64,000 nucleotides of DNA from a virus. The stretch lies in IMG/VR virus record IMGVR_UViG_3300021182_000253, one strand, 5' to 3'. The notes beneath the pieces are model-generated. The model had not been told where the DNA came from. It was given only the letters and a program-made list of their open reading frames with translations, and did no database searches. Numbering within the stretch: the first letter of the stretch is position 1; every line of letters starts with the position of its first letter. A program made the translations under genes and the position numbers. Below are positions 1-64,000 of the stretch, piece after piece.

Positions 1-188
1 ACAGTAGGAACGCTTCTGATCTTATAATCTTTTGCAAGTTTTGGGGCATCATCTACATCAACCTCTTGAAATCTTATAGTGGGAAACTCCGGCTGTACTT
101 TCTTTATTGTATTAGCCACTGTCTTACATGGAGCACACCAAGTTGCGGCAAACTTAACAAGACTGATTCCATTATCAATATCCAACAT
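1..188 (-). CDS. trxA: Thioredoxin (partial; C-terminus runs off the window)
   Basis: Manual translation of the reverse strand from ATG at 188 gives MLDIDNGISLVKFAATWCAPCKTV...EVDVDDAPKLAKDYKIRSVPT, with a WCxPC active site and an AAGGAG RBS. Confidence 0.92.
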   Translation of the reverse strand, partial: MLDIDNGISLVKFAATWCAPCKTVANTIKKVQPEFPTIRFQEVDVDDAPKLAKDYKIRSVPT

Positions 189-270
189 TCAAATCTCCTT
201 GTAGATATCTCTTGCGCTAATTCTTGCTGAAAAAGAAAAAGATCGATGTTCACTAATGAACATATCGATC

Positions 271-483
271 TTAGATTCGACTCTGAACTTCTGCCGCCTT
301 ACGCAATGCTTCCTGAGTTTTCTCGGCAAATTCCTTACCCAGAACTCGTGTTCCCTCTATAACTTCTGTCTCTGTTATAATTTTCTTATCCAACAACAGT
401 TTTTCTAACACTGAAATACGAAGAGCTAACGTGGCGATAACCTGGCTCTGACTTACAAATAATTCCTGGATAGCTTTGTCCAT
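271..483 (-). CDS. Hypothetical protein
   Basis: 70 aa ORF, co-oriented with neighbours. Confidence 0.6.
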   Translation of the reverse strand: MDKAIQELFVSQSQVIATLALRISVLEKLLLDKKIITETEVIEGTRVLGKEFAEKTQEALRKAAEVQSRI

Positions 484-560
484 CTCTTCGCTCCGTAGTA
501 GCTAACCGAGATAATGCCTAGTTCCAAACGAACTTAAATATCGCAATGATTTTCAATAGA

Positions 561-1001
561 TTACTTAGCAATGGCAACGTCAGGAAGAAGTATACCGTTG
601 AGATGATCTATTTCATGCTGAATTATCACTGCCACAAACCCGGTGGCTACGAACCTATACGGCTGTACCAGGTTCCCCTCGACGACAATCTCTTTGTACC
701 TAAGAGTTCTCTCATACCTATCAGGGAAACTCAAACAGCCCTCTCCATCAAATTCGAATTGATAATCAAAAGATATTATCTTAGCATTTACCAAATCTAG
801 TTTGATATCATCAACACGGACAATTGCCATTTGTTTGGCAACTCCAACCTGAGGACAGGCTAGCCCAATGCCAGGACGGCCATTCTTTTCAGACCACTTC
901 AATGCATTCTCAAGTTTTGACCTTAGATAATCTACCTCGGATGATAATACAGGTTCACATTCCACCCTCAGTAAACTTTCATTAGTAATAATCATCGCCA
1001 A
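561..1001 (-). CDS. def: Peptide deformylase
   Basis: All three PDF motifs: GIGLACPQVG, EGCLS, QHEIDHLNG. Confidence 0.95.
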   Translation of the reverse strand: MAMIITNESLLRVECEPVLSSEVDYLRSKLENALKWSEKNGRPGIGLACPQVGVAKQMAIVRVDDIKLDLVNAKIISFDYQFEFDGEGCLSFPDRYERTLRYKEIVVEGNLVQPYRFVATGFVAVIIQHEIDHLNGILLPDVAIAK

Positions 1002-1120
1002 TTCCAGATTGCTATCGCAGTTATTATAAGTAATAGACCAGAAAAATCTAATGGCGGAACTAAAGCCAAAAGAAATATCATAATAGCAAATGTTTCTCTA
1101 AGTGCTATCTTATTCATAAA

Positions 1121-1693
1121 CTACATTCCGGCTCTGGCCTCTTGTTGCTTTTGTTCACCCTTGAATAAAACCACAGTCATATTACGTCCAGTAACAGTTG
1201 GATCGCTTTCGTACTGAGCAGAAATCAGTTGAGCAAACTTCTTCATAGTTTCTGCCCCAATGTCACGATGGGCCATCTCTCGGCCTCTGAATTGTACTGT
1301 TACCTTGAGACGATTACCATCTTCAATAAACTCTTTGAGCTGACGGGCTTTAACCTCTAAATCATGCTCACCAGTACTGGGGCGCAATCTAACCTCTTTT
1401 ATTTGGATTACGTTATCGCGCTGCTTCTTCTTGGTAACCTTTTCTCTCTTCTCTTGTTCGAATTTGTACTTACCAAAATCAAGTATCTTGCAAGTGGAAG
1501 GTTTCCCGTTTTTACCCTGTGATACCATTACAAGCTCTAGACCTGAACTGTGAGCCATCCGTAAAGCTTCTTGAGTATCAATGACACCAATGTTATTATT
1601 ATCCTGGTCTATACAAACTACCTTTGCTTCTCTAATAAAACGGCCAAAGACATATCGGTGATCAGTTCTGGGTTGTGGTCTGGAATATCTCAA
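1121..1693 (-). CDS. infC: Translation initiation factor IF-3
   Basis: CKILDFGKYKFEQ; IKEVRLRP...HDLEVK; FRGREMAH. Confidence 0.95.
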   Translation of the reverse strand: MRYSRPQPRTDHRYVFGRFIREAKVVCIDQDNNNIGVIDTQEALRMAHSSGLELVMVSQGKNGKPSTCKILDFGKYKFEQEKREKVTKKKQRDNVIQIKEVRLRPSTGEHDLEVKARQLKEFIEDGNRLKVTVQFRGREMAHRDIGAETMKKFAQLISAQYESDPTVTGRNMTVVLFKGEQKQQEARAGM

Positions 1694-1702
1694 GTAAATC
1701 TC

Positions 1703-2002
1703 CTAATTGAAAGTAATAACGTGTCCATCGATGCGTCTTGGCGTTGAGTACATCTCCTCAAGAAGATTAGGCCAACGCTTTTCCAGTTCTTCCAAACTGC
1801 GTTGAAGCCCAGTCGTCACCTTAATGCTACCAATTAGCATTGAGTCACCATCCAACTCTTCTTTCAGAGTTGTATGAATCTCGCTCACTGCGCGAATCGC
1901 AAGCATCAGAGCCTCGTCTCGGCTCTCGATATCATTAAAAAAATCGCTATCTACTGTGTAGATGCCCTCTTCCTCTTTAATAAAGAACTTTTTTCGCGCC
2001 AT
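1703..2002 (-). CDS. Hypothetical protein
   Basis: 99 aa co-oriented ORF. Confidence 0.55.
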   Translation of the reverse strand: MARKKFFIKEEEGIYTVDSDFFNDIESRDEALMLAIRAVSEIHTTLKEELDGDSMLIGSIKVTTGLQRSLEELEKRWPNLLEEMYSTPRRIDGHVITFN

Positions 2003-2012
2003 GTTAGCTATC

Positions 2013-2390
2013 CTAATTCAGAATTATTGCATCAAGTTGCTTGTGTAGATCTATATCGATGCATTCCAAGCTTCTTTCAAGGTCTTTTATTATATCAAAT
2101 TCAACATCCCCAATATTATTTTCATATTGTATAACTGGGAATCCCATAATTTGAGATACAGATACTATTTTTGATATATCTTTTATTGAAGATAAATGAT
2201 CAAATATACAACATACCCAAGCTTGTGGTATATCTTTGAATGATATATTAGAATATTTCTTAGACAGAAGGTCAGAATCATCATATTCAAAGTCGTGTCT
2301 TTCTGACCACTGCTCATGAAATTCTCGAACGGAAATCATGTAATCTCCTTTACAACTTCTTGAAGGGCCTTCCATGCCGGAGCCTTCCAA
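2013..2390 (-). CDS. Hypothetical protein (true start probably the internal MISVR)
   Basis: Co-oriented ORF overlapping the end of the UDG gene. Confidence 0.5.
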   Translation of the reverse strand: MEGSGMEGPSRSCKGDYMISVREFHEQWSERHDFEYDDSDLLSKKYSNISFKDIPQAWVCCIFDHLSSIKDISKIVSVSQIMGFPVIQYENNIGDVEFDIIKDLERSLECIDIDLHKQLDAIILN

Positions 2391-2893
2391 TTAGGATTAC
2401 GCAAAAGAGCTGATGGGTGATAACATGGCATTATTTTCCAATAAGCACGTTCTTCCCAATTGCCACATCTGGTGGTAATTCCGCCCTCAATCCCAGTCAA
2501 ACTACCAAGGGCGCTATTACCTAGCGCAACTATAACTTTTGGATTTACTACTCTAATCTGGTCTAATAGATATGGCTTACAATTTTCCATTTCATCCTGG
2601 TAAGGCTTGCGATTACCAGGCGGACGGCACTTACAAATGTTCGCTATATAAACATCCTCGCGCTTCATCCCCATACTCGCGATCATATTGTCTAATAGCT
2701 TTCCAGCCCTTCCAACAAAAGGACGCCCCGTTTCGTCCTCGCTCTGGCCTGGAGCTTCACCAACGAACATCACCTTAGCGTCAACATTTCCCTCGCCAAA
2801 GACGGTTTTAATTCTGCTCCCCTCTAGCCTGCAGAGCTGGCAGTTGACAACTTCGTTATTTAATACATCAAGACGTTTCTGTTTCGAAGACAT
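2336..2893 (-). CDS. udg: Uracil-DNA glycosylase family 4 (Fe-S)
   Basis: CQLC, GEAPG, GRPFVGRAG, KCRPPGNRKP, YHPSALLR. Confidence 0.93.
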   Translation of the reverse strand: MSSKQKRLDVLNNEVVNCQLCRLEGSRIKTVFGEGNVDAKVMFVGEAPGQSEDETGRPFVGRAGKLLDNMIASMGMKREDVYIANICKCRPPGNRKPYQDEMENCKPYLLDQIRVVNPKVIVALGNSALGSLTGIEGGITTRCGNWEERAYWKIMPCYHPSALLRNPNWKAPAWKALQEVVKEIT

Positions 2894-2936
2894 GGTAACA
2901 TGAATGGACCCACGCCGACTTATCCCTCTCGACAGG

Positions 2937-3221
2937 TTACGATCTACCCAAGTAAATCAACATCTCATCTATTAAACTTGATTCAATATATCCAAGAGCA
3001 ACATTGCATCTATTGCATAACAAACCACGAAATTTTCCAGTTTTATGGTCATGATCAATATATACTTTGGTAAGATAAAAAGATATTTTACAAATTGCGC
3101 ACGCATTATTCTGAACAGGAAAATCACTATTCGACAGTACTTCAGCTACTTTATTAGCCGAATACAGTTGATTCACATACAAATCAATTACCTTGTCGTG
3201 AATTTTAGATAGATCCTTCAA
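2937..3221 (-). CDS. Endonuclease VII-like (His-Me) nuclease
   Basis: CAIC...IDHDHKTGKFRGLLCNRCNVALG. Confidence 0.85.
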   Translation of the reverse strand: MKDLSKIHDKVIDLYVNQLYSANKVAEVLSNSDFPVQNNACAICKISFYLTKVYIDHDHKTGKFRGLLCNRCNVALGYIESSLIDEMLIYLGRS

Positions 3222-4014
3222 CTAACCCATAAATTACATTATCGATGTGTTCAAATCTTCGTCTCATAACTTCAATAGCAATAGGGTTTTCGTCAATCAA
3301 GATACAATCTCTACTATGTTTATTTGCAGCCTCTCCGAAAGAGCCACTACCAGCAAAAAAATCCATAACCATATCACCCGGCATCGAATGAACTTTCACA
3401 ATTCTTTCTAATATTTTAAGTGGTTTTTGAGTGGGATATCCGGTCTTTTCCTTTCCATTAGTATGAACTATTGTATTCCACCAGCTATCCGTAACTACCT
3501 TGCCCTTTGATGCTTTATCTTTACCTACTAAACCAGGGGCCATATAGGGTATTCTGTCAGCTTCATCGTAATTAAAAGTGTAGTTCTTACTGTCTTTTGC
3601 ATACCAGAAGATGTTATTATGCTTTGCTGACCATTTCTTTTTGCTACGCCCACCATAATCAAAAGACCAGATGATTTCATTCATGAAATTTTCTCTGCCG
3701 AAGATTTCATCAGTCCATACTTTTACGTAGTGACATTCACGCCAATCTAAATGAATGAAGAAACTTCCATCATCAGTTAGTAGGCGATGAGCTTCCTGTA
3801 TTCTTGGTACGATGAAATCCTTGAAGTTATCAAAGGAATCTTTATAAGATTTATCTGCTCGCGCCTGAACTTTTCCGGTATTGAATGGCGGATCGATATA
3901 AATCAATCTAGCAAACCCATCTTGAAATGTACTCATAATATCTAAGTTATCGCCGTGGATGATTTGAATTGACATATTACTTATATAAAGTGTTCGACAA
4001 GTACCCAAGTGCAT
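3205..4014 (-). CDS. Site-specific DNA methyltransferase (N6A/N4C, beta class)
   Basis: IYIDPPFN catalytic motif precedes DFFAGSGS SAM motif; YPTQKP. Confidence 0.92.
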   Translation of the reverse strand: MHLGTCRTLYISNMSIQIIHGDNLDIMSTFQDGFARLIYIDPPFNTGKVQARADKSYKDSFDNFKDFIVPRIQEAHRLLTDDGSFFIHLDWRECHYVKVWTDEIFGRENFMNEIIWSFDYGGRSKKKWSAKHNNIFWYAKDSKNYTFNYDEADRIPYMAPGLVGKDKASKGKVVTDSWWNTIVHTNGKEKTGYPTQKPLKILERIVKVHSMPGDMVMDFFAGSGSFGEAANKHSRDCILIDENPIAIEVMRRRFEHIDNVIYGLVEGSI

Positions 4015-4693
4015 CTAAGGATGATTCAAAGATTTTACCGCAAGTAGCACCATGAATCATCAGATTGTCGATCATTTCGAAATCCTCAATAAGCAAGCCG
4101 TCCGGCTTAACTCTTTCCTTGTAGAATGTCTTGTTTATTGTATATCCAACCACAATCAATCCATTAGCCAATCCATATCCAATTTCGAATGCCGTACCAG
4201 CGTCAATAGATGGTCCACGAAATGGCGAGATATTAGCCAGCACTGCTACACATGATTTGATGAGGCTAAGATTGCCTTCATAAATCAGATAGCCATTTTT
4301 CTCTTGATTGATAGGCTCTTCCAACTTGACCTCTGAATCAAGCGGAAATACCCCTTCAAATCCACAGATATTACATTGTGCTTTTAGAAACTCTGCGCGC
4401 TTTATAACATCAGGGAAAAATACATCAGGGCCAGCAAGATATATTCTATTATTCATATTATTCAATTTTTTCAGACTACAGGTCGCTTCATAATTACCAT
4501 CAATCATAGTATGTACTACAGTTACTACGAGATAAACTGTATTACCATCAAAACTTACACCAGATTCAACTGTTGGCACTGATGGTATATCTGTTGGAAT
4601 TTCTCGGTCCTCCTCTTCAGGAATAAGAAATATGACTTTCATATCAAGTTCCGTGTTTGATAAAGCCTGTACTTCCAAACCCACCAGTTCCAC
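3977..4693 (-). CDS. Nucleoside 2-deoxyribosyltransferase-family protein (domain starts about 4456)
   Basis: RIYLAGPDVF and DAGTAFEIGYG motifs. Confidence 0.85.
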   Translation of the reverse strand: MELVGLEVQALSNTELDMKVIFLIPEEEDREIPTDIPSVPTVESGVSFDGNTVYLVVTVVHTMIDGNYEATCSLKKLNNMNNRIYLAGPDVFFPDVIKRAEFLKAQCNICGFEGVFPLDSEVKLEEPINQEKNGYLIYEGNLSLIKSCVAVLANISPFRGPSIDAGTAFEIGYGLANGLIVVGYTINKTFYKERVKPDGLLIEDFEMIDNLMIHGATCGKIFESSLDALGYLSNTLYK

Positions 4694-5111
4694 GCTCAGT
4701 ATCTGTCAATGAATCAACAATTATGAAGTGAGCTTGTACAACAGCAGATATAATCATTTGAGCAATACGATCTAGAGGATTGATCGTGAACACATCCACA
4801 CCATGATTGATAATGATTATACCAACAGGTCCACGATAATCACTATCGATGGTTCCTGGAGAGTTAACAATAGAAATACCATGCTTGAGAGCGAGTCCAG
4901 AGCGCGGACGAATTTGACCTTCGAAGCCCTGTGGTATTTCGAATATCAAACCAGTTGGAATCAATTCCCAATTCTTGGAACTGTATCCACGCGGACAAAT
5001 CTTAATTGGGCCTTCAATTGCAGCATGAAGATCGAAACCAGCCGATCCTTCTGTTTGATATTGTGGAAGAGGAACTTCAACAGACCCAGTACGCTGTACA
5101 TTAATCAACAT
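4644..5111 (-). CDS. dut: Trimeric dUTPase
   Basis: AGFDL, RPRSGLA, PGTIDSDYRG, RIAQM, RGTGGFGSTG. Confidence 0.97.
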   Translation of the reverse strand: MLINVQRTGSVEVPLPQYQTEGSAGFDLHAAIEGPIKICPRGYSSKNWELIPTGLIFEIPQGFEGQIRPRSGLALKHGISIVNSPGTIDSDYRGPVGIIIINHGVDVFTINPLDRIAQMIISAVVQAHFIIVDSLTDTERGTGGFGSTGFIKHGT

Positions 5112-5114
5112 AAT

Positions 5115-5606
5115 TCAAACCCGGTAAATATTCGTTAGAATGTCGCCAAATTCACGACTGTTGACAGGCTCAAGGCCAACAGCCGCTTCCTCGACCTCGA
5201 ATTTGATCTTCTTGATTTTTGCCTTAACATAATCAGAATCGGTTGTTATCTCAAGAGAGATATCTGAGATTGCGGAAATCGGAGTTTGTGTTTTATTATC
5301 ATAGATAAATAGTTCATCAATTCCGTAAACAACATCGCCTATCTTTTGTTCAACTTCATTAGTTACTATTCTTATTTCAGCATCATAGACATTACACTCT
5401 TTATCATTCAAATCAAACTCATGAATTTCAGCCATTGCAACAACATCAATAGGAACCTTAACAAGATCTATAGTTGTATATACAAGAAAGTCTCGAATAC
5501 TAGCACTACAAGTAATCTTTTGGACAAACTGAATAGTCTTACCAGAAATTTCATCAATCAGTTTTGTACCAGTATTAGTTCCATCAGATATAATCTTAAG
5601 CTTCAT
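5115..5606 (-). CDS. Hypothetical protein
   Basis: 163 aa co-oriented ORF. Confidence 0.6.
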   Translation of the reverse strand: MKLKIISDGTNTGTKLIDEISGKTIQFVQKITCSASIRDFLVYTTIDLVKVPIDVVAMAEIHEFDLNDKECNVYDAEIRIVTNEVEQKIGDVVYGIDELFIYDNKTQTPISAISDISLEITTDSDYVKAKIKKIKFEVEEAAVGLEPVNSREFGDILTNIYRV

Positions 5607-5615
5607 TATAACCTC

Positions 5616-6038
5616 TCATTCGTATCCATCTTTTCCCCCATATCTTTCATCTAAATCTTTAAGTATCTCTTGAACAGCCCTTTCTTTTTCAGCTGTCTGT
5701 AACATCTTCCTAGATGTTACATTGATAATAGTTTCTTTGTTTGCAATCTTAATTAAGATCTCGGCAATTTCTCGATACTCTTTAAATTGATCTTCTGTAT
5801 TCTTTCCCTTACCATATTTAGCATGGAAATCATCATGATGAAAAATACACAGAGTAACGCCATTAGCCACATCATATCTCTCTGCTGGGAAATCTGCCCA
5901 GGCATTAAGATGATGTGAATTTAGAGCTACGCCTTTTCGATTGCAAATGATGCAGGAATAGTTATCTCGGCGCTTTACATCTTGCGCCCAGCGAATGTAG
6001 CCGTAGTCATCTTTCCTATCGAAGAATGTTCCCATCAT
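5616..6038 (-). CDS. HNH endonuclease
   Basis: CIIC...SHHL...NGVTLCIFHHDDFH. Confidence 0.85.
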   Translation of the reverse strand: MMGTFFDRKDDYGYIRWAQDVKRRDNYSCIICNRKGVALNSHHLNAWADFPAERYDVANGVTLCIFHHDDFHAKYGKGKNTEDQFKEYREIAEILIKIANKETIINVTSRKMLQTAEKERAVQEILKDLDERYGGKDGYE

Positions 6039-6925
6039 TCCACCGCCTTATGTGGACAAGTCCTATCTATTCCCTTTGCCATATTACAATTATGACAAAG
6101 CACCTGATAATCAGGCGGATATCCGTTCCGCTTAATCCAATAATAAGTAAGGGCAGTTCCTTGAGATTTAAGTTCTCTAGCTTGAGCCCTACCACCACCA
6201 TTAATGTGATCAATGCAAAGAACCTCTAACTCATCATCTCCGCAACAAGAACACTTGCCGCCATAATGCCCAATTACATCAGATCTTATTTTAATACGTT
6301 CTTTGTAATCTTGACTATTTGTATCTAAATTATAGATCCTCTGCTTATGATTACAATTATGACACAGTACGCGATATCCATCTGGGTATCCATTACGCTT
6401 AAGAGCACACCAAAGAGAACTTTGACCTCCGTGCTGCTTTATATCTTTTGTCCCTCCGCCATTAATATGATCTAGAGCTAAAAATTCTAGATGGCTCTCC
6501 ATACACAAAGCACATTCCAAACTTGTAGAGTACGCAGATAAGACCTCGGTTCTGAATTTGATATGCTTATTTCTAACACAAATCTTACACAAATAATCTG
6601 GTTTTGATTTGACCAAATAATATTGACCAAGTTCTAATAAACCATGATGTTTACAATATCTTTGACCATTCGCTTTTGCTAGTTCATATTCTTCTAATGT
6701 AATACCTAATCTAATAGCTGCCCTCTGTAATACTCCACATTCAGGACACCCATCTTTAAATACAAGATGATTATCTGGAAGTTTCTGAAACGAGCCATGT
6801 ATTTTGCATACAAGAGTCACCTTAGACCGGCGATTCCTATACTCCACCAAAGAATAGTCCAATACATCTCCAAAAATCTTTTTGGATTGCTTGATAAATT
6901 CTTCTTGAGTTTTCCTGATAGCCAT
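6035..6925 (-). CDS. Homing-type nuclease with an N-terminal DNA-binding repeat and two tandem HNH domains
   Basis: KTQEEFIK...CKIHG...GCPECG repeat, then LDHINGGG...LCHNCN and IDHINGGG...LCHNCN. Confidence 0.8.
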   Translation of the reverse strand: MAIRKTQEEFIKQSKKIFGDVLDYSLVEYRNRRSKVTLVCKIHGSFQKLPDNHLVFKDGCPECGVLQRAAIRLGITLEEYELAKANGQRYCKHHGLLELGQYYLVKSKPDYLCKICVRNKHIKFRTEVLSAYSTSLECALCMESHLEFLALDHINGGGTKDIKQHGGQSSLWCALKRNGYPDGYRVLCHNCNHKQRIYNLDTNSQDYKERIKIRSDVIGHYGGKCSCCGDDELEVLCIDHINGGGRAQARELKSQGTALTYYWIKRNGYPPDYQVLCHNCNMAKGIDRTCPHKAVE

Positions 6926-7197
6926 CAGTCTCCGAGCAAAGACCTAATTGCTCGCAGACGCTTCTCGGGATCCTTGGAAGATGCAGCGATTTTTACGATA
7001 TCCTTCAGAATATCGGCAGCGTCTTTGAATGAATCCTCGGCAGTCTTAGAAAGACATTCCTTGCAAACAACGATGGAATTATCAAAGCCTGATAGCTTAA
7101 CTGTTTTGAGATCGTGCACAAAACACTCGCCACCGCAACCCTGGCAATTCATCGACGCTGTATTGCAGCCGCTGTCTATAAAGTCTTGTTCGGTCAT
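6925..7197 (-). CDS. Small Cys-rich (Zn-ribbon) hypothetical protein
   Basis: CQGC...CKEC. Confidence 0.55.
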   Translation of the reverse strand: MTEQDFIDSGCNTASMNCQGCGGECFVHDLKTVKLSGFDNSIVVCKECLSKTAEDSFKDAADILKDIVKIAASSKDPEKRLRAIRSLLGD

Positions 7198-7247
7198 AGT
7201 ACCGCCTCACAAAGGATACACAAATATCCCATATATCAAGGCGGAAA

Positions 7248-7793
7248 CTATGACGCGATTTTCTCTAATTCTGCTCTGATTCCGGCGCTTTCGCTATTAA
7301 CACCAGGGAAATATTCACCCCATTGAGGATGAGGATTTGGAATTACAGCATATTCCATAGCCAAAGAGTCATGCGGAATTACTGGCTTTCGAAGTAATTT
7401 CAGCCCAGCTTCCTCTGGAGTTCGGTTACCTTTGGCAGCGTTGATGGCCAGGGAAGCGGTTACGCAGTTCTCCCAGACGCTTTTCCCGCCACGAGCCTTC
7501 GGTATTATATGATCAACCGTCAACTGAGACGGAGGAAGAATAGCGCCGCTATACTGGCAGCGATACAAATCTCTGCGGAAGACACCACGGAAATTGAACC
7601 TTGGCATGAGTGGCTTCTTCCGTACGTATTGCTTCAGAAGAATAATTGCAGGGTAGTCCATGTCCTTGTACATGGGCACGCCTTTCCACGTAGCAAGAAC
7701 GTCAGCCTTGCCAGTCATGACCAAACGAACCATTCTGGAAAATGACAGAAAGGAAATAGGTCTGTATACCTTATCAAGAAGTAAAGTTTTCAC
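7248..7793 (-). CDS. HNH endonuclease (McrA-like)
   Basis: VFRRDLYRCQY...LTVDHIIPKARGGKSVWEN...N..KGNRTP. Confidence 0.9.
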   Translation of the reverse strand: MKTLLLDKVYRPISFLSFSRMVRLVMTGKADVLATWKGVPMYKDMDYPAIILLKQYVRKKPLMPRFNFRGVFRRDLYRCQYSGAILPPSQLTVDHIIPKARGGKSVWENCVTASLAINAAKGNRTPEEAGLKLLRKPVIPHDSLAMEYAVIPNPHPQWGEYFPGVNSESAGIRAELEKIAS

Positions 7794-8461
7794 TGGTTTT
7801 TCAATCTGTCTATTGACACTCTGATATCTTCGCCAGGCGTACTTGGGGCCTCAAGTCCCACGCACGTCCATCCAGCCTTATCTCTCCTAGCAAATAATTC
7901 TAGACAATTCCCAGTTGGGAACATCTCGCCTAGCATATTTTGTAATAAATCTGGTTTTATAGAATGCTTTGTTGCTGGGAAGAAATGAACTGATCTCTGA
8001 GATTTATTTGCTAGATGGTCGTATATCTTACCACGAACCCCAACCAAAACAAGCTCGTGAGTTTGTCTGAACAACCGGCCCATTCCAAACGAAAGAACAT
8101 TAGCCAAGTCAAATGACTTAATGTCTTCTAATGAAAATATACCATTGCCTTTTTTCATCCACAATTTCAAATCTTTATATAAGTCTTTAAGATGAAATTT
8201 CTTTGTCTTAATCCAAATATGTGTTTGTGTTTGCCTAAATCCCCAAGCCTTCATTACATCAAGTCCTTCTTGTAGTAATGAAGATGGACACCAAAGCAAA
8301 AGAATCGCATCGTCTTCAGCGATATCTTTAACAGGTAATGCTTTCAAGTCTTTAATTGAAAGAGTGGCATATACAGATGCAGCTCCTCTTTTTGTCTCGG
8401 ACATTGTGAGCTTATCGGAGAATGGCCATGGGCAATCTGCATCAATTACTCTGAACTTCAT
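7790..8461 (-). CDS. MT-A70 family adenine methyltransferase
   Basis: VIDADCPW (DPPW-like), LLLW, AWGF, HSIKP, LELFAR..GW. Confidence 0.88.
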   Translation of the reverse strand: MKFRVIDADCPWPFSDKLTMSETKRGAASVYATLSIKDLKALPVKDIAEDDAILLLWCPSSLLQEGLDVMKAWGFRQTQTHIWIKTKKFHLKDLYKDLKLWMKKGNGIFSLEDIKSFDLANVLSFGMGRLFRQTHELVLVGVRGKIYDHLANKSQRSVHFFPATKHSIKPDLLQNMLGEMFPTGNCLELFARRDKAGWTCVGLEAPSTPGEDIRVSIDRLKNQ

Positions 8462-8484
8462 GATTATTCTTTCTAATGTAGATA

Positions 8485-8964
8485 TTACTTAGCTGATTGG
8501 ACAACTTGAGCAAATGGAGGTGGCGATTGAGAAACTGGGCGAGGAGATATGCTTGGCAAAGGAGGAACTTCAGATTGTTCTGTACTTGCAACTGTTCCAT
8601 CTATTTTGGCAATATCATCAATAGATGGAATTCTCTTAATTGGTCTAAGCGCATGAGAAGCTATTTTACTTGGCTCGGCTTGAACTATTGGCTGTAATGG
8701 TTGTTTTAGTGCATTAGAATATTCAAGATAGCCAGTAAGACGGGCAATATCATCGTGATTATTCTCAGTTTCCTTCGCAAGAACATTAATTCTTTCAACA
8801 AGAATTTCGTAACTCTTCTGGGTTACTTTTGTATCTTGTGGCTTTGCTAATGTATATACGGCCGTTACAATTGCAGCCACTGCCACCAATAATTCCTTTA
8901 TACTTATAAAGTAAGATATTGCTTTAAAGAATTTACTTTGAGGTTTACATTCATCGTCTGCCAT
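8485..8964 (-). CDS. Membrane-anchored hypothetical protein
   Basis: N-terminal hydrophobic helix, Pro-rich C-terminus. Confidence 0.55.
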   Translation of the reverse strand: MADDECKPQSKFFKAISYFISIKELLVAVAAIVTAVYTLAKPQDTKVTQKSYEILVERINVLAKETENNHDDIARLTGYLEYSNALKQPLQPIVQAEPSKIASHALRPIKRIPSIDDIAKIDGTVASTEQSEVPPLPSISPRPVSQSPPPFAQVVQSAK

Positions 8965-8967
8965 GGC

Positions 8968-9306
8968 CTAACCTATTGATTTGATTGTATTAAGCAACAT
9001 ATCTATTTTTGCAACATTTAATTGCACCTTAAGATCTTCAAGCTCTTCCTTCTTCTTTTCGTGTAGCCTTTTTAGTGCAAATTTATGGCGCATATCATGA
9101 AGAGAATACTTCTCTCTTGGTCTTTGATTATCTCGATTCAAAGAATCAGATAGAGTTTCTATTGGCATTGAATGAAGCCAATTCATAGCATCATCATCTG
9201 TAGAATAATGAAAACAATACCTATCATGCTCTTCGGCGATAGCTTTGAGATCGAGACCTAATTCCTCTACAGTCTCTTGAAGGTGTTTAACGCTCGATAA
9301 CTTCAT
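8968..9306 (-). CDS. Hypothetical protein
   Basis: Start refined to MKLSSV to minimise overlap with the upstream gene. Confidence 0.5.
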   Translation of the reverse strand: MKLSSVKHLQETVEELGLDLKAIAEEHDRYCFHYSTDDDAMNWLHSMPIETLSDSLNRDNQRPREKYSLHDMRHKFALKRLHEKKKEELEDLKVQLNVAKIDMLLNTIKSIG

Positions 9307-9718
9307 AACCAATCTCACGTAAGAAAGCAGCCGTATATTCCCGGAAACTAGTATGTCCGCCGCGCTCCCAAGACAGCAACGTGTCTCCATCCTCAAACCC
9401 AATTATTTCTTGAATAGTCTGGCCTGTTTGCTTAGACTCAGCTTCCAGCGTGACTTTGAAGTCAGCAAGACGAGATAAATATCCAGTAACGAAATCATCA
9501 CCAGCTTTCTTCATCAAGACGTCATCACCGTCAGCGTCTTTCTTGGCTTTGTAATAATTCCAGTACACATCTCCTGGAGATAAGAATTCATGGCAAATCT
9601 TACAATCATATCCACATTCATTTTCCAGATTCTTTGGCTTTGATGGAGAAATTCCAATCTTTCTTCCTGGTCCATGAACTTCTGGTTCCCAATATGAGGC
9701 TGTGTAAAGAGTAATCAT
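9287..9718 (-). CDS. Hypothetical protein (DUF488-like N-terminus)
   Basis: MITLYTASY...IGIS resembles DUF488-type starts; weak. Confidence 0.45.
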   Translation of the reverse strand: MITLYTASYWEPEVHGPGRKIGISPSKPKNLENECGYDCKICHEFLSPGDVYWNYYKAKKDADGDDVLMKKAGDDFVTGYLSRLADFKVTLEAESKQTGQTIQEIIGFEDGDTLLSWERGGHTSFREYTAAFLREIGYEVIER

Positions 9719-9740
9719 CTTTATATTTCCTTAAATAGCA

Positions 9741-9778
9741 AAGGCTGGTGTCCTAGATAACTAGGCATCACCAGCCTT
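9741..9778 (-). terminator. Intrinsic terminator-like hairpin
   Basis: AAGGCTGGTG...CACCAGCCTT inverted repeat with inner CCTAG/CTAGG, followed by a T-rich tract on the minus strand. Confidence 0.6.
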
Positions 9779-9811
9779 ATTGCCTGGGCCTTAGCCCATC
9801 TCGACTAGCGT

Positions 9812-10063
9812 TTATAGTTCTTCTTCAAGAACTGTAATGGAATTTTCCAAGTCGCCGATTTTCTCTTGAACGATAAAAGATAAATCAGAAATTTCTGCTA
9901 ATAGATCATGAATCTCATCAATAAATTCTCTCAGAGCAGAGACTTCTTCTTCAACTATTTCACGATTCAAAGGAACAACTGTCCTTTGTATTCGTACTCG
10001 TTCATCTGATTTTCGAAATGAAGTATTACTTCCATAACGATATTTTGACAAACAAATCACCAC
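9812..10063 (-). CDS. Coiled-coil hypothetical protein
   Basis: 83 aa ORF with heptad pattern. Confidence 0.5.
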   Translation of the reverse strand: MVICLSKYRYGSNTSFRKSDERVRIQRTVVPLNREIVEEEVSALREFIDEIHDLLAEISDLSFIVQEKIGDLENSITVLEEEL

Positions 10064-10071
10064 CTTCCAAA

Positions 10072-10734
10072 TTATCCCATATCAATTGAATATGGGTCAA
10101 GCTCTAACGGGGTATCCGAAAGAGGCACGTTAATCTGGTACATTGTATCAACTGATTTCCTTCCACTATCAGGAGGGAATCTCTTGGTAACATGTACCCG
10201 ATATTCTCCAGGGGCCAACGCCATCAACCATCGACCCTTTGTATTAGTTCTAGTTTGACTTATCAGGTCATTATTATCATCTAATACTTCTACGTTGGCT
10301 AAAAACAATGGGTCATTTCCACGATTCAATATTTGAGTAACAGAAGATTTTGGACCCTTAGGTTTTGGACCCCTCTGTACACGAGCTGGCAATCTCAATG
10401 TAGACTCGCTCATCTCACCAGAATGCTCAGCGGGTTTAGCTATAAGTGCTCCTTGGCGCTCATCAATCGTAACCCCTTTAGAGGCAGCCATTTCTGCAAA
10501 TCGATTCGTCCTTGGACGACTATCAAAGTTATCTTTATTGATTGTATCTAATGGTAGAACTTTACGTTCTGGTATAACAGATGGCGGAGGAAGAATAGAT
10601 GGAGTCTTATTAAGCTTGCCTAGCAAGATCTTTAATATATTCTCACTATTCTGTTGACGTTTCTCAAGCGTTATAAGCTTGGCCTCTATCGACAATAGAA
10701 TATCAGTAGCTAATCTTTTTTCATCGTCCGCCAC
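10072..10734 (-). CDS. Hypothetical protein with C-terminal prealbumin/carboxypeptidase-regulatory-like beta domain
   Basis: TRTNTKGRW...LAPGEYRVHV pattern. Confidence 0.55.
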   Translation of the reverse strand: MADDEKRLATDILLSIEAKLITLEKRQQNSENILKILLGKLNKTPSILPPPSVIPERKVLPLDTINKDNFDSRPRTNRFAEMAASKGVTIDERQGALIAKPAEHSGEMSESTLRLPARVQRGPKPKGPKSSVTQILNRGNDPLFLANVEVLDDNNDLISQTRTNTKGRWLMALAPGEYRVHVTKRFPPDSGRKSVDTMYQINVPLSDTPLELDPYSIDMG

Positions 10735-10738
10735 TATA

Positions 10739-11773
10739 TTACTCCCCTAGAATGATTCCAAAATCAATCTTGATTCTTTTTATTAACTGAATCCTATCAA
10801 TTTCCAAATTCTCATTCAGAAGAAGATCACTAATAAAATCGCGAACAGTTCCGGCATCCTCTTCTATGTTGACAAGCTTTCCATCCACAATGACTGCATA
10901 GTGTCCTTCGGGAATGGCTGCCGGACATGCAGGTTCCGCAGCAACTTCCTCAGAATCACTCTGATCCTCTTCTTGAACTTCTTCTTCATCTTCGTCATCA
11001 TCCTCATCAGGCGGTGGTCTGACAATTTGCGCCATTTCCTCTGGCCACTCAGTAATCTGACTATCTTCCTCAGCCTCAGACGTCAGCTCAAATTCCTTAC
11101 CACCAATCTCAAGATCTAACTCTGAATACATATTGCTGACTAATTCGCCAATTACAACCTTATCAACCTTTAATGTATCCAATTGTTTTACGATATCAGT
11201 AAATATACCCTTGGGTCCGAATGTATTCTCGCGAAGATTTTTTAGCTCTTGAAGATCTGTAATTTCAGATAATTCTGCAACTACTAAACTCTTTACGTGT
11301 TGTAATCTTTTGGTAAAGAACTTAATTGATTCGGCCGTCTTTGGATTTTTCATATCAGCTAACGGATTAATACCCTGCAACTTCTCAATATCAACCTCTT
11401 CATTATTGTCGATAATTCCGGTTACCTTATCATCATACCAGGCATGTTCAACATTACCAACAGATACAAAGTTATTCTTTGGTGGAATAAACTTATCATC
11501 GTCATCAGCAGACTTCTTGATTTGTTTTCTGAATGTAGGCTTAGTGGGATTGGTTGACGTAGCTGGCGAGGCTTTAACAACTACCGGCTCTCCACTAATC
11601 TCCCTAGTAGAAGGAATATTGCGTCTCTTCTCACTTCCAACCTTAGGAAAACCAAACTCATCATGTAGTAATGGTTGTCCACCAACTTTAGGTTCAATAT
11701 CAAGCCGCTGATATTCTGGCTGCCGCGTCTTAGCTTCTAGCATCCGCTTTACGGAATCTTTTTCATCGGTCAT
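10739..11773 (-). CDS. Acidic hypothetical protein
   Basis: 344 aa with a long D/E tract. Confidence 0.7.
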   Translation of the reverse strand: MTDEKDSVKRMLEAKTRQPEYQRLDIEPKVGGQPLLHDEFGFPKVGSEKRRNIPSTREISGEPVVVKASPATSTNPTKPTFRKQIKKSADDDDKFIPPKNNFVSVGNVEHAWYDDKVTGIIDNNEEVDIEKLQGINPLADMKNPKTAESIKFFTKRLQHVKSLVVAELSEITDLQELKNLRENTFGPKGIFTDIVKQLDTLKVDKVVIGELVSNMYSELDLEIGGKEFELTSEAEEDSQITEWPEEMAQIVRPPPDEDDDEDEEEVQEEDQSDSEEVAAEPACPAAIPEGHYAVIVDGKLVNIEEDAGTVRDFISDLLLNENLEIDRIQLIKRIKIDFGIILGE

Positions 11774-12096
11774 ACCAGCACCTCAGATCTCTTTTCATCT
11801 CGGCTAATCTGCTTCTGTGACTTGACCTTCTGACGTCGATCCCATTCACCAGTCTTCACTAGATTTTCTCTAATCTGCGTCATCACCCTCCGATCAACTG
11901 CTTCTCGGCGCTTACGACGCTTCTTCATGCTCGGCTTCTCAAAAGCCATGCGCTCTTTGATTTGCCCAACTACGCGTTCCCTTTGAAATAATGCCTTGAA
12001 CTTACGGAAGGCATATTCAAAATCCTCTCTTGAGGACCCCTCCACAGTAACCTCAATAGGTCGAACCCAGTTAGGATCTAAAATACTTCCTCTCAT
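11770..12096 (-). CDS. rpsU: Ribosomal protein bS21
   Basis: FEYAFRKFKALFQRERVVGQIKERMAFEKPSMKKRRKRREA. Confidence 0.88.
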   Translation of the reverse strand: MRGSILDPNWVRPIEVTVEGSSREDFEYAFRKFKALFQRERVVGQIKERMAFEKPSMKKRRKRREAVDRRVMTQIRENLVKTGEWDRRQKVKSQKQISRDEKRSEVLV

Positions 12097-13424
12097 AAAA
12101 CATCTCCATCATCTTCTTCTTCGAAATCATCTGTTAAGTCACGCTTCTTAGAACTAAAATCTGAATCAGCATTCTTCTTTTCTTCTAAGACTTGTTTCAA
12201 AGACAAATCAACATTTGCTGCACTAGGGACTTCTCGACCTTCTGGTATAGCAATAAATACAGCATTGAAATATAACTCTTGCAAATGAGCATATGTTAAC
12301 TTATTCTTTACTGACTTCTTTGCAATTGATTCAATCTTCTTAGTTGATAATATATCAGCTAAATATTTATTCAAATACTTTATCGTCTGATCAATATCAG
12401 GCAATGGGAATTCGAAAAAGCTATCAAAGCGCCTTGGCCGGCTCTTGATATTCTCCTCCAAACTTGAAAAATCATTCCCAGTAACAATTGTCAGGATACC
12501 ATCCCTCTTCTGCAATCCGTCCAAAAGCTGCAGAAAATGTCGAACATCAACGGTCTTTATCATTTCCTGAAGGTCTTCGAAGAATAGAAGAGCCGGTGAA
12601 TGTTGCTCAGCATATTCGAACGCCTCTTCCAACAACTCATCAGGATTTGGATGGCCAGGTTGAATCGTTACAGGTTTCAGCTGGGGGTATTGAGCCATGA
12701 TCACTCGCAAGCATGATGTCTTGCCACAGCCACGATTCCCCCAAAATCCGATGCCTCGCCGCCACGGAACCTTCAACTTCTCATAGATTGACTTAGAATT
12801 AAGAAACCCATCTATGGTAGTTACAATACGTTCCTTTAAATCTCCATGAAGGAAAATATCTTCCCATGAAATGCTAGGATCATAAGGAATCGAATCACCA
12901 CCGATTACCTCAATCTCCTGGCTATCCCTCTCTCGTTTGTTTTGCCAAGCCTCATATTCATTGCGAAGATCTATGTAAGTCTTATAATCATTTTTCTTAA
13001 CCAAAACAAAGAAGCTAACCTCATCCTCATTTTGATTTCCCTTATGAAACAAACCGCAATGATAGAATTTCAAATCACCTTTTGTGATGCGAAAGATACC
13101 TACACCAACAAAATGTTCATCATGGTGATCACTCTCCCATGAAGTAATAGCATCTGTATGAATTGCTTGTGTTGATATTCCTGACTCTTCACAAAATTGC
13201 ATAAATGATCCATCGATGCTAATCTTGTTATGAATAAATGGTATCCAATCTCCACAATATCCAGGATCCTTTTCATTCACAAAGAGCATAGCCCAATGCA
13301 TTACTTCTATAAGGCTCTGTTCTGGACGTGCTAATTTGGTATTGTAACCAACAGAAATATTCTGCAATCTAGAAATAGTCAAAGATTCCTGAGCAGAAAT
13401 CTGCTTTTCGGAAAATCGATTCAT
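12093..13424 (-). CDS. AAA+ ATPase (BCS1/FtsH-like AAA domain)
   Basis: GNRGCGKT Walker A, LLFFEDL Walker B, LQLLDG, RPRRFD. Confidence 0.88.
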   Translation of the reverse strand: MNRFSEKQISAQESLTISRLQNISVGYNTKLARPEQSLIEVMHWAMLFVNEKDPGYCGDWIPFIHNKISIDGSFMQFCEESGISTQAIHTDAITSWESDHHDEHFVGVGIFRITKGDLKFYHCGLFHKGNQNEDEVSFFVLVKKNDYKTYIDLRNEYEAWQNKRERDSQEIEVIGGDSIPYDPSISWEDIFLHGDLKERIVTTIDGFLNSKSIYEKLKVPWRRGIGFWGNRGCGKTSCLRVIMAQYPQLKPVTIQPGHPNPDELLEEAFEYAEQHSPALLFFEDLQEMIKTVDVRHFLQLLDGLQKRDGILTIVTGNDFSSLEENIKSRPRRFDSFFEFPLPDIDQTIKYLNKYLADILSTKKIESIAKKSVKNKLTYAHLQELYFNAVFIAIPEGREVPSAANVDLSLKQVLEEKKNADSDFSSKKRDLTDDFEEEDDGDVL

Positions 13425-13663
13425 ATATAATCCCTCGGCTCTCCGTACTTCTTTCCATTAATCATTATCTTGTAATAATTAACAGTAAGACTAAGTGGAA
13501 TCTCTTCAAAAGAGACATCAAGACCAATGCCACTGGCACACCTAAATATATGCTTGGCTATATCTTTCTCTCGATGTATTATGCAATAATCACCATTCAA
13601 CTCTGTACACTCAACATTCATATTAGATGATAAGGTATCAACTATATTTTTTATTTTTCTCAT
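13421..13663 (-). CDS. Hypothetical protein
   Basis: Translationally coupled small ORF. Confidence 0.5.
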   Translation of the reverse strand: MRKIKNIVDTLSSNMNVECTELNGDYCIIHREKDIAKHIFRCASGIGLDVSFEEIPLSLTVNYYKIMINGKKYGEPRDYI

Positions 13664-13863
13664 AATATAAGCATTCCATTCTTGATTATGTTCTTGAATT
13701 TCTTATAGTTGCGCGGCGTATCTCTATTAGCCACTACTTCTGACCCTAGAAGAATCATTGTCTGTCTGGCAGGTATATCTGTCGCTAACTTATGATGACG
13801 AAATGCCCTTGGCTTATTGATGAGCTTTTCCAGATCTGTTTTATTCATACAGATCCAATTCAC
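13660..13863 (-). CDS. Hypothetical protein
   Basis: Coupled small ORF. Confidence 0.45.
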   Translation of the reverse strand: MNWICMNKTDLEKLINKPRAFRHHKLATDIPARQTMILLGSEVVANRDTPRNYKKFKNIIKNGMLIL

Positions 13864-14122
13864 ATCTATTAAATACTGTAGGCCCTACATGCAATAAGCC
13901 ACATAATGATGCATACAAGTCAATAGTTATCATATTCTTAGATACTTTAATTACGTCACCAGAGTTGTATGGATTAACCTTAGACACACCAACTTTAATT
14001 CTTCTTTTGGCATTTTTTGACTGCCAAATACGAAGGCACTCAGGACAACCATCAGGATTTAGGTTGGTCTTTATTGGTTTTTTTATTGCCTTATATGTTG
14101 GGTGTTTTTTGCACTTCAGCAT
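13841..14122 (-). CDS. Hypothetical protein
   Basis: 93 aa, CKKH...CPEC. Confidence 0.5.
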   Translation of the reverse strand: MLKCKKHPTYKAIKKPIKTNLNPDGCPECLRIWQSKNAKRRIKVGVSKVNPYNSGDVIKVSKNMITIDLYASLCGLLHVGPTVFNRCELDLYE

Positions 14123-14211
14123 GGCTATTTAGAACTTTCTCTGCTTTTTTAATATAAAAGTAGACCCTTATTATAATCTAACGTCTCAACTTATAAGGTG
14201 TTGAGCTACCA

Positions 14212-16347
14212 TTACTTCAACAGTTTTTCTATTTTTCGATCATAAGTAGGAGGTGTAACTTCTTTATAGTTAATCCAATTTACATTGGCCCCTTCTGGTA
14301 ACTCCTCGACATTTTTACAATCTGGATATCCCATACATGCTAATTTCAATTTACCACTCATCAATGTTGCATATAATTCATTTCCACATTTAGAACATTT
14401 CTTTCCAAATGGCATCTTCCTTTTACCAAGACACTTAGGATAATTAGAACATGAATAGAATGGTCCGAACCGCCCATCTGGACGAGGCACCATCCCAGCC
14501 CCGCAATCTGGGCACTTTACGCTCTCATCTATTTTTGACTTTTGAGACTTTGGAATTGCCTTTCCATCCTCAACTGAAACATTTACAATTCCATCACATC
14601 CAGCTTTGTACTTAATGCAACCAGCAAAAAATCCGTACTTTGATTTACGAAGAACAGTATCGCCCCCACATTTGGGACATGGGATTCCTGTAGGTTGGCC
14701 TTGGCCTCCACGTGCCTTCTGAAACTCTTCCTTGAACTTGTCAAAGAACTTAGTCATCATAGATAAGTAATCAAGCTTGCCATGAGCAATCTTATCTAAT
14801 GACTTCTCCATCTCCGCCGTATACAAGTAGTCCATGAAGGAAAATATCTCCTTCAAGTCATTAGATACTTGCTTGCCAAGATCAGTTGGAAAAAATCCAG
14901 CAGATGTATTCTTTACATACTTCCTATTTGATATCTTAGCTACAATAGTTGCATATGTTGATGGCCTACCAATTTCTTTACGCTCTAACTCTTCCGTAAG
15001 ACTGGCTTCAGCGTAACGAGGTGGAGGTTTAGTCTGTGACTTCTCCATTTTCACTTTAGGTGGAACCAGATCAACCACATCGCCAACAACAAGTGGAGGT
15101 AAAGTTACATCCTTATCTTTTTTAAGGAACTCTTTAGCGATAAACATCCAGCCCTCATCGCGAAGAATCTTGCCCTCAGCAATCAGCTTGTGATTGCCAT
15201 TGCTTGTTTGTACCGTTACCCTAACCGTATCAAAGACAGCTGGTAACATCTGACTGGCAACGAACATTCTCCAGACTAGATTGTATATTTGTTGTTGGTC
15301 ACCGGTTAGAGCAATCTTATCTGGATGCTTTTCAATATGAGTTGGTCTAATTGCTTCATGAGCATCCTGCGCCTGGTCCCTATTCTTGAACTCGTTCGGG
15401 TCTGATGGAATCTGGAAGCCATTCTTGGAAAGGAAATCTCGAACTTCAATGATAGAATCTGCAGAGTTACGCACAGAATCAGTACGAAGATATGTAATAT
15501 GGCCGGCTTCATACAATTCCTGAGCCGCCTTCATGGTTCTTTCACCAGAAAACTTCAATTTGATTGAAGCCTGCTGTTGCAATGTGGATGTAATCAACGG
15601 CGGAGGGGCTTTTCGTAGCACTTGTTTCGCCTGTACATCTTCAATCTTATATGTTGACACATCTAAATCGGCTTTTATACGACTGGCATCTTCCTCTTTA
15701 TCAACTCTAGTTGGGTATTTTGCTACAAATTTTTCTGTTTTAGCTAGAGTTGCACTGATATTATAAAACGATTCTGGTATGAAGGCTTCTATTTCAGCTT
15801 CTCTATCAACAATCATTCTTAGGGCAACAGATTGAACACGTCCGGCGCTAAGCTTATCCCCAAGCTTTTGAGAAATATAAGGAGACACCATGAACCCAAC
15901 AATACGATCCAAAACTCTGCGAGCCTGTTGAGCGTCATAGAGGTTCTGATCAAACGGACGTGGATTAGCAATAGCTTTTCTGATAGCTTTTTCGGTAATT
16001 TCATGAAATTCAACCCTCTTTAGTGGTTTGTTTAAGCTCTTCAATTGTTCAGCTATATGAAACGCAATAGCTTCACCTTCTCGATCAGGGTCGGACGCAA
16101 CGAATATTTCATCGGCGGTTCTTGCCGCGTCCACAATTGCTTTGATCTTGTCTCGTTTATCAGGGCTGACTTCATATCTAGGCTTAAAACCATTCTGAAT
16201 ATCAACACCAATATCACCGCCACCGTGACCTTTGGATAGATCTATTATATGTCCACCAGTTGGCCTAATTGTGTAGCCAGCTCCCAAGTACTTACTAATA
16301 GTCTTGCTCTTTGCTGGAGACTCTACGATAACAAGAGCATTAGTCAT
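14212..16347 (-). CDS. topA: DNA topoisomerase I (type IA) with C-terminal Zn ribbons
   Basis: LVIVESPAK, ASDPDREGEAI, SAGRVQS, AQELYE, ITYLRTDS, AHEAIRPT; start refined to MTNAL. Confidence 0.97.
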   Translation of the reverse strand: MTNALVIVESPAKSKTISKYLGAGYTIRPTGGHIIDLSKGHGGGDIGVDIQNGFKPRYEVSPDKRDKIKAIVDAARTADEIFVASDPDREGEAIAFHIAEQLKSLNKPLKRVEFHEITEKAIRKAIANPRPFDQNLYDAQQARRVLDRIVGFMVSPYISQKLGDKLSAGRVQSVALRMIVDREAEIEAFIPESFYNISATLAKTEKFVAKYPTRVDKEEDASRIKADLDVSTYKIEDVQAKQVLRKAPPPLITSTLQQQASIKLKFSGERTMKAAQELYEAGHITYLRTDSVRNSADSIIEVRDFLSKNGFQIPSDPNEFKNRDQAQDAHEAIRPTHIEKHPDKIALTGDQQQIYNLVWRMFVASQMLPAVFDTVRVTVQTSNGNHKLIAEGKILRDEGWMFIAKEFLKKDKDVTLPPLVVGDVVDLVPPKVKMEKSQTKPPPRYAEASLTEELERKEIGRPSTYATIVAKISNRKYVKNTSAGFFPTDLGKQVSNDLKEIFSFMDYLYTAEMEKSLDKIAHGKLDYLSMMTKFFDKFKEEFQKARGGQGQPTGIPCPKCGGDTVLRKSKYGFFAGCIKYKAGCDGIVNVSVEDGKAIPKSQKSKIDESVKCPDCGAGMVPRPDGRFGPFYSCSNYPKCLGKRKMPFGKKCSKCGNELYATLMSGKLKLACMGYPDCKNVEELPEGANVNWINYKEVTPPTYDRKIEKLLK

Positions 16348-16525
16348 TATCGATGAGCGCACTCCTGCCGGTATTCTCGACCCCAATTCTGCGGATCAAT
16401 CCATCAATTCGACTAGAAATGTTTCGATACAGAGCGGCCTCTTCATCATCTTCACAGGCAAAAGACTTAAGCATACACTCATTAGAGATGTTTTGTAATA
16501 AATTAGAAGCGTATTTGGCAAACAT
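16340..16525 (-). CDS. Small hypothetical protein
   Basis: Fills the gap between genes; its stop overlaps the topA start. Confidence 0.5.
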   Translation of the reverse strand: MFAKYASNLLQNISNECMLKSFACEDDEEAALYRNISSRIDGLIRRIGVENTGRSALIDND

Positions 16526-16534
16526 ATTATTATG

Positions 16535-17362
16535 CTAAGCTATTGATTCTTTAACAAGCCTAGCCTTACCTTTACGAGCTGAGAATATTTCTCTCGAATT
16601 AAGCTCAAGCACATACAATCTCTCGGCATAACTTCCATCCAAAGTGATGAATTTATCACTGATTAAAGGTTTTCCGTCTAATTTACCAATCCCACCAGTT
16701 ATTATTGTTTTTTCCCATGGACATTTGAATTTACAATCATTATTTACCAAATTAAATACACTTCTATCTTTTATTAATACTTCATGATTATGTTTAGATA
16801 ACGGTACATTAGGATCACATCCGCCATGTACAAATATATATTCTTCTGTTTCATGGTACGCATGTAATGATTTGATAAAATCTAAATGTTCTATTGGAAT
16901 AAATCTAGATAAATATTGTCTTTGTACCAAGTATGGATTATGATTATCTGAATTTATTCTTTGTAAGTATCCAATAATAGATTCTTCACCACCAGATGAT
17001 AACCAATTCTTGTATTCTTCTGCCTTCGTTGGACCAAAATACTCAATAGAATTTAAAAGACCAAGATCATTATCACCACAAAGATAAATAACTTGGTTTG
17101 GATTATCTTTCTGTATCTTCAACATCAGGTCTAATGTCTCATGAGATCTTGTACCGCCCATATAGTTACCAAGAAATATCAGTGTATCTTTTTGCCCGCC
17201 TGTTTTTCTTAGAGGTAGAATACGGCTAAGAATTAGTTCAAGTTCACTATGCATCCCGTTAATATCTGATATCACGTACTGGCAATTATTTGATGGTCTC
17301 CAAAACGACATAACCCTGGATATATCCGGTCGATTCGTGTAGGCTGCGCGAGATAAATCCAA
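16535..17362 (-). CDS. Calcineurin-like/PPP metallophosphoesterase homologue with degenerate motifs
   Basis: VISDING, FLGNY, LCGDND, FVHGG are in PPP motif order but several ligands are changed. Confidence 0.8.
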   Translation of the reverse strand: MDLSRAAYTNRPDISRVMSFWRPSNNCQYVISDINGMHSELELILSRILPLRKTGGQKDTLIFLGNYMGGTRSHETLDLMLKIQKDNPNQVIYLCGDNDLGLLNSIEYFGPTKAEEYKNWLSSGGEESIIGYLQRINSDNHNPYLVQRQYLSRFIPIEHLDFIKSLHAYHETEEYIFVHGGCDPNVPLSKHNHEVLIKDRSVFNLVNNDCKFKCPWEKTIITGGIGKLDGKPLISDKFITLDGSYAERLYVLELNSREIFSARKGKARLVKESIA

Positions 17363-18609
17363 TGAGCGATTTCACTCTCTCCGATGATCAGGGATCTGCA
17401 TACGAAACAATGGCCAAGTGGCTGGCCGGTGGAGGTAAGGTCCACCCAAAGCAAACGAACCCTAGCCTGCTTAGTCTTGGTGGTTATGCTGGCTCTGGAA
17501 AATCAACTTTAGTTTCCGTTCTAGCCAAACAATTTGGCACTTCGATTCGTTTTGCCTTCTGCGCGCTATCTGGAAGGGCCGCCTCAATATTGGGTACCAA
17601 GCTTCGAGCTCAAGGAATCACCTTTGGAGATGGCGGTCACTATTGCGGAACCATTCATCGTCTCATATACAAACCAATTGAAGATGAGACAGGAGAGGTA
17701 GTCTTCTGGGCAAAGAACCCAAAACTAGATTTCGATGTAATAATACTTGATGAAGCTTCAATGATATCAGCAGATATTTTCAGAGATCTTTCTTCATACG
17801 GTATAGACATCCTCGCGGTTGGTGATCATGGACAACTTCCACCAATCGAAGGTAGATTTTCATTGATGCAGGAGCCTATTCTGCGTCTAGATAAGATCCA
17901 TCGGCAAGCTCAAGACAATCCAATTATCAATTTATCGATGGTGATTAGAGAAACTGGTAAAATACCAAAGTCATTAGCTGATAATAAACATATATCAATC
18001 GTACCAAAGTCTGAATCAGTGGATTTCCTACGTCAAGTATATAAGGGGAAACAAGATCCTGAGGATATACTTGATTCAGCCGTACTCTGCTATAAGAATG
18101 CTACAAGAGTAATGCTTAATACAATGATTAGGAATGTTGTATTTGGTAATATAAGCAAGATTCCACTATCAAATGACCTAGTTATATGTCTAAGAAACGT
18201 TACAAATAAAAATTCAAAGGAACCACCTATGTACAATGGGTACCGTGGATACTTTGAATCGGGGGTTACTAAAATAGACAATGATTTCTGGTCAGCTAAA
18301 ATCAACTTCCCATATGAAGGAATAAAGGTAAAGGTCAATAATATTTGCAAACATCAATTTGGATTCCAGAAAACATTCAGTTCATTTGAAGAACTGGCAC
18401 AGTTCGGAATGGAAGTTAATCATTGGAATGATGTTGGACTACTATTTGACTATGGATACGCCCTTACTGTCCACAAAATGCAAGGCAGCCAGGTCGGAAA
18501 CGTCATTTTATTCAACGAAAGACCAGCTCCAGTTAGCGAGGACAACTATCGCCGTTGGCTTTACACCGCTGTGACCCGCAGTACCGACAAACTAACAATC
18601 ATCCCTTGA
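17362..18609 (+). CDS. SF1B RecD2/Dda-like ATP-dependent DNA helicase
   Basis: GYAGSGKS, IILDEASM, VGDHGQLPP, IHRQA, YALTVHKMQGSQ, WLYTAVTRS. Confidence 0.93.
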   Translation: MSDFTLSDDQGSAYETMAKWLAGGGKVHPKQTNPSLLSLGGYAGSGKSTLVSVLAKQFGTSIRFAFCALSGRAASILGTKLRAQGITFGDGGHYCGTIHRLIYKPIEDETGEVVFWAKNPKLDFDVIILDEASMISADIFRDLSSYGIDILAVGDHGQLPPIEGRFSLMQEPILRLDKIHRQAQDNPIINLSMVIRETGKIPKSLADNKHISIVPKSESVDFLRQVYKGKQDPEDILDSAVLCYKNATRVMLNTMIRNVVFGNISKIPLSNDLVICLRNVTNKNSKEPPMYNGYRGYFESGVTKIDNDFWSAKINFPYEGIKVKVNNICKHQFGFQKTFSSFEELAQFGMEVNHWNDVGLLFDYGYALTVHKMQGSQVGNVILFNERPAPVSEDNYRRWLYTAVTRSTDKLTIIP

Positions 18610-18633
18610 CAGAAAAAATCGAGTATTTAGATT
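18606..18633 (+). promoter_or_regulatory. sigma70-like promoter for hsp20
   Basis: TTGACA-N16-TAGATT upstream of a GGAG RBS and ATG at 18672. Confidence 0.5.
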
Positions 18634-18671
18634 GCCTTCTGTTCAGAGAAAGATTTGAACGAGGAGATATT

Positions 18672-19016
18672 ATGATTAAGAATATTTTTGATGCATTCAA
18701 TGCCATTGATGAGGCTATTAATGCTGGTGTTGAAAATGTCGTAGCCTTTACACGTAAAGTAAAGGACAACGGAAATAGTTATTCATTGAAAATTGACCTA
18801 CCTGGTTTCGAAAAAGATGAAATAGAAATTGATATCATTGAAGATATATTAAACCTAAAAGCAAAAAACGCTGAGGATAGTAAGTCTTTTTCATTCTATA
18901 TTCCAAGTGATATCAATAAGGAAGCTGTTGAGGCTTCCTTAAAGAATGGTCAACTTACTATAACTTTACCAAAGATAGTAAAATCTACAAATACAAAGAA
19001 GGTTAGAATTACATAA
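18672..19016 (+). CDS. Small heat-shock protein Hsp20/alpha-crystallin
   Basis: IDLPGFEKDEIEI...ASLKNGQLTITLPK. Confidence 0.9.
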   Translation: MIKNIFDAFNAIDEAINAGVENVVAFTRKVKDNGNSYSLKIDLPGFEKDEIEIDIIEDILNLKAKNAEDSKSFSFYIPSDINKEAVEASLKNGQLTITLPKIVKSTNTKKVRIT

Positions 19017-19017
19017 A

Positions 19018-20115
19018 CTACCAAGAAGCTTCAACCATTTGAATACTTAACTCGCTTATCTTCTTCATATTTGGAGTATTTGGGAGTGGTGATGATGCAT
19101 AAAGAGTATCAATCTCTTTAGTTTGTTTATCAAACCACTCCATTAACTCAAAGAATGTCCATGCACCATTACGAATAGACAGAAGCTCTTCTGCATCTGG
19201 CCTACGTACACGCATAATACCATCAGTCATTAATTCCTTGCAGCATCTAGAGAGGCGCACAAGGTGCATGGCATGCTTACAATCGAAACCAAACTTAGCC
19301 TCTAGCTCTGCGCGAGCTGGGTTTCTATTCTTCTCCCAATCATTGAAGTGCTGCCAATCCCGCAGGCGGTTAGTATACAGCCTTTCCTTATCTAGGAATT
19401 CAATAAAGTTAGTTGAGAAACCAAGACTGTTAGCTGCAGCCAACCAAATCTTATCATCCACCTCCTCCACGCTCCAATTGGTAATCTCAGTAATACGACG
19501 TAGGAATTCATCCTGTATTTCTTGACGTACAGATGGCGTTAGACTCTCCATCTCATGCCAATTCCACTCATCACAGCGCCTTTTGACAGCTGCATTGGCA
19601 GCCATAATCTGATCGGTTGGGATGACAGTCCTAGAAGGCAATCCAAATTCCTCCCGAGTAGGCTGATGAGTTATGGGGTTTAATAACCACCGCCGATGAG
19701 TAAGAATTCTCTTCATCTGAGCATTAGCATATCCTTGGAAGGTAAACTTAACTCTCTTAGATAGAAAAAACTTCCTGCTATCAAGTAGCATTTGTCCTAT
19801 TTTAGATACGTGGAAATGGTCCTGCTCATCAGTAAATATGATTTCAAGAGCATTTGGATTACATTCCGATGCCAACTTGAGGAACTTGCGCAATTCAAAT
19901 ATAACCAAATCAGGATCTTTAGAGGTGGCTTGTTCGAAGTTATTGGTCATTCCTAAGTAGTATTCCTTAGGAGCAATTGCAATACCACGAATATCCAAAT
20001 CACTAGCTGGAGTTGATGTGCCATAGCACTGACTCCCGTGCCGTGTAAGATAGATAGTTCTTTCCCTAAGCCAATCAAGATTACCTATATATGTAGACCA
20101 ATCAAAATCTAACAT
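19018..20115 (-). CDS. Pol-beta superfamily nucleotidyltransferase (phage type)
   Basis: HGSQCYGTSTPASDLDIRG; KHAMHLVRL. Confidence 0.88.
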   Translation of the reverse strand: MLDFDWSTYIGNLDWLRERTIYLTRHGSQCYGTSTPASDLDIRGIAIAPKEYYLGMTNNFEQATSKDPDLVIFELRKFLKLASECNPNALEIIFTDEQDHFHVSKIGQMLLDSRKFFLSKRVKFTFQGYANAQMKRILTHRRWLLNPITHQPTREEFGLPSRTVIPTDQIMAANAAVKRRCDEWNWHEMESLTPSVRQEIQDEFLRRITEITNWSVEEVDDKIWLAAANSLGFSTNFIEFLDKERLYTNRLRDWQHFNDWEKNRNPARAELEAKFGFDCKHAMHLVRLSRCCKELMTDGIMRVRRPDAEELLSIRNGAWTFFELMEWFDKQTKEIDTLYASSPLPNTPNMKKISELSIQMVEASW

Positions 20116-20117
20116 GA

Positions 20118-20915
20118 TTACCTAATTTCTACTTTAGCCCCAATAAACTCCAGCCCCTGTTTGGCAAGATCTGCATCCCATTTAGATATTCCTGATAGAA
20201 CATTCTTTGGTGCATTCTCAACCAATTCTTTTGAAGCTGCCAATGACAAATCAGTATTCTCCCTAACCCATCTAATAACACGAAGTTTATTCATTCCAAC
20301 TTCGGTAAGAACTACATCGAATTCGGTTTTATCTTCACACCCATACTTTCCATCAGCTGCTAAACATCCGTATGCAGGAGCAGCTCCGTAAATTGGAATA
20401 ACCTTATAATTTACTTCATTTGGTGAACCATCATCGATTGAACCATATACAAATTCAATCGGTGGGAAGTCTTTAGGCCATACCTCAAACAAGAATTCAA
20501 AATTCTTTTGTATCCTATCGTAAGCTGAATCAGGAACATTATGAACATTCCTTGATTTAGCTACATCGATATCGGTATCCATGCACTTCACTTCAACATC
20601 ACAACCATATACCTGGGCTATTCTTATATATGGTGAAACATCATGGATTCTAACATTGGTATTATCAACGATAACCGTATCTGGTCGTCTTTCAGGATCC
20701 CCACTAATAGGTCCAGGTTGGAATACATTTATAAATCTACGTAAACAATCCTCATGCCCCTTGTGAGCTTCTTCCACACTCCAATGGTAATTCCCATCGG
20801 GATCTGTGAAGTAGTTGTCAGATGATACTATAATCTTTGAGCCTTTAATTGCCTTTGCCCACGTACTTTTGCCTGAGCCTGGCAGGCCCATCATAATAAT
20901 AACTTTCATAAACAT
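20118..20915 (-). CDS. P-loop (AAA_33/PNK-like) kinase fused to ribosomal protein bL12 C-terminal domain
   Basis: N-terminal GLPGSGKST, VIVDNTN, RNVHNVP; C-terminal KTEFDVVL..VG.NKLRVIR.VR..TDLSL..SKELVE.AP..V..GISK.DA......LE..GAKVEIR. Confidence 0.85.
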   Translation of the reverse strand: MFMKVIIMMGLPGSGKSTWAKAIKGSKIIVSSDNYFTDPDGNYHWSVEEAHKGHEDCLRRFINVFQPGPISGDPERRPDTVIVDNTNVRIHDVSPYIRIAQVYGCDVEVKCMDTDIDVAKSRNVHNVPDSAYDRIQKNFEFLFEVWPKDFPPIEFVYGSIDDGSPNEVNYKVIPIYGAAPAYGCLAADGKYGCEDKTEFDVVLTEVGMNKLRVIRWVRENTDLSLAASKELVENAPKNVLSGISKWDADLAKQGLEFIGAKVEIR

Positions 20916-20954
20916 CCTTCTAGCGACCGCCCGCTAAACCCTTGTCGCTCTTTT

Positions 20955-21671
20955 CTATGGCTTTTTTGCTTCATCATCATCATTTTCGCGCTTCCAACGA
21001 GCACTCTGTTCATCGAGCGCTTTCTTATGCGACTCACGCGTATGCCATTCAAATGGCTTTATCATTCCAAGACCTCGCATCATCAGGAACACAGCAGTCC
21101 ACAATGACTCGGAAGAATGAATCTCTGCAGAGAATTGCCGATTGTTATCACTGAAATATCCAAACACACGCGATTCCGGAAACCCCTCGAAGTATACAGA
21201 ATTTAGAGGATCACCAGTGTAGTCTGGTTCAATTGGTGGCGTTGTATGAAATAGTCCAGAAAAATCTGCAGTAATTGGAGTTTTTGAATCTACAGACAAT
21301 TTCCAATTGTAGTAATTATCTCGCAATGTTAATTGTAACCCAATGTCCATACGAGTAAGTGAATACACTGGCAAACGAACACTCTTGGATCGGTGTTCGC
21401 TAATTACTACAGCACTTTCTCGACAATCGCTACGCGGCGGTGGTACCTTTGGCCTATCGTAATAAGATATCCCAGCCCAAAAGAGTGCTGAAATATCATC
21501 ACGAATGAAGTGTACTTGTTGAAGCCTTGGGCCATCTTTGCTTTTGGCGTAAATCAAATCCGTTTCTTTATGTTCTTCTAGCCACTTATCATACCAAATC
21601 TGAAGATGTTCACTCATGATTACTATCTTTCTGGTCTGTGCAATCATCTTGATCGATACCGCAGTAATCAC
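20955..21671 (-). CDS. Hypothetical protein
   Basis: 238 aa co-oriented ORF. Confidence 0.65.
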   Translation of the reverse strand: MITAVSIKMIAQTRKIVIMSEHLQIWYDKWLEEHKETDLIYAKSKDGPRLQQVHFIRDDISALFWAGISYYDRPKVPPPRSDCRESAVVISEHRSKSVRLPVYSLTRMDIGLQLTLRDNYYNWKLSVDSKTPITADFSGLFHTTPPIEPDYTGDPLNSVYFEGFPESRVFGYFSDNNRQFSAEIHSSESLWTAVFLMMRGLGMIKPFEWHTRESHKKALDEQSARWKRENDDDEAKKP

Positions 21672-21873
21672 ATATAGAACTGTCTGCAGCTACATGTCCG
21701 CCACATTTGACACACTTAAAACACAAAGGTAAACCCATTAATGAAAACTCAGGATCTCTACAAATGTAGCAATCACTTTTGTAAACTGTAGTTTTTGAAC
21801 ATTTACTAGGATCGTTGATACCTTCTAGCAGCATAAAATATGCTGGATCGGAAGTCTTTAAAGGAACGCTCAT
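21610..21873 (-). CDS. Cys-rich hypothetical protein
   Basis: Several CxxC pairs; start refined to MSVPL. Confidence 0.55.
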   Translation of the reverse strand: MSVPLKTSDPAYFMLLEGINDPSKCSKTTVYKSDCYICRDPEFSLMGLPLCFKCVKCGGHVAADSSICDYCGIDQDDCTDQKDSNHE

Positions 21874-21875
21874 TA

Positions 21876-22721
21876 TTACCTCTTTGAGAAAACGGTGCCC
21901 ATCGTTGGTACCCAAATATCCTGAGTCTGATCCCATGCAATGTATTCTGGAGAAAAATAGCTAAAGCCTCCATCGGCCCACAACTTACCCCACGAATTCT
22001 TTACCTTGAATTTTCCATTAACCCATCCAACAATCACTTGAGCATGACCACCTTCCGAATCGGTTGGAATGCCACAGACATACGGAGCTTTGATGTTGCT
22101 GAATGTCTTGCTAATCAGAGTCCCAAACACCACTGGGTGACGACCACGTAGTGCTGCTATGACCTCTGGAATACGATCATTACCAGTTTGCTTGATGCGA
22201 TAGTAACTATGAATGCGATGCCCAACGGCCTGGCGCATAGCTTTGATACTTGGTGGTATGAATACTTTTGTAACATCATACGGCCAAATTGTTTCATCAC
22301 AAATACCAAATCTACTTAATGTATCGAAGCAAAGGCGAATGAAAGTTCCTTGATCTTTATCAATCTGACCATGGCCACTTCCGTCATCATCCATAATAGA
22401 ACGGGCCATCGAATACACAAATAATCTTGATAGTTGAGGAACTGGGACTGGTGTGCGACCTTCTTTAGCAGCCCTATCTGCCTCTTCAATAGCCGAAACA
22501 ATTTCTACCGAATCTGCAGTAGAGTTGCCAGCACAAGCGGATAATTGATATTGATTGGTTGGCGTTGAGAATGGAGATAGATCAATATCACCACTGCTTG
22601 CCGAAACCAAGTAAGGCTTAAGCTGCGTTGTAAAATCTCTATCTTGTGCGAGAAGATCTCCATGCTTTGGATCTGGTTGATATCCGTATTTAATATCCAT
22701 GATCATTCTCCTTACTTGCAA
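21876..22721 (-). CDS. Papain-like C1 cysteine protease
   Basis: QYQLSAC (Gln and Cys), GGHAQVIVG (His), VKNSWG (Asn). Confidence 0.9.
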   Translation of the reverse strand: MQVRRMIMDIKYGYQPDPKHGDLLAQDRDFTTQLKPYLVSASSGDIDLSPFSTPTNQYQLSACAGNSTADSVEIVSAIEEADRAAKEGRTPVPVPQLSRLFVYSMARSIMDDDGSGHGQIDKDQGTFIRLCFDTLSRFGICDETIWPYDVTKVFIPPSIKAMRQAVGHRIHSYYRIKQTGNDRIPEVIAALRGRHPVVFGTLISKTFSNIKAPYVCGIPTDSEGGHAQVIVGWVNGKFKVKNSWGKLWADGGFSYFSPEYIAWDQTQDIWVPTMGTVFSKR

Positions 22722-23047
22722 GTGCTAGGATTTTTAGCTCTAGCCAATTCTATTTGATCACAACTCTGAACTTGCAAGACACAACGTGGGTTCATTGATA
22801 TGCCGCTGTCTTGAGTGATCTTACAAAATTCTGAACAGCTCTCATTCGGAACATCTTTTGGACCAGGCTTATCAGAATCATATACCGGATTGCCCTCTTC
22901 ACAATCCAGTCCGCCCTGCGCTTTTGGTCCAATATGCTGGCACATGGCCGCGCAAATATCAGAATCTATTGCCTTCGGCGTTTGGTTTACTGTATTTTGG
23001 TTACATGCACATCCCAATAGACACAATGCAAGTATGATGCTTTTCAT
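22712..23047 (-). CDS. Cys-rich putative lipoprotein
   Basis: Signal peptide with LLGC/AC lipobox-like sequence and many cysteines. Confidence 0.6.
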   Translation of the reverse strand: MKSIILALCLLGCACNQNTVNQTPKAIDSDICAAMCQHIGPKAQGGLDCEEGNPVYDSDKPGPKDVPNESCSEFCKITQDSGISMNPRCVLQVQSCDQIELARAKNPSTCK

Positions 23048-23235
23048 TTCATCTCCGTAATTGTAATCTTTGTCTCCGTCGATCCTCCTGGAAGAATCTT
23101 AATATGAATATTCCTATTATGCCAGGAAAATCTATAAATGAATTTGAATATATTTCTATTGCAAGATTGCCAAAGAATCTTTAGAGAGAAAAGATATACA
23201 TACATATATGCTAAAAAATATCTAGGCTTCATCAT
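23044..23235 (-). CDS. Hypothetical protein
   Basis: Coupled small ORF. Confidence 0.35.
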   Translation of the reverse strand: MMKPRYFLAYMYVYLFSLKILWQSCNRNIFKFIYRFSWHNRNIHIKILPGGSTETKITITEMK

Positions 23236-23531
23236 TTAATCACATCTTGTTCAATAAATCCATACTTAGCCATTCTACTATTCAAGCGTTCTTGCCCACC
23301 TTTAGCCAGGAACTTTTGGTATTTTTCCATACCAATATTGTATCCTTCTTCATCATATAAGAAACCCTCTTGATCTTCTGTTTCGGCAATGGCGGTTATT
23401 GCAAGCTGCCTCTTGTTATTACGATCAATATCAACAACCATAGCCAAGCCTAGAGGATGAAGAACCTTTCGATTGATTTCAAATATCAAACCATTATCTA
23501 TTAGGTATTTAGGATACTTACTTGATTCCAT
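23232..23531 (-). CDS. Hypothetical protein
   Basis: 99 aa coupled ORF. Confidence 0.6.
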   Translation of the reverse strand: MESSKYPKYLIDNGLIFEINRKVLHPLGLAMVVDIDRNNKRQLAITAIAETEDQEGFLYDEEGYNIGMEKYQKFLAKGGQERLNSRMAKYGFIEQDVIK

Positions 23532-25002
23532 CTGATCCTTTTAGTGGACGAACTTCACCATGAAGTCTCTTATATATACTATCAACAACCCTACGGCGAA
23601 CCCTTTGCAGATTCACAAGAGAATACATCTCGTAATGAGGTGGTATTCTAAAATGAGTAACTCTTACCTGGGTATTTTGAGGTACAGTACTCTTCATTTT
23701 TATATTGGAAAATGTATAATATTCTACTTCTGATAATAATGACTTACCACTTTCATCAGTAATATCGCAAAGCAAACCAATGAAGCATGGACCGTTGCAC
23801 TTAGCCCCCACGAATATCTCGTAGGTATTATTGGAAACAAGTCCACTTTCTCTTACGTATGAGTTGTATTCGCTGGTTCCCAAAAACAGATTTAGGCAGG
23901 GATCGAGTAGAGAAAATACTTCAATGAGATGACCTTCGTCATCTACCACCTCAAATGGCAAACGGCTTTCAATAAGCTGAATATACTTTTGGAAAATCAA
24001 ACTTTGTATTGGCCGTTCACCAAGCGATTTACCATGGATAAGATATCCAATCATTCCTGCAGGATCTTGATTAAGAAGAGATTCGAATGCTTGGTACATC
24101 AAATACTTTTTGATAATCTTAGACATTGGCAACTTTGAAAAATTTGCCTTCTGAGCAGAAATAACAGACTTAGCAATCTTCAATTCCCTATTATATTTTT
24201 CCGTTTGCTCAATTTTGATATCTGGATTTATCTCTTGCGCATCCAGTCTGTCTTGAAATTCAGGAACGTGTGAACCATATGAATTGCTAATCGGAGCATT
24301 CAAACTCACAGTAGAACCAGAGCTTTGTCCTAAAGGATGCGCCATCGCATCCAGCTCAGGCATTATTCCAAACCAAGAGCAGGTATCGTATGGGCAACTA
24401 ACTCGAATTGACTCGTTGGATTTCAAATACGATTCTGGAATGAATCTTTCGCATCCAGGACATCTACAACCTCTCCTAGAATGTATTGAAAATACCTTCC
24501 TAAGTCTGTAGGCGTATTCATCCCTGGAGCCTCTATTCTTGGTAGTTTCAAGCCGAATACTTTCTTGAGTACATGTTTGGCAACGAAGCATCTTCCCGTC
24601 ATAGACCAAATATTCGCGCTCCCCCAACGCCTTACAGGCTGGACAAATTGGAATTGAGATCTTCTTTATGAAATCTACATCTGACTTCAGACTATCAGCT
24701 AATTTTGAAAGGCAGGTGAGAAGATAAGGTCCAATGCTTCTACCAGATCTCCAGTGCTGGCTCTTGAATATAAATGTGTATATACCTTTGCGCAGGGTGG
24801 TAGCTGCATATTCCTTGAATGCAGATAAAGCAACACCATGTCCAGCTCCATAGACATAAGATGAAAGGGTATGGACCCTTGAAGAAAAATGATCCATCAA
24901 TTCATCAACTAACGAATCAGGAACATTTTCCCATGATCTAATGTCGTCTTCAGCTAGCTTTGATGCATTACTATTGATGTTATTGATTGGATTGATTTCC
25001 AA
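23518..25002 (-). CDS. Hypothetical protein with Zn-binding modules; possibly a divergent sigma-like factor
   Basis: CPAC/CQTC/CPGC/CPYDTC; VSLNAPI...EFQDRL resembles sigma region 3. Confidence 0.6.
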   Translation of the reverse strand: MEINPINNINSNASKLAEDDIRSWENVPDSLVDELMDHFSSRVHTLSSYVYGAGHGVALSAFKEYAATTLRKGIYTFIFKSQHWRSGRSIGPYLLTCLSKLADSLKSDVDFIKKISIPICPACKALGEREYLVYDGKMLRCQTCTQESIRLETTKNRGSRDEYAYRLRKVFSIHSRRGCRCPGCERFIPESYLKSNESIRVSCPYDTCSWFGIMPELDAMAHPLGQSSGSTVSLNAPISNSYGSHVPEFQDRLDAQEINPDIKIEQTEKYNRELKIAKSVISAQKANFSKLPMSKIIKKYLMYQAFESLLNQDPAGMIGYLIHGKSLGERPIQSLIFQKYIQLIESRLPFEVVDDEGHLIEVFSLLDPCLNLFLGTSEYNSYVRESGLVSNNTYEIFVGAKCNGPCFIGLLCDITDESGKSLLSEVEYYTFSNIKMKSTVPQNTQVRVTHFRIPPHYEMYSLVNLQRVRRRVVDSIYKRLHGEVRPLKGSDGIK

Positions 25003-25194
25003 ATTACACCGAATAAATTATATAGAGATACCAAGGATAGTAAATCTATCCGTCCGCGTAGCATCTCTCGACGGCCATCTTCAGGCCATCAATATTCCGA
25101 GTATATAGAAGCTAGAGATAGTGCCCAAGCAAACAGCTCGAAACTTGTTGCATACTGCACCAAAGCCTATCGTGTTGCAACCATGGATGTTTTA

Positions 25195-25584
25195 TCAAAA
25201 AGAAACACCGTACTTTCGTTGGCGTTCTGCCGTAATTTCGGTGGGGGTAAACCCTACATAATCTCCAATGCTTAGGCCTAAATTGGCCGCAGTACCAGCA
25301 GGAAGCTCAACTACAAGATCTGCCGGCTCGTTAGGCCCAACCAATTTCGTCGAAAATGGCTCTCCTTTAAATATTCCGACAACACAATTTCCTCTACAGA
25401 ATACGATGTCTAATGGACTTATGGTATTCTTCATCCAGAATTTCCTGGTGGCTGCACGTCTGTATGGAAACGCCATAATTGGAGGTGGCCATTTTTGATA
25501 CATCAATCCCTGACATTGCTCAGATTCAGTAACAGCAACTAGAGTAGGAAATACTTGACCCTTGATACTGATTACATCACTCAT
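25195..25584 (-). CDS. DUF192 family protein
   Basis: QGLMY, FWMKNTISPLDIVF, VVELPAG. Confidence 0.88.
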   Translation of the reverse strand: MSDVISIKGQVFPTLVAVTESEQCQGLMYQKWPPPIMAFPYRRAATRKFWMKNTISPLDIVFCRGNCVVGIFKGEPFSTKLVGPNEPADLVVELPAGTAANLGLSIGDYVGFTPTEITAERQRKYGVSF

Positions 25585-27469
25585 TCTTTCCTTCTAATGT
25601 ATTGGATGTTTCAGTAATTGAACCTTCTAATTCATGAAGCTTTTGAATACCCATTCGATCAGTTTCCAAATATCTCTGCATCATTCTCAAAGCATTGATA
25701 TCAAGAGTTGGAATTAAATCATATGGCATTCTATCATGCTTCTGCTTTCGATAAGCCTTCTCAATTCTCATGCTTGAGTTATACATATCTGCTAAATCTG
25801 CAAGAGCTTCATAGCAATTAATTAGTGAATCATAAAATAATTCGCTAGTAGCTGATAAGCGTCTGAAATTCAAATGTCTATCTTCAAGCGTATCCATCAT
25901 ACCCTGCAAACCATTTCTGGCCTGACGAATGTTTCGGCTAATCATCAATCGTAGATTCCTATCTCGTCTAGGTATGATGTGAGTAATCATACGTTTAATG
26001 AATCTAGAAGCCGAAGTACTTGCTTGAGAAATCTTAGCCGTTGTAATATCTCGATACTTAGAAAATTCTGCCTTGGCAAAATTATCAGCTTGTGAATTTA
26101 CATCGCCTTCATTTATTGTTGTAACATCCGGTGGTTGTACAGATGCCATATATTCAATTGATTTTATAGCACCAACAGATTTCAAAAATTCAAGATAATC
26201 AAATTCGTAATCTTCACCATTACGAATTTTTGATACCATCAACTCTCCAAGCTTATAAGCTGTTCGATATTCTTGTTTAACTCTAGAACCCCATGGCTCT
26301 GCTAAGTTGCTCAGAATAACATCATGAGACTCTCTAATTAGAGCATCAACATTACCATATAGATATTTAGCTATTTCTCGATAGCGATTTTCATATTGAG
26401 CCTGCTCAAAATCAGAATCAATAAATTCACTCTTTGGAGCTTCTGGTACTGGAGCTACAGGGATTTTCCTCTTCCTTCTAGTTCTGCCAGGACTTACTCT
26501 TCGCGATGGAGTGGAAGCTTTCTCTGGTTCTGCTGCTACCTCTGGTGATGGCTCTTTTGATAGCTCCTTCTTCAAATCTTCTTCTGAAGGAAGTTTGATT
26601 GGCTTATCGCTCAATGGAGGTTTATCATCTTTGGTTTTTGGAACCGCTTCCGGAAGCGGTTCATTGATAACGCTTTGTGCATCATCTATTCCCTCAAGAA
26701 TAACCTTTCTCTGAGTAGAATATATAAGTGGCTTTACTTTCTCTGGTTTTTTCTTCAGCTCTTCTTTCAATGTTTCCAATTGATTATTTGTGGAAACTAA
26801 CATTTCTTCTATGTTTTTTCTGAACTCTCCGAAGAATGAAGATTTAGCATCGCTGTACAATTGTTTAGCGATATAAATAGAATCTAGCAATGAAGACTCA
26901 CCCATAGTAAGAACGTTATCTTCAATATCCCTAAGATTTTTATCTATTCTTGCTAGTGACTTCAATAAATATAGTCTTTGCCCACGATTCTTTTCACTTA
27001 CAAAAGGATTATAGGCTGTTATGTAAGTCCATATTCTTGTTAGCGGATTACTTGCCGTCTTTAAAAACTCATCCACAACTGCAGCCGCTGCTACCTGTTG
27101 AGCATTATCATTGGAAGGTACAACAGGCGTTGGAGCTTGCTCTTGAACTTGCTTTAATTTATCAGCTCTTTGGGTACGAGATACTGAATAATTATCCTGC
27201 AATGCTTTGATTTGTCGAAGTGTTTGAATAATATCTGATAACTCTTGGACAGCAGAATCCCCAGTTGTAGGAATTACATCTGGAATTGGCTGCGTAAGAT
27301 TGAACTTATCAACACCAAGATCTGGCGATGGGCCACCATTCCATCCCTTCTTCAAAGCAATTAGTAGGGTTATAAGCTTAGAGGTACGCCTATTTATCAA
27401 ATCCTTGCTATTGACAATTGCCTTTTGCTGAGGATTTTTTCTTTCCTGTCTAGCGTAAACTTCGATCAT
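25577..27469 (-). CDS. Large hypothetical protein with Pro/Lys-rich linker
   Basis: 630 aa ORF. Confidence 0.75.
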   Translation of the reverse strand: MIEVYARQERKNPQQKAIVNSKDLINRRTSKLITLLIALKKGWNGGPSPDLGVDKFNLTQPIPDVIPTTGDSAVQELSDIIQTLRQIKALQDNYSVSRTQRADKLKQVQEQAPTPVVPSNDNAQQVAAAAVVDEFLKTASNPLTRIWTYITAYNPFVSEKNRGQRLYLLKSLARIDKNLRDIEDNVLTMGESSLLDSIYIAKQLYSDAKSSFFGEFRKNIEEMLVSTNNQLETLKEELKKKPEKVKPLIYSTQRKVILEGIDDAQSVINEPLPEAVPKTKDDKPPLSDKPIKLPSEEDLKKELSKEPSPEVAAEPEKASTPSRRVSPGRTRRKRKIPVAPVPEAPKSEFIDSDFEQAQYENRYREIAKYLYGNVDALIRESHDVILSNLAEPWGSRVKQEYRTAYKLGELMVSKIRNGEDYEFDYLEFLKSVGAIKSIEYMASVQPPDVTTINEGDVNSQADNFAKAEFSKYRDITTAKISQASTSASRFIKRMITHIIPRRDRNLRLMISRNIRQARNGLQGMMDTLEDRHLNFRRLSATSELFYDSLINCYEALADLADMYNSSMRIEKAYRKQKHDRMPYDLIPTLDINALRMMQRYLETDRMGIQKLHELEGSITETSNTLEGKNE

Positions 27470-27496
27470 ACACTAATGTTTAAATACACCCTAAAT

Positions 27497-27772
27497 TTAC
27501 CAAAGTAGAGGGATACCTGTCTTTCTAGATTTACCGCATCTGGTACATATTCTAGTCAAACCATCAGCGGATTCCAGATCATAGAATTTTCTTATTGTCA
27601 TTTTTCTAGACTTGCTGAAAATAGGCTTATAATCTTCTTTGATATTTATAGGTATTTTGAATTTTATGTTTTCACGTATTAAAAATACCGCCATTGAAGA
27701 ATCTGCATAACACCTAGAACAACGAACTCGATTAGCTAGCAACCTAATTTTGTTGGATATCCAATTATTCAT
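27497..27772 (-). CDS. Hypothetical Zn-ribbon protein
   Basis: CSRC...CTRC; start refined to MNNWIS. Confidence 0.5.
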   Translation of the reverse strand: MNNWISNKIRLLANRVRCSRCYADSSMAVFLIRENIKFKIPINIKEDYKPIFSKSRKMTIRKFYDLESADGLTRICTRCGKSRKTGIPLLW

Positions 27773-28475
27773 CTGTTTCTTCATCTGATTCTTCGGTATC
27801 CTCAGCAACATCTTCAACGTTATTGGTACTACCCTTCTTAACTTCCCTCTTGAGCAGTTCTGGTTGTTTTTTTGCTGTAGGTAGAATTTTATCTATCAAG
27901 CCATATTCGAGGGCTTCATTTGCTGATAGATACTTATCCATCTTAGTATCTCTTTTAATCTTGGCTTTGGTATGTCCAGTGTGTCTTGCCAGTATCTCGG
28001 TAAGACGATCTTGAAGTTCTTTGAGTTCTTTTGTGCCTATTTCTATTTCGGCATTTGAGCCAGCCAGACCTTCGACTTGAATTTGGTGAATCATGATTCT
28101 GGCATTAGGCATTGCGTAACGCATACCCGCCGACCCCGAGGCTAGAAGTATTGCCGACGCCGAACTTGCTTCGCCAATACAAACCGTCTCTACCGGGGCC
28201 TTGACTCTCTGAATCATATCATAAATAGCAAAGAAACCCTGAGCTAACCCGCCGGGACTATTGATCCATAGCTTTATTTTCTGCTCGCTATTTTCCCTGT
28301 CTAGTAAAAATATCAATGAGGTAATTTCACTAGTAACTTCCTCGTCTATTTCACAATCTAAACAAATCACTCGGTCTTTCATCAGCCGAGATGACACATC
28401 GTATATCCGTTCTCCGTCCTTAGTCTTCTCAAAAAAAATTGGATTAAGATTGGTTTTCCGCATATTTAGCCTCAA
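27765..28475 (-). CDS. clpP: ATP-dependent Clp protease proteolytic subunit
   Basis: YDVSSRLMKDRVI, INSPGG, ASSAS (Ser), RIMIHQ (His), DKYLSANEALEYGLIDKI (Asp). Confidence 0.95.
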   Translation of the reverse strand: MRLNMRKTNLNPIFFEKTKDGERIYDVSSRLMKDRVICLDCEIDEEVTSEITSLIFLLDRENSEQKIKLWINSPGGLAQGFFAIYDMIQRVKAPVETVCIGEASSASAILLASGSAGMRYAMPNARIMIHQIQVEGLAGSNAEIEIGTKELKELQDRLTEILARHTGHTKAKIKRDTKMDKYLSANEALEYGLIDKILPTAKKQPELLKREVKKGSTNNVEDVAEDTEESDEETDE

Positions 28476-28544
28476 CGAGATACTGCGTTATTGCTCTGTA
28501 GGTTCAAGACGGCATATATTCCAATATACCTGTAATTATCAACT

Positions 28545-28895
28545 CTATCTGCGCACTTCTGAGAGTTCTGCACAACACACACAAATGGTTACACCTGGAA
28601 TAGCCTCCAGGCGTTTTACTTCGATCGGCTCTCCGCACTCAGAACAATCCCCATATTCGCCTCTTGATATCATCTCAATCGCCTCATCGATTATCCTAAG
28701 CTTCGTAAGATTGTTTTTTGACAATCGATTCTGAATATTGACCAAGCTTTGTCCTTGAAGTTGATCAACGGCATCTCCATCAATATCAATTTCATAATCA
28801 GAATTCTCAAGCGTTCTAATAATCTGCGCTCTAAGCTCTGAGTATTTCTTCAACAGGTTTTTCTTCTCTCGTACTTTCATGTTCTCCTTTTGCAT
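28545..28895 (-). CDS. TraR/DksA C4-type zinc finger protein
   Basis: GEYGDCSECGEPIEVKRLEAIPGVTICVCC. Confidence 0.9.
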   Translation of the reverse strand: MQKENMKVREKKNLLKKYSELRAQIIRTLENSDYEIDIDGDAVDQLQGQSLVNIQNRLSKNNLTKLRIIDEAIEMISRGEYGDCSECGEPIEVKRLEAIPGVTICVCCAELSEVRR

Positions 28896-28962
28896 TCACC
28901 GCGATATTGGCTCTCGACACTTTAGAATATGCATAGACCTATCAGCCGGCCAATGCCTTAAA

Positions 28963-28998
28963 CAGCAAAAGCCGGAGTGGTTAGCTCCGGCTTTGCTG
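28963..28998 (-). terminator. Intrinsic terminator
   Basis: CAGCAAAAGCCGGAG...CTCCGGCTTTGCTG hairpin downstream of the 29017-29598 ORF. Confidence 0.7.
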
Positions 28999-29016
28999 GG
29001 CGATTAGCTTTGCTGA

Positions 29017-29598
29017 TTACGCAGATGCTCGCTTGATCACTTTGAGGTCTTCTGCCCTTATAGCCTCGGCCTTCTTCAGCTTCGGTTTTGGCGTCTTGAC
29101 ATTCTTGTCAGCACGCTCATCAAAGAGAATCGAGAAAAGATCATCGTCTTGATATGTTACACCATTGGCAGTAAAGCCTTTGATGCCGTTTCCGTAAACG
29201 ATCCATCCGTGATACTCGGCCTTGACGGAAGTCGTCGTCGGACGAAATAGAGATGCAGGAACTGTAACGCTAATGCGTGAAGAATCCGACACTCCAGTGC
29301 CTTTGACTAGATAGAATCCTTGGCCACCCCCAACATCTTGCGAAGCAATTCTAGCACCAGATGGGTCAAAGATATTTTGCCCATATTCAACTGTGATTGA
29401 CTTGCTATCGATACCTTCATGAGCTTTTGTAAAGCTACCGATAGCCGAATCTGCATCATCAGCTTGCACGCAGCCCATTACGATCTTCTTGTTTAGTAAT
29501 GCTGAACAAACAAAGAACTTTGCTCTGGGGCCACGGGTTCCCTTTTCACCCTTCATGCCCTGTTCGGTGTTCTCAATTGCGTTATCTGAGTGAGACAT
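29017..29598 (-). CDS. Hypothetical protein
   Basis: 193 aa with a good RBS and a terminator. Confidence 0.7.
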   Translation of the reverse strand: MSHSDNAIENTEQGMKGEKGTRGPRAKFFVCSALLNKKIVMGCVQADDADSAIGSFTKAHEGIDSKSITVEYGQNIFDPSGARIASQDVGGGQGFYLVKGTGVSDSSRISVTVPASLFRPTTTSVKAEYHGWIVYGNGIKGFTANGVTYQDDDLFSILFDERADKNVKTPKPKLKKAEAIRAEDLKVIKRASA

Positions 29599-29647
29599 AC
29601 ACTACTCCGTTCTGTCTTTGAATTAGGCTTATCGCCCAGTATTCGTG

Positions 29648-29676
29648 ATATTACTCAATTCGAAGATTAGAGTCAA
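29648..29676 (-). promoter_or_regulatory. sigma70-like promoter
   Basis: TTGACT-N17-TAATAT on the minus strand. Confidence 0.55.
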
Positions 29677-29993
29677 GAATTATCATCATCCTTTTGTCGA
29701 AAACGTTCTTGGCGATCCTGAATAAGACTGGTGAATGCTTCGTGTGGATGAAACTTGACCGACTTTATCGAGCGTAACTTCCTTATCATACCTGTGCGTA
29801 CATTGTACGCAAGATGAGCCCTACGTACATGTGGGCTCAAGGTACCAAACCTACGTGCAGTAACCACCTGATCATTCACCAAGTCATTGGCGATCTGCTC
29901 AATGATTATACCGACCGCTTGGTAAATTTTACGATGCGAAATGCTGCCGCCCAATCTTTCATGGATGGCATTCGCTAAATCAACTCGATTCAT
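29673..29993 (-). CDS. HU/IHF-like DNA-binding protein
   Basis: MNRVDLANAI...RFGTLSPHVRRAHLAYNVRTG...VKFHP. Confidence 0.8.
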   Translation of the reverse strand: MNRVDLANAIHERLGGSISHRKIYQAVGIIIEQIANDLVNDQVVTARRFGTLSPHVRRAHLAYNVRTGMIRKLRSIKSVKFHPHEAFTSLIQDRQERFRQKDDDNS

Positions 29994-30304
29994 GCTAGTC
30001 CAAGTTCAGCGGCCAATTCGGCGTTCTCAGGGAAATCAAACCGCTGTTCGGCCAGACAATCGGCAATAGTAAGATCCGGTAATAGTTTCACTTGTCTATC
30101 ATATAGCACAAGATAGACTGCCGCAGCTAAATTAACACAATGCTTAGTTGGAATGACTACAAATCGATGACACTCCTTAAGAACTGATTGCGGAATTGAT
30201 CCGTCCTCTGGGCCGAAAATGTACAGCGCCTTCGGATTCACCATTGCTACCGCCGGAGTAACTCCCAATCGCTTGGCGTTCTTCCCATAAATCTCTGATT
30301 TCAT
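29990..30304 (-). pseudogene. TrmH/SpoU-family RNA methyltransferase, apparently internally deleted
   Basis: The C-terminal SPOUT knot motifs FGPEDGS and VNLAAAVYLVLYDR follow only about 25 N-terminal residues. Confidence 0.7.
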
Positions 30305-30624
30305 ACTATTTGTCTTTTGCTTTCTCTATAAAGTTCAAATCTAAATTCTTGCGGAGTTCTTCCCTTCAATATTTCGTCAGAAAATGCCATCCGCTCCTCT
30401 TTGAAATCATCTAAAACAAGATTTCGACCAAGCCTGATCTCAAAGCAATTTATGCAAATCATATCCCTTGGACAATCTGAATACGCTTTCCATAACTCAT
30501 TTTTAACTGCAAAGTAATCAGTCATACACATTTTACGAAAACAATCTTTACATTTATCTGAAAATCGATATATTTCATCTTTTACTTCATGCATAAAGCA
30601 CCTTCTTTGATCCATGAATAGCAT
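30301..30624 (-). CDS. Hypothetical protein
   Basis: CKDC...CINC. Confidence 0.5.
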   Translation of the reverse strand: MLFMDQRRCFMHEVKDEIYRFSDKCKDCFRKMCMTDYFAVKNELWKAYSDCPRDMICINCFEIRLGRNLVLDDFKEERMAFSDEILKGRTPQEFRFELYRESKRQIV

Positions 30625-31469
30625 ACATCACCATTTTGGAACACTACAAGCTGTCTAACGAAATCTTTCTTTGGATCATGTTTTGTAACGTAATCTGTCA
30701 ATCTAAGAATATTCCCATTGAAATCATATACGCCACCGCCCCATACATGTCCGTGACACAACTTTGCATGTATATTAAGCCAACGCTTAATACCCCATAA
30801 ACCAAGTCTAGATGGTGTATATTCATTACGAGTACCATCTGGATTACCAACTGGCCATGATGTTATGTTTCTGTACCCAAGAGTTGTTGTTAGTTCAATA
30901 ATTGATTTCTCATACGTCTTAGCATCACAAACTTCATCCTTACGAAGAAGTAGCGTTGCCCTCACTCCAATTCCATATCTTTCTATGTTAGATCGAATAT
31001 GTTTGAATGATGGATATGATTTCAATCCATATGCTTCAGCTTGCTTCTTATTATCAGTTGAATGAATTGATAAAGCAACATTACCCAACCCAAGGTCTTT
31101 CCATATCGGAAGCCATTGCTTGCAGAATTCTTCATCCCCTAGTAATATTCCATTTGAAAATAGATTCACATTCGGGAAATATGCTCCCTGCGATGCACAT
31201 TTTGAATATACTCCAAGTGCCGTTGTTACGTCTTTTGGTGAGCAAGTTGGTTCACCACTTGATGTCAATGATAAGCTCCATCCTCCATATCGAGCAGAAA
31301 GCTTAATCGCGGCCTCAAGATTCTTGAGATACAAATCAGTAGTTCGCGCTTGCTTTCTAAGATATTTACCTGCGCAGAAAGCACAGTTTCCATTACATAT
31401 TCCACTTCCAACCAAAGCTGAAACGCTATAAATCTTTTCTATACAGGCCATGTTAATTAATCCGGCCAA
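30582..31469 (-). CDS. Radical SAM protein
   Basis: CNGNCAFC (CxxxCxxC), SSGEP. Confidence 0.85.
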   Translation of the reverse strand: MAGLINMACIEKIYSVSALVGSGICNGNCAFCAGKYLRKQARTTDLYLKNLEAAIKLSARYGGWSLSLTSSGEPTCSPKDVTTALGVYSKCASQGAYFPNVNLFSNGILLGDEEFCKQWLPIWKDLGLGNVALSIHSTDNKKQAEAYGLKSYPSFKHIRSNIERYGIGVRATLLLRKDEVCDAKTYEKSIIELTTTLGYRNITSWPVGNPDGTRNEYTPSRLGLWGIKRWLNIHAKLCHGHVWGGGVYDFNGNILRLTDYVTKHDPKKDFVRQLVVFQNGDVCYSWIKEGALCMK

Positions 31470-31493
31470 TCAGGAGGCATCGACTTAAATGAC

Positions 31494-31529
31494 TAGGAGT
31501 CCTCAAATCTAAATGAAATGGGACTCCTA
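31494..31529 (-). terminator. Hairpin/terminator
   Basis: TAGGAGTCC...GGACTCCTA inverted repeat downstream of the NADAR gene. Confidence 0.5.
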
Positions 31530-31548
31530 ATGGGAAATTTATAGAAAC

Positions 31549-32343
31549 TTAATCCATATTACTGGAATCAAAATCAAATTCTTCGTCATCATCCTCGTCA
31601 TCATCCTCGTCTTCATCTGATGATGCTTCATCACTTGGACTTTCCAACAATTCTTCTACCTTCGTGATGGTCTCGGCGAAGTTCTTAACCTTCCTAATTG
31701 CGTCCTCAATCAAAGAAAGTTCCTTGCCGGTTTTGCTAGCTATGTATGCTGCATTGTAGTCATTGGCATCGACCAATGACATAACAGCCTTTGCACCCAA
31801 GAATAGATCTTGGCAAACATTTGCCAATACCTCATCAACACCAAACTTAAGAAGTGCCTGTTCCAATGTTGGAACTTCTTCTTCGTCAGATTTACTTTCA
31901 TCAGGATCAATTCCGTAAATGAATTGAAGATCTGAACGGAGATCTTGTAGAAGTTCTCCCATCATATTCTGGCCTTCACCGCTTCTACCAGTTCCCCAGA
32001 ATTCATCATAACCCTCCATGACGATTGGTAATCCGCCTGTCTTCACAAGCATTTCAGATAAAGAAATCGCTTCAAACTTCTGACGTATAAGAAGCTTCAT
32101 GATCTCTTCACCATTAAAATTATCTCTCTTCTTCAGAGAGCGGACAATCTTGCGGGCTTCACGAACACTTTCAGTCTCGGCAATCTGCTGCCTAATCTCA
32201 CGGTCATTTGTCTTAGATGCCTGATAAGCATGTTCAAGAGTTGGGAATGTTATACCGCCAAGAACGATATTAATCCTGTAATCATTTCGAAGCCAATCGA
32301 TATTACCAACAATAATCTTTTCCATTATATTTCCTTCTTCCAA
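31549..32343 (-). CDS. NADAR (YbiA-like) protein with an acidic C-terminal extension
   Basis: FPTLEHAYQASK, QKF, FWG...GQNMMGELLQDLR. Confidence 0.85.
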   Translation of the reverse strand: MEEGNIMEKIIVGNIDWLRNDYRINIVLGGITFPTLEHAYQASKTNDREIRQQIAETESVREARKIVRSLKKRDNFNGEEIMKLLIRQKFEAISLSEMLVKTGGLPIVMEGYDEFWGTGRSGEGQNMMGELLQDLRSDLQFIYGIDPDESKSDEEEVPTLEQALLKFGVDEVLANVCQDLFLGAKAVMSLVDANDYNAAYIASKTGKELSLIEDAIRKVKNFAETITKVEELLESPSDEASSDEDEDDDEDDDEEFDFDSSNMD

Positions 32344-32765
32344 TTTTTACCCGGCTGAACTCGCATCTCTAAATCACGTGATACAATTTCTTGATCACCA
32401 AGCCATTTTAAGGCACGCATGATCAGAATATCCTGATCATACCCACCAACTTTATGAATCAAATCTCTGACTTCTATTGGTGAAAGTTCACCAACAACAT
32501 CAATAATCTTCTGAAGTAATTCTGTATTGTTATTAACATCTATATCTTCAGACGATTGAGTTGTGTTCATTCTACGACGACGGTATGTGTAATCTCCTAA
32601 ATGATCCAATACAGAACACAATTTCATTCTACGAATTTTTAGTTGTTCTGCTCTATTTAGAGTTTCATCAATCTCTTGTATTTCTAACTTTGCCGCTTCT
32701 GCTGCATTGAAACCTTTAATTGAAGACTCAGCAATGAATGTTGAAATGAATTCCGCATCCGACAT
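32325..32765 (-). CDS. Hypothetical protein (possible C-terminal winged helix)
   Basis: 146 aa co-oriented ORF. Confidence 0.6.
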   Translation of the reverse strand: MSDAEFISTFIAESSIKGFNAAEAAKLEIQEIDETLNRAEQLKIRRMKLCSVLDHLGDYTYRRRRMNTTQSSEDIDVNNNTELLQKIIDVVGELSPIEVRDLIHKVGGYDQDILIMRALKWLGDQEIVSRDLEMRVQPGKNWKKEI

Positions 32766-32977
32766 TACAATTCACCTACACTTATCTCATACCTATGATA
32801 TGAAGGATATTGTTTCTGTAAGTTATCTAAACAGACTTTATCTGTTGCTATTTTGGTGGTAGCCGATTGGATCGCATACATAATATCATCTGGTAAAAAA
32901 TCAGATTGATTATTTGCGTGCGCCGCCTCTATTTTATGAGGCGTCAATATCCAGAAGACCATATTGTGTCCGCTCAT
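32765..32977 (-). CDS. Hypothetical protein
   Basis: Coupled small ORF. Confidence 0.45.
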   Translation of the reverse strand: MSGHNMVFWILTPHKIEAAHANNQSDFLPDDIMYAIQSATTKIATDKVCLDNLQKQYPSYHRYEISVGEL

Positions 32978-33000
32978 TAGCTAGCAGCGGCATGGTACCA

Positions 33001-33531
33001 TTAGGCACTTTTTTCGTCAACCTCGATTATCTCAGCTAGATCTTTCTGAAGTTCTTCCGGAATATTCGAAGATGATTGCCACAATATTCCATCTTGCACC
33101 ATTGTCTCAAACCCCAAAATTAGTTGCAGCCGCTGGGCCAAACTTATTGGAAGCCATTTATCTCCGGCTTTCATCACAATTGTTCCTGGGTCTTCATCAT
33201 TTGCCCAGTCGTAATGAAAAGACATTCTAATTGAATCTGATTGAAATTCACCACTAAAATCTTTGAATCCAATAACACATGCAAACTCAAGTTTATCTGG
33301 ATCAACATCAAGTCCTGACAGTAAACAGCAAACAGTTCCTTCTGATCCTTTTGCCTCTCCGTACCAAATTGGAATTTTTCTAACTACACCATCTTCATCT
33401 GATACATTCAACATCTTCTTAGTCAAAAGATCTGAATGAGTCAAACTAACCTTTCCAATAGAAAATGGAGTGGCTCCAAGATCCTTTGCAAGCTTTAATG
33501 ATAATTCTTTACATAATGCAAATTCTCTCAT
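33001..33531 (-). CDS. Hypothetical protein
   Basis: 176 aa. Confidence 0.65.
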   Translation of the reverse strand: MREFALCKELSLKLAKDLGATPFSIGKVSLTHSDLLTKKMLNVSDEDGVVRKIPIWYGEAKGSEGTVCCLLSGLDVDPDKLEFACVIGFKDFSGEFQSDSIRMSFHYDWANDEDPGTIVMKAGDKWLPISLAQRLQLILGFETMVQDGILWQSSSNIPEELQKDLAEIIEVDEKSA

Positions 33532-33782
33532 AGTATTTTCCCCATTGATGATAATGAGGCTAGTAATGTAGCCAACCCATTATTAGCTCTGGACTTCTCA
33601 TTGTTCTCGTCTACGATCCTAATTTGATCTTCTATGAATTTCTCAAATTCAAATGGATCTTGTTCATCTTCTCTTCTTCGCATTAATTCACTCATGCAAG
33701 ATTTTGCTTCATCTGGACATAGACCAAGAACTCTGTTGCTAACAATAACAGCCGCTAGTGATTCTGAAGTTGGTTTATCCAT
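33528..33782 (-). CDS. Hypothetical protein
   Basis: Coupled ORF. Confidence 0.6.
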   Translation of the reverse strand: MDKPTSESLAAVIVSNRVLGLCPDEAKSCMSELMRRREDEQDPFEFEKFIEDQIRIVDENNEKSRANNGLATLLASLSSMGKIL

Positions 33783-34092
33783 TGTTTAGTCTTTTAGATA
33801 ATGATTTCTTGCATTTGAATTTAGGGAATACCTTCTTTGTATTTGAGGTAACCTTTGGACTAGATATGAAGAAAGATCCAAATCCCCTTATATCAACAGA
33901 CTGACCACTTAACATAAATGTTCTAATCTCCTGAAAGAATAAGGATAGAACTCTTCTCGATTGATCTTTATTGAATCCACAATAAGCAACTATAGCTTCC
34001 GAGATATGATCAAGCTCAGATATATCTATAGGATATCCATTTGCCCTAGATGCTAAGTATTCTTCTATTCCTGGTAGGCCATTAAATTCCAT
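33775..34092 (-). CDS. HU/IHF-like DNA-binding protein
   Basis: GQSVDIRGFGSF...VFPKFK. Confidence 0.75.
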   Translation of the reverse strand: MEFNGLPGIEEYLASRANGYPIDISELDHISEAIVAYCGFNKDQSRRVLSLFFQEIRTFMLSGQSVDIRGFGSFFISSPKVTSNTKKVFPKFKCKKSLSKRLNNG

Positions 34093-34279
34093 TGGTCACT
34101 AATAAAAAATTGAATTCTTTGGTAACAAAATAATTTTCACGTGCAAATCAGCGCAACAATTACTTCGTAATTGTTATTAATTAACTATTAATTAATTAAT
34201 GATCTTAAGATCTTCCTTCTCCAAATCCCCTTTAAAAGATCTTGGTGAGCTTAGAGCCCTCGACCGAAAGTTATATTCA

Positions 34280-34834
34280 TCACCCAAAATCAAAAGGAAA
34301 GTTTATTTTAGCGAATTCTCCAAAGTATTTAATTGCTGCTATATCATAAGCTTTAGCCGCTTCAATTTCTTTATCAAAATAACCAAGATTTATTGTTTTA
34401 TGTTTTTTGCTATTTGGCCTTAAATCACCAGCCGCAATTGACGAGTGCCATTTATTAAGTTTATTAGACCAAGACACACCTTTGTATTGAGAGGAACAGT
34501 TTTTTCTTTTTGCTTTATTCCTATTATTATCTAATGATCTTGCTTCTCTTAAATTATTAGATTGATTATTAATGCCATTTCTATCTCTGTGATCCAATTG
34601 TACAATTTTTCCATTTACATTTGGATATAATAACCACCATATTTCATGGTGCATTTTAATTACTTTTTGTTTACCATTTTCAAGCGAAATTACTCTGCAC
34701 GCATAATATGTAAGATGATCTTTGACAGCAAACCATTTCCATTGGTTTATATATGAAAAATGTTTATCGTCAATTAAAGCAATTTGGCACTGAGTTAATG
34801 ATATCTCTTTCATTATTCGTCCGATCCTGACCAT
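34280..34834 (-). CDS. HNH-AP2 homing endonuclease
   Basis: DHRDRNGINNQSNNLR; SSQYKGVSW...NLGYF..EIEAAKAYD. Confidence 0.9.
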   Translation of the reverse strand: MVRIGRIMKEISLTQCQIALIDDKHFSYINQWKWFAVKDHLTYYACRVISLENGKQKVIKMHHEIWWLLYPNVNGKIVQLDHRDRNGINNQSNNLREARSLDNNRNKAKRKNCSSQYKGVSWSNKLNKWHSSIAAGDLRPNSKKHKTINLGYFDKEIEAAKAYDIAAIKYFGEFAKINFPFDFG

Positions 34835-34885
34835 GACACGCGAATGATACTTGTTAGATTATCCACGAAGCCTCTACGTTAGCGA

Positions 34886-37129
34886 TTATGATTCGTGCCG
34901 GCTGACGGCCGTCAATTCGTTAGAGCTTGCCAAAGCGGCATACTTTGAAAAAACAGAAACCATCTCAAGAGTCATTCTCGCAGAACTGAATTTTTCCTGA
35001 TTAAGTTTTGCTTTTGCCTTATCGAAATACTCTGGAATCTTAGTTATTGCATATTCAAGAGCCTTAATTACAAATGGATTCATTCCATCAACATCCTTTA
35101 TATCGTCATATTCATGTTGGAATTTTTCAATCCTTGCATCAAGTAATGTTTCTTCTATCTTGCTCAATATATCTTGTGGCAAATTCGACTCGCCAATACG
35201 CTTGTATAATTCTTCTGTTCTATTTTCTTGTAGTCTTAATAGGTTCGTAATTTGATTCCTAATATCTGGAACATTATTTGGATCCATTGAGGCCAATTTT
35301 CTCCACTTAACAAGCTCAAACTTATTCCTCTTGTACTCTGGTTTTCTAATTCGATCCATTTCTTCTTCTGTCTCAATTCTTTTTATGTATTGAGCATGAG
35401 TCTCTTTTGGTCTTCGTTCCAATCTATATTGTTTCTTTCGCTCCAAATAACCAAGGGCATCTCCGCGAGCTAAGATTCTTTGTAAATAACGATGTCGAGA
35501 AGTATCCGCTAAATCCTTCTCGTGTTCCTGTCTGGCTTTATAATCATCTTCAGATTCATCTATTCTCTTATGTCTTGGATTCTTCTTACCAAAAAGTGGA
35601 TCCGGTGATGTTACCATAGGCGCACCAGGATCTTGATGCAAGCCAGCTTCTGCACTTTCAGCAATTGACATATTTTCAACACCACTATCAGCAGCTCTAG
35701 CTTCTATATTCTTCCAAATCAAATAAACATCAGAGAATTGATCATGAGCTAATTTTATATATTCTGGGTTCACTACGAATATTTGACGCACAAGATCGCT
35801 AATTACATCAAAGATATCTTGTAATGCATCCTCTGCTGCAGCAGTTCTCTCGTCTCCTTTTCCAACCTTTAATTCAAGAAAGTCCTTTACTTTGGCGAAT
35901 TTTATAGTCTGCCTTCCAAATTCAGAAATAATTTGAGTCAGTCTATCTGCACTATCTTTCGGGATGGCTGACAGATCCACATCGCCCTCGCTAAGAGGTT
36001 GTGCTAATGTCTCCAACTCATCATCTGGGTCTGCTTTGATATCAGGAAAGATTTCGTCTAATTGCTTATCTGAAACATTTAGAGATTCAACTGATAGGCT
36101 TCCAGTCTTAATGGCTTCAGAATAATTTACTATTGATCTTTTAGCATCAACAAAGGCTTTCCCAGCAAGGAGCTCTTGAGCACCAATATTCTTTAGATTG
36201 TTTTTATCTACATCACTATATTCCGGAACTAAACCACTGACAAGTTCTGAAAGATTATCCCATTCAGTTTGCGCAGTTTGTTCAGCTTCATCAATTGTAA
36301 TTCCTAATTTCATCAATCTAATAGCTCTGTTGTTCACAAAAACAAGTTCGGGACCATACCATTTGCTTTTCAATTCTCTGATTGGCCCGCGCTTACGTCC
36401 TATGGTCAGCTTGGATACTTCCGAATCAAAGCGCTCTTGATATCGCACAGGAAGTTTCTTTGCTTCTTTCCCAAAGTGATCTCGTAATATTTGAACCGCA
36501 GATATTCCCTTTTCCTTACCTTCACCAAAAACAACATCAGCATGATTAATCAAACCCATAAGATGGGCAGTGACCAATGCCAATACAGTAGAAATAAGCT
36601 TCTTGTTACCGTAGTTACTTCTGATTTCCTCATCAGCATAATTCAATGCGGTTATCGCATCGGCCAAATGAGACTCTTCTGGAAGCGATTCTAGATATTG
36701 TTGAGCTTCCTGAACTGTCATTGCTGGTTCGGGCTCTGGCTTAACTTCGATAACTGGTTCCTGCTTAGGCTCTTGAACAGGTTTTATCTCAGGCTCTTCA
36801 TCATCAGGAAGCTTTGTCCAATGGGAGGTTGGAAACTGGTCTTCAATTTTGAACTTCTTGATAGGCGTCCAGGCTGGATCGAACCATGACGGAAGCTCTT
36901 TCTTTGCTGGTTGTGTCGCAACAGGCACAGGGGCAACAGCGGGGGTCTGTACAGGAACTGTCACGGGTGGTGTTGGAGCGATCTCCGCAGGAGGTATTGG
37001 TACCACCGCAGGTGTGTTCTTGGGTGTTGTGGGCGGAGTATACAGAGGGAAATCGAAATCTTCATTATCCTCTGATGTCATCGCTACACTTTCAAGCAGA
37101 TTATTTAATAGCCCATACCTATCCAGCAT
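34886..37129 (-). CDS. Large hypothetical protein with Pro/Thr/Glu-rich N-terminus
   Basis: 747 aa ORF. Confidence 0.75.
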   Translation of the reverse strand: MLDRYGLLNNLLESVAMTSEDNEDFDFPLYTPPTTPKNTPAVVPIPPAEIAPTPPVTVPVQTPAVAPVPVATQPAKKELPSWFDPAWTPIKKFKIEDQFPTSHWTKLPDDEEPEIKPVQEPKQEPVIEVKPEPEPAMTVQEAQQYLESLPEESHLADAITALNYADEEIRSNYGNKKLISTVLALVTAHLMGLINHADVVFGEGKEKGISAVQILRDHFGKEAKKLPVRYQERFDSEVSKLTIGRKRGPIRELKSKWYGPELVFVNNRAIRLMKLGITIDEAEQTAQTEWDNLSELVSGLVPEYSDVDKNNLKNIGAQELLAGKAFVDAKRSIVNYSEAIKTGSLSVESLNVSDKQLDEIFPDIKADPDDELETLAQPLSEGDVDLSAIPKDSADRLTQIISEFGRQTIKFAKVKDFLELKVGKGDERTAAAEDALQDIFDVISDLVRQIFVVNPEYIKLAHDQFSDVYLIWKNIEARAADSGVENMSIAESAEAGLHQDPGAPMVTSPDPLFGKKNPRHKRIDESEDDYKARQEHEKDLADTSRHRYLQRILARGDALGYLERKKQYRLERRPKETHAQYIKRIETEEEMDRIRKPEYKRNKFELVKWRKLASMDPNNVPDIRNQITNLLRLQENRTEELYKRIGESNLPQDILSKIEETLLDARIEKFQHEYDDIKDVDGMNPFVIKALEYAITKIPEYFDKAKAKLNQEKFSSARMTLEMVSVFSKYAALASSNELTAVSRHES

Positions 37130-37150
37130 GTAGATATGCTGGATAATTAC

Positions 37151-37795
37151 TTATAGACCAAGGGCTTGGAACTCTTCTGGGGGTAGTTTTTCTGCCAATC
37201 CCCTAACTACCTGCTCATATAATTTATCCACATCTCTTTCATCATTCCTTTCCCAGCCTTTTGGGCGAATAATTTCAAGATATTCCTTGGCTTTATCAGG
37301 ACTTCCCCTCTGGATTAAGCCAATAATATGTCCAATGTGACTATCAATAAGTCTTGCTAGTCGAATTTTTGCTGCAACATTACCATCTGTTGATTTTTGA
37401 ATATGATCAGCAACTTTTAATAACCTATCTATATTGGACGCTATTCTTCTTTGTGGAACGTTGACATCAACACCAGAGTCTCTTGAGCACCATTTATTCC
37501 ATTCTTTAATGAAACCTTCAAACTTATCAGGTCTAGTTTCATGCCCAAGATCATTGAGATAAAAATTGACAATATTATTGCCCTTAGTGTCTTTGATCTG
37601 TTGCAGGGCTAGAATGGCTTTTACCCAATGAGGATCTGGTCTTTCAACACCACGCGCAGCATCATAGATCATTTTCCCGACATTGATAGACTTAGCTAAC
37701 TCTGTTCCCTTTTCAGTGAGCAGAGATCCTTTTGTTACCAAAAAGATATGATTATTCAACGCCGCTACTAATTTCAATACTCTTTCAACGTCCAT
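37151..37795 (-). CDS. Hypothetical protein
   Basis: 214 aa. Confidence 0.65.
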   Translation of the reverse strand: MDVERVLKLVAALNNHIFLVTKGSLLTEKGTELAKSINVGKMIYDAARGVERPDPHWVKAILALQQIKDTKGNNIVNFYLNDLGHETRPDKFEGFIKEWNKWCSRDSGVDVNVPQRRIASNIDRLLKVADHIQKSTDGNVAAKIRLARLIDSHIGHIIGLIQRGSPDKAKEYLEIIRPKGWERNDERDVDKLYEQVVRGLAEKLPPEEFQALGL

Positions 37796-37881
37796 GTATC
37801 AATGTTGGTTTATTGGCATGGCAGATTAAATGACAAAGGCCACCAGATTTCCCGGCAGCCTTCATCAATTACCCGAAACGA

Positions 37882-38139
37882 TTACTTCTTTGGAGCTGCG
37901 CTTGCCACAGGAGCCGCTACCGGAGCGCTTGCTACGGGAGCAGCCGAAACCACGGGGGCAGCACTTGCGGCAGGGGCCGAGGCTTCCGGGGCAACGCTTA
38001 CGGAGGTTATCTGGGTTGAAACGGCCGGAGCCGGGGCAGCAGCGGGAGCAGATGAACCGCCGCAATTGAGTAGAAGCAGAGATAGGACTGTGAATAGTTT
38101 CATTTGATTTTTACTTTCAATGAGATGTGCGCGATTCAT
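37882..38139 (-). CDS. Ala/Pro-rich secreted or lipoprotein-like peptide
   Basis: MKLFTVLSLLLLNC signal followed by repeated APAASAP/APVASAP units. Confidence 0.6.
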   Translation of the reverse strand: MNRAHLIESKNQMKLFTVLSLLLLNCGGSSAPAAAPAPAVSTQITSVSVAPEASAPAASAAPVVSAAPVASAPVAAPVASAAPKK

Positions 38140-38158
38140 CAGCGCAACTTAGGGCGCG

Positions 38159-38187
38159 ACGATAGTGCAAAAGTGAAAGAGAGTCAA
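38159..38187 (-). promoter_or_regulatory. sigma70-like promoter
   Basis: TTGACT-N17-TATCGT. Confidence 0.5.
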
Positions 38188-38190
38188 CTA

Positions 38191-38697
38191 CTATGTGTTA
38201 CAAACTGATTGGCCGGATTTTAGCACTTCAATTAGTTCATCAAGCCCGGTACACAATTTCCTATCCGCTAGATAAAATGTATCGGTTATTTTTCTAGTTC
38301 TATCGAATTTAGATTCTTTTGACCACAAATTTGATGTTGATGACATTAGGCAGATCATACATCCAGTAGGTCTAGAGATGAATACATATGCTAATGGCTT
38401 TACTTTTTTCCCATCAAATCCAGATACCGTATCTACGAATAAGGTTTTGTAAGGAAAGGATAATGTATATGTAAATGCTTCGTTGCGGCTTTTCGTTTCG
38501 ATCGTATGTCCATTGACAATTAAGTCTTTGGAAGACATGTACGCGCCGGCATCTTTGATTGAATCCCGAATCGTAAGCTCGGGCATCTCAACTTTCAAAC
38601 CGTGCAACTCGAAGAATAGTTTCGGCAATTTTTGCCATTCGAAACCCTCTTTTAGTTGGGAGAAGAATAAGTCGTCATTATCAGACCAGTTTGTCAT
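38191..38697 (-). CDS. Hypothetical protein, possible PD-(D/E)xK nuclease fold
   Basis: KDLIV...IETKSR. Confidence 0.55.
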   Translation of the reverse strand: MTNWSDNDDLFFSQLKEGFEWQKLPKLFFELHGLKVEMPELTIRDSIKDAGAYMSSKDLIVNGHTIETKSRNEAFTYTLSFPYKTLFVDTVSGFDGKKVKPLAYVFISRPTGCMICLMSSTSNLWSKESKFDRTRKITDTFYLADRKLCTGLDELIEVLKSGQSVCNT

Positions 38698-38855
38698 TTA
38701 TAATTTTTGAACAAGATTGCGTGTAAGAACCTTATGCATTCTTGCGAGCACTAAGTATCTTAGTAAAACACACTCAATAGGTCATTTACAATCAAATGTA
38801 GTTCCTGCTTGTATTCGTTGCAATTTGGACCGGCAAATGTAGATAATAAAAGTTT

Positions 38856-38978
38856 CGCAGTCGAGGTGAAATGCTTGTTTTGTTGCAAATGCAGGAATTG
38901 AACCTACTATTTTTCTTTTCAAGAGAAATGCCTAACCATTTGGCATAATTGCGTGTATGCATCTCGGATTTGACTGCG
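38856..38978 (-). ncRNA. Element A: degenerate tRNA (core 38881-38953, anticodon loop CU-UGA-AA) nested in a closing stem module
   Basis: Minus strand CGCAGUCAAAUCCGAGAUGCAUACA-[tRNA fold, T-loop UUCAAUU, ends ACA]-AAACAAGCAUUUCACCUCGACUGCG. Confidence 0.75.
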
Positions 38979-38979
38979 T

Positions 38980-39087
38980 TGGTGGAGCTAGCCGGAATCG
39001 AACCGACTTATTCGTGTAAGCATTAAAGGATGCGTCATAAATGACGCGAGTGGTAACGCTAATTACTTGATTTTAACCTTTAGCCCC
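38980..39087 (-). ncRNA. Element C: tRNA-Ala/tmRNA-TLD-like RNA carrying the shared module
   Basis: GGGGCUA/UAGCUCC acceptor stem with G3:U70, encoded ACCA, T-arm GUCGG-UUCGAUU-CCGGC; no D-stem or anticodon arm; 108 nt. Confidence 0.8.
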
Positions 39088-39106
39088 AGAGTGTAATAAA
39101 AGTTTA

Positions 39107-39230
39107 CGCAGTCGAGGTGAAATGCTTGTTTTGGTACGTAATATAGGAATTGAACCTATTGATGTTTTCGTGATAGGAAAACGCTCAACCATTGAGCAAA
39201 TTGCGTGTAAGCATCTCGAATTTGACTGCG
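39107..39230 (-). tRNA. Element B: tRNA (core 39132-39206, anticodon AUC, encoded CCA) nested in the same closing module as element A
   Basis: Full cloverleaf ACGCAAU/AUUACGU, GCUC/GAGC, UUUUC-CUAUCAC-GAAAA, AUAGG-UUCAAUU-CCUAU, ACCA; flanks nearly identical to element A. Confidence 0.8.
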
Positions 39231-39234
39231 TTAG

Positions 39235-39363
39235 CGCGGGTGCGTGGAGTTGAACCACGGCGTGTAAGCTTTGCTTGATGTATCCTTCTGAGGGGACACG
39301 AGTAAAAAAGCTGAATGTATCTGATTAAATGTCAGGCGAAGCACCGAGCTTCTATACACCCGC
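39235..39363 (-). ncRNA. Element D: tRNA-like RNA with the shared module in the variable-arm position
   Basis: GCGGGUG/CACCCGC acceptor, GAAGC-UCGGU-GCUUC D-arm, CGUGG-UUCAACU-CCACG T-arm. Confidence 0.8.
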
Positions 39364-39384
39364 AAGAGTTTAAGCTATCGAGTA

Positions 39385-39451
39385 ATAGTGCTTTTTGGTT
39401 GTCCAGATACTCCGATCTGGACGTACGTTATTCCTAGCGTGTAAGCACTAT
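39385..39451 (-). ncRNA. Element F: mini module enclosing a hairpin that ends in ACCA
   Basis: AUAGUGCUUACACGC...GUCCAGAU-CGGAGU-AUCUGGAC-AACCA-AAAAGCACUAU. Confidence 0.6.
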
Positions 39452-39467
39452 ATGTTGATAACTTTAG

Positions 39468-39597
39468 TGGGGCTTTAGGGAGTTGAACCCAAGCGTGTAA
39501 GCTTCACAAAGATGCATCCTTTTACCGGGACGCGAGGGATAAAGCTGAGTTTTCCAACTTATGTAGTAGGTGCGGAACCGATCCGCTGTGAAGCCCC
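39468..39597 (-). ncRNA. Element E: tRNA-like RNA, paralogue of element D
   Basis: GGGGCUU/AAGCCCC acceptor, GCGGA-UCGGU-UCCGC D-arm, T-loop UUCAACU, same internal module. Confidence 0.8.
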
Positions 39598-39662
39598 ATG
39601 TAGAAAATATATCTAACTATTAGTAGAATTCGAAAAAATATTCGATTTCGAACCGGGAGGGC

Positions 39663-39690
39663 ATTCTGTCTGAATCCCAGCCTCTGTCAA
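39663..39690 (-). promoter_or_regulatory. Candidate promoter for the RNA cluster
   Basis: TTGACA-N16-CAGAAT about 65 nt upstream of element E. Confidence 0.45.
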
Positions 39691-39754
39691 ACTCGTTTTC
39701 TTCTTCTGGTATTTATTGGAGTGAGGCTAAGGTCTCTCGACTGTAAATGAATAG

Positions 39755-40270
39755 TCAACATAAAGTATTATCAGTGCAATTATTATCTAATGATGAGCAT
39801 GAAGTGAAATTTAACAATGCGCATTTGCCGTGCAATCTTTTAGATGCGTTATCATAAGCGAACGCAGCATCTATTTCGTTGTCAAAACTACCAAGATGGA
39901 TTTGCTGTCCTTCTGAGGTTATGTAAGCGAACCACTTTAAATCTCTTCTAAAAAAGCACACCCCTTTATATTTAGAGGATCCGGCCCACTTTCTTCTATT
40001 AATCTGATTTTCTGATCCTAGACATATTCTAAGATTATATCTTTGATTATTAGTTCCATTATGGTCTATGTGGTCAATATGCACTTTGGAATTTGTGATA
40101 CCAAAGATCACTCTGTGCATTCTTATAGTTTTCTTATTCTCTTTGCGTTGAGCATAATATACATCCCAGCGCTTATCATAATAAGCGTACCATTTATACT
40201 TATTTACCGATTCAAAATCATCGTCATCTACAAGCGCAACCTGTCCTTGTGTTAATTGAATTTCTTTCAT
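39755..40270 (-). CDS. HNH-AP2 homing endonuclease
   Basis: IDHIDHNGTNNQRYNLR; SSKYKGV...IHLGSF..EIDAAFAYD. Confidence 0.9.
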   Translation of the reverse strand: MKEIQLTQGQVALVDDDDFESVNKYKWYAYYDKRWDVYYAQRKENKKTIRMHRVIFGITNSKVHIDHIDHNGTNNQRYNLRICLGSENQINRRKWAGSSKYKGVCFFRRDLKWFAYITSEGQQIHLGSFDNEIDAAFAYDNASKRLHGKCALLNFTSCSSLDNNCTDNTLC

Positions 40271-41253
40271 TAAGCCACTAGAACTCTATTGAACGCAGAA
40301 ATATCAAGCTTAATCATTATCTCCGAACCAAATTGCACATCAGATTGATATTGAGAATATTCTTTACAGCCCCATTCATTATTCTTGGTTCTGTAAAGCG
40401 ATACAGATTTCCAAGTTCCGATGGACGGTTCGATTGCAGCAGCGGCCGCAATCACATCGTGCAAGGCTTTCCCGCCCGGGTGCTTCTTGAAGTAATGATT
40501 CATCCCAGCCTTAATGAAGTCAAGACCTGGGTGCGCTCCACTTGGGATCATCTCATTCGCTTCTGGGCTGTGGATAATTCCGTGGCAAACATTTTTTGGA
40601 ACGAAATTCCTAACTTCAATTGGAGGGCTAATATCTCTGGTTAGATACTCGGCCGCTCGCCAATCACCACCTAGATTGAAAGTTGGGCAGGTAAGCCGTC
40701 CATCGAACTTGGCCAATCGAAATTCTGGAGGCACGATATTGTCACCAGCAAATCCTCCTTGGCAAGTCCATTTTGAAAAGAATGATCCTTGTGATATCCT
40801 TCCGCCATCTGGAATGTTGGTCATGGCGTGAGCGGCATCTGCAATGTTTGTTAGAGCAGCTCCAGTCACCAAGTGAAATTCTCGTGGCTCGAAAGATATT
40901 CCGCGCGGTGGAATTATGACGTCATGAATTACTTCAGTTGCCGTTCCATCAGGATCTTGATCTGGGACTCTACCCAACCAATCATAATGGAATTGAGACA
41001 CTCTTGGTTTATCCCCTTTTGGAGTTCCAACCCCAACAGGAATCTTTTTACCAAGAAGATTCAATACATGTTTGACAAGGCCAACTTGATCTTTTCCGCC
41101 CGGATGAATGGTGACTGCCACTAGATTAGATCTCGGATGCGTTGCGAGCAATGCCATCGCAAATACATCATCAGGATCTGCAGTCTCCATATCGAAGAGG
41201 AAATTAGATATCATCTGTATTATCCAACTCGAACTCTTGGCACTTGCCATCAA
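40270..41253 (-). CDS. Inosine/uridine-preferring nucleoside hydrolase family protein
   Basis: FDMETADPDD, GAALTN, FNLGGD, ALHDVIAA. Confidence 0.8.
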   Translation of the reverse strand: MMASAKSSSWIIQMISNFLFDMETADPDDVFAMALLATHPRSNLVAVTIHPGGKDQVGLVKHVLNLLGKKIPVGVGTPKGDKPRVSQFHYDWLGRVPDQDPDGTATEVIHDVIIPPRGISFEPREFHLVTGAALTNIADAAHAMTNIPDGGRISQGSFFSKWTCQGGFAGDNIVPPEFRLAKFDGRLTCPTFNLGGDWRAAEYLTRDISPPIEVRNFVPKNVCHGIIHSPEANEMIPSGAHPGLDFIKAGMNHYFKKHPGGKALHDVIAAAAAIEPSIGTWKSVSLYRTKNNEWGCKEYSQYQSDVQFGSEIMIKLDISAFNRVLVA

Positions 41254-41410
41254 TGTTTCTCAAATGACATGGATGAGAAGTCACTTTGCTACCGCCATTT
41301 ACATAATCACGTTCTATTTTAACAGACTTAGCACAGCGTAATGACTTAACCCCTTCCTGGCTATCTACAATTACATATCCAATTAGTTTCATTTCTTCTT
41401 GAATAGGCAT
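41204..41410 (-). CDS. Small hypothetical protein
   Basis: 68 aa. Confidence 0.35.
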   Translation of the reverse strand: MPIQEEMKLIGYVIVDSQEGVKSLRCAKSVKIERDYVNGGSKVTSHPCHLRNIDGKCQEFELDNTDDI

Positions 41411-42051
41411 GTCATACTTCTATTGCTTCTATTTCTTGTATTCAAGCTTACAAAATCGATATGACTTTGCAGATAGTTCATCTCGTCAATTGTCATATAC
41501 ATACTATGTATATTATCTGGATTCTTTCTAATGAAATTTTCAATCATTGATAGAGTGCTGTTTGCGGGAGTTGCTCTAAACTCTGGATAGACATTCGGCA
41601 ATGAAGTGTGCAAATCTTCTATTACGTAATATCCACCAGGCTTAACAAATGGAAACAGGAAGCCGAAGCTTACCTGCTGTTGTTCCATGTAATGACCGCC
41701 ATCATCAACAATGATATCGAAGTCCCCGCCATGAGTATCAATGAAACTTTGTAGCTGGCTACGATTGGCCTGATCAGCCACGAATGTTTTCACTATATCA
41801 GTGTCATATTCGTTTTTTGGTTCTATATCAATTCCAAATACGCTAGCTTGTCTAAAGTAATTATTCCAGAGTTTCAATGAATCTCCGTTGTAAATACCTA
41901 TTTCCAATATTCTAATTGGTTTGTACATGTACTGAAAAAAGAAGCGCTCATAAATCTCAACGAAATTATGATCATGTGCTCCTTTATCAGTGCTATTAGC
42001 TAGCGCAGATAAATCACCAAGATGAACATTAACGGATACGGAAGGGTTCAT
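41389..42051 (-). CDS. Class I SAM-dependent methyltransferase
   Basis: ILEIGIYNGDS, FGIDI, FDIIVDDGGH, PGGYYVIED. Confidence 0.88.
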   Translation of the reverse strand: MNPSVSVNVHLGDLSALANSTDKGAHDHNFVEIYERFFFQYMYKPIRILEIGIYNGDSLKLWNNYFRQASVFGIDIEPKNEYDTDIVKTFVADQANRSQLQSFIDTHGGDFDIIVDDGGHYMEQQQVSFGFLFPFVKPGGYYVIEDLHTSLPNVYPEFRATPANSTLSMIENFIRKNPDNIHSMYMTIDEMNYLQSHIDFVSLNTRNRSNRSMTCLFKKK

Positions 42052-42262
42052 AATGTAAAACAGGATTGGCTAATTGCTGAAGTTTGAAGGCTTATGGTTG
42101 ATGGCTAAAATCTGAACAATCTAACTTCTAACCGCTAGTTTATCTATCGGTAACATTCGCCAGTTGTATTATTATTCCTGGTACTTTACACAAGTTCAAG
42201 GGCACCATTACCCTTGAGCAGGGCCGGCCGAAGCCGGCTTACTCACCCTTCCGTCCGAGTCT

Positions 42263-42796
42263 TCAAATGGTCAGTTTGACCACTTGGTTAGCTAATTCGA
42301 CAGATCCATTCAGGGAATCAAACTCTTCCTGAAGACTGTCCGCCAGCTCTGCTCGCTTTGCTTCTGGCAGCGCGCAGACGGTGGTTGATGTTTTGAGAAT
42401 ATACTTATCAGTATTCTCATCCCAAGATCTTTCTTGGTTGACGGCATTTTCAGTTGTCTGACATGGGAGAGCTCTCACCCAAGCAATTCTTCCCTTGAGT
42501 TCTTGCAGAACTCTAACTGCATGAGATAAGGAAATCTGGTTTCCTTTGTACTCAACCGTATTCTCCGCATTTGCAGCAGCCAATTTGCCTTGCAATGCCG
42601 CCAACTCAAAGCTTGCAACATCAGCTTTGGTCAACATCTCAGAGAAGGAGAATGCAGCTTGCTCACCTAACTTGTAAATCAGTGAGCTTTCGGCACGCTT
42701 GCGCGCTTCCGAGATCTGATTCTTTAACTTGCTTGCATATCGCAGCGCCTGTGAAATTGAAACTTCTGTCATAAATCCTCTATATACCTTTACCAC
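42263..42796 (-). CDS. Helical hypothetical protein
   Basis: ISQALRYASKLK...LSHAVRVLQEL...N pattern. Confidence 0.7.
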   Translation of the reverse strand: MVKVYRGFMTEVSISQALRYASKLKNQISEARKRAESSLIYKLGEQAAFSFSEMLTKADVASFELAALQGKLAAANAENTVEYKGNQISLSHAVRVLQELKGRIAWVRALPCQTTENAVNQERSWDENTDKYILKTSTTVCALPEAKRAELADSLQEEFDSLNGSVELANQVVKLTI

Positions 42797-43160
42797 ATTT
42801 TAGTCTGTGCTCGTAACAATGATTTGAGAATTCTACAGGAAGTGATTGGCACTGATCTCCGTTCTCAAATCTATGTATACAAGTAAATGTATGTTTCTTA
42901 ATCCAATCTTCCTTGGTAATTAGTTTGTTACTGATATTGCAAGGAACATCTTTAGCATCTGTTTCAACGCCACATTCACAACACTTAAACGTGACGTAAT
43001 ACTCTGAAGACCCATCATAAAAAGAACGTGATGTTTGATATAAATCATCTTGCTCTACCAAAAGAACAGCACCGCAACCACCATTGCCATTTCCGGCTCC
43101 GGTACACGTAAATTCTTTGGACCAACCATTTTGTGGACGCCCTGGAATTATAACCTTCAT
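42780..43160 (-). CDS. Zn-ribbon hypothetical protein
   Basis: CTG...GCG...CCECG...CIH...C. Confidence 0.6.
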   Translation of the reverse strand: MKVIIPGRPQNGWSKEFTCTGAGNGNGGCGAVLLVEQDDLYQTSRSFYDGSSEYYVTFKCCECGVETDAKDVPCNISNKLITKEDWIKKHTFTCIHRFENGDQCQSLPVEFSNHCYEHRLKCGKGI

Positions 43161-43182
43161 TGATTATCTTTGTCAAATAAAT

Positions 43183-43217
43183 TGTTCTGGGAACGATCGG
43201 TAATCATTCCCAGAACA
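43183..43217 (-). terminator. Terminator closing the Ubl operon
   Basis: TGTTCTGGGAA...TTCCCAGAACA inverted repeat immediately after the 43225 stop. Confidence 0.65.
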
Positions 43218-43224
43218 GGTTCAG

Positions 43225-43521
43225 TTACCCAGCGAGCCAACTGGAGAGAAGATGCATACCGAATGGAGTCTTCGGACGGAGAAAGATTCGGTTGTATGGA
43301 GTCTCTTCCGTAGATGCATATCGATCGACAATGAAGTCTGCGAAGTTTGCATTCGGATCTGCCGCGATGTTGGCAACTCCTCCTGTACGTACCGCCTCAG
43401 TTACCCAAGTGCGAACGTCAGTCTCTGTGGCATCGAAAGAAACGGGGTCGCGAAGATCTCCATTGTTTCCTGCCCAAGTAACGTTTACGATTGCTTCGTT
43501 AGCTGCAATTTGTGTATCCAT
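43225..43521 (-). CDS. Putative ubiquitin-like (beta-grasp) protein
   Basis: 98 aa with a beta-beta-alpha-beta-beta pattern ending RIFLRPKTPFG plus a 10-aa tail; strong AGGAGG RBS; adjacent to JAB. Confidence 0.55.
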   Translation of the reverse strand: MDTQIAANEAIVNVTWAGNNGDLRDPVSFDATETDVRTWVTEAVRTGGVANIAADPNANFADFIVDRYASTEETPYNRIFLRPKTPFGMHLLSSWLAG

Positions 43522-43553
43522 GTTATCCTCCTATGAGCGCAACCTTAGTTGCT

Positions 43554-43937
43554 TTAGTAATGAGAGAGTTCCCTTAACTTGTCCATCCAATCCCAATTAT
43601 TTGGGATTAGTTCAACTGTGACAATGTGTCTAGCATATGTTCCTTTATCATTATCAAAGAGACATAATACTTGTGAATCTGAGCTTAGAATGGGCCAGTT
43701 TAGGTGTTTCCCCAGTGCGGCCTCGATGGCCGCGAAAGTTGTTGTATCGGTGTATGATGGTCCGGGATAACCACTCCCTGGATGAGTATGAGCGAACCCG
43801 GTTACTTTATCACGATTTTCCCAAATTACATCCCAAAGATCGCGGCTATCTGGAAGTGCTCCGCCATTGCGATCGTGAGGCGTGTGCCAATGTATAACGG
43901 AATTATTTGGACCAAGCAATATTCCGGCTTCTTGCAT
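43554..43937 (-). CDS. JAB/MPN+ (JAMM) metallopeptidase
   Basis: E3...AHTHPGSGYPGPSYTD (HxH-x8-SxxD). Confidence 0.85.
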   Translation of the reverse strand: MQEAGILLGPNNSVIHWHTPHDRNGGALPDSRDLWDVIWENRDKVTGFAHTHPGSGYPGPSYTDTTTFAAIEAALGKHLNWPILSSDSQVLCLFDNDKGTYARHIVTVELIPNNWDWMDKLRELSHY

Positions 43938-43949
43938 GATTATTTTTTC

Positions 43950-44906
43950 CTAATCTACATGTCTGTAAACAACCAAGAGACGATCTCTTATAGCTTCTCT
44001 AATTACAGAAGGTAAGCTTTCAAGAGTGAAAAATGTGTCACCCTTTTCTCCGGTATGATGATCTGTAAGACAAATTCCAGAATCAATTATTCTTAGTGTT
44101 TTCTCATCACAAACACATTCAAATCTTCTTTGTTCTAGCCTGAATCTAACAACCATCTCGCCGCGTCTGGGTGCTCTTCGATGATCAAGATAATGAGCAC
44201 CACCTACTGCTAAAGCCGCTCTCGCAGCTTCACCGAAGTCAATCTGAGCAAGTTCTCGTCGCGTCTCGGCATTGCCAAGATTTGCGATTAGTGCTTGTCG
44301 TCTTTCTTCCCGAGCACGGCGCTCTTCCTCTTCGCGTCGAAGACGTTCAAGTTCTTGACGGCGGCGCTCGGCTTCAATTCTCTGCCACACTTCCATGCGG
44401 AAAGCCGCATCCAAAGCAGGCACTACACTTTTGATACCCCTACATTGATAGAAATCGGTAGGATTATCAAGAAAAATTTCCATTACTTCATCTTCTGGGC
44501 CAATAGGCATTTCCTGTTGCTTGAAAATTAGAGGGCCATCATCACAGGTACGCCCGGCAGAAATCCGCACAAATCGGTCAAGGCCATCTTCTAGCATAAA
44601 AACAGGCTCAGAATTGGCTGCAATCGTCTTTGGGTCAGGATCAACCCGAGCATCATCGAGTACCAAGCGGTCACCCACAAGGTACCCGGTAACTGTGTTG
44701 CTCAGGATATTGGGATTGGCCCCAACTGCCGAAATCTCGTAGCGTGTGGCTTTTCGCCCGGAAATAGTAAAGGAATACCAACCATGTTCGATTGGTAGTC
44801 TGTTCTCAATATTCCAGACTTGTCCGTTGAGGCAGAGAGATCTCCCGCCAGTCCAAGGCAAAGTAATGCTGTTGCCTTCAGTCTCTAGAAGATCTCTCCA
44901 TCCCAT
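43950..44906 (-). CDS. Hypothetical protein with a coiled coil and a putative E2-like C-terminal domain
   Basis: C-terminal IIDSGICLTD resembles the E2 G-x-ICL catalytic-Cys motif; operon context. Confidence 0.5.
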   Translation of the reverse strand: MGWRDLLETEGNSITLPWTGGRSLCLNGQVWNIENRLPIEHGWYSFTISGRKATRYEISAVGANPNILSNTVTGYLVGDRLVLDDARVDPDPKTIAANSEPVFMLEDGLDRFVRISAGRTCDDGPLIFKQQEMPIGPEDEVMEIFLDNPTDFYQCRGIKSVVPALDAAFRMEVWQRIEAERRRQELERLRREEEERRAREERRQALIANLGNAETRRELAQIDFGEAARAALAVGGAHYLDHRRAPRRGEMVVRFRLEQRRFECVCDEKTLRIIDSGICLTDHHTGEKGDTFFTLESLPSVIREAIRDRLLVVYRHVD

Positions 44907-44951
44907 TTGTTACCTACAGTCGAGGATTGTTATTCACTTAGATAAGATTGT

Positions 44952-45488
44952 ATGAAAGTAATTCCACTAACACAAGATCAAGTGGCGTTTGTTGATGATG
45001 ATATGTTTGAATATCTTAATCAGTGGAAATGGTACGCCGATAAGTGTGGAAACACTTATTATGCTTGTCGTAATGTATACAATTTTGGACCAGAAAGAAA
45101 ACATATAAGGATTAAAATGCACCATGCTGTATTTGGGCGTAACGTTCAAATAGACCATGCTGATGGAAACGGTTGCAACAATCAAAAAGAAAATCTAAGA
45201 GAGGCTTCTTCACTTGAGAACAGCAGAAATCGTAAAAAGAATACGGGCTGTTCTAGTAAATACAAGGGTGTTTATTGGAATAAATCACACCAAAAGTGGG
45301 AAGCCTCAATTAGGGTCGGTAAGCCTCTGCGGGATGGCCGTCACTGCAAAATGTATTTAGGTAATTTTGATAGTGAAATTGAAGCCGCAAAAGCTTATGA
45401 TCAACAAGCGATTAAGTTCGGTGAATTTGCCAAACTAAATTTCGCAATCAACTCGCCCACGCAGGTTTGTGTAGCAAATCAACCTTGA
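44952..45488 (+). mobile_element. HNH-AP2 homing endonuclease inserted antisense within the operon
   Basis: IDHADGNGCNNQKENLR; SSKYKGVYW...YLGNF..EIEAAKAYD. Confidence 0.88.
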
Positions 45489-46907
45489 TGATCTTATCCA
45501 CCAAGGTTTCTCGAACAAACGAGTATGCAGCTGCCGGAGCTTGTCGAACCGGAGTTGCCGCAATCAAGTTTCGAAGAGTACGCGGAGTTGCATAAACATC
45601 TTCAAATGTTCGATTGTCGATATTGAAGCAAGGAATATTAAGCTTTGCTGCCGTATCAACAACACAAGAACCACGGTCACCTGGCACTTTGATCAAACCA
45701 AAAGCCATTGGGCGAAGTCCGGAATTCCGAACATCATTCTCGAAGGTTGGGTGTTGACCTTCATCACCAACGAAGACAATGATTGAATCTTCGTCATCCT
45801 TTGGCTTGAATTTAGATATATGGCGTACACCACAGCCGTAATCTGTTCCACCGCTTGCACGGAAGCCCATGAAAGCATTGTCGATACCAGCCTTACTTGC
45901 AACTCGTAGAGGAACTTCACGAGCTTGTGTGTTGAATACACAAGCGTGAATATGATCAAGTGGAATTCCTTGAACGAATTTAGCCACATATTGTTTTGCC
46001 ATTTCTAAAGAAGCATTCATAGAACCAGAGATGTCTACGACGAAATAGATCCTGATTCCTTTAATTACTTCTTCAGCTGCTTTCTTGATGGCATTATCAG
46101 CACCATCTTGTAACTTCTCCTTGATTTCATTTGAAGTTACATTGCGTGCAATATTGGCTGAGCGCATATCTTCTGAATTCTTGATAGCGCGTTCCCAACG
46201 AGCCTTGATGTCATGAACATTAAGTAGTCCTAACTCTTCAAGAGTAGGAGTTCGAATGATCAAGTCCTTATCAGACATGAGATTCGCCTCAATGATTGAT
46301 GCCATGATTGCGCGGGTCAGACCAATATTCTTCGGCAACATGCCCTCAACTCGCTTGAGGCCAATGCGCTCGGATTGAATCCGCTCACAGATTTGCTCTT
46401 CGTTTAGGCCTTCCCAAGACTCTGCCTGAGTGACCGCAACTCCAATAGCCATCTCACGACGGCCATCTTCTGCTTGCTTCTGCTTCCAGCGCAGAAGCTC
46501 GAAGAACTTAGGAGATGTTGGCTTGTAGCCGACACGCTGTGCGAGGCTCATGACGGTGCTTCGGAAACCAGCCTTGATCAAACCCTCAAGCAACTTGGGG
46601 TTCTCTTCACGATACTGCAGCCACTTATCAACAGTCTTTGCCCAGCGCCCAATGAACGGCTTGCGATCGGAGCGAAGACTTGGCGATACATCCAAGCAGC
46701 AACTTCTGGGAAGATGCCAGCTTCACGATATTCACCCAAGACCGCGCCATTGGCGGTGACGATCTTCTTGTCTTCGCGTAGGATTCCGATTTGGGTCTTG
46801 GTGGTTTTCTTGCCAGTTTTCGCTAGCTTATAAACCAACTTCTGCCCGCCCACGATCTTGTGCGTAACAGGTTCCCATCGAACGCCAATTATGTATAAGG
46901 TGATCAC
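45448..46907 (-). pseudogene. vWA-domain protein split by a frameshift/deletion at about 46675
   Basis: Upstream ORF (46578-46907) ...AAWMYRQV joins out of frame to RSDRKPFIGRW... of the 415 aa ORF; C-terminal vWA MIDAS FVVDISGSM, GGTDY, VGDEG. Confidence 0.75.
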
Positions 46908-46951
46908 TATACGCCAGTACTGTCTGTAGAATTCTTTCTGCGGGCCCTAGA

Positions 46952-47359
46952 TTATCTTTGTCCATTTTTATTCTCTTTTCGCCTCTTGCGAGTTCTAATT
47001 CTGTGGCAATTTGCGCAAACTAATTCACATTTTTCAATCTCAGCCAATAATAAAGGCTCAGATCCCTTATAGATCATAGCCGATACCTTATCTATTTTTG
47101 TTTCTGGATTTATGTGGTCGAAATCCATAACCTCGACCGGAAATTTTTTGCCACAATCACAACAAGGACCAGTTTTTAAACTGTCCAATAATAAACGTAA
47201 CTTTTCATACTGACGTTTATTGCTTGCTATGATATCTGCTTTACGATCAGGATAAACATATGATCTAAAAATTGCATCACATGGTTTGCACCGTGGTGCA
47301 CGATATCCCAATGCTAAACCAACGAAAATTATCAGTTGGTTTTGTTTGTAGACAGTCAA
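46952..47359 (-). CDS. HNH endonuclease
   Basis: PCCDCG...MDFDH...KCELVCANCHRIRT. Confidence 0.88.
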   Translation of the reverse strand: MTVYKQNQLIIFVGLALGYRAPRCKPCDAIFRSYVYPDRKADIIASNKRQYEKLRLLLDSLKTGPCCDCGKKFPVEVMDFDHINPETKIDKVSAMIYKGSEPLLLAEIEKCELVCANCHRIRTRKRRKENKNGQR

Positions 47360-47423
47360 TACAACGGCGCATTCGCATCCATTTCATTGGTTTCTACCTA
47401 ACTCTTCTAGTGTCTAGAATCCA

Positions 47424-47990
47424 TCATCTTCCGTAGCCCAACTTGTCAGTGAAATCTTCTGCCAGAGTTTCCGTGTCCGCAATTCCGTAGAAGTAATTCA
47501 TCCCATGAAAGATTTCATGCGCAAAGACAGTCTTGAAATACTTGCTGTTACGATTTGACAAAGAGAAGGTATGCCACTGAATACTATCTGTGTAACCATC
47601 AACCGCAACATTTCCTTCTGCAATCGTTCGATTGTAGAAACGGTACTTAGTATCGTTCAAACACCGGTAGTCTTTGGTATCAGGCAGCAATGAAGCTTCC
47701 CAATGGAAGTTTTTTACTAAAGGCCTTCCCATTTCATGCGCCGCTATGAAGCCATTGTAGTTTTCGATCACTCTTGAGCAGACGGTATTAAGAGTTTTTA
47801 TGTCTTGATCTGTAAGTTCAGACCTTACCAACCTTCCATTGATCTTCTCGACATTCTCCACGATAGTGACACCGCAATCTAGAGTCACAGGAGTTTGTAA
47901 CAATTCTTCGGGCAATGGCTTGATATGTCCCTTTACTTGCGCGAAGGCGGTGTTAGTTACCAGAAGAATTAAAAGAAGTAATGCTTTCAT
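47424..47990 (-). CDS. Secreted zincin-like metalloprotease
   Basis: Signal peptide; FAHEIFHG (HExxH) plus a downstream E. Confidence 0.7.
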   Translation of the reverse strand: MKALLLLILLVTNTAFAQVKGHIKPLPEELLQTPVTLDCGVTIVENVEKINGRLVRSELTDQDIKTLNTVCSRVIENYNGFIAAHEMGRPLVKNFHWEASLLPDTKDYRCLNDTKYRFYNRTIAEGNVAVDGYTDSIQWHTFSLSNRNSKYFKTVFAHEIFHGMNYFYGIADTETLAEDFTDKLGYGR

Positions 47991-47992
47991 AG

Positions 47993-48301
47993 CTACTCCT
48001 TACTGACATCAACTACGATTGGCGGTGTCCCAACAAGTTCCGTTCGCTTCCGGGCGATGGCACTAACCAGCGCAGCGGCCGAATTGAGTTGAATTTCCTT
48101 CTTGTCCTCAAGGTGGGCGCAGAGCGCGCAGAGCCCGAACAGGATGTCGCCAAGCGATTCATTGTATTCGGCTATCGATCCAGAATCCACCAGGCCATCC
48201 ACACCAGACCTGATTTGCCTGAAGATTTCCTTGCGGTCGAGTTCGGTGTAGCTTTTCGCTACGCTCTCTGCCTGATTCCAAATTGTCTCAAAGTGCATCA
48301 T
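47993..48301 (-). CDS. MazG-like (all-alpha NTP pyrophosphatase) homologue, degenerate
   Basis: ESLGDILF motif. Confidence 0.55.
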   Translation of the reverse strand: MMHFETIWNQAESVAKSYTELDRKEIFRQIRSGVDGLVDSGSIAEYNESLGDILFGLCALCAHLEDKKEIQLNSAAALVSAIARKRTELVGTPPIVVDVSKE

Positions 48302-48507
48302 TTTCTTGTCACCAGTTGGGTTTGCCCGTCTGTATTAAGAATCAGCAATCGGTTTCCCTTAGCCTCTTCTTCATCAACAAAGGCCTCAAGGCCGACGGCA
48401 CGGCGGATGGTTGAAGTTACGGTGTTTCCACGCCGCGCCGCCAAAGCCTTCAATACAAGCAATTCGTCTTCCGGTATGTTGAAGGTGACCTTCACGATGT
48501 TAGCCAT
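48298..48507 (-). CDS. Ribbon-helix-helix (CopG-like) regulator
   Basis: KVTFNIPEDELLVLKALAARRGNTVTSTIRRAV. Confidence 0.75.
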   Translation of the reverse strand: MANIVKVTFNIPEDELLVLKALAARRGNTVTSTIRRAVGLEAFVDEEEAKGNRLLILNTDGQTQLVTRK

Positions 48508-48587
48508 ACAACCAAGATACTTCTTAAAGCTGTATGCGTCAATATCTTTTACTGCGAAAGTATGGTTCTAAAAAATCGGCTGGCCGT

Positions 48588-49580
48588 TTAGATGTGGCAG
48601 TCCACAACCGTTAGCCAATGATCATCCGGCACTTCGGCAATCAGGGCGGTGAATTGCTTATCCCAATCCGCCTCATCCATTTCGTTGGCGACGCAAGCAA
48701 AACAATGCATCTCTCCACGTTGTGACCATTTCCTATCGCGCAAGAAACCAAAGCATGAGAATGGAGATGGGGTATTAGCCCATACCAAAGGATCTCCGGC
48801 GGTTTCCGGCACACCAACCATATTAATAAAATGTCCCCAAATGTTGGTTTTGATAGCTATTGATACCGGATGTTCTGCTGGAAGCTTCTTAATGTAATCA
48901 TATAACCTTATTGTGTTTGGGTTGGAAGTTCTCTGAGCTTCCCATTCAGCTTCGACCTGTTTCCAATTCTCACTAGCTGCCTTGAAGATTGCTTTAATTT
49001 CTTCGTGAGTGCGATGTGTCTTACCAGATAGCTCATCTAGCGCTTCATTGATCAACTTATTCCGATTATCAGAAGTCTGTTTGATCATTCCATCCCAATC
49101 AACTTCATCTTTGCGTACGGAATCAAAACCCCTTTCGTCATACAAAGATCCCATGACACCAGGCCTGCCGCGCTCACATGGGTAATTATGGCCAAGCTTT
49201 GGTTGAAGCATCCCAGACCATCTGCCGCCAACAGCCCACCAGTCCCACTTCTTGTTTGGATTTGTTCGCTGGACAACCTTTATCACTTCATTATCTTTGT
49301 TGACAGTTATGTATCCATATTTGTTTAGGCCAACAAAATCTTGAACATCATTCTCTGGTACAATTGAATAACCATAATAGTCTTGTGAAAATGTTAGTAA
49401 AGACTTTTGACGAGGCTTTTCTTCATATTCGGAACGAAGTTCTTCTGTCCTATCGATGTCCTGAATAAACTCATCGTCTGATCCTGTACATTCGAATTCA
49501 TGAAACGGAGCTAGTTGATAACCAACATTTTCATCGTTTGCCTTCTCGGATGTTACGACCAATACGGTAAAATGACTCAT
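48588..49580 (-). CDS. Conserved phage hypothetical protein
   Basis: MSHFTVLV...NPNKKWDWWAVGGRWSG...WLTVVDCHI. Confidence 0.8.
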   Translation of the reverse strand: MSHFTVLVVTSEKANDENVGYQLAPFHEFECTGSDDEFIQDIDRTEELRSEYEEKPRQKSLLTFSQDYYGYSIVPENDVQDFVGLNKYGYITVNKDNEVIKVVQRTNPNKKWDWWAVGGRWSGMLQPKLGHNYPCERGRPGVMGSLYDERGFDSVRKDEVDWDGMIKQTSDNRNKLINEALDELSGKTHRTHEEIKAIFKAASENWKQVEAEWEAQRTSNPNTIRLYDYIKKLPAEHPVSIAIKTNIWGHFINMVGVPETAGDPLVWANTPSPFSCFGFLRDRKWSQRGEMHCFACVANEMDEADWDKQFTALIAEVPDDHWLTVVDCHI

Positions 49581-49885
49581 GGTATTATCTCACTTCTAGA
49601 ATTGTTGCCAAGATGATATGTCCAAAATGTCCACTCACCATTTGCTAATTTGGGACGATGTTCACATTTATGCTGGCCGCAGAGACCATCGCAAGGATCG
49701 CATCCGGCATCCACGCAGCATTCGTAATAATAGCATGTATCGCAAATCCATCGGCCATCTTCGCACTGTGTATGCTTTAGCTCATATTCGCCCAGAATTC
49801 TAGTTGGCGGATCATCGCCATGATAGGCGATGACATCTGAACAGCCGGTCTGACACATGTTGCAGGGGCAGAAGTCGCAGAACAC
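49577..49885 (-). CDS. Cys-rich hypothetical protein
   Basis: Very high cysteine content. Confidence 0.55.
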   Translation of the reverse strand: MFCDFCPCNMCQTGCSDVIAYHGDDPPTRILGEYELKHTQCEDGRWICDTCYYYECCVDAGCDPCDGLCGQHKCEHRPKLANGEWTFWTYHLGNNSRSEIIP

Positions 49886-49891
49886 TAAACC

Positions 49892-51187
49892 TCACTTACG
49901 TCCATGGTTTTCCTCACTGATACCCTTGACACATAGAACTTGCTTGAGAGTATGTACTATTGAAACTAAGTCTGCTTGTGCAGCCATGACATCTTCTATT
50001 GGCTTGTACGCTCCTGGTGTTTCATCAATTACATCAGATTCAATACGGCATTCTACGCCTTGAACTGCTGCTCGATGGTCCTTCAAACTGAAGGTGTTGC
50101 GCGCTTCGGTGCGGCTCATCTTTCGCCCAGCACCATGAGATGCTGAACAAAAGCTTTCTCTATTGCCAAGGCCGCTCACAATAAAGCTCTTGTCTCCCAT
50201 AGATCCTGGGATAATTCCAAGTTCGCCCTTACGAGCGCTGATGGCTCCTTTGCGAGTAACCCATACTTTCTTGCCAAAATGGAATTCATTTTGGACATAG
50301 TTGTGATGACAGTTGACCTGAAGATCAGTTGCCTCGAACTTTGGAATGCCTTTGCAGCCCTTCAAAGTCTTGAGTACAGTACGCATCATCAAGTCACGAT
50401 TCATAGCCGCAAATTGCTGAGCCCATTTAACTGACTCAATAAAGTCATCAAAATACAAACTATCCTCTGGTAAAAACGAAAGGTAGATATCTGGCAAGCT
50501 ATCATTAAAGAACCACTTGATAGCCTCGCGCTTTGCAAGGTCGATGAAGTAAGATCCAATACGATTACCAACACCACGGCTTCCCGAATGTAGCATTACC
50601 CATACGCTATCATCTTCATCCAAACAAAGTTCGATGAAATTATTTCCAGTTCCAAGGGTTCCTAATTGGTTCTCTGGTGGCTGACGCGTTTTCAGTCTTG
50701 CATGCTTGGCAACAATCTTCTGATAGCCTGGCTCTAATTCAGCCCAGGCAATTTCTACGATTGAAGGTACTTCCCCGCGCCATGAGCCAATGTCATGTAC
50801 GCCGCCATTATCAGATCGTCCATTTGGAACAGCTGCTTCAATTTCAGAACGGATTGCAGCCAAGTCTTTCGGCAAGTGAGATCTCTTTAATGTGGTTTGA
50901 ACACAGGCCATTCCACATCCTATGTCAACTCCAACAGCCGCTGGAATGATCGCAGTGGTCGTTGGGATAACAGAGCCGATAGTAGCCCCTTCGCCAACGT
51001 GCACGTCAGGCATTGCCGCTACATGGCGGAATATGAATGGCATATTGGCAACGTTGAAGAGTTGCTTCTGCGCGCCTTCTTCTACAGTAACCCCAACAGT
51101 CCAGGACTTGATTGGAAATTTAGCTCCAGTAATTAAGTTAATGTTATCATGACGATAAACATTCATGTTTGAGTAATCGTTTGCCAT
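49892..51187 (-). CDS. rtcB: RNA 3'-phosphate/5'-OH ligase RtcB
   Basis: MPDVH, VGVDIGCG, GTLGTGNNFIE, LHSGSRG, HHNY, SASHGAGR, DETPGAYK. Confidence 0.96.
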   Translation of the reverse strand: MANDYSNMNVYRHDNINLITGAKFPIKSWTVGVTVEEGAQKQLFNVANMPFIFRHVAAMPDVHVGEGATIGSVIPTTTAIIPAAVGVDIGCGMACVQTTLKRSHLPKDLAAIRSEIEAAVPNGRSDNGGVHDIGSWRGEVPSIVEIAWAELEPGYQKIVAKHARLKTRQPPENQLGTLGTGNNFIELCLDEDDSVWVMLHSGSRGVGNRIGSYFIDLAKREAIKWFFNDSLPDIYLSFLPEDSLYFDDFIESVKWAQQFAAMNRDLMMRTVLKTLKGCKGIPKFEATDLQVNCHHNYVQNEFHFGKKVWVTRKGAISARKGELGIIPGSMGDKSFIVSGLGNRESFCSASHGAGRKMSRTEARNTFSLKDHRAAVQGVECRIESDVIDETPGAYKPIEDVMAAQADLVSIVHTLKQVLCVKGISEENHGRK

Positions 51188-51246
51188 ATTAAATTTATTG
51201 CGAGCATACGCCCGCTATCCCGATTGTCTAAGACAATCCCACATTA

Positions 51247-51275
51247 ATTATATAATCGAATCTTGTATATTACAA
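51247..51275 (-). promoter_or_regulatory. sigma70-like promoter for rtcB
   Basis: TTGTAA-N17-TATAAT. Confidence 0.6.
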
Positions 51276-51300
51276 GGATATGAGGACCAGAATTCTCGAC

Positions 51301-51789
51301 CTAAATATTAGCGTAGTGTTTTGGGTTGAATGTATTTGTTTTGGGCGCTTCGTATCTTGGTTTTGGTTTTACTTCGAGTCTTGAGATTTGGATTTGTTCC
51401 TGCCCACAAATTGAAGTGAATACTGTGAAGAATATGCCAGGAACCAAATCAATCTCGAATAATCCAATTGCCTCACCAACATAATACCTATCTCCGTTTT
51501 GGTCTATCATTGGATGTATATCGATAGAGAACCTTCCGTTGTTTATAGCGACCCCGCCGCTGCCTCTGGCCTTACTGCGCCGCGATGGATCGATTGGGCC
51601 TATTTGAAGTTCTTCAGCTCCTGATTCAGCCAGGAACACCATGAATGATGCCCCCTTCTCAAACTTCATAATCGCTGGAAATTGTAGTTTTCCGATGAAG
51701 TAAGGGTTACCGGCGTTATCTTTTGGAACCCTTATCAAGTTGATTGGGCACTTGGCTTCAGGATCAATTTGTAGATTTTCCATTATCAA
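51301..51789 (-). CDS. Hypothetical protein (internal duplication ..YFIGK / ..YYVGE)
   Basis: 162 aa. Confidence 0.65.
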   Translation of the reverse strand: MIMENLQIDPEAKCPINLIRVPKDNAGNPYFIGKLQFPAIMKFEKGASFMVFLAESGAEELQIGPIDPSRRSKARGSGGVAINNGRFSIDIHPMIDQNGDRYYVGEAIGLFEIDLVPGIFFTVFTSICGQEQIQISRLEVKPKPRYEAPKTNTFNPKHYANI

Positions 51790-52130
51790 TTTCCGTTCTT
51801 GGTTTGTTTTTTGAGACCAACAATTAATCTGGTAAGAGTTTCTGATGGTATTTGTCCAATGAATTTACCAGAGGAACAAATGATAGTAACCTTTTCCACT
51901 TGAGATATTTTACAAACACCTCCATCTCTTCCTTGTTTTATTTCGTATCCTGTAATTATTCCACTTTTAATACACAAAGATAAAGCCTTCTTGAACCGAT
52001 CTATCTCCAAACCAGATTTGGCTCTGCTCTCGAATTTTGAGAATATTACAGAACGTGGAACAACTTTTCCTTCTTTGCAACAATCTTGGAGTACAGAGAT
52101 TAGAATTGCCAGATGATCTTCTTGCATCAA
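51786..52130 (-). CDS. Hypothetical protein (possible winged helix)
   Basis: Coupled ORF. Confidence 0.55.
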   Translation of the reverse strand: MMQEDHLAILISVLQDCCKEGKVVPRSVIFSKFESRAKSGLEIDRFKKALSLCIKSGIITGYEIKQGRDGGVCKISQVEKVTIICSSGKFIGQIPSETLTRLIVGLKKQTKNGN

Positions 52131-52912
52131 AAATCTCGCTCTGGTCTGAAGATATCACTTCCGGTTGTTAGTATAGTTCGAAGTCTTTCCCTTTCTTTCT
52201 TATCAGCGAATAGAGGTACATCAAAATCCAATATCCATTTGTGGTGCGTAACCTCTCCCTCTGCTGTTTGGACTAGCCTGGGGGCTACGTACGCGGCAGA
52301 TCCATGATGGAATGATGCCGGAAAATCATCGAGCGATATGCCGGCATCGTCAAGTATCTTCTTGCGCTCCTCTACACCTACACCATTTAAAGCGGCACTG
52401 CGCCCTATAAGCGAGTAGATTGATTCATCAATGGCGTACTGCATACAACAAAACTGCCTATACATTATGTAGTTTATTACTTCGCTAATATTTGGAATAC
52501 CAAATACATTTGCTTTAAAAGCTATACTGCCTTCAAGCTCTGGGGGCTGGTCGATTTCCCATAGTTGATTCATGAACTCGTAGGTTGCCATCGATGCTGA
52601 TGACGAGCACATGTCCTGAACATCATTTCCGAACCAAGGATCTTCATCTTCGCTGCGGTCATTGCGCAGAGCAATTATGATCTTGTCCGAGTATTGGTAG
52701 CCAAATACCGCGCCGTCAATTTGCTTGACGAGAGATAACATGGTTCCGTTGAACATCGCCATTGTTTTATGACAGAAAGGCTTCTGTATATTTTGGGTGG
52801 CTCTTGAAAATGAGCGACCATCAATTTTTATTATAACTGGGATTCTACTGATTATTCTCTGCGAAGTAGATCCCTCATAGGCTATCATTCTCTGCTTTAG
52901 TGTTTGAGCCAT
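52127..52912 (-). CDS. tRNA(His) guanylyltransferase Thg1-like protein
   Basis: IKIDGRSFSRAT and YQYSDKI (both catalytic Asp), F.ANVF..P. Confidence 0.85.
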   Translation of the reverse strand: MAQTLKQRMIAYEGSTSQRIISRIPVIIKIDGRSFSRATQNIQKPFCHKTMAMFNGTMLSLVKQIDGAVFGYQYSDKIIIALRNDRSEDEDPWFGNDVQDMCSSSASMATYEFMNQLWEIDQPPELEGSIAFKANVFGIPNISEVINYIMYRQFCCMQYAIDESIYSLIGRSAALNGVGVEERKKILDDAGISLDDFPASFHHGSAAYVAPRLVQTAEGEVTHHKWILDFDVPLFADKKERERLRTILTTGSDIFRPERDF

Positions 52913-52933
52913 ACATTCTCGATGGCTCCATAT

Positions 52934-53179
52934 TCAGGGCGCGTTGCCTGGTTCAGTACTCATGGGAGCCCTACCTCTGTAATATACCTCTACATTCTTG
53001 TTTCTTTGCGCATGAATATCAATCATTGAATCAGAGGAGATTCCGCATCCTGGACATTTTGTCCGCAAGATTGCCCCATCTTTTCCATGAAAATCAAGTT
53101 CACTTCCGCAAATACTGCAAGATAATAGCTTGTTCTGTGTTGATTGCATAATGCTATATTCTGGCATAGAACATGCCAT
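52934..53179 (-). CDS. Zn-ribbon hypothetical protein
   Basis: CSICG...CPGCG. Confidence 0.45.
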   Translation of the reverse strand: MACSMPEYSIMQSTQNKLLSCSICGSELDFHGKDGAILRTKCPGCGISSDSMIDIHAQRNKNVEVYYRGRAPMSTEPGNAP

Positions 53180-53212
53180 ATGTCAAGGCAATGTTTCCGG
53201 CCATTTGGCCAG

Positions 53213-53743
53213 TTACCAGATGAGGTATTTGGGCGGCACTGTTTCGGTTAGCCAAACGTTGTTGGTTGAGCGTTTGAACTGATAGCCGTCCGCTGACATT
53301 TGTTTTGCGCTAATAGTCAAGACACAAGGATTCCTACGCCGCTTCTTTGCGATGTCAAGCGCTTTATCTTTGTCATCGAACAGATGAACATCATGGCGTT
53401 CCATCTTCAACAATCCAAGTTCTGATATTCTTTTATTGTTTTCGTTAGATGTTCCGTGATAGAGAAACTCTGGTGGTTCAATTATCTCATATCCAAGATC
53501 AACATCAATCGAATGTCCCTGGCTAGCGCGAATGTTCTTTTTGTTCTCGCTGAATTCGAAGCGTTTCTTATCATTCTTTTCAACAACTTCTTCTAGCTCA
53601 GACAAATTCCATTTGATAGATTTAAGAAGATTATTTACTGATACCCACCCTTGCTCATCAAGAGTTAGCCCAGCTTTAGATGGATCATGTCTTAGAATAA
53701 GGCTAAGGTATTTGCTTCTTTTTATTAGTTCTTTTGATTCCAT
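53213..53743 (-). CDS. kptA: RNA 2'-phosphotransferase Tpt1/KptA
   Basis: SKYLSLILRHDP, IRASQGHS, LYHGT, VHL, VWLT..VP. Confidence 0.95.
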   Translation of the reverse strand: MESKELIKRSKYLSLILRHDPSKAGLTLDEQGWVSVNNLLKSIKWNLSELEEVVEKNDKKRFEFSENKKNIRASQGHSIDVDLGYEIIEPPEFLYHGTSNENNKRISELGLLKMERHDVHLFDDKDKALDIAKKRRRNPCVLTISAKQMSADGYQFKRSTNNVWLTETVPPKYLIW

Positions 53744-53746
53744 TAT

Positions 53747-55126
53747 TTACCATCTTGAAAGAGATATTGATAGTTGGTTTTCTTGAGCCCATTTCTGAAT
53801 GATTTTGAATTCTTCAGATGTTGATTGTCTATTACGCATGCCGCGTACCTGTGATATTTGCCTGCCCCTAACCTCAATGGTAACGGCTCTATCACCATTA
53901 AATGTCATTGACCATATTGAGCAATGGCCTTGTTCGATAGACCACGAATAAGAGAGTACACAATGCTTAAGTGCAGAGCCCTCGGCATGAAGTAGTTTCG
54001 ATGTTAGGATTTCATTGATGTCACAAGTTAAAGTAACAGAGTTACCATCTGCAGTGCGATGCTTGAATTCGTAATGCCCCGCCTTAATACCAGATGGCTT
54101 ATATTCTTTCCCAACAACAGCCCTGCGCTTTGCAAGGTCTGCGTGCCACTCCTCCATCCCGCGCATCATTGCTAGAACACTGCGCCCCTTCATAGAGAAG
54201 TCTTCTCTAAACCCTCCTTCTGCGATTGGCCGGTTATAGCGATACCAAATATAATCACAGAGCGGCCCGAACTGCTGCATGTCCATCATTGGATTTCGTG
54301 AGAACCAATGAATAACAGAATCGAGAAATGTTTCATCTCTGATGCTTGATAATTTATTACCAGCATCGCGCATCATCAAAGCCTTCAATAGCCTCTTATC
54401 CCCGCCGTGGCTTTGAATCTGTACACGCCTAAGCGCATTCATGAATGTGCTATCTGAAGTTGAATTTAGAAATTCATGACATTGTTTATTGGTTAATGTA
54501 ACCGGAAATTCTCCGGACTTGCACATCTTTGCAAAGCTATCTCCACGGGCTATTTTGATGACAGCCAGAATTATTGCATGTTCTCCTATTGGGCATCCAT
54601 CAACAGTATTTAGAAGGGCACGTGCCTGCGTAACTGATCCTGGTATCTCTGGTCTTGGTTCGGCACAGTAATTAAAGACTCTAAGATCGTTGCGAACAAC
54701 ATCTTGTTCCCAAAAGGCAGACCAAATAAATTGCGGCGTTGAAAATTTTGCCAGCAAATGATCGCAAAGAGAATTGAAGATTGTAGTCTTTCCCTTGCCG
54801 CGAGGTTCCCAGTCCTTGATGTGCCTGAAGTGATCCAGTATGCTTACGAGGCGCACTGCATGTATATATTCTTTATCCAGGAGTTTCGGCGCTTTTTTCT
54901 CAATGGCCAGCCAGAACTCGGTTGGTTCTTCACCTATAGATTTATCTTCACCTATAAATTTAATAGAATCCAATAATGATCTCTTCTTGTTATTATTCGC
55001 AATAGCTTCTTCGACGAGCTGGTTTTCCTTTTCAGCCTCGGCATCGAGACGCAGCTTTATCTGGCGCTCTTCGGCGCGTTGCGAATTGACCCAATCTCGG
55101 GTCGCTTCTCTACTCGAACGTTTCAT
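53747..55126 (-). CDS. PcfJ-domain protein
   Basis: KGRSVLAMMR..EEWH..L; LHAEGSALKHCVLSY...SIWS...TIEV...QVRG.RN. Confidence 0.8.
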   Translation of the reverse strand: MKRSSREATRDWVNSQRAEERQIKLRLDAEAEKENQLVEEAIANNNKKRSLLDSIKFIGEDKSIGEEPTEFWLAIEKKAPKLLDKEYIHAVRLVSILDHFRHIKDWEPRGKGKTTIFNSLCDHLLAKFSTPQFIWSAFWEQDVVRNDLRVFNYCAEPRPEIPGSVTQARALLNTVDGCPIGEHAIILAVIKIARGDSFAKMCKSGEFPVTLTNKQCHEFLNSTSDSTFMNALRRVQIQSHGGDKRLLKALMMRDAGNKLSSIRDETFLDSVIHWFSRNPMMDMQQFGPLCDYIWYRYNRPIAEGGFREDFSMKGRSVLAMMRGMEEWHADLAKRRAVVGKEYKPSGIKAGHYEFKHRTADGNSVTLTCDINEILTSKLLHAEGSALKHCVLSYSWSIEQGHCSIWSMTFNGDRAVTIEVRGRQISQVRGMRNRQSTSEEFKIIQKWAQENQLSISLSRW

Positions 55127-57078
55127 GGTGTCCTTGGGAGGTCAATAGGGTGCGGGGAGGCCCGAGCCATTGCGAGGAAATCTGCCTCAGATATTAGTTC
55201 TGTTCCCAGCTTACGAGCGGCATGAGCTTTGGCACTCGCGCTGGACGTATCATCTATAACTAGGTACGTGGTACCTTTGCCAACTGACTTATCAACTTCA
55301 CCGCCTCCAGCCGTCACCAAACTCTGAAGTTGCTTGCGTGGCGTTTCCATTGTGCCAGTGAAGGCGAAGTGCTTGCCAGTGAATGAGCCATTGATTTTTG
55401 CTTTAATGGTCACCCCAGCGCTAAGGATGTCCTCAATTCTTTCTTCGTTTTCTTCCAGTCCATCTAGAAGAGCGTTGGCCCGCTTCGATCCAAACCCAGA
55501 AACTTGTTCCAGCCGATGTGGTGAGAGTGCACGTATCTTGTCCAGAGTATCATAGCCGGCATTCATAACTGACTTCACTGTAGAAGTTGCCACACCATCA
55601 ATGCAGAGGCCGCCGAGGAAGTTCTCCAGAGTTACTGCGCGGTACTTGTCAAGTTCCTTCAAAAGTTTCTCAGCGCCCTTATCGCCCATGCGTTCGAGGC
55701 TGGTGATATCTGAAGCCTTGAGCCGATACATGTCAGCGATGTCAGTGACCTTGCCGGCTGCGATGAGTTTGGTGAGGATTGACTCTCCCCATTCAAGAAT
55801 ACCAAGTTCCTTGATCCATTTGTTCAATCTGCCGATAACCTGTGCTGGGCAGGTCTTTTTGTTCGGACAGCGAACGTATTCGCCCAGGCGCGTGGTTTTG
55901 GTACCGCAATCAGGGCAATGTTCTGGGATTCCAAAATATCCGTTGTTTGGTTTGGTAACTTCTTTGACGCACGGAATTACATCATTAGCCCTGGTCACCA
56001 AGACTTCTGCACCAATATTGACGCCGAGTTCTTTTACCAGAGAAAAGTTATGTAGGGTTGCCCTCTTGATTTTTGCTCCGAGCAATTCAACTTCTTCGAA
56101 CTCAGCAACCGGAGTGATGATGCCAGTATCGCCAACTTGGCACACGATGTCTGTAACAATGGTGCGAGCTTCGGGAGCTTCGAATTTGAAAGCGATGGAT
56201 CCTTTGGGGCCTCTTCCTTCATCACCAAGAGCGTATCGATCTGCGCGATCATTGATGTGACCAACAAGACCATCAATGTCGTAGTCAAGACCATCGCGCG
56301 TCTTATCCATGTATTCCTGCCACATCTTCTTCAGATCTTTGACAGTACCCACTACGTAATTAGGGGTCTTGAAACCAATACTCTTCAACCAATCGTAGGC
56401 TTCAACTTCAGTCTTGAACTCTTTGCCTTCGATGGTGTACGCAAAGATGGTGAGATGTTCGCAACCATCTCCATCAGAACGCTTTGCCATTCCGGTAGCG
56501 TTGCGCGTATTCGCCATTTCCGGCAAATACTTTTTCCAAATCGAACGCAAAAGAATTACTTCCCCTCGGATGTGACCGGAGAATCCTTTGATTTCAAACG
56601 GAACCCCAGACATCTTTCGCACGTTTCGTGTGATGTTTTCCCCGATATCGCCATCACCACGAGTAGCACCGCAGATCAACTTACCTTTCTCATACTTCAA
56701 GCTGATGGACATTCCATCCATCTTCTCGGTTAGAAGAATGAACTTTGGGCCATTACATTTCTTGAACCAAATATCAAGTTCTTCTGGCGTATTCGCCTTG
56801 TTCAGCGAAGCCATTGGAACTTCATGCTGATACTTTGGCCAGTTGCCATCCGCAGGCGGCGGTGCCCCAATACGAGTAAGCGCATCATGAATACGTTCGG
56901 CAAGCTGGATATCAGCTTTTGCCTTGTGTTCGCGGCTCAGAAAGTCTTTGGATTGTGAGGCTAGCTGATCTTTCAGACCATCGTACTCTTGATCTGAGAC
57001 TAAGGAAACGAAGTCGTTGTAATAAGAATTGTCGTACTTATCAATCTGATCAACTAGTTCTTTGAGACTACTAGGCAT
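55123..57078 (-). CDS. ligA: NAD-dependent DNA ligase
   Basis: EKMDG adenylation motif, TRGDG, RGE, DGLV, AFKF, ATLHN, Zn finger, HhH, BRCT; start refined to MPSSL. Confidence 0.97.
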   Translation of the reverse strand: MPSSLKELVDQIDKYDNSYYNDFVSLVSDQEYDGLKDQLASQSKDFLSREHKAKADIQLAERIHDALTRIGAPPPADGNWPKYQHEVPMASLNKANTPEELDIWFKKCNGPKFILLTEKMDGMSISLKYEKGKLICGATRGDGDIGENITRNVRKMSGVPFEIKGFSGHIRGEVILLRSIWKKYLPEMANTRNATGMAKRSDGDGCEHLTIFAYTIEGKEFKTEVEAYDWLKSIGFKTPNYVVGTVKDLKKMWQEYMDKTRDGLDYDIDGLVGHINDRADRYALGDEGRGPKGSIAFKFEAPEARTIVTDIVCQVGDTGIITPVAEFEEVELLGAKIKRATLHNFSLVKELGVNIGAEVLVTRANDVIPCVKEVTKPNNGYFGIPEHCPDCGTKTTRLGEYVRCPNKKTCPAQVIGRLNKWIKELGILEWGESILTKLIAAGKVTDIADMYRLKASDITSLERMGDKGAEKLLKELDKYRAVTLENFLGGLCIDGVATSTVKSVMNAGYDTLDKIRALSPHRLEQVSGFGSKRANALLDGLEENEERIEDILSAGVTIKAKINGSFTGKHFAFTGTMETPRKQLQSLVTAGGGEVDKSVGKGTTYLVIDDTSSASAKAHAARKLGTELISEADFLAMARASPHPIDLPRTP

Positions 57079-57484
57079 TAGAATTATCTTTCTTATCAGA
57101 CCACGACACAATTCGAGGCCTGGGTCGCGGAACTTCCGGTTGCGGTTGTTCTTGCTTCTCTGCTGCTGCCGCTGCTTGCTTCTGGGCTTCCATTTTATCG
57201 CGAAGTTGTTGTTTGTAACCGGCAATGGAGAAGTTAGTTTTTGGGTGGAACTCCGACCTCTTGACCGAAGCATCTCCGTTCTTTTGGACTTCGCGCCAAA
57301 TAAGGTAGGCGTAGAATTGGTTTTGGGCGGCTGCCAGGATGCCACCGAACGGCCCTTTGGTCTTGGACCTGAATTCGCCAACCACTATATAAGGAGGATC
57401 AGTGCCCAATCCGCAGCCATATTTAGAGATCACATCCTTCAACTCAGGGACAGTAGTTCCAAATTTGGCAGGGCGTTTTGTCAT
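57071..57484 (-). CDS. Hypothetical protein
   Basis: Own promoter and RBS; stop overlaps the ligA start. Confidence 0.6.
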   Translation of the reverse strand: MTKRPAKFGTTVPELKDVISKYGCGLGTDPPYIVVGEFRSKTKGPFGGILAAAQNQFYAYLIWREVQKNGDASVKRSEFHPKTNFSIAGYKQQLRDKMEAQKQAAAAAEKQEQPQPEVPRPRPRIVSWSDKKDNSNA

Positions 57485-57493
57485 GATGTCCTT

Positions 57494-57522
57494 ATAATAA
57501 CTTAGAAAAATTAGACAGTCAA
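57494..57522 (-). promoter_or_regulatory. sigma70-like promoter for the ligA operon
   Basis: TTGACT-N17-TATTAT. Confidence 0.6.
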
Positions 57523-57554
57523 CACTTTCTTTCTAATAATGGGGCATAGATAAT

Positions 57555-58043
57555 ATGGATTTTGAAAGTCTTTTGAAATATGCCCAGTTGTATTCTGAGG
57601 CTGCTAATCATCCCAGAGCTGATTACATGAGAGCCTACATGGCTAATCGGTATCATCAGAAGCGTCAAGAAGTGATTGACCGATTAGGCGGCCGATGCAC
57701 TCGCTGTGGAAGTACAGAAGGACAATTCCACCTCGACCACAAAGACAAGTCCAAGAAGACCATGCGCGCATCAGACCTTCACTCGGTGAACGATAAGAGA
57801 TTCGAGAGTGAAATCAAGAACCTCCAGATCTTATGCGAGGATTGCCATAGAGAGAAGACGAAAGAAGCTTGGGACTATTCTACACCAAAGCCTACGCACG
57901 GTACATACTGGATGTATCGGAAGCACCGCTGTCGCTGTCCGGCCTGCGTGAAAGCCTACCAAGAAAAGCAGAAGGAGTGGCGCAAGGATCAGAAGAAGAA
58001 CCGTCACCAGGAACTTCAAAAGATGCTGGCCGAACATTCGTAA
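57555..58043 (+). CDS. HNH endonuclease with C-terminal Cys/His motif
   Basis: GGRCTRCG..FHLDH...NLQILCEDCHREKT; HGTYWMYRKHRCRCPAC. Confidence 0.88.
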   Translation: MDFESLLKYAQLYSEAANHPRADYMRAYMANRYHQKRQEVIDRLGGRCTRCGSTEGQFHLDHKDKSKKTMRASDLHSVNDKRFESEIKNLQILCEDCHREKTKEAWDYSTPKPTHGTYWMYRKHRCRCPACVKAYQEKQKEWRKDQKKNRHQELQKMLAEHS

Positions 58044-58136
58044 GCATACCGGCCACTCGTTCGACACCTTCACTATTAGAAGGGATGATTAGACTTTCCT
58101 TTGCGCGCCTGTTGAATCACGTTTCAACCCTTCATT

Positions 58137-58599
58137 TTTTCGACCCCTTCACTTGTCGGAAGGGATTTGAATTCGGCAACCAACGAGGCTCATGAAGACG
58201 TTTCTACCCCTTCACTTGTCGGAAGGGATTTGAATTCAATGCGCGTAAGTTCATTGGAGATGGCGCTGGCTGTTTCTACCCCTTCACTTGTCGGAAGGGA
58301 TTTGAATCTACCGTGATGTCGGTGAAGCTATGATGCTCATCTACAGGTTTCTACCCCTTCACTTGTCGGAAGGGATTTGAATTTGATGACCATGCGTGTA
58401 GTGCGCAAGACTTGGACCTGTTTCTACCCCTTCACTTGTCGGAAGGGATTTGAATAGCACACTTGGCCGTGCAGCGATCACGAGATTCAGAGTTTCTACC
58501 CCTTCACTTGTCGGAAGGGATTTGAATCAACCATGGCGAATCCTCTCGACCAGGGCCTGTTCGGTTTCTACCCCTTCACTTGTCGGAAGGGATTTGAAT
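58137..58599 (-). CRISPR. CRISPR array: 7 repeats of 36 bp and 6 spacers
   Basis: Plus-strand repeat GTTTCTACCCCTTCACTTGTCGGAAGGGATTTGAAT at 58137 (2 mismatches), 58200, 58272, 58347, 58420, 58492 and 58564; spacers 27, 36, 39, 37, 36, 36 nt. On the minus strand the repeat ends in GAAAC, with a CCCTTC/GAAGGG hairpin. Confidence 0.98.
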
Positions 58600-58793
58600 C
58601 TACCCCTCAACTCCACTGTCTTTTCAATCACTTGAACTAGCCTTCGCGAGCGCCTATCTTATTCGCCAAAAGAACTACACATCCATACACCAAACTTCAA
58701 CCGCGATAGCTAGGATTTTCTCTGTGATTATAGTGAGTTGTGAGAATTGCGAGCGGTTGCAGCAGATATCGCACCACCCAACCGCTCAATAAA
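58600..58793 (-). promoter_or_regulatory. CRISPR leader
   Basis: Non-coding 194 bp between cas6 and the intact end of the array; contains GCGAGCG twice and a GAGCGGTTG/CAACCGCTC inverted repeat. Confidence 0.7.
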
Positions 58794-59321
58794 TCATCCA
58801 AAAACGTTCATCAAACCAAAACCAAAAGCCTTCCCGTGCCCGATGCCAGTATGTACCACACTAGCAAATCTTTCAAGATCCGTCACGTTCAAAAAACCCG
58901 TCACAAACACTGATGAGTGACAACATTTCATTCCCTTGCGATCACTCACCATCGTACCTTCGTCAATGACCACCTTGGACCGAATATCTGCCCCAATGCC
59001 AGACAACTTACCATCTACCCAAGCATGAAGCCGGTCCCGATAAACCGGAAACCTTCGTCTCTTGTTGGACTTGACCGCGTTGAGCCGAATCGCAAACTGT
59101 ACGTCACCAGAAAGACTCGATAACGCCTGATCGGTTGTCTTGGCGAATTGTATTTCAAAGTTATCAGCAAACTTAGGGTCAATTTCCAGATCTGTTTCCA
59201 CTACCAACCGAGCGCCAACCTTTTGGAACAACAACTTACCATCGCCAGGGAAGATTTCCTTAGCCATTTGATGATTCTTGTATCCGTCCTCGTACGCCCG
59301 ATGAATGATGTAGACTTTCAT
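58794..59321 (-). CDS. cas6: Cas6 crRNA endoribonuclease (Cas6e-like)
   Basis: GIGHGKAFGFGL G-rich loop, FAIRLNAVK, N-terminal His; adjacent to the leader. Confidence 0.88.
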   Translation of the reverse strand: MKVYIIHRAYEDGYKNHQMAKEIFPGDGKLLFQKVGARLVVETDLEIDPKFADNFEIQFAKTTDQALSSLSGDVQFAIRLNAVKSNKRRRFPVYRDRLHAWVDGKLSGIGADIRSKVVIDEGTMVSDRKGMKCCHSSVFVTGFLNVTDLERFASVVHTGIGHGKAFGFGLMNVFG

Positions 59322-60250
59322 TGTTGAGCCTTGTGGTATCCAGCAACTACCATATCAAGCGTTGTGTTCTGCAAGTCACAAACCCGATCAATTCGGACCA
59401 AACCACCATCAAAAATAGTGGCGCACCCATTGCCATTACCAAACAGACCCAACTCTTTGGTGAAAACTGGTATGCAAATCCGCCCATCTAACCGAATCAC
59501 ATCGCATACACCTTTAGTCACTAGCGTCCTGAGGTATGGGCCAAGACCTTGATAGCCAGCCTGATATAAACCATTATCCTTGTTCCCTTCTAAGAGCTTC
59601 GCCAATGGCTCACATCTACTTTCCCTAGCTTTAACCACCAGCTTATTAACCCTAGCATCCTTGCTTTTCAAGAGAGTGTTTGCAACCTTCTCAAACAGCA
59701 TCTCCTCGGCATTGCCACCGCAAATATCGCTAGCAACCACGACCAATTCTACATATAGCTCATCTGGTAAAAGGTATTTAAACCTAATCCAGCTTGGAAT
59801 AGCATATGACCAGCTATTATGCATACACTTTCTAATAGTCATCTTCTCGGTTAGATATACTACGTTCCCTTCCTTATCCTCTTTTGTAGCATTGTCTATA
59901 TGAACAAAAGAACGCTTGGCAATTGCGACGAAGTTACCATAACTATTTACACAGGTTGGACGGTACCTGCTGATTGGGCGCATACCACACAAAACCCTAA
60001 TCACATTCTCAATAAATGTAGCGTGAATCGTGTTCACTTGTTGCTCGACCCATTGAGATTGGATTCTATTATTACGAGATTTACCAATAAATATTCGGTC
60101 ATCCTTCGATCGGCTGGTCATCGTTCCATCTACATCCTTCCAACGCTTTGGAAAGATTCCCGCATTCTCAAACCTGAGCACTAATGCGTAATCGTATGGC
60201 GGCATGATTTCCCCTGCATGTAAACAAGGAATTAAGGTTGATGGAGGCAC
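59318..60250 (-). CDS. cas5: Putative Cas5-like RAMP
   Basis: LVLRFENAGIF beta1, HATFIENVIRVLCG helix, C-terminal GNGNGCATIFDGG loop; position in the operon. Confidence 0.6.
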   Translation of the reverse strand: MPPSTLIPCLHAGEIMPPYDYALVLRFENAGIFPKRWKDVDGTMTSRSKDDRIFIGKSRNNRIQSQWVEQQVNTIHATFIENVIRVLCGMRPISRYRPTCVNSYGNFVAIAKRSFVHIDNATKEDKEGNVVYLTEKMTIRKCMHNSWSYAIPSWIRFKYLLPDELYVELVVVASDICGGNAEEMLFEKVANTLLKSKDARVNKLVVKARESRCEPLAKLLEGNKDNGLYQAGYQGLGPYLRTLVTKGVCDVIRLDGRICIPVFTKELGLFGNGNGCATIFDGGLVRIDRVCDLQNTTLDMVVAGYHKAQQ

Positions 60251-60254
60251 TGAT

Positions 60255-61331
60255 CTACTTTTTCTTTGCAGCTGGCTTGGCAGGTTTCTCTTCCTTCACC
60301 GGCTTCTCGTAGCCAAACTTCTTCTTGTAACTATCGCATTTTTGTAATGCCTCTTCCTGCAGCTTCACTTTGGTGTAGGCCGTTGCAAAAGACTCGCCAT
60401 CAAAAGCGCTAACATCGAATTTTTTACCATCAAAAATCTCAACCCAACCATCTGGATTGCCGAATAAATCCTCCAGAGGGTCGCTGACGATCTTGATGCT
60501 CACCGACGCCGTCTTGGCGCTTCCAGTAACAGTTCGAACTACATTGAATAGCGCCAATCGCCGAAGAATGTTCGTGGTTAGGAATTTGACCTGTGCCTGC
60601 GTAAGCAAAATTCCACACTCAGGAATATCATACACATCACCATTCTTCTGGAAGAACGCAGGCTCCGGAATTTCTGAGCCCATCCGCCCTTTCAGAAGCT
60701 CGCGATATCTGGCGGCGTAGTCTAGGTCGAAACTCAACCGGTCATGGACATCGCTAAGCGAAATGAATGCCAACTCGCTCACATCAATAGCCCCGGAAAG
60801 TTCATAAGTAGTATCGCCTCGAACTTCTCGCTTGAAGAATGATGTTTCTGCCACGTCTTCCGTTTTGTTCTCGCCAGTTTTTGGTTGACTGTTCGAGTAT
60901 GTCTCTAGCATCGGGGCCGAACTAGTCACTGCCCTGGCATAGGATAATGCAAATGCAGACTTTCGCTTCCAACTTGAGCGATTGTCACGAGCAAACATAT
61001 ACCCGCGCTCCAGAAATGCCGGATGAGCCACCGTGCTGAGTAACAAACCATCATCATGCATGACATTCGGAAGATGAATGAACATACAATCCTCATACAT
61101 ACTGTGACGAATGCAGTCCGCTGATATGACACCTACTTTTTTTAGGTATTCCCTATCGTCACCGTCACGCCCCACCTCTGGATAGTAACGACCTTTGCCA
61201 AAGGACACGTTGTTGTGCCAAACGCTTTCTACATTGCGCTGTCGGTTCCAAATAAAGCGTTGGTCGTTGGAATCGAAGTTGACAATCCCAGAACCTTCAA
61301 TAACTGCCTTTATGAAAATTGATTTAATCAT
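60255..61331 (-). CDS. cas7: Putative Cas7-like backbone subunit
   Basis: 358 aa; GSGIVNFD, GVISADCIRHSM (ISxxxxR-type motif), ERGYMF; position in the operon. Confidence 0.65.
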   Translation of the reverse strand: MIKSIFIKAVIEGSGIVNFDSNDQRFIWNRQRNVESVWHNNVSFGKGRYYPEVGRDGDDREYLKKVGVISADCIRHSMYEDCMFIHLPNVMHDDGLLLSTVAHPAFLERGYMFARDNRSSWKRKSAFALSYARAVTSSAPMLETYSNSQPKTGENKTEDVAETSFFKREVRGDTTYELSGAIDVSELAFISLSDVHDRLSFDLDYAARYRELLKGRMGSEIPEPAFFQKNGDVYDIPECGILLTQAQVKFLTTNILRRLALFNVVRTVTGSAKTASVSIKIVSDPLEDLFGNPDGWVEIFDGKKFDVSAFDGESFATAYTKVKLQEEALQKCDSYKKKFGYEKPVKEEKPAKPAAKKK

Positions 61332-61353
61332 GTTATCCTATCTGTTACTTTCT

Positions 61354-63699
61354 TCACACTCGCGCTTTGACGAGACCAAGCGTTGCATCGTAGTACCACG
61401 TAAAGATTGGTAGTGGTGTTTCTCCACAACGAGCAAATGGCTTCAGGTTTTCAACCGTTAGCCTCTTTGGTTTCTTCTTACCAAAGAACATTTTCGTTAG
61501 TTCGGCATAGTCAAACTCACCTGTGGCCTCTAACGATTCCCATACCGTTTTCAATGTAGAAGATTCTATTCTTCTTCTATTATCAGCAATCAGATCCTTC
61601 AGTTCGATGTCTTGAACATTGAATGTGAAAGGGCACCAAACTCCAGTTGTTCTGTTTTTCACCACAATAAAACACGAACTCGAACTATTCCTCAGCGTCT
61701 TGGCAGTTACAACTTTACTCTTGCCACTCTGATGTTTGCGCGCCCTTGGGAAGAATGTCTTCAACTTATCAATTGATATCAGATACTTATTTTTAATAAA
61801 CGCAACTAGCTCATCGTTGTAAACCTTATTGAATTTGTTATACAATCGGTATAGGAAATCCAAATCAACTGGTTCGGATGCCTCGCCCTCTAACATACGG
61901 CTCCAAAGATCCGATAGATGACAGCTGTACCGTTCGCTGATGGCCGACCTCTCACCTTTATTACTCCTAAGTTTAAGCATGACGAGTTCACATACCCCGT
62001 CTTGTTCTCCCCATCGGTTGATTCTTCCGAAAGTTTGTATATCGGATTCTGGTGATTCTATGGTTTTGAATAGCCCTCTGAAGCTGATGTCAAGAGCGGC
62101 CTGTAGAATCGGCGCTGAAACCACAGTGCCATTCTTATCACCACCCTTCCCAAATGACTTAAGAATTCCATTCATTATCGCATGGCGATCTGGTTCTCCG
62201 TAGTTACTATGAACGATGCTAGTGTATCCGTTGCCGTAGCACCCTTGAACATTTCTGATCGATGAGTACATTGTCAAAGAACCACCAATTGGGTGTTCAA
62301 CAAAGTCTTCATCGAAAGATATCTTGTAAAGCTTCTTATGCTGTGCTAGATAATGTTCAGTTGGATTTGGAAGGATTTTTGTCCTTCTAGATTCACCTTC
62401 ACCTTCCCAGAATTTATGCATTATCGATGGGGTAGCTGAGAGTAGCAGTGTATGACTGTTCGCACATACCAGATTGCGCGCCCTCATATAGATGACAAAC
62501 GCCCCAAACAAAGCCTCATCATTAAGGAATTCATGAAACTCATCAAGTACCACATTGCGAGCTGTAACATCAAACAACCTCGCAATCGATTTTGAATCAA
62601 CCATTGGCGATAGAAGGTTGTCAATATTGGTTACCACAATGTCACAACCACAATCTGGTACACTTGGTGAGTTGGTAGCTTTACGCTCTCCTGCGTGGTA
62701 CAGTTCAATGGAGATTGTACCAAGTCCAAGGATATCAATCTCCTTCAATAGATTTAAATATACACCTTCAGCAACTGCATTTCTTGGGCATACCCAATAC
62801 ACCGGTCCGGACTTCTGGGCTCCCCACATCAAACCAACCAGCGACTTACCAAATCCCGCAGAACCTTTTACTAATGTCGTTCGTTCACAAGAGTTTACAA
62901 TGTCCTTTTGAATCTGAAATCGTTCCTGGTCATATGTGATTGGACATTGAAAATTTTCGTACCTTATATCCCTTCCCTTAGGGAAGTATGAATCAGCACT
63001 ATTTTCAATCAGGTCATCCAGCTCTTCTATCGATAGCTTGGATACAATGTGGTCGGAGAAGATAACGCAACTCCTGGCAATCATGCGATGAGCGTTGGTC
63101 AGGCTACTTTCATCACCATCATCGGTAAACAACCTTGGAATATTGCGAGGTTCGTCATCAACGTCATCCTCTAGGTACTTGGTGACATCAAATGGGAACT
63201 GAACAGACTTCAGAATACCATCAATTGTCTCTGATATCTTCGTCCATTCGTTTTCATCGAATAGTTTCAGCTCGCCAATGACGGTATGTGTGTTTCTAGG
63301 AGAGGTTTGATCTAAAATCTCGTACGAATTCAGCAACGTACCGTGATGCCAATAGATCGCCTGCGGCCCGATGTCTTTGAACCGAACACCACGACCCTTG
63401 GCCTTTGCATGAAATGTCGCATATACCCATGAAATCTCATTGTGCCTTGGATATTCATGCTGTCCAGAGTATTTAGGATAATGCTTCTGTTTATTCTCCT
63501 CGCTATAGTCACTAGCCAAGGAAATGTTGTTAAAATATACGGTACACTTCCCAATGTCATGAAGGAATGCCGACAAACCAATCACGTTGATTAGATCGTC
63601 ATCGGAAATCCCAAGGTGCTTGGCGCAATGCATAGCTAACATCATCGCACCAACGCAGTGTTTTGTAAGTTCTTGTCTGTGGTCTGAATTAGCTAGCAT
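61354..63699 (-). CDS. cas3: Cas3 HD nuclease-SF2 helicase
   Basis: HCV..., LHDIGK, HNEIS, WHHG (HD domain); AGFGKS, DEFH, SATP, QTFGRINR (helicase); start refined to MLANS. Confidence 0.93.
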   Translation of the reverse strand: MLANSDHRQELTKHCVGAMMLAMHCAKHLGISDDDLINVIGLSAFLHDIGKCTVYFNNISLASDYSEENKQKHYPKYSGQHEYPRHNEISWVYATFHAKAKGRGVRFKDIGPQAIYWHHGTLLNSYEILDQTSPRNTHTVIGELKLFDENEWTKISETIDGILKSVQFPFDVTKYLEDDVDDEPRNIPRLFTDDGDESSLTNAHRMIARSCVIFSDHIVSKLSIEELDDLIENSADSYFPKGRDIRYENFQCPITYDQERFQIQKDIVNSCERTTLVKGSAGFGKSLVGLMWGAQKSGPVYWVCPRNAVAEGVYLNLLKEIDILGLGTISIELYHAGERKATNSPSVPDCGCDIVVTNIDNLLSPMVDSKSIARLFDVTARNVVLDEFHEFLNDEALFGAFVIYMRARNLVCANSHTLLLSATPSIMHKFWEGEGESRRTKILPNPTEHYLAQHKKLYKISFDEDFVEHPIGGSLTMYSSIRNVQGCYGNGYTSIVHSNYGEPDRHAIMNGILKSFGKGGDKNGTVVSAPILQAALDISFRGLFKTIESPESDIQTFGRINRWGEQDGVCELVMLKLRSNKGERSAISERYSCHLSDLWSRMLEGEASEPVDLDFLYRLYNKFNKVYNDELVAFIKNKYLISIDKLKTFFPRARKHQSGKSKVVTAKTLRNSSSSCFIVVKNRTTGVWCPFTFNVQDIELKDLIADNRRRIESSTLKTVWESLEATGEFDYAELTKMFFGKKKPKRLTVENLKPFARCGETPLPIFTWYYDATLGLVKARV

Positions 63700-63700
63700 A

Positions 63701-63988
63701 CTAAAAATCCTCTCCCTCTTTGAACACCTCAACCGCGCCGTGGTCCATTACAACCACAGTGTTGACCATCCATGCCTCTCGTAGCTTCTGGCCTTCCAGC
63801 GGGTCAAGTTCATCCAAGATTCCCTGCAGTCCCTCGCGCCCGGCAAGCCCACGCGCGAACGGAACCTCCCCAAGATCACGGAACTGTTGCCAATCGTGGC
63901 CGGGCATCAGGATGTCTGCCACCGCGCCGCCATGAGGATCGTCAACGTTGAGCAGCACGATAACCACTTCGGATGGTCGCCGACCCAA
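63701..63988 (-). CDS. GC-rich small hypothetical protein upstream of cas3 (may be 5'-incomplete)
   Basis: 95 aa ORF whose stop abuts the cas3 RBS; the frame may extend off the window. Confidence 0.45.
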   Translation of the reverse strand: MGRRPSEVVIVLLNVDDPHGGAVADILMPGHDWQQFRDLGEVPFARGLAGREGLQGILDELDPLEGQKLREAWMVNTVVVMDHGAVEVFKEGEDF

Positions 63989-64000
63989 CTCACGGACCCT

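Follow-up and report, generated by a model that had tools for sequence, protein, structure and literature searches.

Why should a phage join a P-loop kinase to a domain of the ribosomal stalk in one polypeptide, and is the joint real? [quoted passage not shown] Our analysis bears this out (Table 1). The reading frame is single and stop-free over 265 codons, and Pfam matches to AAA_33 (residues 5–124, E 6e-13) and to Ribosomal_L12 (residues 199–264, E 8.5e-20) both lie above the gathering cut-offs. Met3 is the likely start of the gene; an AAGGA Shine-Dalgarno-like motif is located 5 nt upstream of it, and database gene calls give a protein of 263 aa. The AlphaFold model of the fusion protein (mean pLDDT 85.7) consists of two confident domains with a low-confidence linker between them.

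Table 1. Features of the kinase-bL12CTD locus and of the RNA-repair genes in the window (residue numbers refer to the 265-codon frame).
Feature	Coordinates	Strand	Basis or remark
Whole kinase-bL12CTD ORF	20118..20915	(-)	265 aa; likely start Met3 at 20909, giving 263 aa
N4BP2/PNK-like P-loop kinase domain, residues 3-156	20448..20909	(-)	Pfam AAA_33, invariant columns, folds
Kinase P-loop, residues 10-17	20865-20888	(-)	
Other kinase motifs: Asp33; DNTN at residues 84-87; lid Arg122-Asn123			
Variable low-confidence linker, residues 157-193	20337..20447	(-)	pLDDT, length variation
bL12 (L7/L12) C-terminal domain, residues 194-265	20121..20336	(-)	PF00542, fold, residue table
RlaP nucleotidyltransferase, 365 aa	19018..20115	(-)	PF10127 E 5e-23; phrog_388
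RtcB RNA ligase	49892..51187	(-)	PF01139 E 3e-118
Thg1-like guanylyltransferase	52127..52912	(-)	PF04446 E 2e-17
Tpt1/KptA RNA 2'-phosphotransferase	53213..53743	(-)	PF01885 E 3e-46

A missing stop or a frameshift, for which the earlier note had singled out positions 20330–20420, is not present there. Four other contigs, drawn from JGI and Logan assemblies and in some cases possibly derived from the window's own samples, match the fusion gene with 0 nt differences, and positions 19966–20942, which include the whole gene, are unchanged in a contig from another study. A metatranscriptome contig, for which DNA carry-over is possible, holds 20265–20520 unchanged across the kinase-CTD junction. The search for the same architecture in other phages found it in five further lineages (clusters at 52–73% identity), intact on many contigs; the fragments P0206, P0095 and P0010 are further fused relatives, and one fused relative bears the JGI label 'ribosomal protein L7/L12/predicted kinase'. 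Because the identical gene recurs elsewhere, an RNA contig spans the junction and five other lineages carry intact fusions, an assembly or sequencing artefact joining two genes is refuted. Nor does any close locus examined hold a split form, with a separate CTD gene beside an unfused kinase, which the earlier note had regarded as evidence against a fusion. The kinase-bL12CTD fusion is genuine and conserved in this huge-phage clade. The reading of it that we tentatively prefer is that of an RNA 5'-healing kinase with an optional CTD, which would tether it weakly to translation factors or ribosomes.

The best solved folds for the kinase domain are PSTK, which is the top structural match, T4 PNK, Pnkp and fungal tRNA-ligase-type kinases, while N4BP2L1 (TM 0.77, rmsd 1.6 Å) and N4BP2-like clusters are structural neighbours; the fold is thus closest to N4BP2-like, PNK and PSTK kinases. 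N4BP2 has been described as having a PNK domain (PMC6598757), and a GenBank phage homologue of the kinase carries the name NEDD4-binding protein. The P-loop GxxGSGKS, the catalytic Asp, the DNTN motif and the lid Arg are invariant or near-invariant among 20 kinase orthologues (columns G10, G15, K16, D33, D84–N87 and R122–N123), and these motifs align with the P-loop, catalytic Asp, DTN and lid Arg of T4 PNK. However, Arg38 of T4 PNK is not conserved, the site reading S-D-N-Y-F with Phe at the Arg38 position, which counts against the preferred reading. From sequence and fold, an RNA 5'-kinase activity is nevertheless probable.

The genes around the kinase point to RNA repair. RlaP, which has been reported to add NMP to the 3'-OH of damaged RNA (PMC12776372), starts 2 nt after the stop of the kinase-CTD gene; its Pfam match covers only residues 19–141 and that to the T4 NrdC.11-like PHROG 388 spans 14–365. 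RtcB, Thg1 and Tpt1 are located about 30 kb upstream. The earlier note had proposed an RNA end-modification pair with the adjacent nucleotidyltransferase, and the end-processing role beside RlaP holds up, but a tie between RlaP and the fusion does not. RlaP directly follows three of six fused genes (window, P0003 and P0008) and also the unfused kinases of L013/L024, L017, L019 and L021, with an HNH gene between the two in L023, whereas it does not directly follow P0004, P0005, P0006 or P0009. Since RlaP comes after half of the fused and most of the unfused orthologues, the pairing of kinase and RlaP, though common, is independent of the fusion. The RlaP genes of L019 (6487–8745) and L021 (6464–8674) appear by eye to contain inteins of about 390 aa with Cys...His/Gly-Asn-Cys ends, and a RecD-like helicase at L019:9845–12373 likewise appears by eye to contain one.

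More distant kinases are found in similar company. A 32%-identical relative in Vibrio phage 184E37 overlaps an Rnl1 gene that adjoins a phosphoesterase (order phosphoesterase-Rnl1-kinase), and an unrelated 318-kb phage holds Rnl1, a calcineurin-like phosphoesterase, EndoV, RlaP, the kinase and Thg1 in one cluster (L076:1738–7938; also L028 and L077). For short stand-alone kinases, Rnl or RlaP lies nearby in 8 of 40 loci against 4 of 59 controls (p=0.049), a marginal statistic from a test designed after the data were seen. The L076 cluster also includes a 123-aa gene (3007–3378) with a weak match to the bL12 helix pair (Pfam E 0.004, under the cut-off). The phage genes at L083:7773–7970, L035:7647–8111, L091:7365–8087 and L259:823–1962 encode, of the bL12 CTD, just its two factor-binding helices; those of L083 and L035 are above the Pfam cut-off. 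Separate genes of this kind lie near distant kinases in 4 of 98 loci against 0 of 65 controls, which is not significant (p=0.13).

This gene context bears on the end of the RNA at which the kinase may act. According to the RlaP preprint, the product of RlaP suits 5'-phosphate ligases, and its use by RtcB would require an RNA 3'-kinase that is still undiscovered. It could be supposed that the phage kinase is that enzyme, placing a phosphate on the 3'-OH left by RlaP so that the phage RtcB can ligate, with the CTD as an accessory. The kinase abuts RlaP, PSTK acts at the tRNA 3' end, T4 Arg38 is missing, and both the window and G001, an 84-kb relative, encode RtcB. Neither yielded an RNA ligase of the ATP-grasp (5'-phosphate) type in a search whose PF09511 profile matched no control either, and RtcB without such a ligase in two fragments leaves a small opening for a 3'-kinase. 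However, family members elsewhere adjoin Rnl1 or Rnl2 ligases, which need a 5'-phosphate, the more distant relative G005 has two Rnl2-type ligases, the genomes are only 14–19% sampled (the window and G001 both being fragments), and the description of N4BP2 as a PNK also speaks for the 5' end. We therefore consider a 3'-kinase very improbable. A 5'-kinase, on the other hand, does not serve RtcB because RtcB needs a 5'-OH, and this counts against the preferred reading, as does the failure to find an ATP-grasp ligase in these two fragments.

Between kinase and CTD lies a linker of about 37 aa, with pLDDT below 50 at residues 176–194 and a length that differs by about 30 aa among fused homologues. 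The earlier note had called it hinge-like. It is flexible, but the motifs conserved in it have nothing in common with the bL12 hinge: the Ala-rich look is confined to the window's copy, relatives share IDDG..P and P-x-YGC instead, and only where it enters the CTD, with E-[DE]-K-x-E-F, is it bL12-like. By its motifs, then, the linker is no bL12 hinge.

The CTD itself is unmistakable. It scores 71.3 bits with PF00542 against a cut-off of 25.9, and its model superposes on E. coli 1CTF with a TM of 0.95 and an rmsd of 0.9 Å. The dimerisation and uL10-binding N-terminal domain (NTD, PF16320) has no Pfam match in the fusion protein, the N-terminus being occupied by the kinase, so the CTD cannot join the ribosomal stalk. 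A positively charged site on helices 4–5 of the bL12 CTD has been reported to bind IF2, EF-Tu, EF-G and RF3 (PMC6753160). Among eight fused CTDs compared (E. coli numbering), this basic patch of the domain that the earlier note had described as the docking site for translational GTPases is largely kept, with K or R at positions 65 (7/8), 70 (8/8), 73 (7/8) and 84 (7/8) and L80 in all eight. The window's copy has K65, I69, R70, R73, L80 and K84, and differs from E. coli by K70R, K81A and E82A; K70R alone weakens EF-Tu binding about 2.4-fold, from 0.74 to 1.81 µM (PMC10602876). A predicted complex between the CTD and residues 2–291 of E. coli EF-G scored 0.56 and one control 0.37, and we draw nothing from these scores for or against binding.

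Beside the patch, the clade has fixed changes of its own: A71W and K95L/I (8/8 each), D101Y/W and A83S (7/8 each) and G79S (6/8), with K81 mostly hydrophobic; A71W is accompanied by L106A (7/8). K95, G79, A83 and K81 are invariant in cellular bL12. These clade-wide substitutions suggest that the CTD has been remodelled, which counts against the preferred reading; with the basic patch kept, the domain appears to be maintained but remodelled. Selection points the same way. In pairs among three lineages, dN/dS is 0.21–0.28 for the CTD (below 1 with p<1e-4 in the two pairs tested) and 0.09–0.10 for the kinase, so the estimates indicate that the CTDs are mostly under purifying selection, weaker than that on the kinase, the latter point again speaking against the preferred reading. 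So does P0008, where the CTD looks relaxed (dN/dS 0.66–0.96 in pairs, with K65I and R73V).

Several of these observations fit a rival reading, an RNA kinase of the same kind with a repurposed CTD. Here the domain would bind no factor and would instead stabilise, oligomerise, contact another partner or decay as a near-neutral passenger. Fixed changes at positions invariant in cellular bL12 (K95L, G79S, A83S, hydrophobic K81), together with A71W and D101Y/W, fit it, as do repeated loss of the domain (below) and the relaxation in P0008. So do P0060, P0245 and P0246, in which multiple bL12 CTDs stand in tandem, six on a predicted lipoprotein and two on AAA ATPases, settings in which a CTD is unlikely to bind factors; as these arrays and fusions indicate, the bL12 CTD is a promiscuous module. 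However, seven of eight copies retain the surface patch, for the most part with K or R, and 7/8 combine A71W with L106A, a pairing that suggests a compensated repacking of the core and not decay. Repurposing is possible, if rather doubtful, and for a targeting role of the CTD we see about even chances.

How the domain was acquired is clearer. When placed in a tree with one full-length phage bL12 and 32 cellular bL12 sequences, all eight fused CTDs group together (support 100/97), and hence trace to one capture. The full-length phage protein, that of G003 (L258:1324–1704), is a 126-aa bL12 with NTD on a large viral contig, related to the clade via a helicase; it stands outside any ribosomal operon and has a sigma-like gene downstream. 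As a donor it was rejected, its identity to the fused CTDs (22–47%) being below that of cellular bL12. The best bL12 matches, at 58%, are uninformative as to the host of the phage.

Kinases with and without the CTD are interleaved in the tree of the kinase domain, with six changes on the best tree, at least three of them forced by well-supported branches. At least five relatives with DNA context lack the CTD, a point against the preferred reading, and the closest kinase found (L019, 81% identity) is unfused. In unfused kinases the frame closes at a true stop, and no remnant of the CTD lies nearby. In P0009 the linker is followed directly by the final three residues of the CTD, a clean deletion seen at the protein level on a single contig. 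All close homologues with enough context share one syntenic site, with a papain-like gene on one side and HSP20/helicase on the other. The interleaving, the true stops and the P0009 deletion show that the CTD is optional. Repeated loss and recombination of the linker-CTD block both fit, and with so poorly rooted a kinase tree the two are inseparable. In our searches the pairing of kinase and CTD appears restricted to this clade; among cultured phages none matches over both domains, and none matches the clade marker at 23518–25002.

An 84.6-kb fragment of a relative is rated 19% complete, which puts the genome at roughly 450 kb, that of a huge phage. The sequencing runs that cover the sequence best, with those of small word share left out, are peat metagenomes. 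Promoter and repeat scans gave chance-level results only. The window also encodes type I CRISPR-like effectors (58794–63732, minus strand: Cas3 with HD, a Cas7/DevR-like protein, an unknown 310-aa gene and a Cas6e-like protein), an ARAGORN tRNA-Asp with an unusual ATC anticodon that may be degenerate (39132–39206, minus strand), and NADAR, vWA and PcfJ-like genes (31549–32343, 45448–46695 and 53747–55126, minus strand) typical of jumbo-phage conflict and repair kits. Genes for IF3, bS21 and peptide deformylase are present too, so the phage tunes translation.

Such a phage might use the CTD as a decoy or competitor that titrates host GTPases, as the earlier note had contemplated, or host defence effectors acting at the stalk-factor interface, the kinase being a passenger or a kinase of factors. 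An action on translation has been proposed for phage bL12 domains (PMC6375957), and without an NTD the protein is no stalk protein. All close folds of the kinase, however, are RNA, tRNA or small-molecule kinases and not protein kinases, and the CTD is dispensable, having been repeatedly lost. A monomeric CTD with K70R is a poor competitor against the very abundant EF-Tu, and blocked elongation would hurt the phage's own synthesis. Neither a decoy nor a protein kinase is thus borne out, and we regard this explanation as unlikely. A GTPase (PF00009) is not encoded in the G001 fragment.

The RNA 5'-healing kinase with an optional tether is the explanation that we tentatively rank first. A host bL12 CTD would have been captured once, by an ancestor in the huge-phage clade, and attached through a flexible tether. 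The kinase would act as an ATP-dependent, N4BP2/PNK-like RNA 5'-OH kinase in a phage RNA-repair kit with RlaP, RtcB, Tpt1 and Thg1, healing the ends that host ribotoxins leave when they cut tRNA or rRNA. The basic patch may bind weakly to translational GTPases such as EF-Tu, the tRNA carrier, or EF-G, or to the factor-binding centre of the ribosome, and the tether would raise the kinase concentration near damaged translation RNA; it would improve targeting yet be dispensable. A bolder version, which we rate as somewhat unlikely, makes the captured domain a portable address tag that directs an enzyme of RNA repair to the ribosome or to tRNA bound by EF-Tu, so that ribotoxin damage is healed in situ. 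Its strongest form, which further casts the kinase as the missing RNA 3'-kinase between RlaP and RtcB, is highly unlikely on its own.

Why phages keep bL12 domains in unrelated proteins has been a question since 2019. In the present case its carrier is a small enzyme whose activity is predictable and easy to assay, and fused, unfused and deleted natural orthologues stand side by side, so the question of the tail is directly testable. If the tail binds factors and aids repair of ribotoxin-cut tRNA, a ribosomal domain would have been reused as a counter-defence targeting module. The same assay would also establish the activity of a widespread, uncharacterised phage kinase family, PHROG 2071.

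N4BP2/N4BP2L1-like kinases (Pfam AAA_33; PHROG 2071) share the S-D-x-Y-F, DNTN and RN-x-H-x-VP motifs with the phage kinase, but have SMR/CUE domains where the bL12 CTD stands at the C-terminus here. T4 PNK (PseT) and Pnkp, with Rnl1, resemble it in the kinase fold, the four motifs and the RNA-repair gene context. In contrast to them, the fusion protein has no HAD or metallo-phosphatase domain, the bL12 CTD taking the place of the phosphatase; it also lacks an Arg38 equivalent, is only 20–24% identical, and has no ligase gene adjacent to the kinase in this clade. Cellular bL12 (rplL) and full-length phage bL12 share the CTD fold, with up to 58% identity, but the fusion lacks their NTD and Ala-rich hinge and scores 68 bits, under the TIGR00855 cut-off of 84.4.

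The closest precedent is that of Mizuno et al. 2019 (PMC6375957). The earlier note was correct that stand-alone phage bL12 is known, but bL12 domains inside larger phage proteins, with homologues that lack the domain, have been published as well, the examples being 418-aa proteins of Salmonella phages FSL SP-058/076 and a 724-aa protein of Erwinia phage Ea9-2. A kinase fusion is not mentioned in the parts of that article and its supplements that we consulted, and no report of the kinase-bL12 CTD pairing was found in the literature open without subscription. Those proteins and ours are alike in an embedded bL12 domain with factor-binding residues kept, in domain-less homologues and in independent captures. 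They differ in that the partner here is a P-loop kinase of the RNA-repair type, the carrier is a clade of roughly 450-kb phages and not small podoviruses, and the domain bears the clade-specific substitutions W71, L95 and Y101.

Follow-up and report, generated by a model that had tools for sequence, protein, structure and literature searches.

A family of tRNA-mimicking RNAs encoded beside a predicted Ro60-like protein and ubiquitin-like genes in phages and bacteria

What are the tRNA-like elements in an ORF-poor stretch of the viral record IMGVR_UViG_3300021182_000253, and what might they do? The window, the 64,000-nt stretch of this record that was analyzed, contains a region in which the largest ORF overlapping 38717-39437 is 61 aa. 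The initial annotation placed six structured RNA elements (A-F) at 38856-39597; pattern, pairing, and covariance-model scans confirm all six on the minus strand, which is the RNA sense of every element, with a decayed seventh copy beside them.

Architecture of the array

The elements are listed below with the evidence for each. R1 denotes a covariance model of the closed form of the module, which was used together with pattern scans to collect the family.

39468..39597, minus strand: element E, closed-type tRNA mimic (sequence; R1 74.4 bits on 39468-39547)
39374..39462, minus strand: element F, permuted module (pairing scan; MFE fold; ortholog in locus L119)
39235..39363, minus strand: element D, closed-type tRNA mimic (R1 76.2 bits on 39235-39313; MFE fold)
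39108..39229, minus strand: element A, permuted module around a tRNA-like core (ARAGORN; Rfam tRNA; pairing scan)
38980..39087, minus strand: element C, module and T arm without D or anticodon arm (R1 75.5 bits)
38857..38977, minus strand: element B, permuted module around a tRNA-like core (ARAGORN; Rfam tRNA; pairing scan)
38697..38761, minus strand: decayed seventh copy (R1 16.8 bits, E 0.04; aligns to the intact L119 copy G')

All six elements share a module consisting of a helix (P1), an internal loop with an invariant CUC, a second helix (P2), and a 3' tail, ACA-M-GC. The invariant nucleotides are restricted to the internal loop and the tail, and on inspection the internal loops measure 4-7 by 4-9 nt. 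Two circular permutations of the module exist: in the closed form (C, D, E) it occupies the variable-arm position of a tRNA-like body, and in the permuted form its halves surround a tRNA (A, B) or a minihelix (F). The sequence GCWUACACG has six exact occurrences in the 64 kb, all on the minus strand and all inside 38952-39502. A pattern scan of the window for the closed form gave three occurrences versus 0.00 expected; the pairing scan for the permuted form recovered A, B, and F in the window and nothing in shuffled sequence. The decayed seventh copy has kept CUCG, the hairpin, and UCUUACACGC, and its acceptor, D, and T arms are gone.

Elements D and E have the architecture originally described for them: a 7-bp acceptor (GCGGGUG/CACCCGC in D, GGGGCUU/AAGCCCC in E), a 4-nt linker, a 5-bp D stem around UCGGU, a 7-nt anticodon-like loop lacking U33 (CAUUUAA and UACAUAA, respectively, both with A33), the module, and a T arm with the loop UUCAACU. 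P1, the internal loop, and P2 are all visible in the MFE fold of D, and in the L119 ortholog of E the acceptor, D, T, and module helices all show compensatory changes. The further proposals that C carries the D/E module and that A and B carry it in permuted form are borne out, the latter by the pairing scan, and F proves to be permuted as well. In F the flanks form P2 (6/6 pairs), while P1 (8/8 pairs) surrounds an 8-bp hairpin followed by ACCA; the MFE fold agrees, and an ortholog lies at L119:4110-4205. The core of A (39206-39132) has the anticodon AUC, identical in its L119 ortholog, together with an encoded CCA and a C4xA69 mismatch, and its tail ACACGC continues into the 5' strand of the acceptor. 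The core of B (38953-38882) places the anticodon UGA on a class I body without a long variable arm, has two acceptor mismatches, and lacks CCA.

The cores of A and B are scored as tRNAs, reaching 51.7 and 48.4 bits with Rfam RF00005 against a gathering score of 29, and ARAGORN calls them Asp(atc) and Ser(tga). Elements C, D, E, and F, like the closed-type relatives, fall below tRNA recognition by both tools. A cmscan of 38500-40000 at E<=10 returned only tRNA, a weak tmRNA match, and chance matches, with no ribozyme or intron family, and assigned no Rfam family to C-F. The original description of the elements as nonstandard tRNAs thus stands for C-F; for A and B it stands only with regard to their odd anticodons and mismatched acceptors. 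A canonical 7-nt anticodon loop with U33, a purine at position 37, and an anticodon fitting the body was found neither in D, E, A, B, and C nor as a property of the family. Across the family, U33 is present in 37 of 65 seven-nt anticodon-like loops (missing in 43%), 33 of 98 such loops are not 7 nt (size range 3 to 9 nt), and A34 "anticodons" are common. Because of these features, and because C has no anticodon arm, the RNAs are probably not decoding tRNAs.

Two other classes of tRNA-shaped RNA invite comparison. Element C resembles tmRNA (RF00023) in combining a G3:U70 acceptor pair, discriminator A, encoded ACCA, and a T arm with the lack of a D stem and anticodon arm, and a helix exits its core where P2 does in tmRNA. 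However, the tmRNA model gives C 24.9 bits, short of its gathering score of 47, and aligns nothing but the termini; C is 108 nt long, without a tag reading frame or pseudoknots; ARAGORN reports no tmRNA; and its L119 ortholog has no encoded CCA. The closed form also recalls class II tRNAs and allo-tRNAs, in which a helix likewise leaves the variable region, but the arm here, of ~50-70 nt, has an internal loop and a tail that are invariant, and the frequent absence of U33 and the failure of ARAGORN and the Rfam tRNA model to recognize closed forms set the two apart.

Two further candidates were rejected. CUUACAC in the module is identical to the anticodon loop of tRNA-Val(UAC), which suggested anticodon-loop mimicry, and most of what the first collection scan brought up was ordinary tRNA-Val genes; the tail reduces to N-ACA-M-GC in distant members, where the preceding nucleotide is base-paired and covaries in P1. 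A CRISPR repeat or Cas6 site was considered as well; the module bears no relation to the repeat unit of the array at ~58.1-58.6 kb. Close to the RNA array are two HNH-AP2 homing endonuclease genes.

Family size, covariation, and processing

Searches with R1 (E<1e-4) gave 115 matches to the closed form in 52 sources, among them about 47 IMG/VR contigs that come for the most part from phages of 100-536 kb. In 99 of the 115 matches, a 7-bp acceptor partner without mismatch lies upstream. The permuted form gave 66 matches, from many independent contigs, versus none in shuffled sequence. A first loose pattern scan had yielded mostly chance matches, such as L008, which is coding sequence. G1:C72 is present in 93 of 100 copies and CCA is encoded in 30 of 100. 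The family ranges from huge phages (up to 536 kb), in which elements sit within tRNA arrays, to Myxococcota and other bacteria. It is absent from Rfam 15, and no paper describing the RNAs or the operon discussed below was found; this large group of tRNA look-alikes is apparently undescribed.

Covariation over >100 homologues gives strong support to the proposal that the elements form a selected RNA structure. In an alignment of 11 sequences covering P1, P2, and the T arm, pairing holds in 91% of cells and both partners have changed in 15 of 20 pairs, a score that 0 of 500 shuffles reached. With 111 distinct sequences, pairing holds in 92% of cells, both partners have changed in 18 of 19 pairs, and again no shuffle among 500 reached the score; slid controls on the same sequences gave 38-53% pairing. 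These data demonstrate both the structure and its conservation. They also bear on whether the array merely reflects duplication, or a mobile element targeting tRNA genes, with no function at the RNA level. Such an origin would account for the tandem copies, the decayed copy, and the homing endonuclease genes nearby, but it is effectively refuted by the covariation: compensatory changes are pervasive (698 double-change cells observed vs. 192 expected), copies within one genome differ strongly in sequence yet keep their helices, and the family is conserved from phages to Myxococcota.

Genes for RtcB, a Thg1-like protein, and Tpt1 are present in the phage, and RtcB occurs in four of five module-bearing records tested. 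The elements could be read as genuine tRNA genes interrupted or flanked by a conserved intron-like processing element, which an endonuclease would excise, RtcB (with Tpt1) resealing the tRNA, in analogy to the archaeal bulge-helix-bulge motif. The occurrence of one module both within and around a tRNA body, the proximity of RtcB and Tpt1, the frequencies of G1:C72 and encoded CCA, and the location inside tRNA arrays of huge phages would all suit such genes. However, removal of the module leaves a variable region of 11-14 nt and no canonical junction, the anticodon loops are often non-canonical or, in C, lacking altogether, inspection found no 3-4-3 bulge-helix-bulge geometry, no Rfam intron family was matched, and RtcB is missing from one 68%-complete record. 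Moreover, the module loop residues do not vary between phages and bacteria, an indication that they function in the mature RNA. We consider the intron reading quite unlikely.

The archaeal bulge-helix-bulge motif occurs inside tRNAs and around rRNAs, and circular permutation is typical of small self-cleaving ribozymes. The module resembles the former, and permuted ribozymes such as hammerhead and twister, in being one motif with two topologies, set inside a tRNA or formed from its flanks; it differs in having neither bulge-helix-bulge geometry nor a match to a ribozyme family. If the module were itself a small self-cleaving ribozyme that processes a polycistronic array, the co-occurring RtcB could act on the cyclic-phosphate and 5'-OH ends that it would produce, and both the two permutations and the confinement of invariant nucleotides to the internal loop and tail would fit. 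Cleavage in the closed form would nevertheless split the tRNA-like body, and no known ribozyme family was recovered at E<=10; we regard self-cleavage as very improbable.

The neighboring operon

Upstream of the RNAs in the window, in the same orientation and at a distance of 3.6 kb, lie vWA, JAB, and ubiquitin-like (Ubl) genes belonging to an operon that is conserved among loci encoding the RNAs and comprises a vWA protein, a 318-aa cysteine protein, JAB, Ubl, and ThiF/E1. Its members in the window are as follows.

45451..46956, minus strand: predicted Ro60-like (TROVE-fold plus vWA) gene, disrupted (tblastn of intact family members; Pfam VWA_2; fold of family members)
43950..44906, minus strand: 318-aa protein with invariant cysteines (family in 17 phage loci and most bacterial loci)
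43554..43937, minus strand: JAB/JAMM peptidase (weak Pfam Prok-JAB match, E 9e-4, 19.6 bits vs. a cut-off of 25; family in 20 loci)
43225..43521, minus strand: small ubiquitin-like protein candidate (alignment of 15 members; family in 21 loci)

The RNAs lie just downstream of the operon in 30 of 52 loci, sharing their strand with the vWA, 318-aa, JAB, Ubl, and ThiF genes and often beginning 50-200 nt after ThiF. The linkage is recovered from the protein side as well: a search with a vWA profile identified 31 bacterial loci, 21 of which have same-strand R1 matches beside the operon. At L330, three RNAs accompany a vWA gene without Ubl genes and adjoin a TrmA-family methyltransferase. Loci of this type suggest that, where the operon is incomplete, it is the Ro60-like gene that the RNAs track. 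Among five further module-bearing contigs, three have a vWA gene elsewhere, and the two that lack it are incomplete. The nearness of the vWA, JAB, and Ubl genes is the main clue to the function of the RNAs.

A full-length model of the vWA protein returned TROVE/Ro60 structures as the top Foldseek matches (9kop, 1yvp, 9l5y, 2nvo; 540-580 columns), and with the N-terminal domain alone 9kop ranked first. Because VIA scored only the vWA domain of the full-length model, the N-terminal domain was also folded alone; an exhaustive VIA search with it placed three Ro60 structures at the top of 48,161 chains (Z 9.7, 8.5, and 7.9; next 6.0). These matches, with low TM values (0.25-0.34) and modest Z scores, fall on a helical repeat. 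Pfam TROVE gave no match at E<=10 in five phage records, a PDB profile search found only the vWA domain, and the protein carries an extra N-terminal beta domain. The predicted models suggest that the N-terminal domain folds like Ro60/TROVE.

The remaining proteins are less readily placed. The 318-aa family has no Pfam or PDB sequence match and is not demonstrably an E2, and PDB profile searches of this family and of the Ubl family gave nothing credible. Members of the Ubl family end in RPKTPFG plus a short tail in the 15-member alignment. In the window itself the Ro60-like gene is broken, with a frame change and ~100 missing codons (family residues about 124-224), and tblastn did not find ThiF/E1. 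The RNAs are intact while this gene is broken and no E1 is found in the window; they may therefore work without the protein or with a copy outside the window.

Comparison with Y RNAs and proposed function

Ro60 and its Y RNA form an RNA-surveillance particle of ancient origin; what it does in bacteria and phages is poorly understood. Bacterial and phage Ro60 genes are flanked by tRNA-like Y RNAs (PMC4201824, PMC12135203). Examples of the YrlA type include the Salmonella rsr-yrlBA-rtcBA operon, M. smegmatis YrlA, which is cut by RNase P and receives CCA, and Yrl1/Yrl2 of Thermus phage phiLo (PMC4201824, PMC12135203, 10.1101/312249).

The RNAs described here share with the YrlA/Ro60 (Rsr) systems a location beside a Ro60-fold protein (here by predicted fold), often with several RNAs per locus; tRNA-like T and D arms and an acceptor stem; a link to RtcB-type RNA repair; and, in the permuted form, the Y-RNA layout, in which the two ends of the molecule pair into a terminal stem that carries a tRNA-like domain at its tip. 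On the evidence of their sequences, however, they are not members of YrlA. The YrlA motif GNCGAAN0-1G/CGAA, which in Y RNAs lies in the 5' strand of the terminal, protein-binding stem, is absent, the conserved residues being instead CUC and ACA-M-GC; a search of 38856-39597 for its N1 form, GNCGAANG, gave no match, and the N0 form is absent by eye. The order of parts here is acceptor, D arm, anticodon-like arm, module, and T arm with open acceptor ends, whereas YrlA has T-AS-D with a closed acceptor. The closed form places the module at the variable-arm position, and only A, B, and F have a terminal stem built from the 5' and 3' ends. The partner protein is missed by the TROVE HMM and bears the additional beta domain, and the operon adds Ubl, E1, JAB, and the cysteine protein.

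Since they are encoded beside a divergent Ro60-like protein, the RNAs are probable Y-RNA-type partners of it. The suggestion that they are a protein-binding RNA family thus gains indirect support, in the form of tight linkage to an operon whose largest protein has a predicted Ro60/TROVE-plus-vWA fold. We favor, as somewhat more likely than not, a reading of the array as Y-RNA-like tRNA mimics in which the module is a protein-binding platform. In this model, the small RNAs would be Y-RNA analogues that partner a divergent Ro60-like ring protein, whose operon also supplies a cysteine protein, a JAB peptidase, a ubiquitin-like protein, and, in relatives, a minimal E1. Two parts make up every RNA. 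The tRNA-shaped domain, which combines G1:C72, a 7-bp acceptor, a compact D arm containing GG, and a T arm, in many copies with an encoded CCA, should be recognized by host RNase P, the CCA-adding enzyme, and modification and repair enzymes. The shared module (P1, CUC loop, P2, ACA-M-GC) would be the specific protein-binding platform: in A, B, and F it is the terminal stem from the 5' and 3' ends, with the tRNA at the tip in the classic Y-RNA layout, and in C, D, and E the same stem is capped and projects from the variable-arm position. The Ro60-like protein may bind the RNA, and the particle may act in tRNA/RNA surveillance or in counter-defense together with RtcB-type repair; the 318-aa protein or a host factor is an equally possible binding partner of the module.

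An overlapping possibility, which does not exclude Y-RNA-like partners and of which the decoy version was raised in the initial annotation, is that the RNAs serve as baits or decoys that draw host anticodon nucleases, or as tRNA surrogates that withstand them. The tRNA body with its diversified anticodon-like loop would then attract or resist tRNA-cleaving defense enzymes, and the module would be a repair or sensing handle. Copies in one genome differ in the anticodon-like triplet (GUA, UCC, GUU, UUG, CAU, GAA, UUU, and others), position 33 is often A, G, or C, and the RtcB, Thg1-like protein, and Tpt1 noted above, with RtcB in most module-bearing records tested, are in keeping with such a role. 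On the other hand, C and the minihelix F keep the module without an anticodon arm, the loops span 3 to 9 nt, and the same RNAs stand beside the operon in bacterial chromosomes, where phage counter-defense is not directly applicable. As a full account, decoys appear unlikely.

More speculatively, and with little expectation that it will prove correct, the RNAs could, besides scaffolding a Ro60-like ring, be part of the Ubl machinery, a CCA-ended mimic or an RNP assembled on the module carrying or directing a Ubl activated by the minimal E1, or nuclease cleavage of the mimic switching tagging on. No RNA-dependent Ubl system of that type is known from any organism; if true, it would couple tRNA-damage sensing to protein tagging.

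The elements define a large RNA family whose consensus is clear, which comes in two permuted topologies, and for which a covariance model now works. The family is tied to a divergent protein of predicted Ro60-like fold and, unusually, to a ubiquitin-like activation and trimming cassette. The RNAs offer a testable handle on what these operons do, on tRNA mimicry in phage-host conflict over tRNA integrity, and on how one putative protein-binding RNA module is grafted onto tRNA scaffolds in different ways.

Among deposited phage genomes, blastn gave no match to the stretch, which is present in DNA metagenomes of peat, lake, and soil.

The RNA array and its module

The six tRNA-mimic elements A–F have their RNA sense on the minus strand of the window. 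They occupy a stretch in which no ORF exceeds 61 aa, flanked by genes for an HNH-AP2 homing endonuclease (39755-40270) and a 168-aa protein (38191-38697).

RNA elements of the array, in RNA order
39597-39468, minus: element E, first
39462-39374, minus: element F, second
39363-39235, minus: element D, third
39229-39108, minus: element A, fourth
39087-38980, minus: element C, fifth
38977-38857, minus: element B, sixth
38761-38697, minus: decayed copy, after B

The initial annotation had assigned D and E an identical architecture (acceptor, D stem, 7-nt loop lacking U33, structured module, T arm); all of its listed details are present in the sequence, and MFE folds reproduce the module. In this module, helix P1 leads into an internal loop with CUC at the end of its 5' side; helix P2 follows, then a 3' loop side whose first nucleotide is A, the P1 return strand, and the unpaired tail UACACGC, which continues into the T arm. 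Elements A, B, and F contain the same parts circularly permuted: the two P2 strands lie outermost, P1 encloses a tRNA-like core in A and B and, in F, an 8-bp hairpin with ACCA, and the acceptor 5' strand begins with the tail ACACGC. Within the 64 kb, the array stretch holds all six exact occurrences of the 9-mer GCWUACACG, and the closed-form pattern shared by C, D, and E occurs three times in the window against 0.00 expected. When loci were scanned by simple pairing for the permuted arrangement, 66 instances were returned, versus 0 in shuffled loci; a few of the 66 are artefacts spanning neighbouring closed copies, and among the matches are genuine units that enclose a tRNA, in many unrelated contigs. 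We infer that the module is a protein-binding platform, with its invariant residues in the internal loop and tail; its partner may be a Ro60-like ring or a 318-aa protein, both encoded in the associated operon, or a host factor.

The annotation had also held that the elements are not standard tRNAs. This stands for most of the array, as ARAGORN and Rfam called tRNAs only in the cores of A (Asp(atc), 51.7 bits) and B (Ser(tga), 48.4 bits). A permissive cmscan of 38500-40000 (E ≤ 10) returned a sub-threshold tmRNA match on the termini of C (24.9 bits vs 47) and, besides tRNA and tmRNA, chance matches only; no ribozyme, intron, Y-RNA, or other Rfam family was matched. It is very unlikely that the module, for all its permuted arrangement, is a permuted self-cleaving ribozyme. 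Querying deposited phage genomes by blastn gave no match, and the sequencing runs listed for this DNA include no RNA run. A resemblance of CUUACAC to the tRNA-Val anticodon loop was considered as mimicry and rejected, because this local resemblance is not conserved.

Covariation and decoding potential

In a close relative, IMG/VR contig 3300037225_000673 (L119/L120), the elements number eight and their order differs from that in the window: E, F, C, D, B, and A each have an ortholog there, and two more closed-type copies, G' and H', are present. Many of the changes between the two are compensatory, as in an acceptor (GGGGCUU/AAGCCCC to GCCGCUU/AAGCGGC) and a D stem (GCGGA/UCCGC to GAGGG/CCCUC). 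In a MAFFT alignment of 11 closed-type sequences from four phage lineages, 91% of cells are paired, 15 of 20 pairs show changes on both sides, and none of 500 shuffles reached the observed covariation score. We built a covariance model of the closed form (R1) from these 11 sequences; scanning IMG/VR by pattern and then applying R1 yielded 115 matches (E < 1e-4) from 52 sources (~47 distinct contigs); module-bearing contigs are mostly 100-536 kb. Among 111 distinct rows, 92% of cells are paired, both-side changes occur in 18 of 19 pairs, and the score was reached by 0/500 shuffles, with pairing of only 38-53% when the 3' partner was slid; this alignment was fitted to R1 and its figures lean toward the model, and the independent MAFFT alignment agrees. 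The invariants CUCG, ACAMGC, and the T loop are partly imposed by the search pattern. Bacterial RNAs found via the associated protein also score 25-59 bits on the phage-built model. The elements thus constitute a real RNA family under strong selection, with two topologies; the chance that they are non-functional repeats is negligible. The family is apparently new to the literature, as a full-text search found no paper describing it or the operon combination.

A perfect 7-bp acceptor partner lies 45-61 nt upstream of the module in 99 of 115 closed copies. Of 100 distinct full-length copies, 93 have G1:C72, 7 have G3:U70, and 30 encode CCA; the trailer of nearly all others begins with C. In the closed body, a compact GG-containing D arm is followed by an anticodon-like arm, often by a further small hairpin, and finally by the module and the T arm. 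Ordinary decoding is argued against by several features: the anticodon-like loop is 7 nt in 65/98 copies, and only 37 of these loops have U at position 33 (A 12, G 8, C 8); the triplets vary widely (GUA 10, UCC 7, GUU 6, UUG 6, CAU 5, GAA 4, and others); A34 'anticodons' are frequent in permuted units, with AUC in both A and an unrelated phage; and C lacks the anticodon arm entirely. That the RNAs are decoys or baits for anticodon nucleases, as the annotation had suggested, is unlikely, and would be compatible with the Ro60-partner reading set out below. Separately, the 536-kb megaphage IMGVR_UViG_3300009031_000221 contains at least six closed-type and two permuted RNAs within arrays that hold over 25 canonical tRNA genes, and some of these RNAs repeat an anticodon that a canonical tRNA of their own array also carries (e.g., GAA, UUU).

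Operon linkage and the vWA protein

Clustering of ORFs around all 52 module-bearing loci revealed a conserved gene row on the same strand as the RNAs in 30; the RNAs are usually directly downstream, often 50-200 nt past the last gene.

Conserved gene row
1: vWA protein, ~630 aa
2: 318-aa protein with invariant cysteines
3: JAB peptidase
4: ~90-aa protein ending in RPKTPFG
5: minimal ThiF/E1, ~190 aa

The window holds four of the five genes (43225-46956), separated from the RNAs by ~3.6 kb of unrelated genes, including a 177-aa ORF. No ThiF/E1 homologue was found within the window; in L119/L120 the full row is intact, ThiF included. The 318-aa family has no Pfam or PDB sequence match.

Genes of the window
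34280-34834, minus: HNH-AP2 homing endonuclease, paralogue of the 39755-40270 gene
39755-40270, minus: HNH-AP2 homing endonuclease, inserted between operon and RNA array
40270-41253: nucleoside hydrolase, between operon and RNA array
41389-42051: methyltransferase, between operon and RNA array
43950-44906, minus: 318-aa protein, starting MGWRDLL, with invariant cysteines in an E-C-x-C ... G-x-C-L block
45451-46956, minus: Ro60-like/vWA gene, broken across two reading frames (tblastn)
49892-53743, minus: RtcB, Thg1-like protein, and Tpt1/KptA (Pfam 396, 63.6, and 158 bits)

Elsewhere, the window encodes ClpP (27765-28475), a NADAR protein (31549-32343), and an NAD-dependent DNA ligase (55123-57381).

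An independent, protein-first test with a vWA-protein profile identified 31 loci in bacterial genomes, mostly Myxococcota MAGs and one isolate, Paraliomyxa miuraensis; other labels include Gemmatimonadota, Methylobacter, Rickettsiales, and alpha-, delta-, and unclassified Proteobacteria. These carry the same operon, with one to three same-strand R1 RNAs in 21 of the 31, placed directly 5' of the vWA gene or 3' of ThiF. In one Myxococcota MAG (L330, 6852-11363), three RNAs precede a vWA gene that is followed by a homologue of the TrmA/RumA-family tRNA U5-methyltransferases in place of the cysteine-protein, JAB, ubiquitin-like (Ubl), and E1 genes. The RNAs therefore track the vWA gene, and this locus suggests that the RNA and Ro60-like pair is the core of the system. 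Among five further module-bearing phage contigs, three have the vWA gene elsewhere on the contig; the other two are 68% and 27% complete.

Sequence methods detect only the vWA domain in this protein, and the Pfam TROVE model does not match it. The best Foldseek matches of the full-length AlphaFold model (pLDDT 70.5) are TROVE/Ro60 entries (9kop, 1yvp, 9l5y, 2nvo), over 540-580 columns at E 1e-8 to 5e-7, with TM of only 0.25-0.34. Folded alone from 23 sequences, the N-terminal 427 residues (pLDDT 82.6) form a small beta domain followed by helical repeats; Foldseek again places 9kop first (E 3e-3, probability 1.0), and an exhaustive VIA search of 48,161 chains ranks D. radiodurans Rsr top (Z 9.7, 252 residues aligned), followed by Thermus phage Ro60 (Z 8.5) and Xenopus Ro60 (Z 7.9), with the next match at Z 6.0. 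In Ro60 itself, the vWA domain comes after a helical TROVE-like ring. These models point to a probable, not proven, divergent Ro60-like protein.

Comparison with Y RNAs

Bacterial and phage Ro60 genes are flanked by tRNA-mimicking Y RNAs, some of which undergo RNase P processing and CCA addition, and the system has been linked to RtcB (PMC4201824; PMC12135203); it is also mentioned in a jumbo-phage survey (PMC7824862). The module RNAs conform to this tRNA-mimic logic, and in their permuted form they are laid out like Y RNAs. Unlike YrlA, however, they lack the GNCGAAN0-1G motif, differ in domain order, and match no Rfam family, and are therefore read as a new Y-RNA-like family rather than as YrlA members. 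Most likely, they are the RNA partners of the divergent Ro60-like protein, whose operon also encodes a putative Ubl system; RNAs and protein together would form Ro60/Y-RNA-type RNPs with tRNA mimicry.

RtcB is present in four of five module-bearing records checked, and its co-occurrence, with the other repair genes, is consistent with a function in the surveillance of tRNA/RNA damage or in counter-defence. Whether the module is instead an intron-like processing element, with RtcB resealing the tRNA, is doubtful. More speculatively, the acceptor mismatches of A and B, forced by the conserved tail, might serve as substrates of the Thg1-like 3'-5' polymerase.

The RNAs of the window are intact although its Ro60-like gene is broken and E1 is absent: by tblastn, family residues 5-27, 36-123, and 225-628 lie in different frames and ~124-224 (~100 codons) are absent. 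In this phage the Ro60-like system may be decaying, or its missing parts may be supplied from beyond the window; alternatively, the RNAs may function without these proteins. A CRISPR-array spacer of the same phage (58308-58346; plus strand YRDVGEAMMLIY) corresponds to the conserved F-R-x-V-G-E-A-M-x-L block at alignment positions ~175-189 of the Ro60-like family. This block falls within the missing segment, so that the spacer would be directed at intact copies in related phages, and not at the phage's own gene.

Follow-up and report, generated by a model that had tools for sequence, protein, structure and literature searches.

The RNA gene array and its surroundings

The DNA analyzed here, a 64-kb stretch referred to below as the window, is apparently part of a very large soil phage, and almost every gene is on the minus strand. 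Among them are genes for a Cas3-like helicase, an NAD-dependent ligase, a topoisomerase, RtcB, a Thg1-like enzyme, and an RlaP nucleotidyltransferase. An array of RNA genes lies between a nucleoside hydrolase/HNH-AP2 gene pair on one side and a 168-aa ORF on the other. The array and its parts are as follows.

38715..39597, minus strand: RNA gene array, ORF-poor, about 0.9 kb
39663..39690, minus strand: sigma-70-like promoter TTGACA-16-CAGAAT, 10 of 12 matches, a consensus match only
39597-39468, minus strand: long unit A, array member
39451-39385, minus strand: mini unit, array member
39363-39235, minus strand: long unit C, array member
39206-39135, minus strand: tRNA(AUC), called by ARAGORN
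39087-38980, minus strand: 105-nt RNA with an encoded CCA, from sequence reading
38953-38883, minus strand: tRNA(UGA), called by ARAGORN
about 38850-38715, minus strand: eroded unit, array member

The promoter stands upstream of the whole RNA array and is the probable start of a polycistronic array precursor. A similar TTGACG...TAATAT was seen by eye at the same place in L001, a sister phage contig of 84.5 kb (IMG/VR 3300037225_000673) that was reached via a flanking protein. The order of the array differs among the window, L001, and L075, a contig reached by motif scan of metagenomes, and this difference points to frequent rearrangement. A BLASTN search in distant mode found no match to the 1.2-kb array among 50,697 phage records.

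An HNH/AP2 homing-endonuclease-like ORF (39755-40270, minus strand) separates the nucleoside hydrolase gene from the promoter of the array. It is apparently a recent insertion, because the hydrolase gene of L001 runs straight into the promoter region. The 168-aa ORF (38191-38697, minus strand) sits directly downstream of the array and is conserved in L001 and in contig L161. It had no Pfam match, and a D...E-x-K motif reminiscent of PD-(D/E)xK nucleases was noticed in it by eye. A cassette of vWA, 318-aa, JAB, Ubl, and ThiF-E1 genes was found just upstream of the RNA array in at least eight contigs, at the sites below.

Window 43225-46695
L001:1611-2183
L005:10925-11518
L063:9827-10408
L075:4642-5214
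L126:6911-7483
L160:9113-9697
L161:8033-8605

The ThiF-type E1 of the cassette is missing from the window. ORF clustering over 22 loci returned this E1 as the sole conserved neighbor of the array across lineages and gave no obvious RNA-binding protein. Elsewhere, the Ubl-E1 pairs TtuB/TtuC and Urm1/Uba4 double as sulfur carriers for tRNA thiolation. The linkage between cassette and array might be functional, or it may be mere synteny inside one phage clade.

Architecture of the 105-nt RNA and its relatives

The 105-nt RNA is divided into the following parts.

39081..39087, minus strand: 5' strand of the acceptor stem, GGGGCUA, with G3 at 39085, identical to E. coli tRNA-Ala
39061..39080, minus strand: stemless D-region of 20 nt, unpaired in the minimum free energy (MFE) fold and in the alignments
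39019..39060, minus strand: shared module, a 42-nt hairpin, from the fold, a compensatory change in helix P-b, and family covariation
39008..39018, minus strand: linker UACACGAAUAA, which with the preceding CU makes the family motif CUUACACG
38991..39007, minus strand: T-arm of 5 bp, GUCGG-UUCGAUU-CCGGC, from the fold and a U:G to A:U compensatory change in the orthologues
38984..38990, minus strand: 3' strand of the acceptor stem, UAGCUCC, with U70 at 38986
38980..38983, minus strand: discriminator A73 at 38983 and encoded CCA at 38982-38980

The MFE fold of the 105-nt RNA, at -30.6 kcal/mol (z = -3.2; 1 of 200 shuffles was equally stable), consisted of the acceptor stem, about 14-20 unpaired nucleotides, a single long hairpin interrupted by a 6x6 internal loop, and the T-arm, and the centroid fold had the same architecture. 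Within the module, the 7-bp helix P-a (AGCGUUA/UAAUGCU) and the 6-bp hairpin P-b with its UUUA loop (GCGUCA-UUUA-UGACGC) enclose the internal loop CCACUC / AUCCUU. The fold contained neither an anticodon arm nor a D-stem. By fold and covariation the interior is this single 42-nt hairpin, with no pseudoknot ring. The D-region begins with AAGGU, which is the only part of it conserved among the orthologues described below, and its GG is kept in the alignments. Three-frame translation revealed no conserved tag-like ORF in the three orthologues; the reading frames either stopped early or ran through the T-arm without a stop.

The 7-bp acceptor stem, A73, and CCA agree letter for letter with E. coli tRNA-Ala(UGC), G3:U70 included, and the AlaRS identity set is complete (G1:C72, G2:C71, G3:U70, G4:C69, and A73). 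This acceptor end also likens the RNA to AlaRS-chargeable minihelices. While tRNA-Ala has a D-stem and an anticodon arm, the 105-nt RNA has neither, so the canonical tRNA-Ala cloverleaf with D-stem and NGC-bearing anticodon arm is not formed, and the RNA was called neither by ARAGORN nor by the Rfam tRNA model. The initial annotation had described a 108-nt alanine-acceptor RNA at 38980-39087 whose GGGGCUA/UAGCUCC stem with G3:U70 and ACCA end carries the AlaRS identity set and whose interior is the shared module alone, free of a tag ORF and of pseudoknots. The sequence bears out this description, as 105 nt plus CCA on the minus strand, and the fold and three-frame translations agree with what it said of the interior.

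Two orthologues were obtained, L001:4261-4361 and L075:3813-3913. Scored with a covariance model made from the sequences of the window and L001, the window reached 134 bits, L001 119 bits, and L075 82 bits, and everything else in the 650 kb of fetched loci reached at most 38 bits. These next-best hits matched long units, or unrelated mini-tmRNAs, in part only, and the model search gave no further short alanine-type member in 89 loci. Scans of viral contigs returned the sister contig L001 only, and the metagenome scan returned L075 only, among the matches listed. The three orthologues share 75-88% identity, a shallow sample of conservation. In their structural alignment, 97.3% of pair cells were standard pairs, compared with 32-41% when the partners were slid. 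Compensatory double changes occurred at four pairs, compared with none in the slid controls: 4:69 (G:C to A:U), 7:66, one pair in P-b, and one in the T-stem. A shuffle control on this covariation gave 11 of 500, a count not readable as a probability. G3:U70 and A73 stay constant across the three sequences even as 4:69 and 7:66 covary, and the T-loop is also preserved. Only the window encodes the CCA; in both orthologues the stem is followed by A-CUG. On these comparisons, the 105-nt element is a genuine small-RNA gene.

The motif CUUACACG occurs seven times in the window, compared with 0.95 copies expected, and six of the seven copies lie inside the array. The sole copy outside (20042-20049, minus strand), in the 5' part of an RlaP-like ORF at 19018-20115, may be there by chance. 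Pattern scans for CUUACACG beside a T-loop showed that this architecture also occurs in L005, an unrelated phage contig of 388 kb, in other viral contigs, and in many metagenome contigs. The members of this family are listed below.

Window 39597-39468 and 39363-39235, minus strand: long units A and C
L001:3979-5208: units of the sister phage contig
L005, L051, L052, L063, L067, L077, L088, L111, L113, L126, L136, L160, and L161: units of further contigs

The family units are 130-146 nt long. Each starts with a 7-bp acceptor stem and a 5-bp D-like stem with a short GG loop, continues with an anticodon-like arm of 5 bp whose irregular loops of 7-9 nt often have no U33, and ends with the P-a / CUCG-loop / P-b module, CUUACACGC, and the T-arm. 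A small extra hairpin is often present between the anticodon-like stem and the module. In an RNAalifold analysis of 20 long units, 28 of 34 predicted pairs showed double changes with pairing kept. The discriminator is A, G, or U, often followed by an encoded partial CC tail. Like class II tRNAs, the long units have acceptor, D, anticodon(-like), and T arms together with a long extra arm, which lies between the anticodon-like arm and the T-arm. This extra arm is far longer than that of class II tRNAs (about 42 nt, two helices, and a conserved CUCG internal loop). Their anticodon-like loops are irregular, and the units fit no known isoacceptor type. No family in Rfam 15 matches the long units and we found no paper describing them; the family is apparently undescribed so far.

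Four other identities for CUUACACG were considered and dropped. As a promoter it was set aside because it sits inside covarying tRNA-like folds; a self-cleaving ribozyme core found no ribozyme family match in Rfam; a relative of the CRISPR repeat was dismissed by its absence from the CRISPR region of the window; and its flanks do not pair as the stem of an anticodon loop. The module also recurs around the two tRNAs of the array. Both have odd anticodons, and tRNA(UGA) has the acceptor mismatches C1-A72 and U6-U67. Leader/trailer pairs flank them on the minus strand (39230-39100 and 38980-38856), with CGCAGUC...GAGAUGC pairing to GCAUUUC...GACUGCG, so that leader and trailer bear the family module in circularly permuted order. 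The leader end UAC and the tRNA start ACG recreate the UACACG motif.

The 105-nt RNA has the family acceptor stem, module, CUUACACG, and T-arm. The D-like stem and the anticodon-like stem of the family are missing, with the 20 unpaired nucleotides in their place, and the extra arm is the only such arm that it keeps. Its covariance model matched long units specifically over the module and T-arm (model positions 27/28-97, 25-37 bits), which identifies the RNA as an arm-less member of the family. Since non-alanine paralogues carry a homologous interior module, descent from the phage tRNA-like family is indicated, and descent from tmRNA is not demonstrable. By sequence and predicted fold, the 105-nt RNA is an alanine-type, arm-less branch of a tRNA-like RNA family specific to phages.

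Alanine identity was traced across the family in 22 non-identical units with perfect 7-bp acceptor closure. A G:U pair in the acceptor stem was present only at 3:70, in 6 of these 22 units, and the only other wobble was a single U:G at 7:66. By chance, six G:U pairs would all share one position with a probability of about 6e-5. A73 is present in every one of the six G3:U70 units, compared with 12 of the 22 units overall (hypergeometric p = 0.012 for the association). The six units come from different contigs, and four of them, in L063, L077, L088, and L160, are long with an anticodon-like arm. G3:U70 and A73 are keys to AlaRS recognition, and AlaRS needs only the acceptor/T-arm half of its substrate (PMC3968760). 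With G:U confined to 3:70 and always joined to A73, alanine identity appears to be selected in the family. This comparative evidence suggests that a subclass of the family, the 105-nt RNA included, is charged with alanine.

Comparison with tmRNA and the DS6A RNA

A tmRNA reduced to its tRNA-like domain (TLD) has been listed before. Mycobacteriophage DS6A is recorded with a "TLD only" tmRNA (Hudson et al. 2014, PMC4131195; tmRNA Website tmID 11587), and a 2025 tmRNA database paper repeats this case and adds organellar forms without a CDS (PMC11915505). As PMC4131195 summarizes Mao et al. 2009, a molecule like that of DS6A, chargeable or not, strongly inhibits tmRNA, perhaps by SmpB titration. 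All known tmRNA partners except S1 bind the TLD, and the tmRNA helix H2 is said to mimic the long variable arm of class II tRNAs (PMC3968760). We located the DS6A RNA at JN698994 28478-28560, where it scored 43.2 bits with the Rfam tmRNA model RF00023, below the cut-off of 47. The same record carries an RtcB-like ligase at 49300-50502 (L163/L164), as the window carries RtcB at 49892-51187 (396 bits), a co-occurrence in two phages only.

The 105-nt RNA scored 24.9 bits with RF00023, compared with the gathering score of 47 (E = 7e-8 in a 1.2-kb search). The model aligned the acceptor strands and the T-arm only and skipped the interior, and the match was lost in a whole-window search at E<=1. The GG..UCGAC signature of tmRNA is absent from the D-region (39061..39080, minus strand); the model alignment deletes it. 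SsrA and the 105-nt RNA share the alanine set with its G3:U70/A73 acceptor, a T stem-loop with the UUCGAUU loop, a reduced stemless D-loop, and a helix at the position of H2, and the ACAC-type linker after that helix is also present in some real tmRNAs. SsrA differs in having an mRNA-like domain with resume codon, tag, and stop, as well as pseudoknots and the D-loop signature, none of which the 105-nt RNA has, and a one-piece tmRNA measures 230-400 nt, compared with 105 nt here. The initial annotation had called the unpaired D-region without an anticodon arm tmRNA-like. This held for the topology, but the canonical tmRNA D-loop signature is missing.

The DS6A RNA is closer in layout. Like the 105-nt RNA, it is phage-encoded, has G3:U70 and A73, a T-arm, and a stemless D-region, carries a single closed helix in place of H2, has no tag ORF and no pseudoknots, and scores below the cut-off. 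The 105-nt RNA thus shows the TLD-only layout of acceptor stem, D-loop, short closed H2, and T-arm with no CDS. Three differences separate the two RNAs. DS6A keeps the canonical D-loop GGUGGUCGAC, whereas the 105-nt RNA is without it; the DS6A RNA is 83 nt long, not 105 nt; and it is solitary, whereas the 105-nt RNA has an internal hairpin common to non-alanine paralogues in a tRNA-like array. Given the lower score (24.9 bits compared with 43.2), the missing signature, and the shared module, descent from tmRNA as in DS6A is not demonstrable for the 105-nt RNA, and the covariance model of the 105-nt RNA did not detect DS6A at E<=1.

The junction CUU-ACAC-G, formed by the H2a 3' strand, the linker, and the start of the T-stem, was observed in full-length tmRNAs of metagenome contigs L131, L146, and L162 and in tmRNAs of two Ca. 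Spechtbacterales (CPR) MAGs (L173 and L174). This 8-mer is identical to the family motif and to the variable-loop region of tRNA-Cys(GCA), and at least 36 metagenome matches were tRNA-Cys(GCA) variable loops; the junction motif is therefore not tmRNA-specific. Its use as a clue to the host was dropped, since a genome-wide pattern scan gave the tmRNA-type junction in the two Ca. Spechtbacterales MAGs only.

A scan for short GGGGCU...GCUCCA elements returned 36 viral contigs. Some of these elements were tRNA-Ala genes with a chance upstream match, and many were TLD-only elements of 95-125 nt with tmRNA-type D-loops. Short elements of 71-126 nt, which combine G3:U70 and A73 with a tmRNA-type D-loop and are too small for a tag ORF, were observed in the following contigs.

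L010, L011, L012, L015, L020, L021, L023, L024, L027, L028, L029, L031, L032, L034, L041, and L042: TLD-only mini-tmRNAs, viral contigs
L092, L093, and L110: TLD-only mini-tmRNAs of 71 nt, metagenome contigs

By these sequence features, TLD-only mini-tmRNAs are apparently far commoner than the single published case. The 105-nt RNA resembles a TLD-only tmRNA in outline, and its membership in tmRNA is not established. Because its D-region is without the canonical D-loop signature, on which SmpB binding depends, such binding cannot be inferred.

The 105-nt RNA could nevertheless be a true tmRNA homologue cut down to its TLD, as in DS6A, that binds SmpB and blocks or redirects trans-translation. 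This is the strong form of the idea in the initial annotation, which had suggested an Ala-charged decoy for SmpB and EF-Tu. Its topology of a TLD with an H2 stub, the alignment of both ends by the tmRNA model at E = 7e-8, the tmRNA-consensus T-loop UUCGAUU, the junction shared with bona fide tmRNAs and the two Ca. Spechtbacterales genomes, and the precedents of DS6A and of Mao et al. 2009, the latter as reported through PMC4131195, all favor this origin. We consider it rather unlikely. The score stays at 24.9 bits where the DS6A control reached 43.2, and the GG..UCGAC D-loop that DS6A and many phage mini-tmRNAs keep is absent from a D-region that is poorly conserved even among the three orthologues. 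Moreover, non-alanine paralogues within this array have a homologous interior module, the junction motif also occurs in ordinary tRNA-Cys, and a search for an SmpB gene found none in the 84.5-kb sister contig, which covers about 19% of a genome put at about 440 kb by CheckV.

Proposed role and alternatives

The best explanation in our view is a non-decoding, alanine-chargeable mimic of tRNA and tmRNA that acts as a competitor or decoy, and we give it about an even chance of being right. The RNA would be transcribed with its neighbors from the single upstream promoter, cut at G1 probably by RNase P, and then trimmed at its 3' end. In the window the gene itself supplies the CCA, whereas the sister phages would rely on the CCA enzyme. 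The predicted molecule presents a tRNA top half, in which the acceptor stem would stack on the T-arm and the GG of the D-region would dock on the T-loop, with the long hairpin projecting at the position of the tmRNA H2 helix or of a long variable arm. As the full AlaRS identity set is present, charging with alanine would most likely be carried out by host AlaRS, and EF-Tu binding would follow. Having no anticodon, tag ORF, or recognizable SmpB-type D-loop, the RNA cannot decode, and competition is the most likely mode of action. The targets of such a decoy would be proteins recognizing the upper half of tRNA-Ala or of tmRNA: AlaRS, EF-Tu, possibly SmpB and RNase R, or host defense enzymes directed at tRNAs. 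By analogy with the TLD-only tmRNA of DS6A, the leading specific version would be a dampening of host trans-translation. Several points weigh against a decoy. Conservation spans only three close orthologues, and the D-region is without the D-loop signature that a case for SmpB binding would require. AlaRS and EF-Tu are abundant, so simple titration may fail, and the long units with alanine identity keep their anticodon-like arm, so the main job of the family may differ, the short form being a derivative.

The RNA-repair genes of this phage, RtcB, the Thg1-like enzyme, and RlaP, are consistent with a conflict over tRNAs. The array as a whole could accordingly be a set of decoys or spare substrates in such a conflict, working alongside these enzymes, with many acceptor/T-arm top halves of different identities that soak up or survive host enzymes that cleave or modify the ends or loops of tRNAs. 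The array RNAs do vary in acceptor stem and discriminator and have non-canonical loops of 7-9 nt, often without U33. The window encodes RtcB (396 bits), the Thg1-like enzyme, and RlaP, and DS6A likewise encodes an RtcB-like ligase. This support is contextual and implicates no specific host nuclease or toxin, and the precise upkeep of G3:U70 and A73 would be left unexplained. A role in tRNA conflict is thus suggested as a serious alternative, although a doubtful one as the account of the 105-nt RNA.

An improbable alternative to the alanyl decoy is the independent re-invention of a tmRNA-like TLD inside a family with long extra arms, acting with a partner other than canonical SmpB. An alanine-type long unit would have lost its D-stem and anticodon arm, and the short form would enter ribosomes or act on the rescue or aminoacyl-transfer pathways, its partner being phage-encoded or of the host and recognized in some way other than that of canonical SmpB. 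If this were true, the family would show natural intermediates between a long-variable-arm tRNA and a tmRNA TLD.

Loss of the same two arms could also have left a decaying paralogue with no function of its own. The eroded unit and the mini unit in the same array, together with an array order that changes among the window, L001, and L075, would suit such decay. It is very improbable, as three phages keep the short form, 75-88% identical and with compensatory changes in three of its helices, its T-loop and G3:U70/A73 are preserved, and its fold is significantly stable.

The initial annotation had also proposed a search for a separate coding-piece RNA, and none was found: the all-Rfam scan of the 64-kb window returned no match to the alpha, beta, cyano, or permuted tmRNA families at E<=1, the 84.5-kb sister contig L001 had no RF00023 match, and what RF00023 matched in the 388-kb phage behind L005 proved to be ordinary tRNA-Ala genes. 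Split and permuted phage tmRNAs do exist, but it is hardly credible that the 105-nt RNA is the acceptor piece of one with its coding piece elsewhere, because a single self-closing unit contains both acceptor strands in the usual order, the H2-like helix ends in a hairpin of its own that leaves no strand free for a partner, and no second tmRNA piece is present in the window or the sister contig.

Herein, our analysis places an alanine-type RNA, read preferentially as a non-decoding decoy, in a phage family of tRNA-like RNAs. The precedent for a tag-less, anticodon-less, alanine-accepting phage RNA is one brief published case, that of DS6A, and to our knowledge there is no mechanistic study of such alanyl phage RNAs in a natural setting. 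The decoy suggested in the initial annotation is a reasonable idea, but with this precedent it is not a new concept. The new elements are the lineage of the RNA and the support that sequence comparison lends to alanine charging. A phage tRNA-like family, and not visibly tmRNA, can give rise to such an RNA. The alanine mark recurs in several lineages of this family and occupies the sole G:U position tolerated in its acceptor stems. Dozens of further short elements of the TLD-only kind turned up in viral contigs, so phages may commonly use alanyl-RNAs that do not decode, possibly to manipulate ribosome rescue, aminoacylation, or tRNA-directed immunity.

Follow-up and report, generated by a model that had tools for sequence, protein, structure and literature searches.

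Does the virus genome studied here encode a ubiquitin-like (Ubl) conjugation system that does without an E1, or has a larger system lost some of its parts? For bacterial Ubl/E1/JAB modules, the roles known at present are sulfur transfer and anti-phage defense. In the window, the whole 64-kb stretch of DNA that was analyzed, a preliminary description had recognized an operon of vWA, E2-like, JAB, and Ubl genes with no E1. Our results indicate that this region is probably what remains, after partial decay, of a conserved cassette of five genes: vWA, a 318-aa protein (p318), a JAMM peptidase, Ubl, and a ThiF-type E1. We found no description of this cassette in the literature.

Organization of the locus and disruption of the vWA gene

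Four ORFs are co-oriented on the minus strand: the vWA region (45448–46907), p318 (43950–44906; supported by an AF2 model and by conservation), a minimal JAMM/JAB metallopeptidase of 127 aa (43554–43937), and the 98-aa Ubl (ORF call, 43225–43521). Directly after the Ubl stop codon, an intrinsic terminator-like hairpin of 16 bp with a T-run occupies positions 43183–43217 of the same strand. The arrangement of four co-oriented genes up to a terminator was thus described correctly, but the vWA gene is broken. It is also separated from the p318 gene by a gene on the plus strand (44952–45488) that encodes an AP2-HNH homing endonuclease (Pfam AP2, 7e-10, and HNH_3, 5e-6; PHROG HNH endonuclease, 1e-31). 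This insertion is shared with the related locus L028 and is missing in L005 and L027.

The disrupted vWA/MIDAS gene, a pseudogene or a truncated gene, extends over 45448–46965 on the minus strand, with its ATG at 46965. Mapping against L005, L027, and L028 revealed two frameshifting deletions, one of 38 nt at about 46888/9 and the other of about 304 nt at about 46672–46676. The pieces lie in different frames with stops in between, and in relatives the protein is encoded by a single intact ORF of 614–709 aa. A C-terminal ORF of 415 codons (45448–46695) retains the vWA domain. In the vWA protein family, residues D425, S427, and S429 of the MIDAS motif are invariant. The assignment as a vWA protein holds (Pfam VWA_2, 3e-8), but the two deletions refute the idea of one intact gene. 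Both deletion junctions recurred unchanged in contigs from X3 and X4, two of the sequencing runs, and the defects of the vWA gene and of the ThiF region recur in independent peat-metagenome assemblies from separate runs and separate studies.

The cassette in related loci

A gene-neighborhood survey had been proposed as a check of the operon. It confirmed the conserved linkage of vWA, p318, (JAB), and Ubl, but an E1 was regularly present as well. The order vWA, p318, (JAB), Ubl, ThiF was constant in the related loci L005–L026, over p318 identities of 34–84%, and the other cassette genes were always accompanied by the vWA gene. The carriers are huge or jumbo phages and Myxococcota chromosomes, the latter including Polyangiaceae/Myxococcota MAG contigs with lengths of 544 kb and 1.03 Mb. 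In many loci, tRNA genes and RtcB lie close to the cassette.

Shared phage ancestry alone, with no joint function, might explain why these genes are neighbors, and in Virus Rctr197k the vWA/p318 pair is indeed separated by about 3 kb and seven genes from JAB/Ubl/ThiF. We regard this explanation as very improbable, since the set holds together over the whole identity range in both phages and bacterial chromosomes, and the stop and start codons of neighboring cassette genes often overlap (L009).

The E1 gene is missing from the window

A tblastn search of the 64-kb window found no ThiF homologue. The alignment of the window with L005 DNA placed the site of the ThiF-type E1 gene at a junction on the minus strand (41205–41391), where 186 bp stand in place of about 1.8 kb of L005 that hold three genes, including the ThiF E1. 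In L005, L027, and L028, ThiF lies between the same flanking genes as this junction. Eighteen related loci, from huge phages and Myxococcota chromosomes, continue beyond the Ubl gene, and in every one of them a ThiF-type E1 follows; the window is the only locus without ThiF among those with enough flank. The absence of an E1 is therefore true for these 64 kb and not for the system; the loss is peculiar to this genome. As the visible part of the genome is limited to 64 kb, an E1 could be encoded elsewhere in it; run X1 contains contigs of 72–118 kb with matching depth.

Runs X1, X2, and X4 yielded contigs with the ThiF-less joint, and the ThiF-less form was dominant in several samples. For this junction, run X3 yielded an alternative contig of 1349 nt that found no placement on the ThiF region of L005 at ≥80% likeness.

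The E1 of the cassette has a length of only 190–200 aa, and the Cys within its A-T-C-E-D-G motif is conserved. Its matches were to ThiF/MoeB (NCBIfam, 1e-19) and to the PADLOC E1-E2 model (3e-16). A PRTRC system was considered and rejected: the E1 matched PRTRC_ThiF weakly (7e-11), less well than ThiF/MoeB, and the other PRTRC protein models gave no match.

As the locus lacks the E1 and its vWA gene is broken, the local module has no means of its own to activate its Ubl. Either the module is a remnant of recent origin, or it relies on an E1 in trans. The p318, JAB, and Ubl genes are intact in the window, and counts of lineage-specific substitutions showed no clear excess; decay of these three genes was thus rejected, and they are possibly still in use. 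This bears on the proposal that the phage has a functional Ubl/E2/JAB system without its own E1, which borrows a host E1, perhaps from a homologous host cassette, and tags proteins of the host or of rival phages. The retention of all invariant residues in the three genes, the existence of E1-bearing homologous cassettes in the chromosomes of Myxococcota as potential hosts, and the dominance of the ThiF-less form in some samples would fit such borrowing. However, the E1 adjoins Ubl in every one of the 18 related loci, and the additional loss of an intact vWA gene from the same genome agrees with decay, not redesign. We consider E1 borrowing unlikely and retain the reading of a partly decayed cassette.

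The JAMM peptidase and the ubiquitin-like protein

The identification of the 127-aa protein as a JAMM peptidase with an intact metal motif was confirmed. The residues E3, H50, H52, S61, and D64 (motif E...HxH...S..D) were invariant in 11 family members, so that all catalytic residues are kept. Prok-JAB was the sole Pfam match and was obtained for nine of the 11 members (best 4.6e-6); the copy in the window reached 9e-4 and 19.6 bits, under the cut-off of 25 bits. A search of the PDB with the family profile gave no match.

The proposal that the 98-aa protein is a β-grasp Ubl was also borne out. Its model was a β-grasp (b-b-a-b-b; pLDDT 88), and the structural neighbors were ubiquitin-like domains; together with a C-terminal Gly, variable tails, and a conserved neighborhood, the model makes a convincing case for a predicted Ubl. 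The sequence ...RPKTPFG was invariant in the family, with G88 invariant in 57 sequences. Accordingly, the gene can be divided on the minus strand into a mature part of residues 1–88, the modeled β-grasp (43258–43521), and a C-terminal tail of 10 codons after Gly88 (43228–43257), which the JAB peptidase presumably cleaves. Among 66 homologues, the tail after PFG ranged from 0 to 56 aa: it was absent in 10, of 1 aa in 32, of 2–3 aa in 10 (52 with 0–3 aa), and of 7–56 aa in 14. In six of six cassettes without JAB the Ubl ends at the Gly (hypergeometric p ~0.006; these six are mutually related). None of the 57 members matched the Pfam families of ThiS, MoaD, ubiquitin, or Urm1, and a profile search of the PDB found none of the four either. 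Judged by sequence, the Ubl is a new family.

The 318-aa protein is not recognizable as an E2

The model of p318 (AF2, pLDDT 93) consists of tandem OB-like β barrels (residues 12–131), a long charged helix (163–208), and a C-terminal α/β domain (213–318). More than 1400 homologues, counted as sequence clusters in metagenomes, were found, on contigs of up to 659 kb. The preliminary description had likened a C-terminal G-I-C-L motif to the catalytic Cys of an E2. The motif is real: G277 and C279 were each invariant in 109 of 109 homologues. Nevertheless, neither the fold searches nor the profile searches found a UBC match, and the AlphaFold/Foldseek check of the C-terminal domain recovered no UBC entry. 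Six fold searches, covering Foldseek PDB, VIA-wide PDB, AFDB clusters, AFDB Swiss-Prot, and the ESM Atlas, all lacked a UBC/E2 match, and the E2 call is therefore unproven. From sequence, the invariant C279 is compatible with an E2 and lacks specificity for one.

p318 could still be a true, highly divergent member of the UBC superfamily, which would make the intact cassette a full E1-E2-Ubl-JAB pathway of the Bil/CBASS kind. Besides the invariance of Cys279 and Gly277, this possibility draws on the order of elements in the modeled C-terminal domain (helix, four-strand meander, Cys loop, helix), which is reminiscent of UBC, and on the lack of any other E2 candidate in the cassette. A predicted complex of p318 with the Ubl adds weak support for binding: its ipSAE was 0.46 (best control, 0.00), at least 91% of the contacts agreed between runs, and the partner pLDDT was at least 84. 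Of 80 solved complexes, 58 reached the mark applied, as did two of 110 mismatched pairs; at ipSAE ≤0.60, where both of these mismatched pairs lay, only seven of the 80 solved complexes reached it. Against a divergent E2, the C-terminal domain was better matched by PepSY/YpmB and by the N-terminal domain of DsbC. Its Cys is located 3–4 residues past the last strand, in contrast with the long UBC loop of E2s, and an HPN-type motif before the Cys was absent from the alignment. A Pfam scan of the 109 members gave nothing relevant, including the UQ_con and Prok-E2 families, and neither a PDB profile search nor ESM Atlas features revealed a family match. On balance we find the E2 assignment doubtful; a canonical E2 is absent from the cassette.

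A Zn site seen in close homologues (C264-x-C266...C279...H283) was rejected because C266 (61/109) and H283 (50/109) are not conserved across the 109 diverse sequences.

A Ro60-like reading of the vWA protein

A language-model lead pointed to Ro60: TROVE families made up 58 of the 100 ESM Atlas clusters nearest to the vWA protein (score ~0.9). As in Ro60/Rsr (TROVE + vWA), a large helical N-terminal region precedes the vWA domain, whose MIDAS motif (DxSxS) is intact, and the RtcB and tRNA genes near the cassette resemble the rsr-Y RNA-rtcB loci of bacteria. Unlike in Ro60/Rsr, Pfam found no TROVE domain in the cassette protein, with vWA models as the only matches, and an Rfam search did not reveal a Y RNA in the window; near the cassette it detected two tRNAs and nothing else. 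Across three genomes, the TROVE model did not match the cassette vWA gene, and its find in one Myxococcota genome was a different gene, a canonical Ro60. Comparison of the vWA protein with canonical Ro60 by hhalign gave a probability of 0.4%, and a PDB profile search returned vWA matches only, with Ro60 absent. A Ro60/TROVE identity by sequence was therefore rejected. The vWA/MIDAS protein is possibly Ro60-like, the language-model lead being the one source of this reading.

Comparison with known systems

Bil (BilABCD) and CBASS Cap2/Cap3 resemble the cassette in having an operon of Ubl, E1, and JAB, with a Cys-bearing protein at the place expected for the E2. The cassette differs in lacking a demonstrable UBC-fold E2 and in its minimal E1, unfused to an E2, and it is carried by phages themselves, whereas Bil and CBASS are anti-phage systems. 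PADLOC models beyond the E1 gave only a JAB score of 0.03 and nothing for the Ubl, p318, and vWA proteins. A vWA protein is coupled to JAB, E1, and Ubl also in the vWA-MoxR "FtsH ternary" conflict systems, which have a complete set for Ubl conjugation, but the MoxR, FtsH, RING-type E3, and Ubl-E2 fusion that those contain are all missing here (Kaur et al., 2020; PMC7159879).

The archaeal SAMP1-3/UbaA/HvJAMM1 and the Thermus TtuB/TtuC systems with a JAMM peptidase resemble the cassette in several respects: the β-grasp protein is small and has Gly at its C terminus, there is one E1, of the ThiF/MoeB type, a JAMM peptidase is present, and canonical E2 and E3 enzymes are lacking. In contrast to these, the cassette Ubl ends in F-G and lacks a ThiS, MoaD, or Urm1 match, the E1 is short, vWA/MIDAS and OB/Cys proteins are added, and the cassette resides in huge phages and Myxococcota. 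QbsE/QbsD/QbsC (thioquinolobactin) and CysO/Mec+/MoeZ likewise have a ThiF/MoeB-type activating enzyme and a small carrier from which a JAMM peptidase cleaves off a C-terminal extension. The cassette has neither a rhodanese domain nor a sulfur-acceptor enzyme, its Ubl ends in F-G instead of G-G, and its other partner genes are different.

These likenesses raise the question of whether the Ubl is mainly a sulfur carrier, which would form a C-terminal thiocarboxylate (cf. ThiS/MoaD, QbsE/QbsD/QbsC, CysO/Mec+, TtuB/TtuC) for the thiolation of RNA or small molecules instead of tagging proteins, with Cys279 of p318 relaying sulfur. The best scores of the E1 are with ThiF/MoeB models, and QbsE/QbsD and CysO/Mec+ set a precedent, as in both a sulfur carrier with a tail is accompanied by a JAMM peptidase. 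The tRNA genes and RtcB near many cassettes would also agree with it, as would the weak similarity of the N-terminal half of p318 to the RNA-binding OB/CSD pairs of RNase II/R (E 0.06–0.2). However, rhodanese, cysteine desulfurase, and PP-loop thiolase are all missing from the cassette, and G-G is the usual end of sulfur carriers. A role mainly in sulfur transfer thus seems improbable to us. The RtcB and tRNA neighbors and the location in Myxococcota speak no less for a role in RNA or translation biology than for the proposed host tagging, counter-defense, or conflict between phages.

Proposed function and significance

Alongside the gene content, folds, motifs, conservation, and two defects observed, we infer each biochemical step of the intact cassette as follows. 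The JAB peptidase would cut the variable tail off the Ubl precursor and expose Gly88. The E1 would adenylate this Gly and could bind the Ubl as a thioester through the Cys of its A-T-C-E-D-G motif. Once activated, the Ubl would be passed to a target, maybe via the invariant Cys279 of p318, and the vWA protein may be the receptor or the target.

A far-reaching version, which we put forward as speculation with a low probability, is an undescribed Ubl conjugation pathway of huge phages and myxobacteria. In it, a non-UBC OB/Cys protein would serve as the E2, and a Ro60-like vWA/MIDAS particle acting on tRNA-like RNAs would either bear the attached Ubl or read it. E1-less phages would have retained the genes for Ubl, JAB, and the Cys protein because the E1 of the host is available to them.

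Phages and Myxococcota thus carry a distinct version of the Ubl/E1/JAB module, with a new Ubl family, an E1 of 190–200 aa, and two obligatory partners. The family is very large and widespread in metagenomes, as the more than 1400 sequence clusters of p318 indicate. The window is a natural experiment: a lineage without the E1 and without an intact vWA gene has kept the other three genes and can reveal how the parts depend on one another. The cassette as a whole suggests an unstudied protein-tagging or sulfur-relay function tied to a vWA particle.

Cassette organization and loss of E1

Related loci were drawn from IMG/VR, metagenome contigs, and GTDB genomes, and the five cassette proteins were mapped on all of them. 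Every related locus that reached far enough showed the same order: vWA, p318 (a 318-aa protein), a JAMM/JAB peptidase where present, a 98-aa ubiquitin-like protein (Ubl), and a ThiF-type E1. The order was kept in the closest relatives by p318 identity (L027, 89%; L028, 86%), in the most distant locus (L009, 34%), where stop and start codons overlap, and on 544-kb and 1.03-Mb contigs of Polyangiaceae/Myxococcota MAGs. The cassette E1 is short (only 190–200 aa) and contains GxGxxG as well as a conserved cysteine in A-T-C-E-D-G; its matches were to ThiF/MoeB models (about 1e-19) and to PADLOC E1-E2 models (3e-16).

The single exception was the window, within whose 64 kb no ThiF homologue was found. 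DNA alignment placed 186 bp (41205–41391) opposite 1836 bp of the close relative L005 that hold three genes, including ThiF, and in L027 and L028 ThiF lies between the same flanking genes as in L005. The absence of an E1 reported in the preliminary description is thus correct for the window and wrong for the family, and an E1-less type of system is not what the gene neighbourhoods show.

The broken vWA gene and its surroundings

The window comes from a large environmental phage. Almost all of its genes are in one orientation, PHROG families and an NAD-dependent DNA ligase are present, the closest GenBank record is Virus Rctr197k (197 kb), and the closest contigs, from IMG/VR, measure 85 and 436 kb. 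The minus-strand genes at 43225–46965 are the vWA region, with ORFs in two different frames (46578–46907 and 45448–46695), p318 (43950–44906), the 127-aa JAMM/JAB ORF (43554–43937), and the 98-aa Ubl ORF (43225–43521). Directly 3′ of the Ubl stop codon is a terminator-like hairpin of 16 bp with a T-run (43217–43183, minus strand), and directly 3′ of this is a 12/12 match to the sigma-70 consensus (TTGACA, 18 nt, TATAAT; 43147–43176, minus strand). Because this match overlaps the ATG listed for the following ORF (42780–43160), that ORF probably starts further downstream.

In the relatives, the vWA protein is one ORF of 614–709 aa. Compared with L005, L027, and L028, the window gene lacks 38 nt at ~46888 and ~304 nt at ~46675. 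Each deletion causes a frameshift; combined they restore the frame, but the intervening stretch contains three stops. The remains are a stub at the N-terminus, a middle piece out of frame, and a C-terminal ORF of 415 codons that retains the vWA domain and the DxSxS MIDAS motif. Of the four co-oriented genes ending at a terminator that had been described, the minus-strand ORFs and the hairpin with its T-run were found, but the vWA gene is not intact and an AP2-HNH homing endonuclease gene on the plus strand (44952–45488) separates it from p318. The loss of E1 and the disruption of vWA are both peculiar to the window.

Three HNH-type homing endonuclease genes surround the cassette (44952–45488, plus; 39755–40270 and 46952–47359, minus); two belong to the AP2-HNH type. 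Both AP2-HNH genes are at the same places in L028, and the copy between vWA and p318 is absent from L005 and L027, so this element is mobile within the phage group. A DIP1984-family/DUF6847-like protein is encoded at 42263–42796 (minus; NCBIfam 9e-6, below the cut-off), and also near the cassette at L005:11905–12411 and, on the opposite strand, at L006:15101–15613.

Recurrence of the defects in other assemblies

The 6-kb stretch was present in four peat-metagenome runs (X1–X4) from three studies of similar habitats, among which the window's own source may be included. Contigs of X3 and X4 spanned both vWA deletion sites without difference, one X4 contig spanned the ThiF-less junction, and alignment to L005 gave the same 1838-nt skip in the principal contigs of X1, X2, and X4. 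A single-assembly artefact does not account for the defects. The X3 assembly graph branches at 41348 (window 41319–41377), exactly the ThiF-less junction, where an alternative contig of 1349 nt starts and ends (depth ~10, vs. ~12.5 for the direct path); this contig had no placement in the ThiF region of L005 at ≥80% likeness. The branch suggests that the natural population is polymorphic for an insertion/deletion.

Ubl and JAB

Among 77 Ubl homologues, the motif L-R-P-K-T-P-F-G was near-invariant and G88 invariant. Across 66 homologues, the tails past G88 had 0 aa in 10 proteins, 1 aa in 32, 2–3 aa in 10, and 7–56 aa in 14; that of the window has 10 residues. A conserved Gly followed by a variable tail is the typical pattern of Ubl or sulfur-carrier precursors. 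Profiles of ThiS, MoaD, ubiquitin, and Urm1 did not match the family, which is therefore a new one in sequence. The top structural match of the Ubl model is the UBL domain of NLE1, complexed with the MDN1 MIDAS domain, so MIDAS–UBL recognition would have a precedent. The beta-grasp prediction agrees with these results, and motif, Gly, and tails are the stronger argument for reading the protein as ubiquitin-like.

The 127-aa protein, described before as a JAMM peptidase with an intact metal motif, can be kept as such from its conserved residues: E3, H50-x-H52, S61, and D64 were invariant in 11 family members, nine of which matched Prok-JAB as their sole Pfam family (best 4.6e-6; the window copy scored 19.6 bits, under the curated cut-off). 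Six cassettes (L012, L013, L015, L016, L017, and L022, from Polyangiaceae/Myxococcales MAGs) consist only of vWA, p318, Ubl, and ThiF; all six encode a Ubl that ends exactly at the conserved Gly, and 11 of the 16 with JAB have a tailed Ubl. This correlation is only suggestive because the six cassettes are related to each other.

p318 as a candidate E2

The p318 model (pLDDT 93) has two beta-rich barrels (12–131), a charged helix of 45 residues (163–208), and a C-terminal domain in which two helices and a four-strand meander precede the G277-I-C279-L loop and another helix. G277 and C279 were invariant and C264 nearly so in 109 diverse homologues. A zinc site was ruled out, since C266 and H283 were not conserved in the same set. 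The predicted complex of p318 with mature Ubl gave an ipSAE of 0.46 (runs 0.46, 0.48, and 0.37; best of three controls 0.00), with contact agreement of at least 91% and partner pLDDT of at least 84. Of 80 solved complexes, 58 reach the ipSAE mark, against 2 of 110 mismatched pairs; with values of ≤0.60, only seven of the 80 do so, together with both mismatches. The tool classes the support as weak. Because of this rating, the E2-like acceptor suggested by the resemblance of G-x-ICL to an E2 cysteine is kept as a live hypothesis rather than a finding, and a rather unlikely one.

RNA context of the vWA protein

An RtcB RNA ligase (49892–51187, minus; PHROG tRNA splicing ligase, 8e-139) is encoded ~3 kb upstream of vWA in the window, L027, and L028, reminiscent of the bacterial rsr–Y RNA–rtcB arrangement, and tRNA arrays adjoin the cassette in Rctr197k and L011. 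For these reasons, and from its architecture, the vWA protein was suspected to be a relative of Ro60 (TROVE plus vWA). Every sequence test for Ro60/TROVE was negative (Pfam, TROVE model, hhalign, and PDB profile search). The one sign in favour came from language-model features: TROVE families made up 58 of the 100 ESM Atlas clusters nearest by this measure, with scores around 0.9, lower than the range in which the tool is comfortable.

Downstream of the cassette, the window (38882–38953, minus) and seven of 13 related loci scanned carry a tRNA gene of anticodon TGA ("Ser"); these loci include L005:16936–17007, L027:14647–14719, L028:13915–13987, L007:11904–11978, L009:10780–10854, and L013:9912–9997. 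The copies in phage loci measure only 72–75 nt and are missing the long variable arm of a genuine tRNA-Ser. L013, the Polyangiaceae locus, has an ordinary tRNA-Ser of 86 nt there, with two more after it. The RNA could act as a tRNA-like partner of the cassette. ARAGORN also called a tRNA-Asp with the unusual anticodon ATC at 39132–39206 (minus; Rfam tRNA 51.7 bits), a call repeated in L005.

The RNA context and the best E1 matches (ThiF/MoeB) both favour a serious rival, in which Ubl is a sulfur carrier, as in the QbsE/QbsD or TtuB/TtuC systems; the absence of a rhodanese, desulfurase, or thiolase from the cassette counts against it. More likely, the intact cassette would trim the Ubl tail with JAB, adenylate Gly88 with E1, and pass Ubl to a vWA-linked target, possibly via the E1 cysteine and Cys279 of p318.

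Implications

No description of a vWA/p318/JAB/Ubl/E1 cassette was found in the literature. The closest described systems are the E2-independent SAMP/UbaA/JAMM and TtuB/TtuC, Bil and CBASS Cap2/Cap3, QbsCDE and CysO/Mec+, and the "FtsH ternary" vWA-MoxR systems, which carry a complete Ubl set (PMC7159879).

Judged by its gene content, the window module cannot activate its own Ubl. Lineage-specific substitutions in its three intact genes showed no clear excess over sister loci (p318, 12 vs. 6, 9, and 16; JAB, 9 vs. 9, 6, and 3; Ubl, 6 vs. 3, 1, and 2). Either the loss is recent, or p318, JAB, and Ubl still work as a trio with an E1 supplied in trans.
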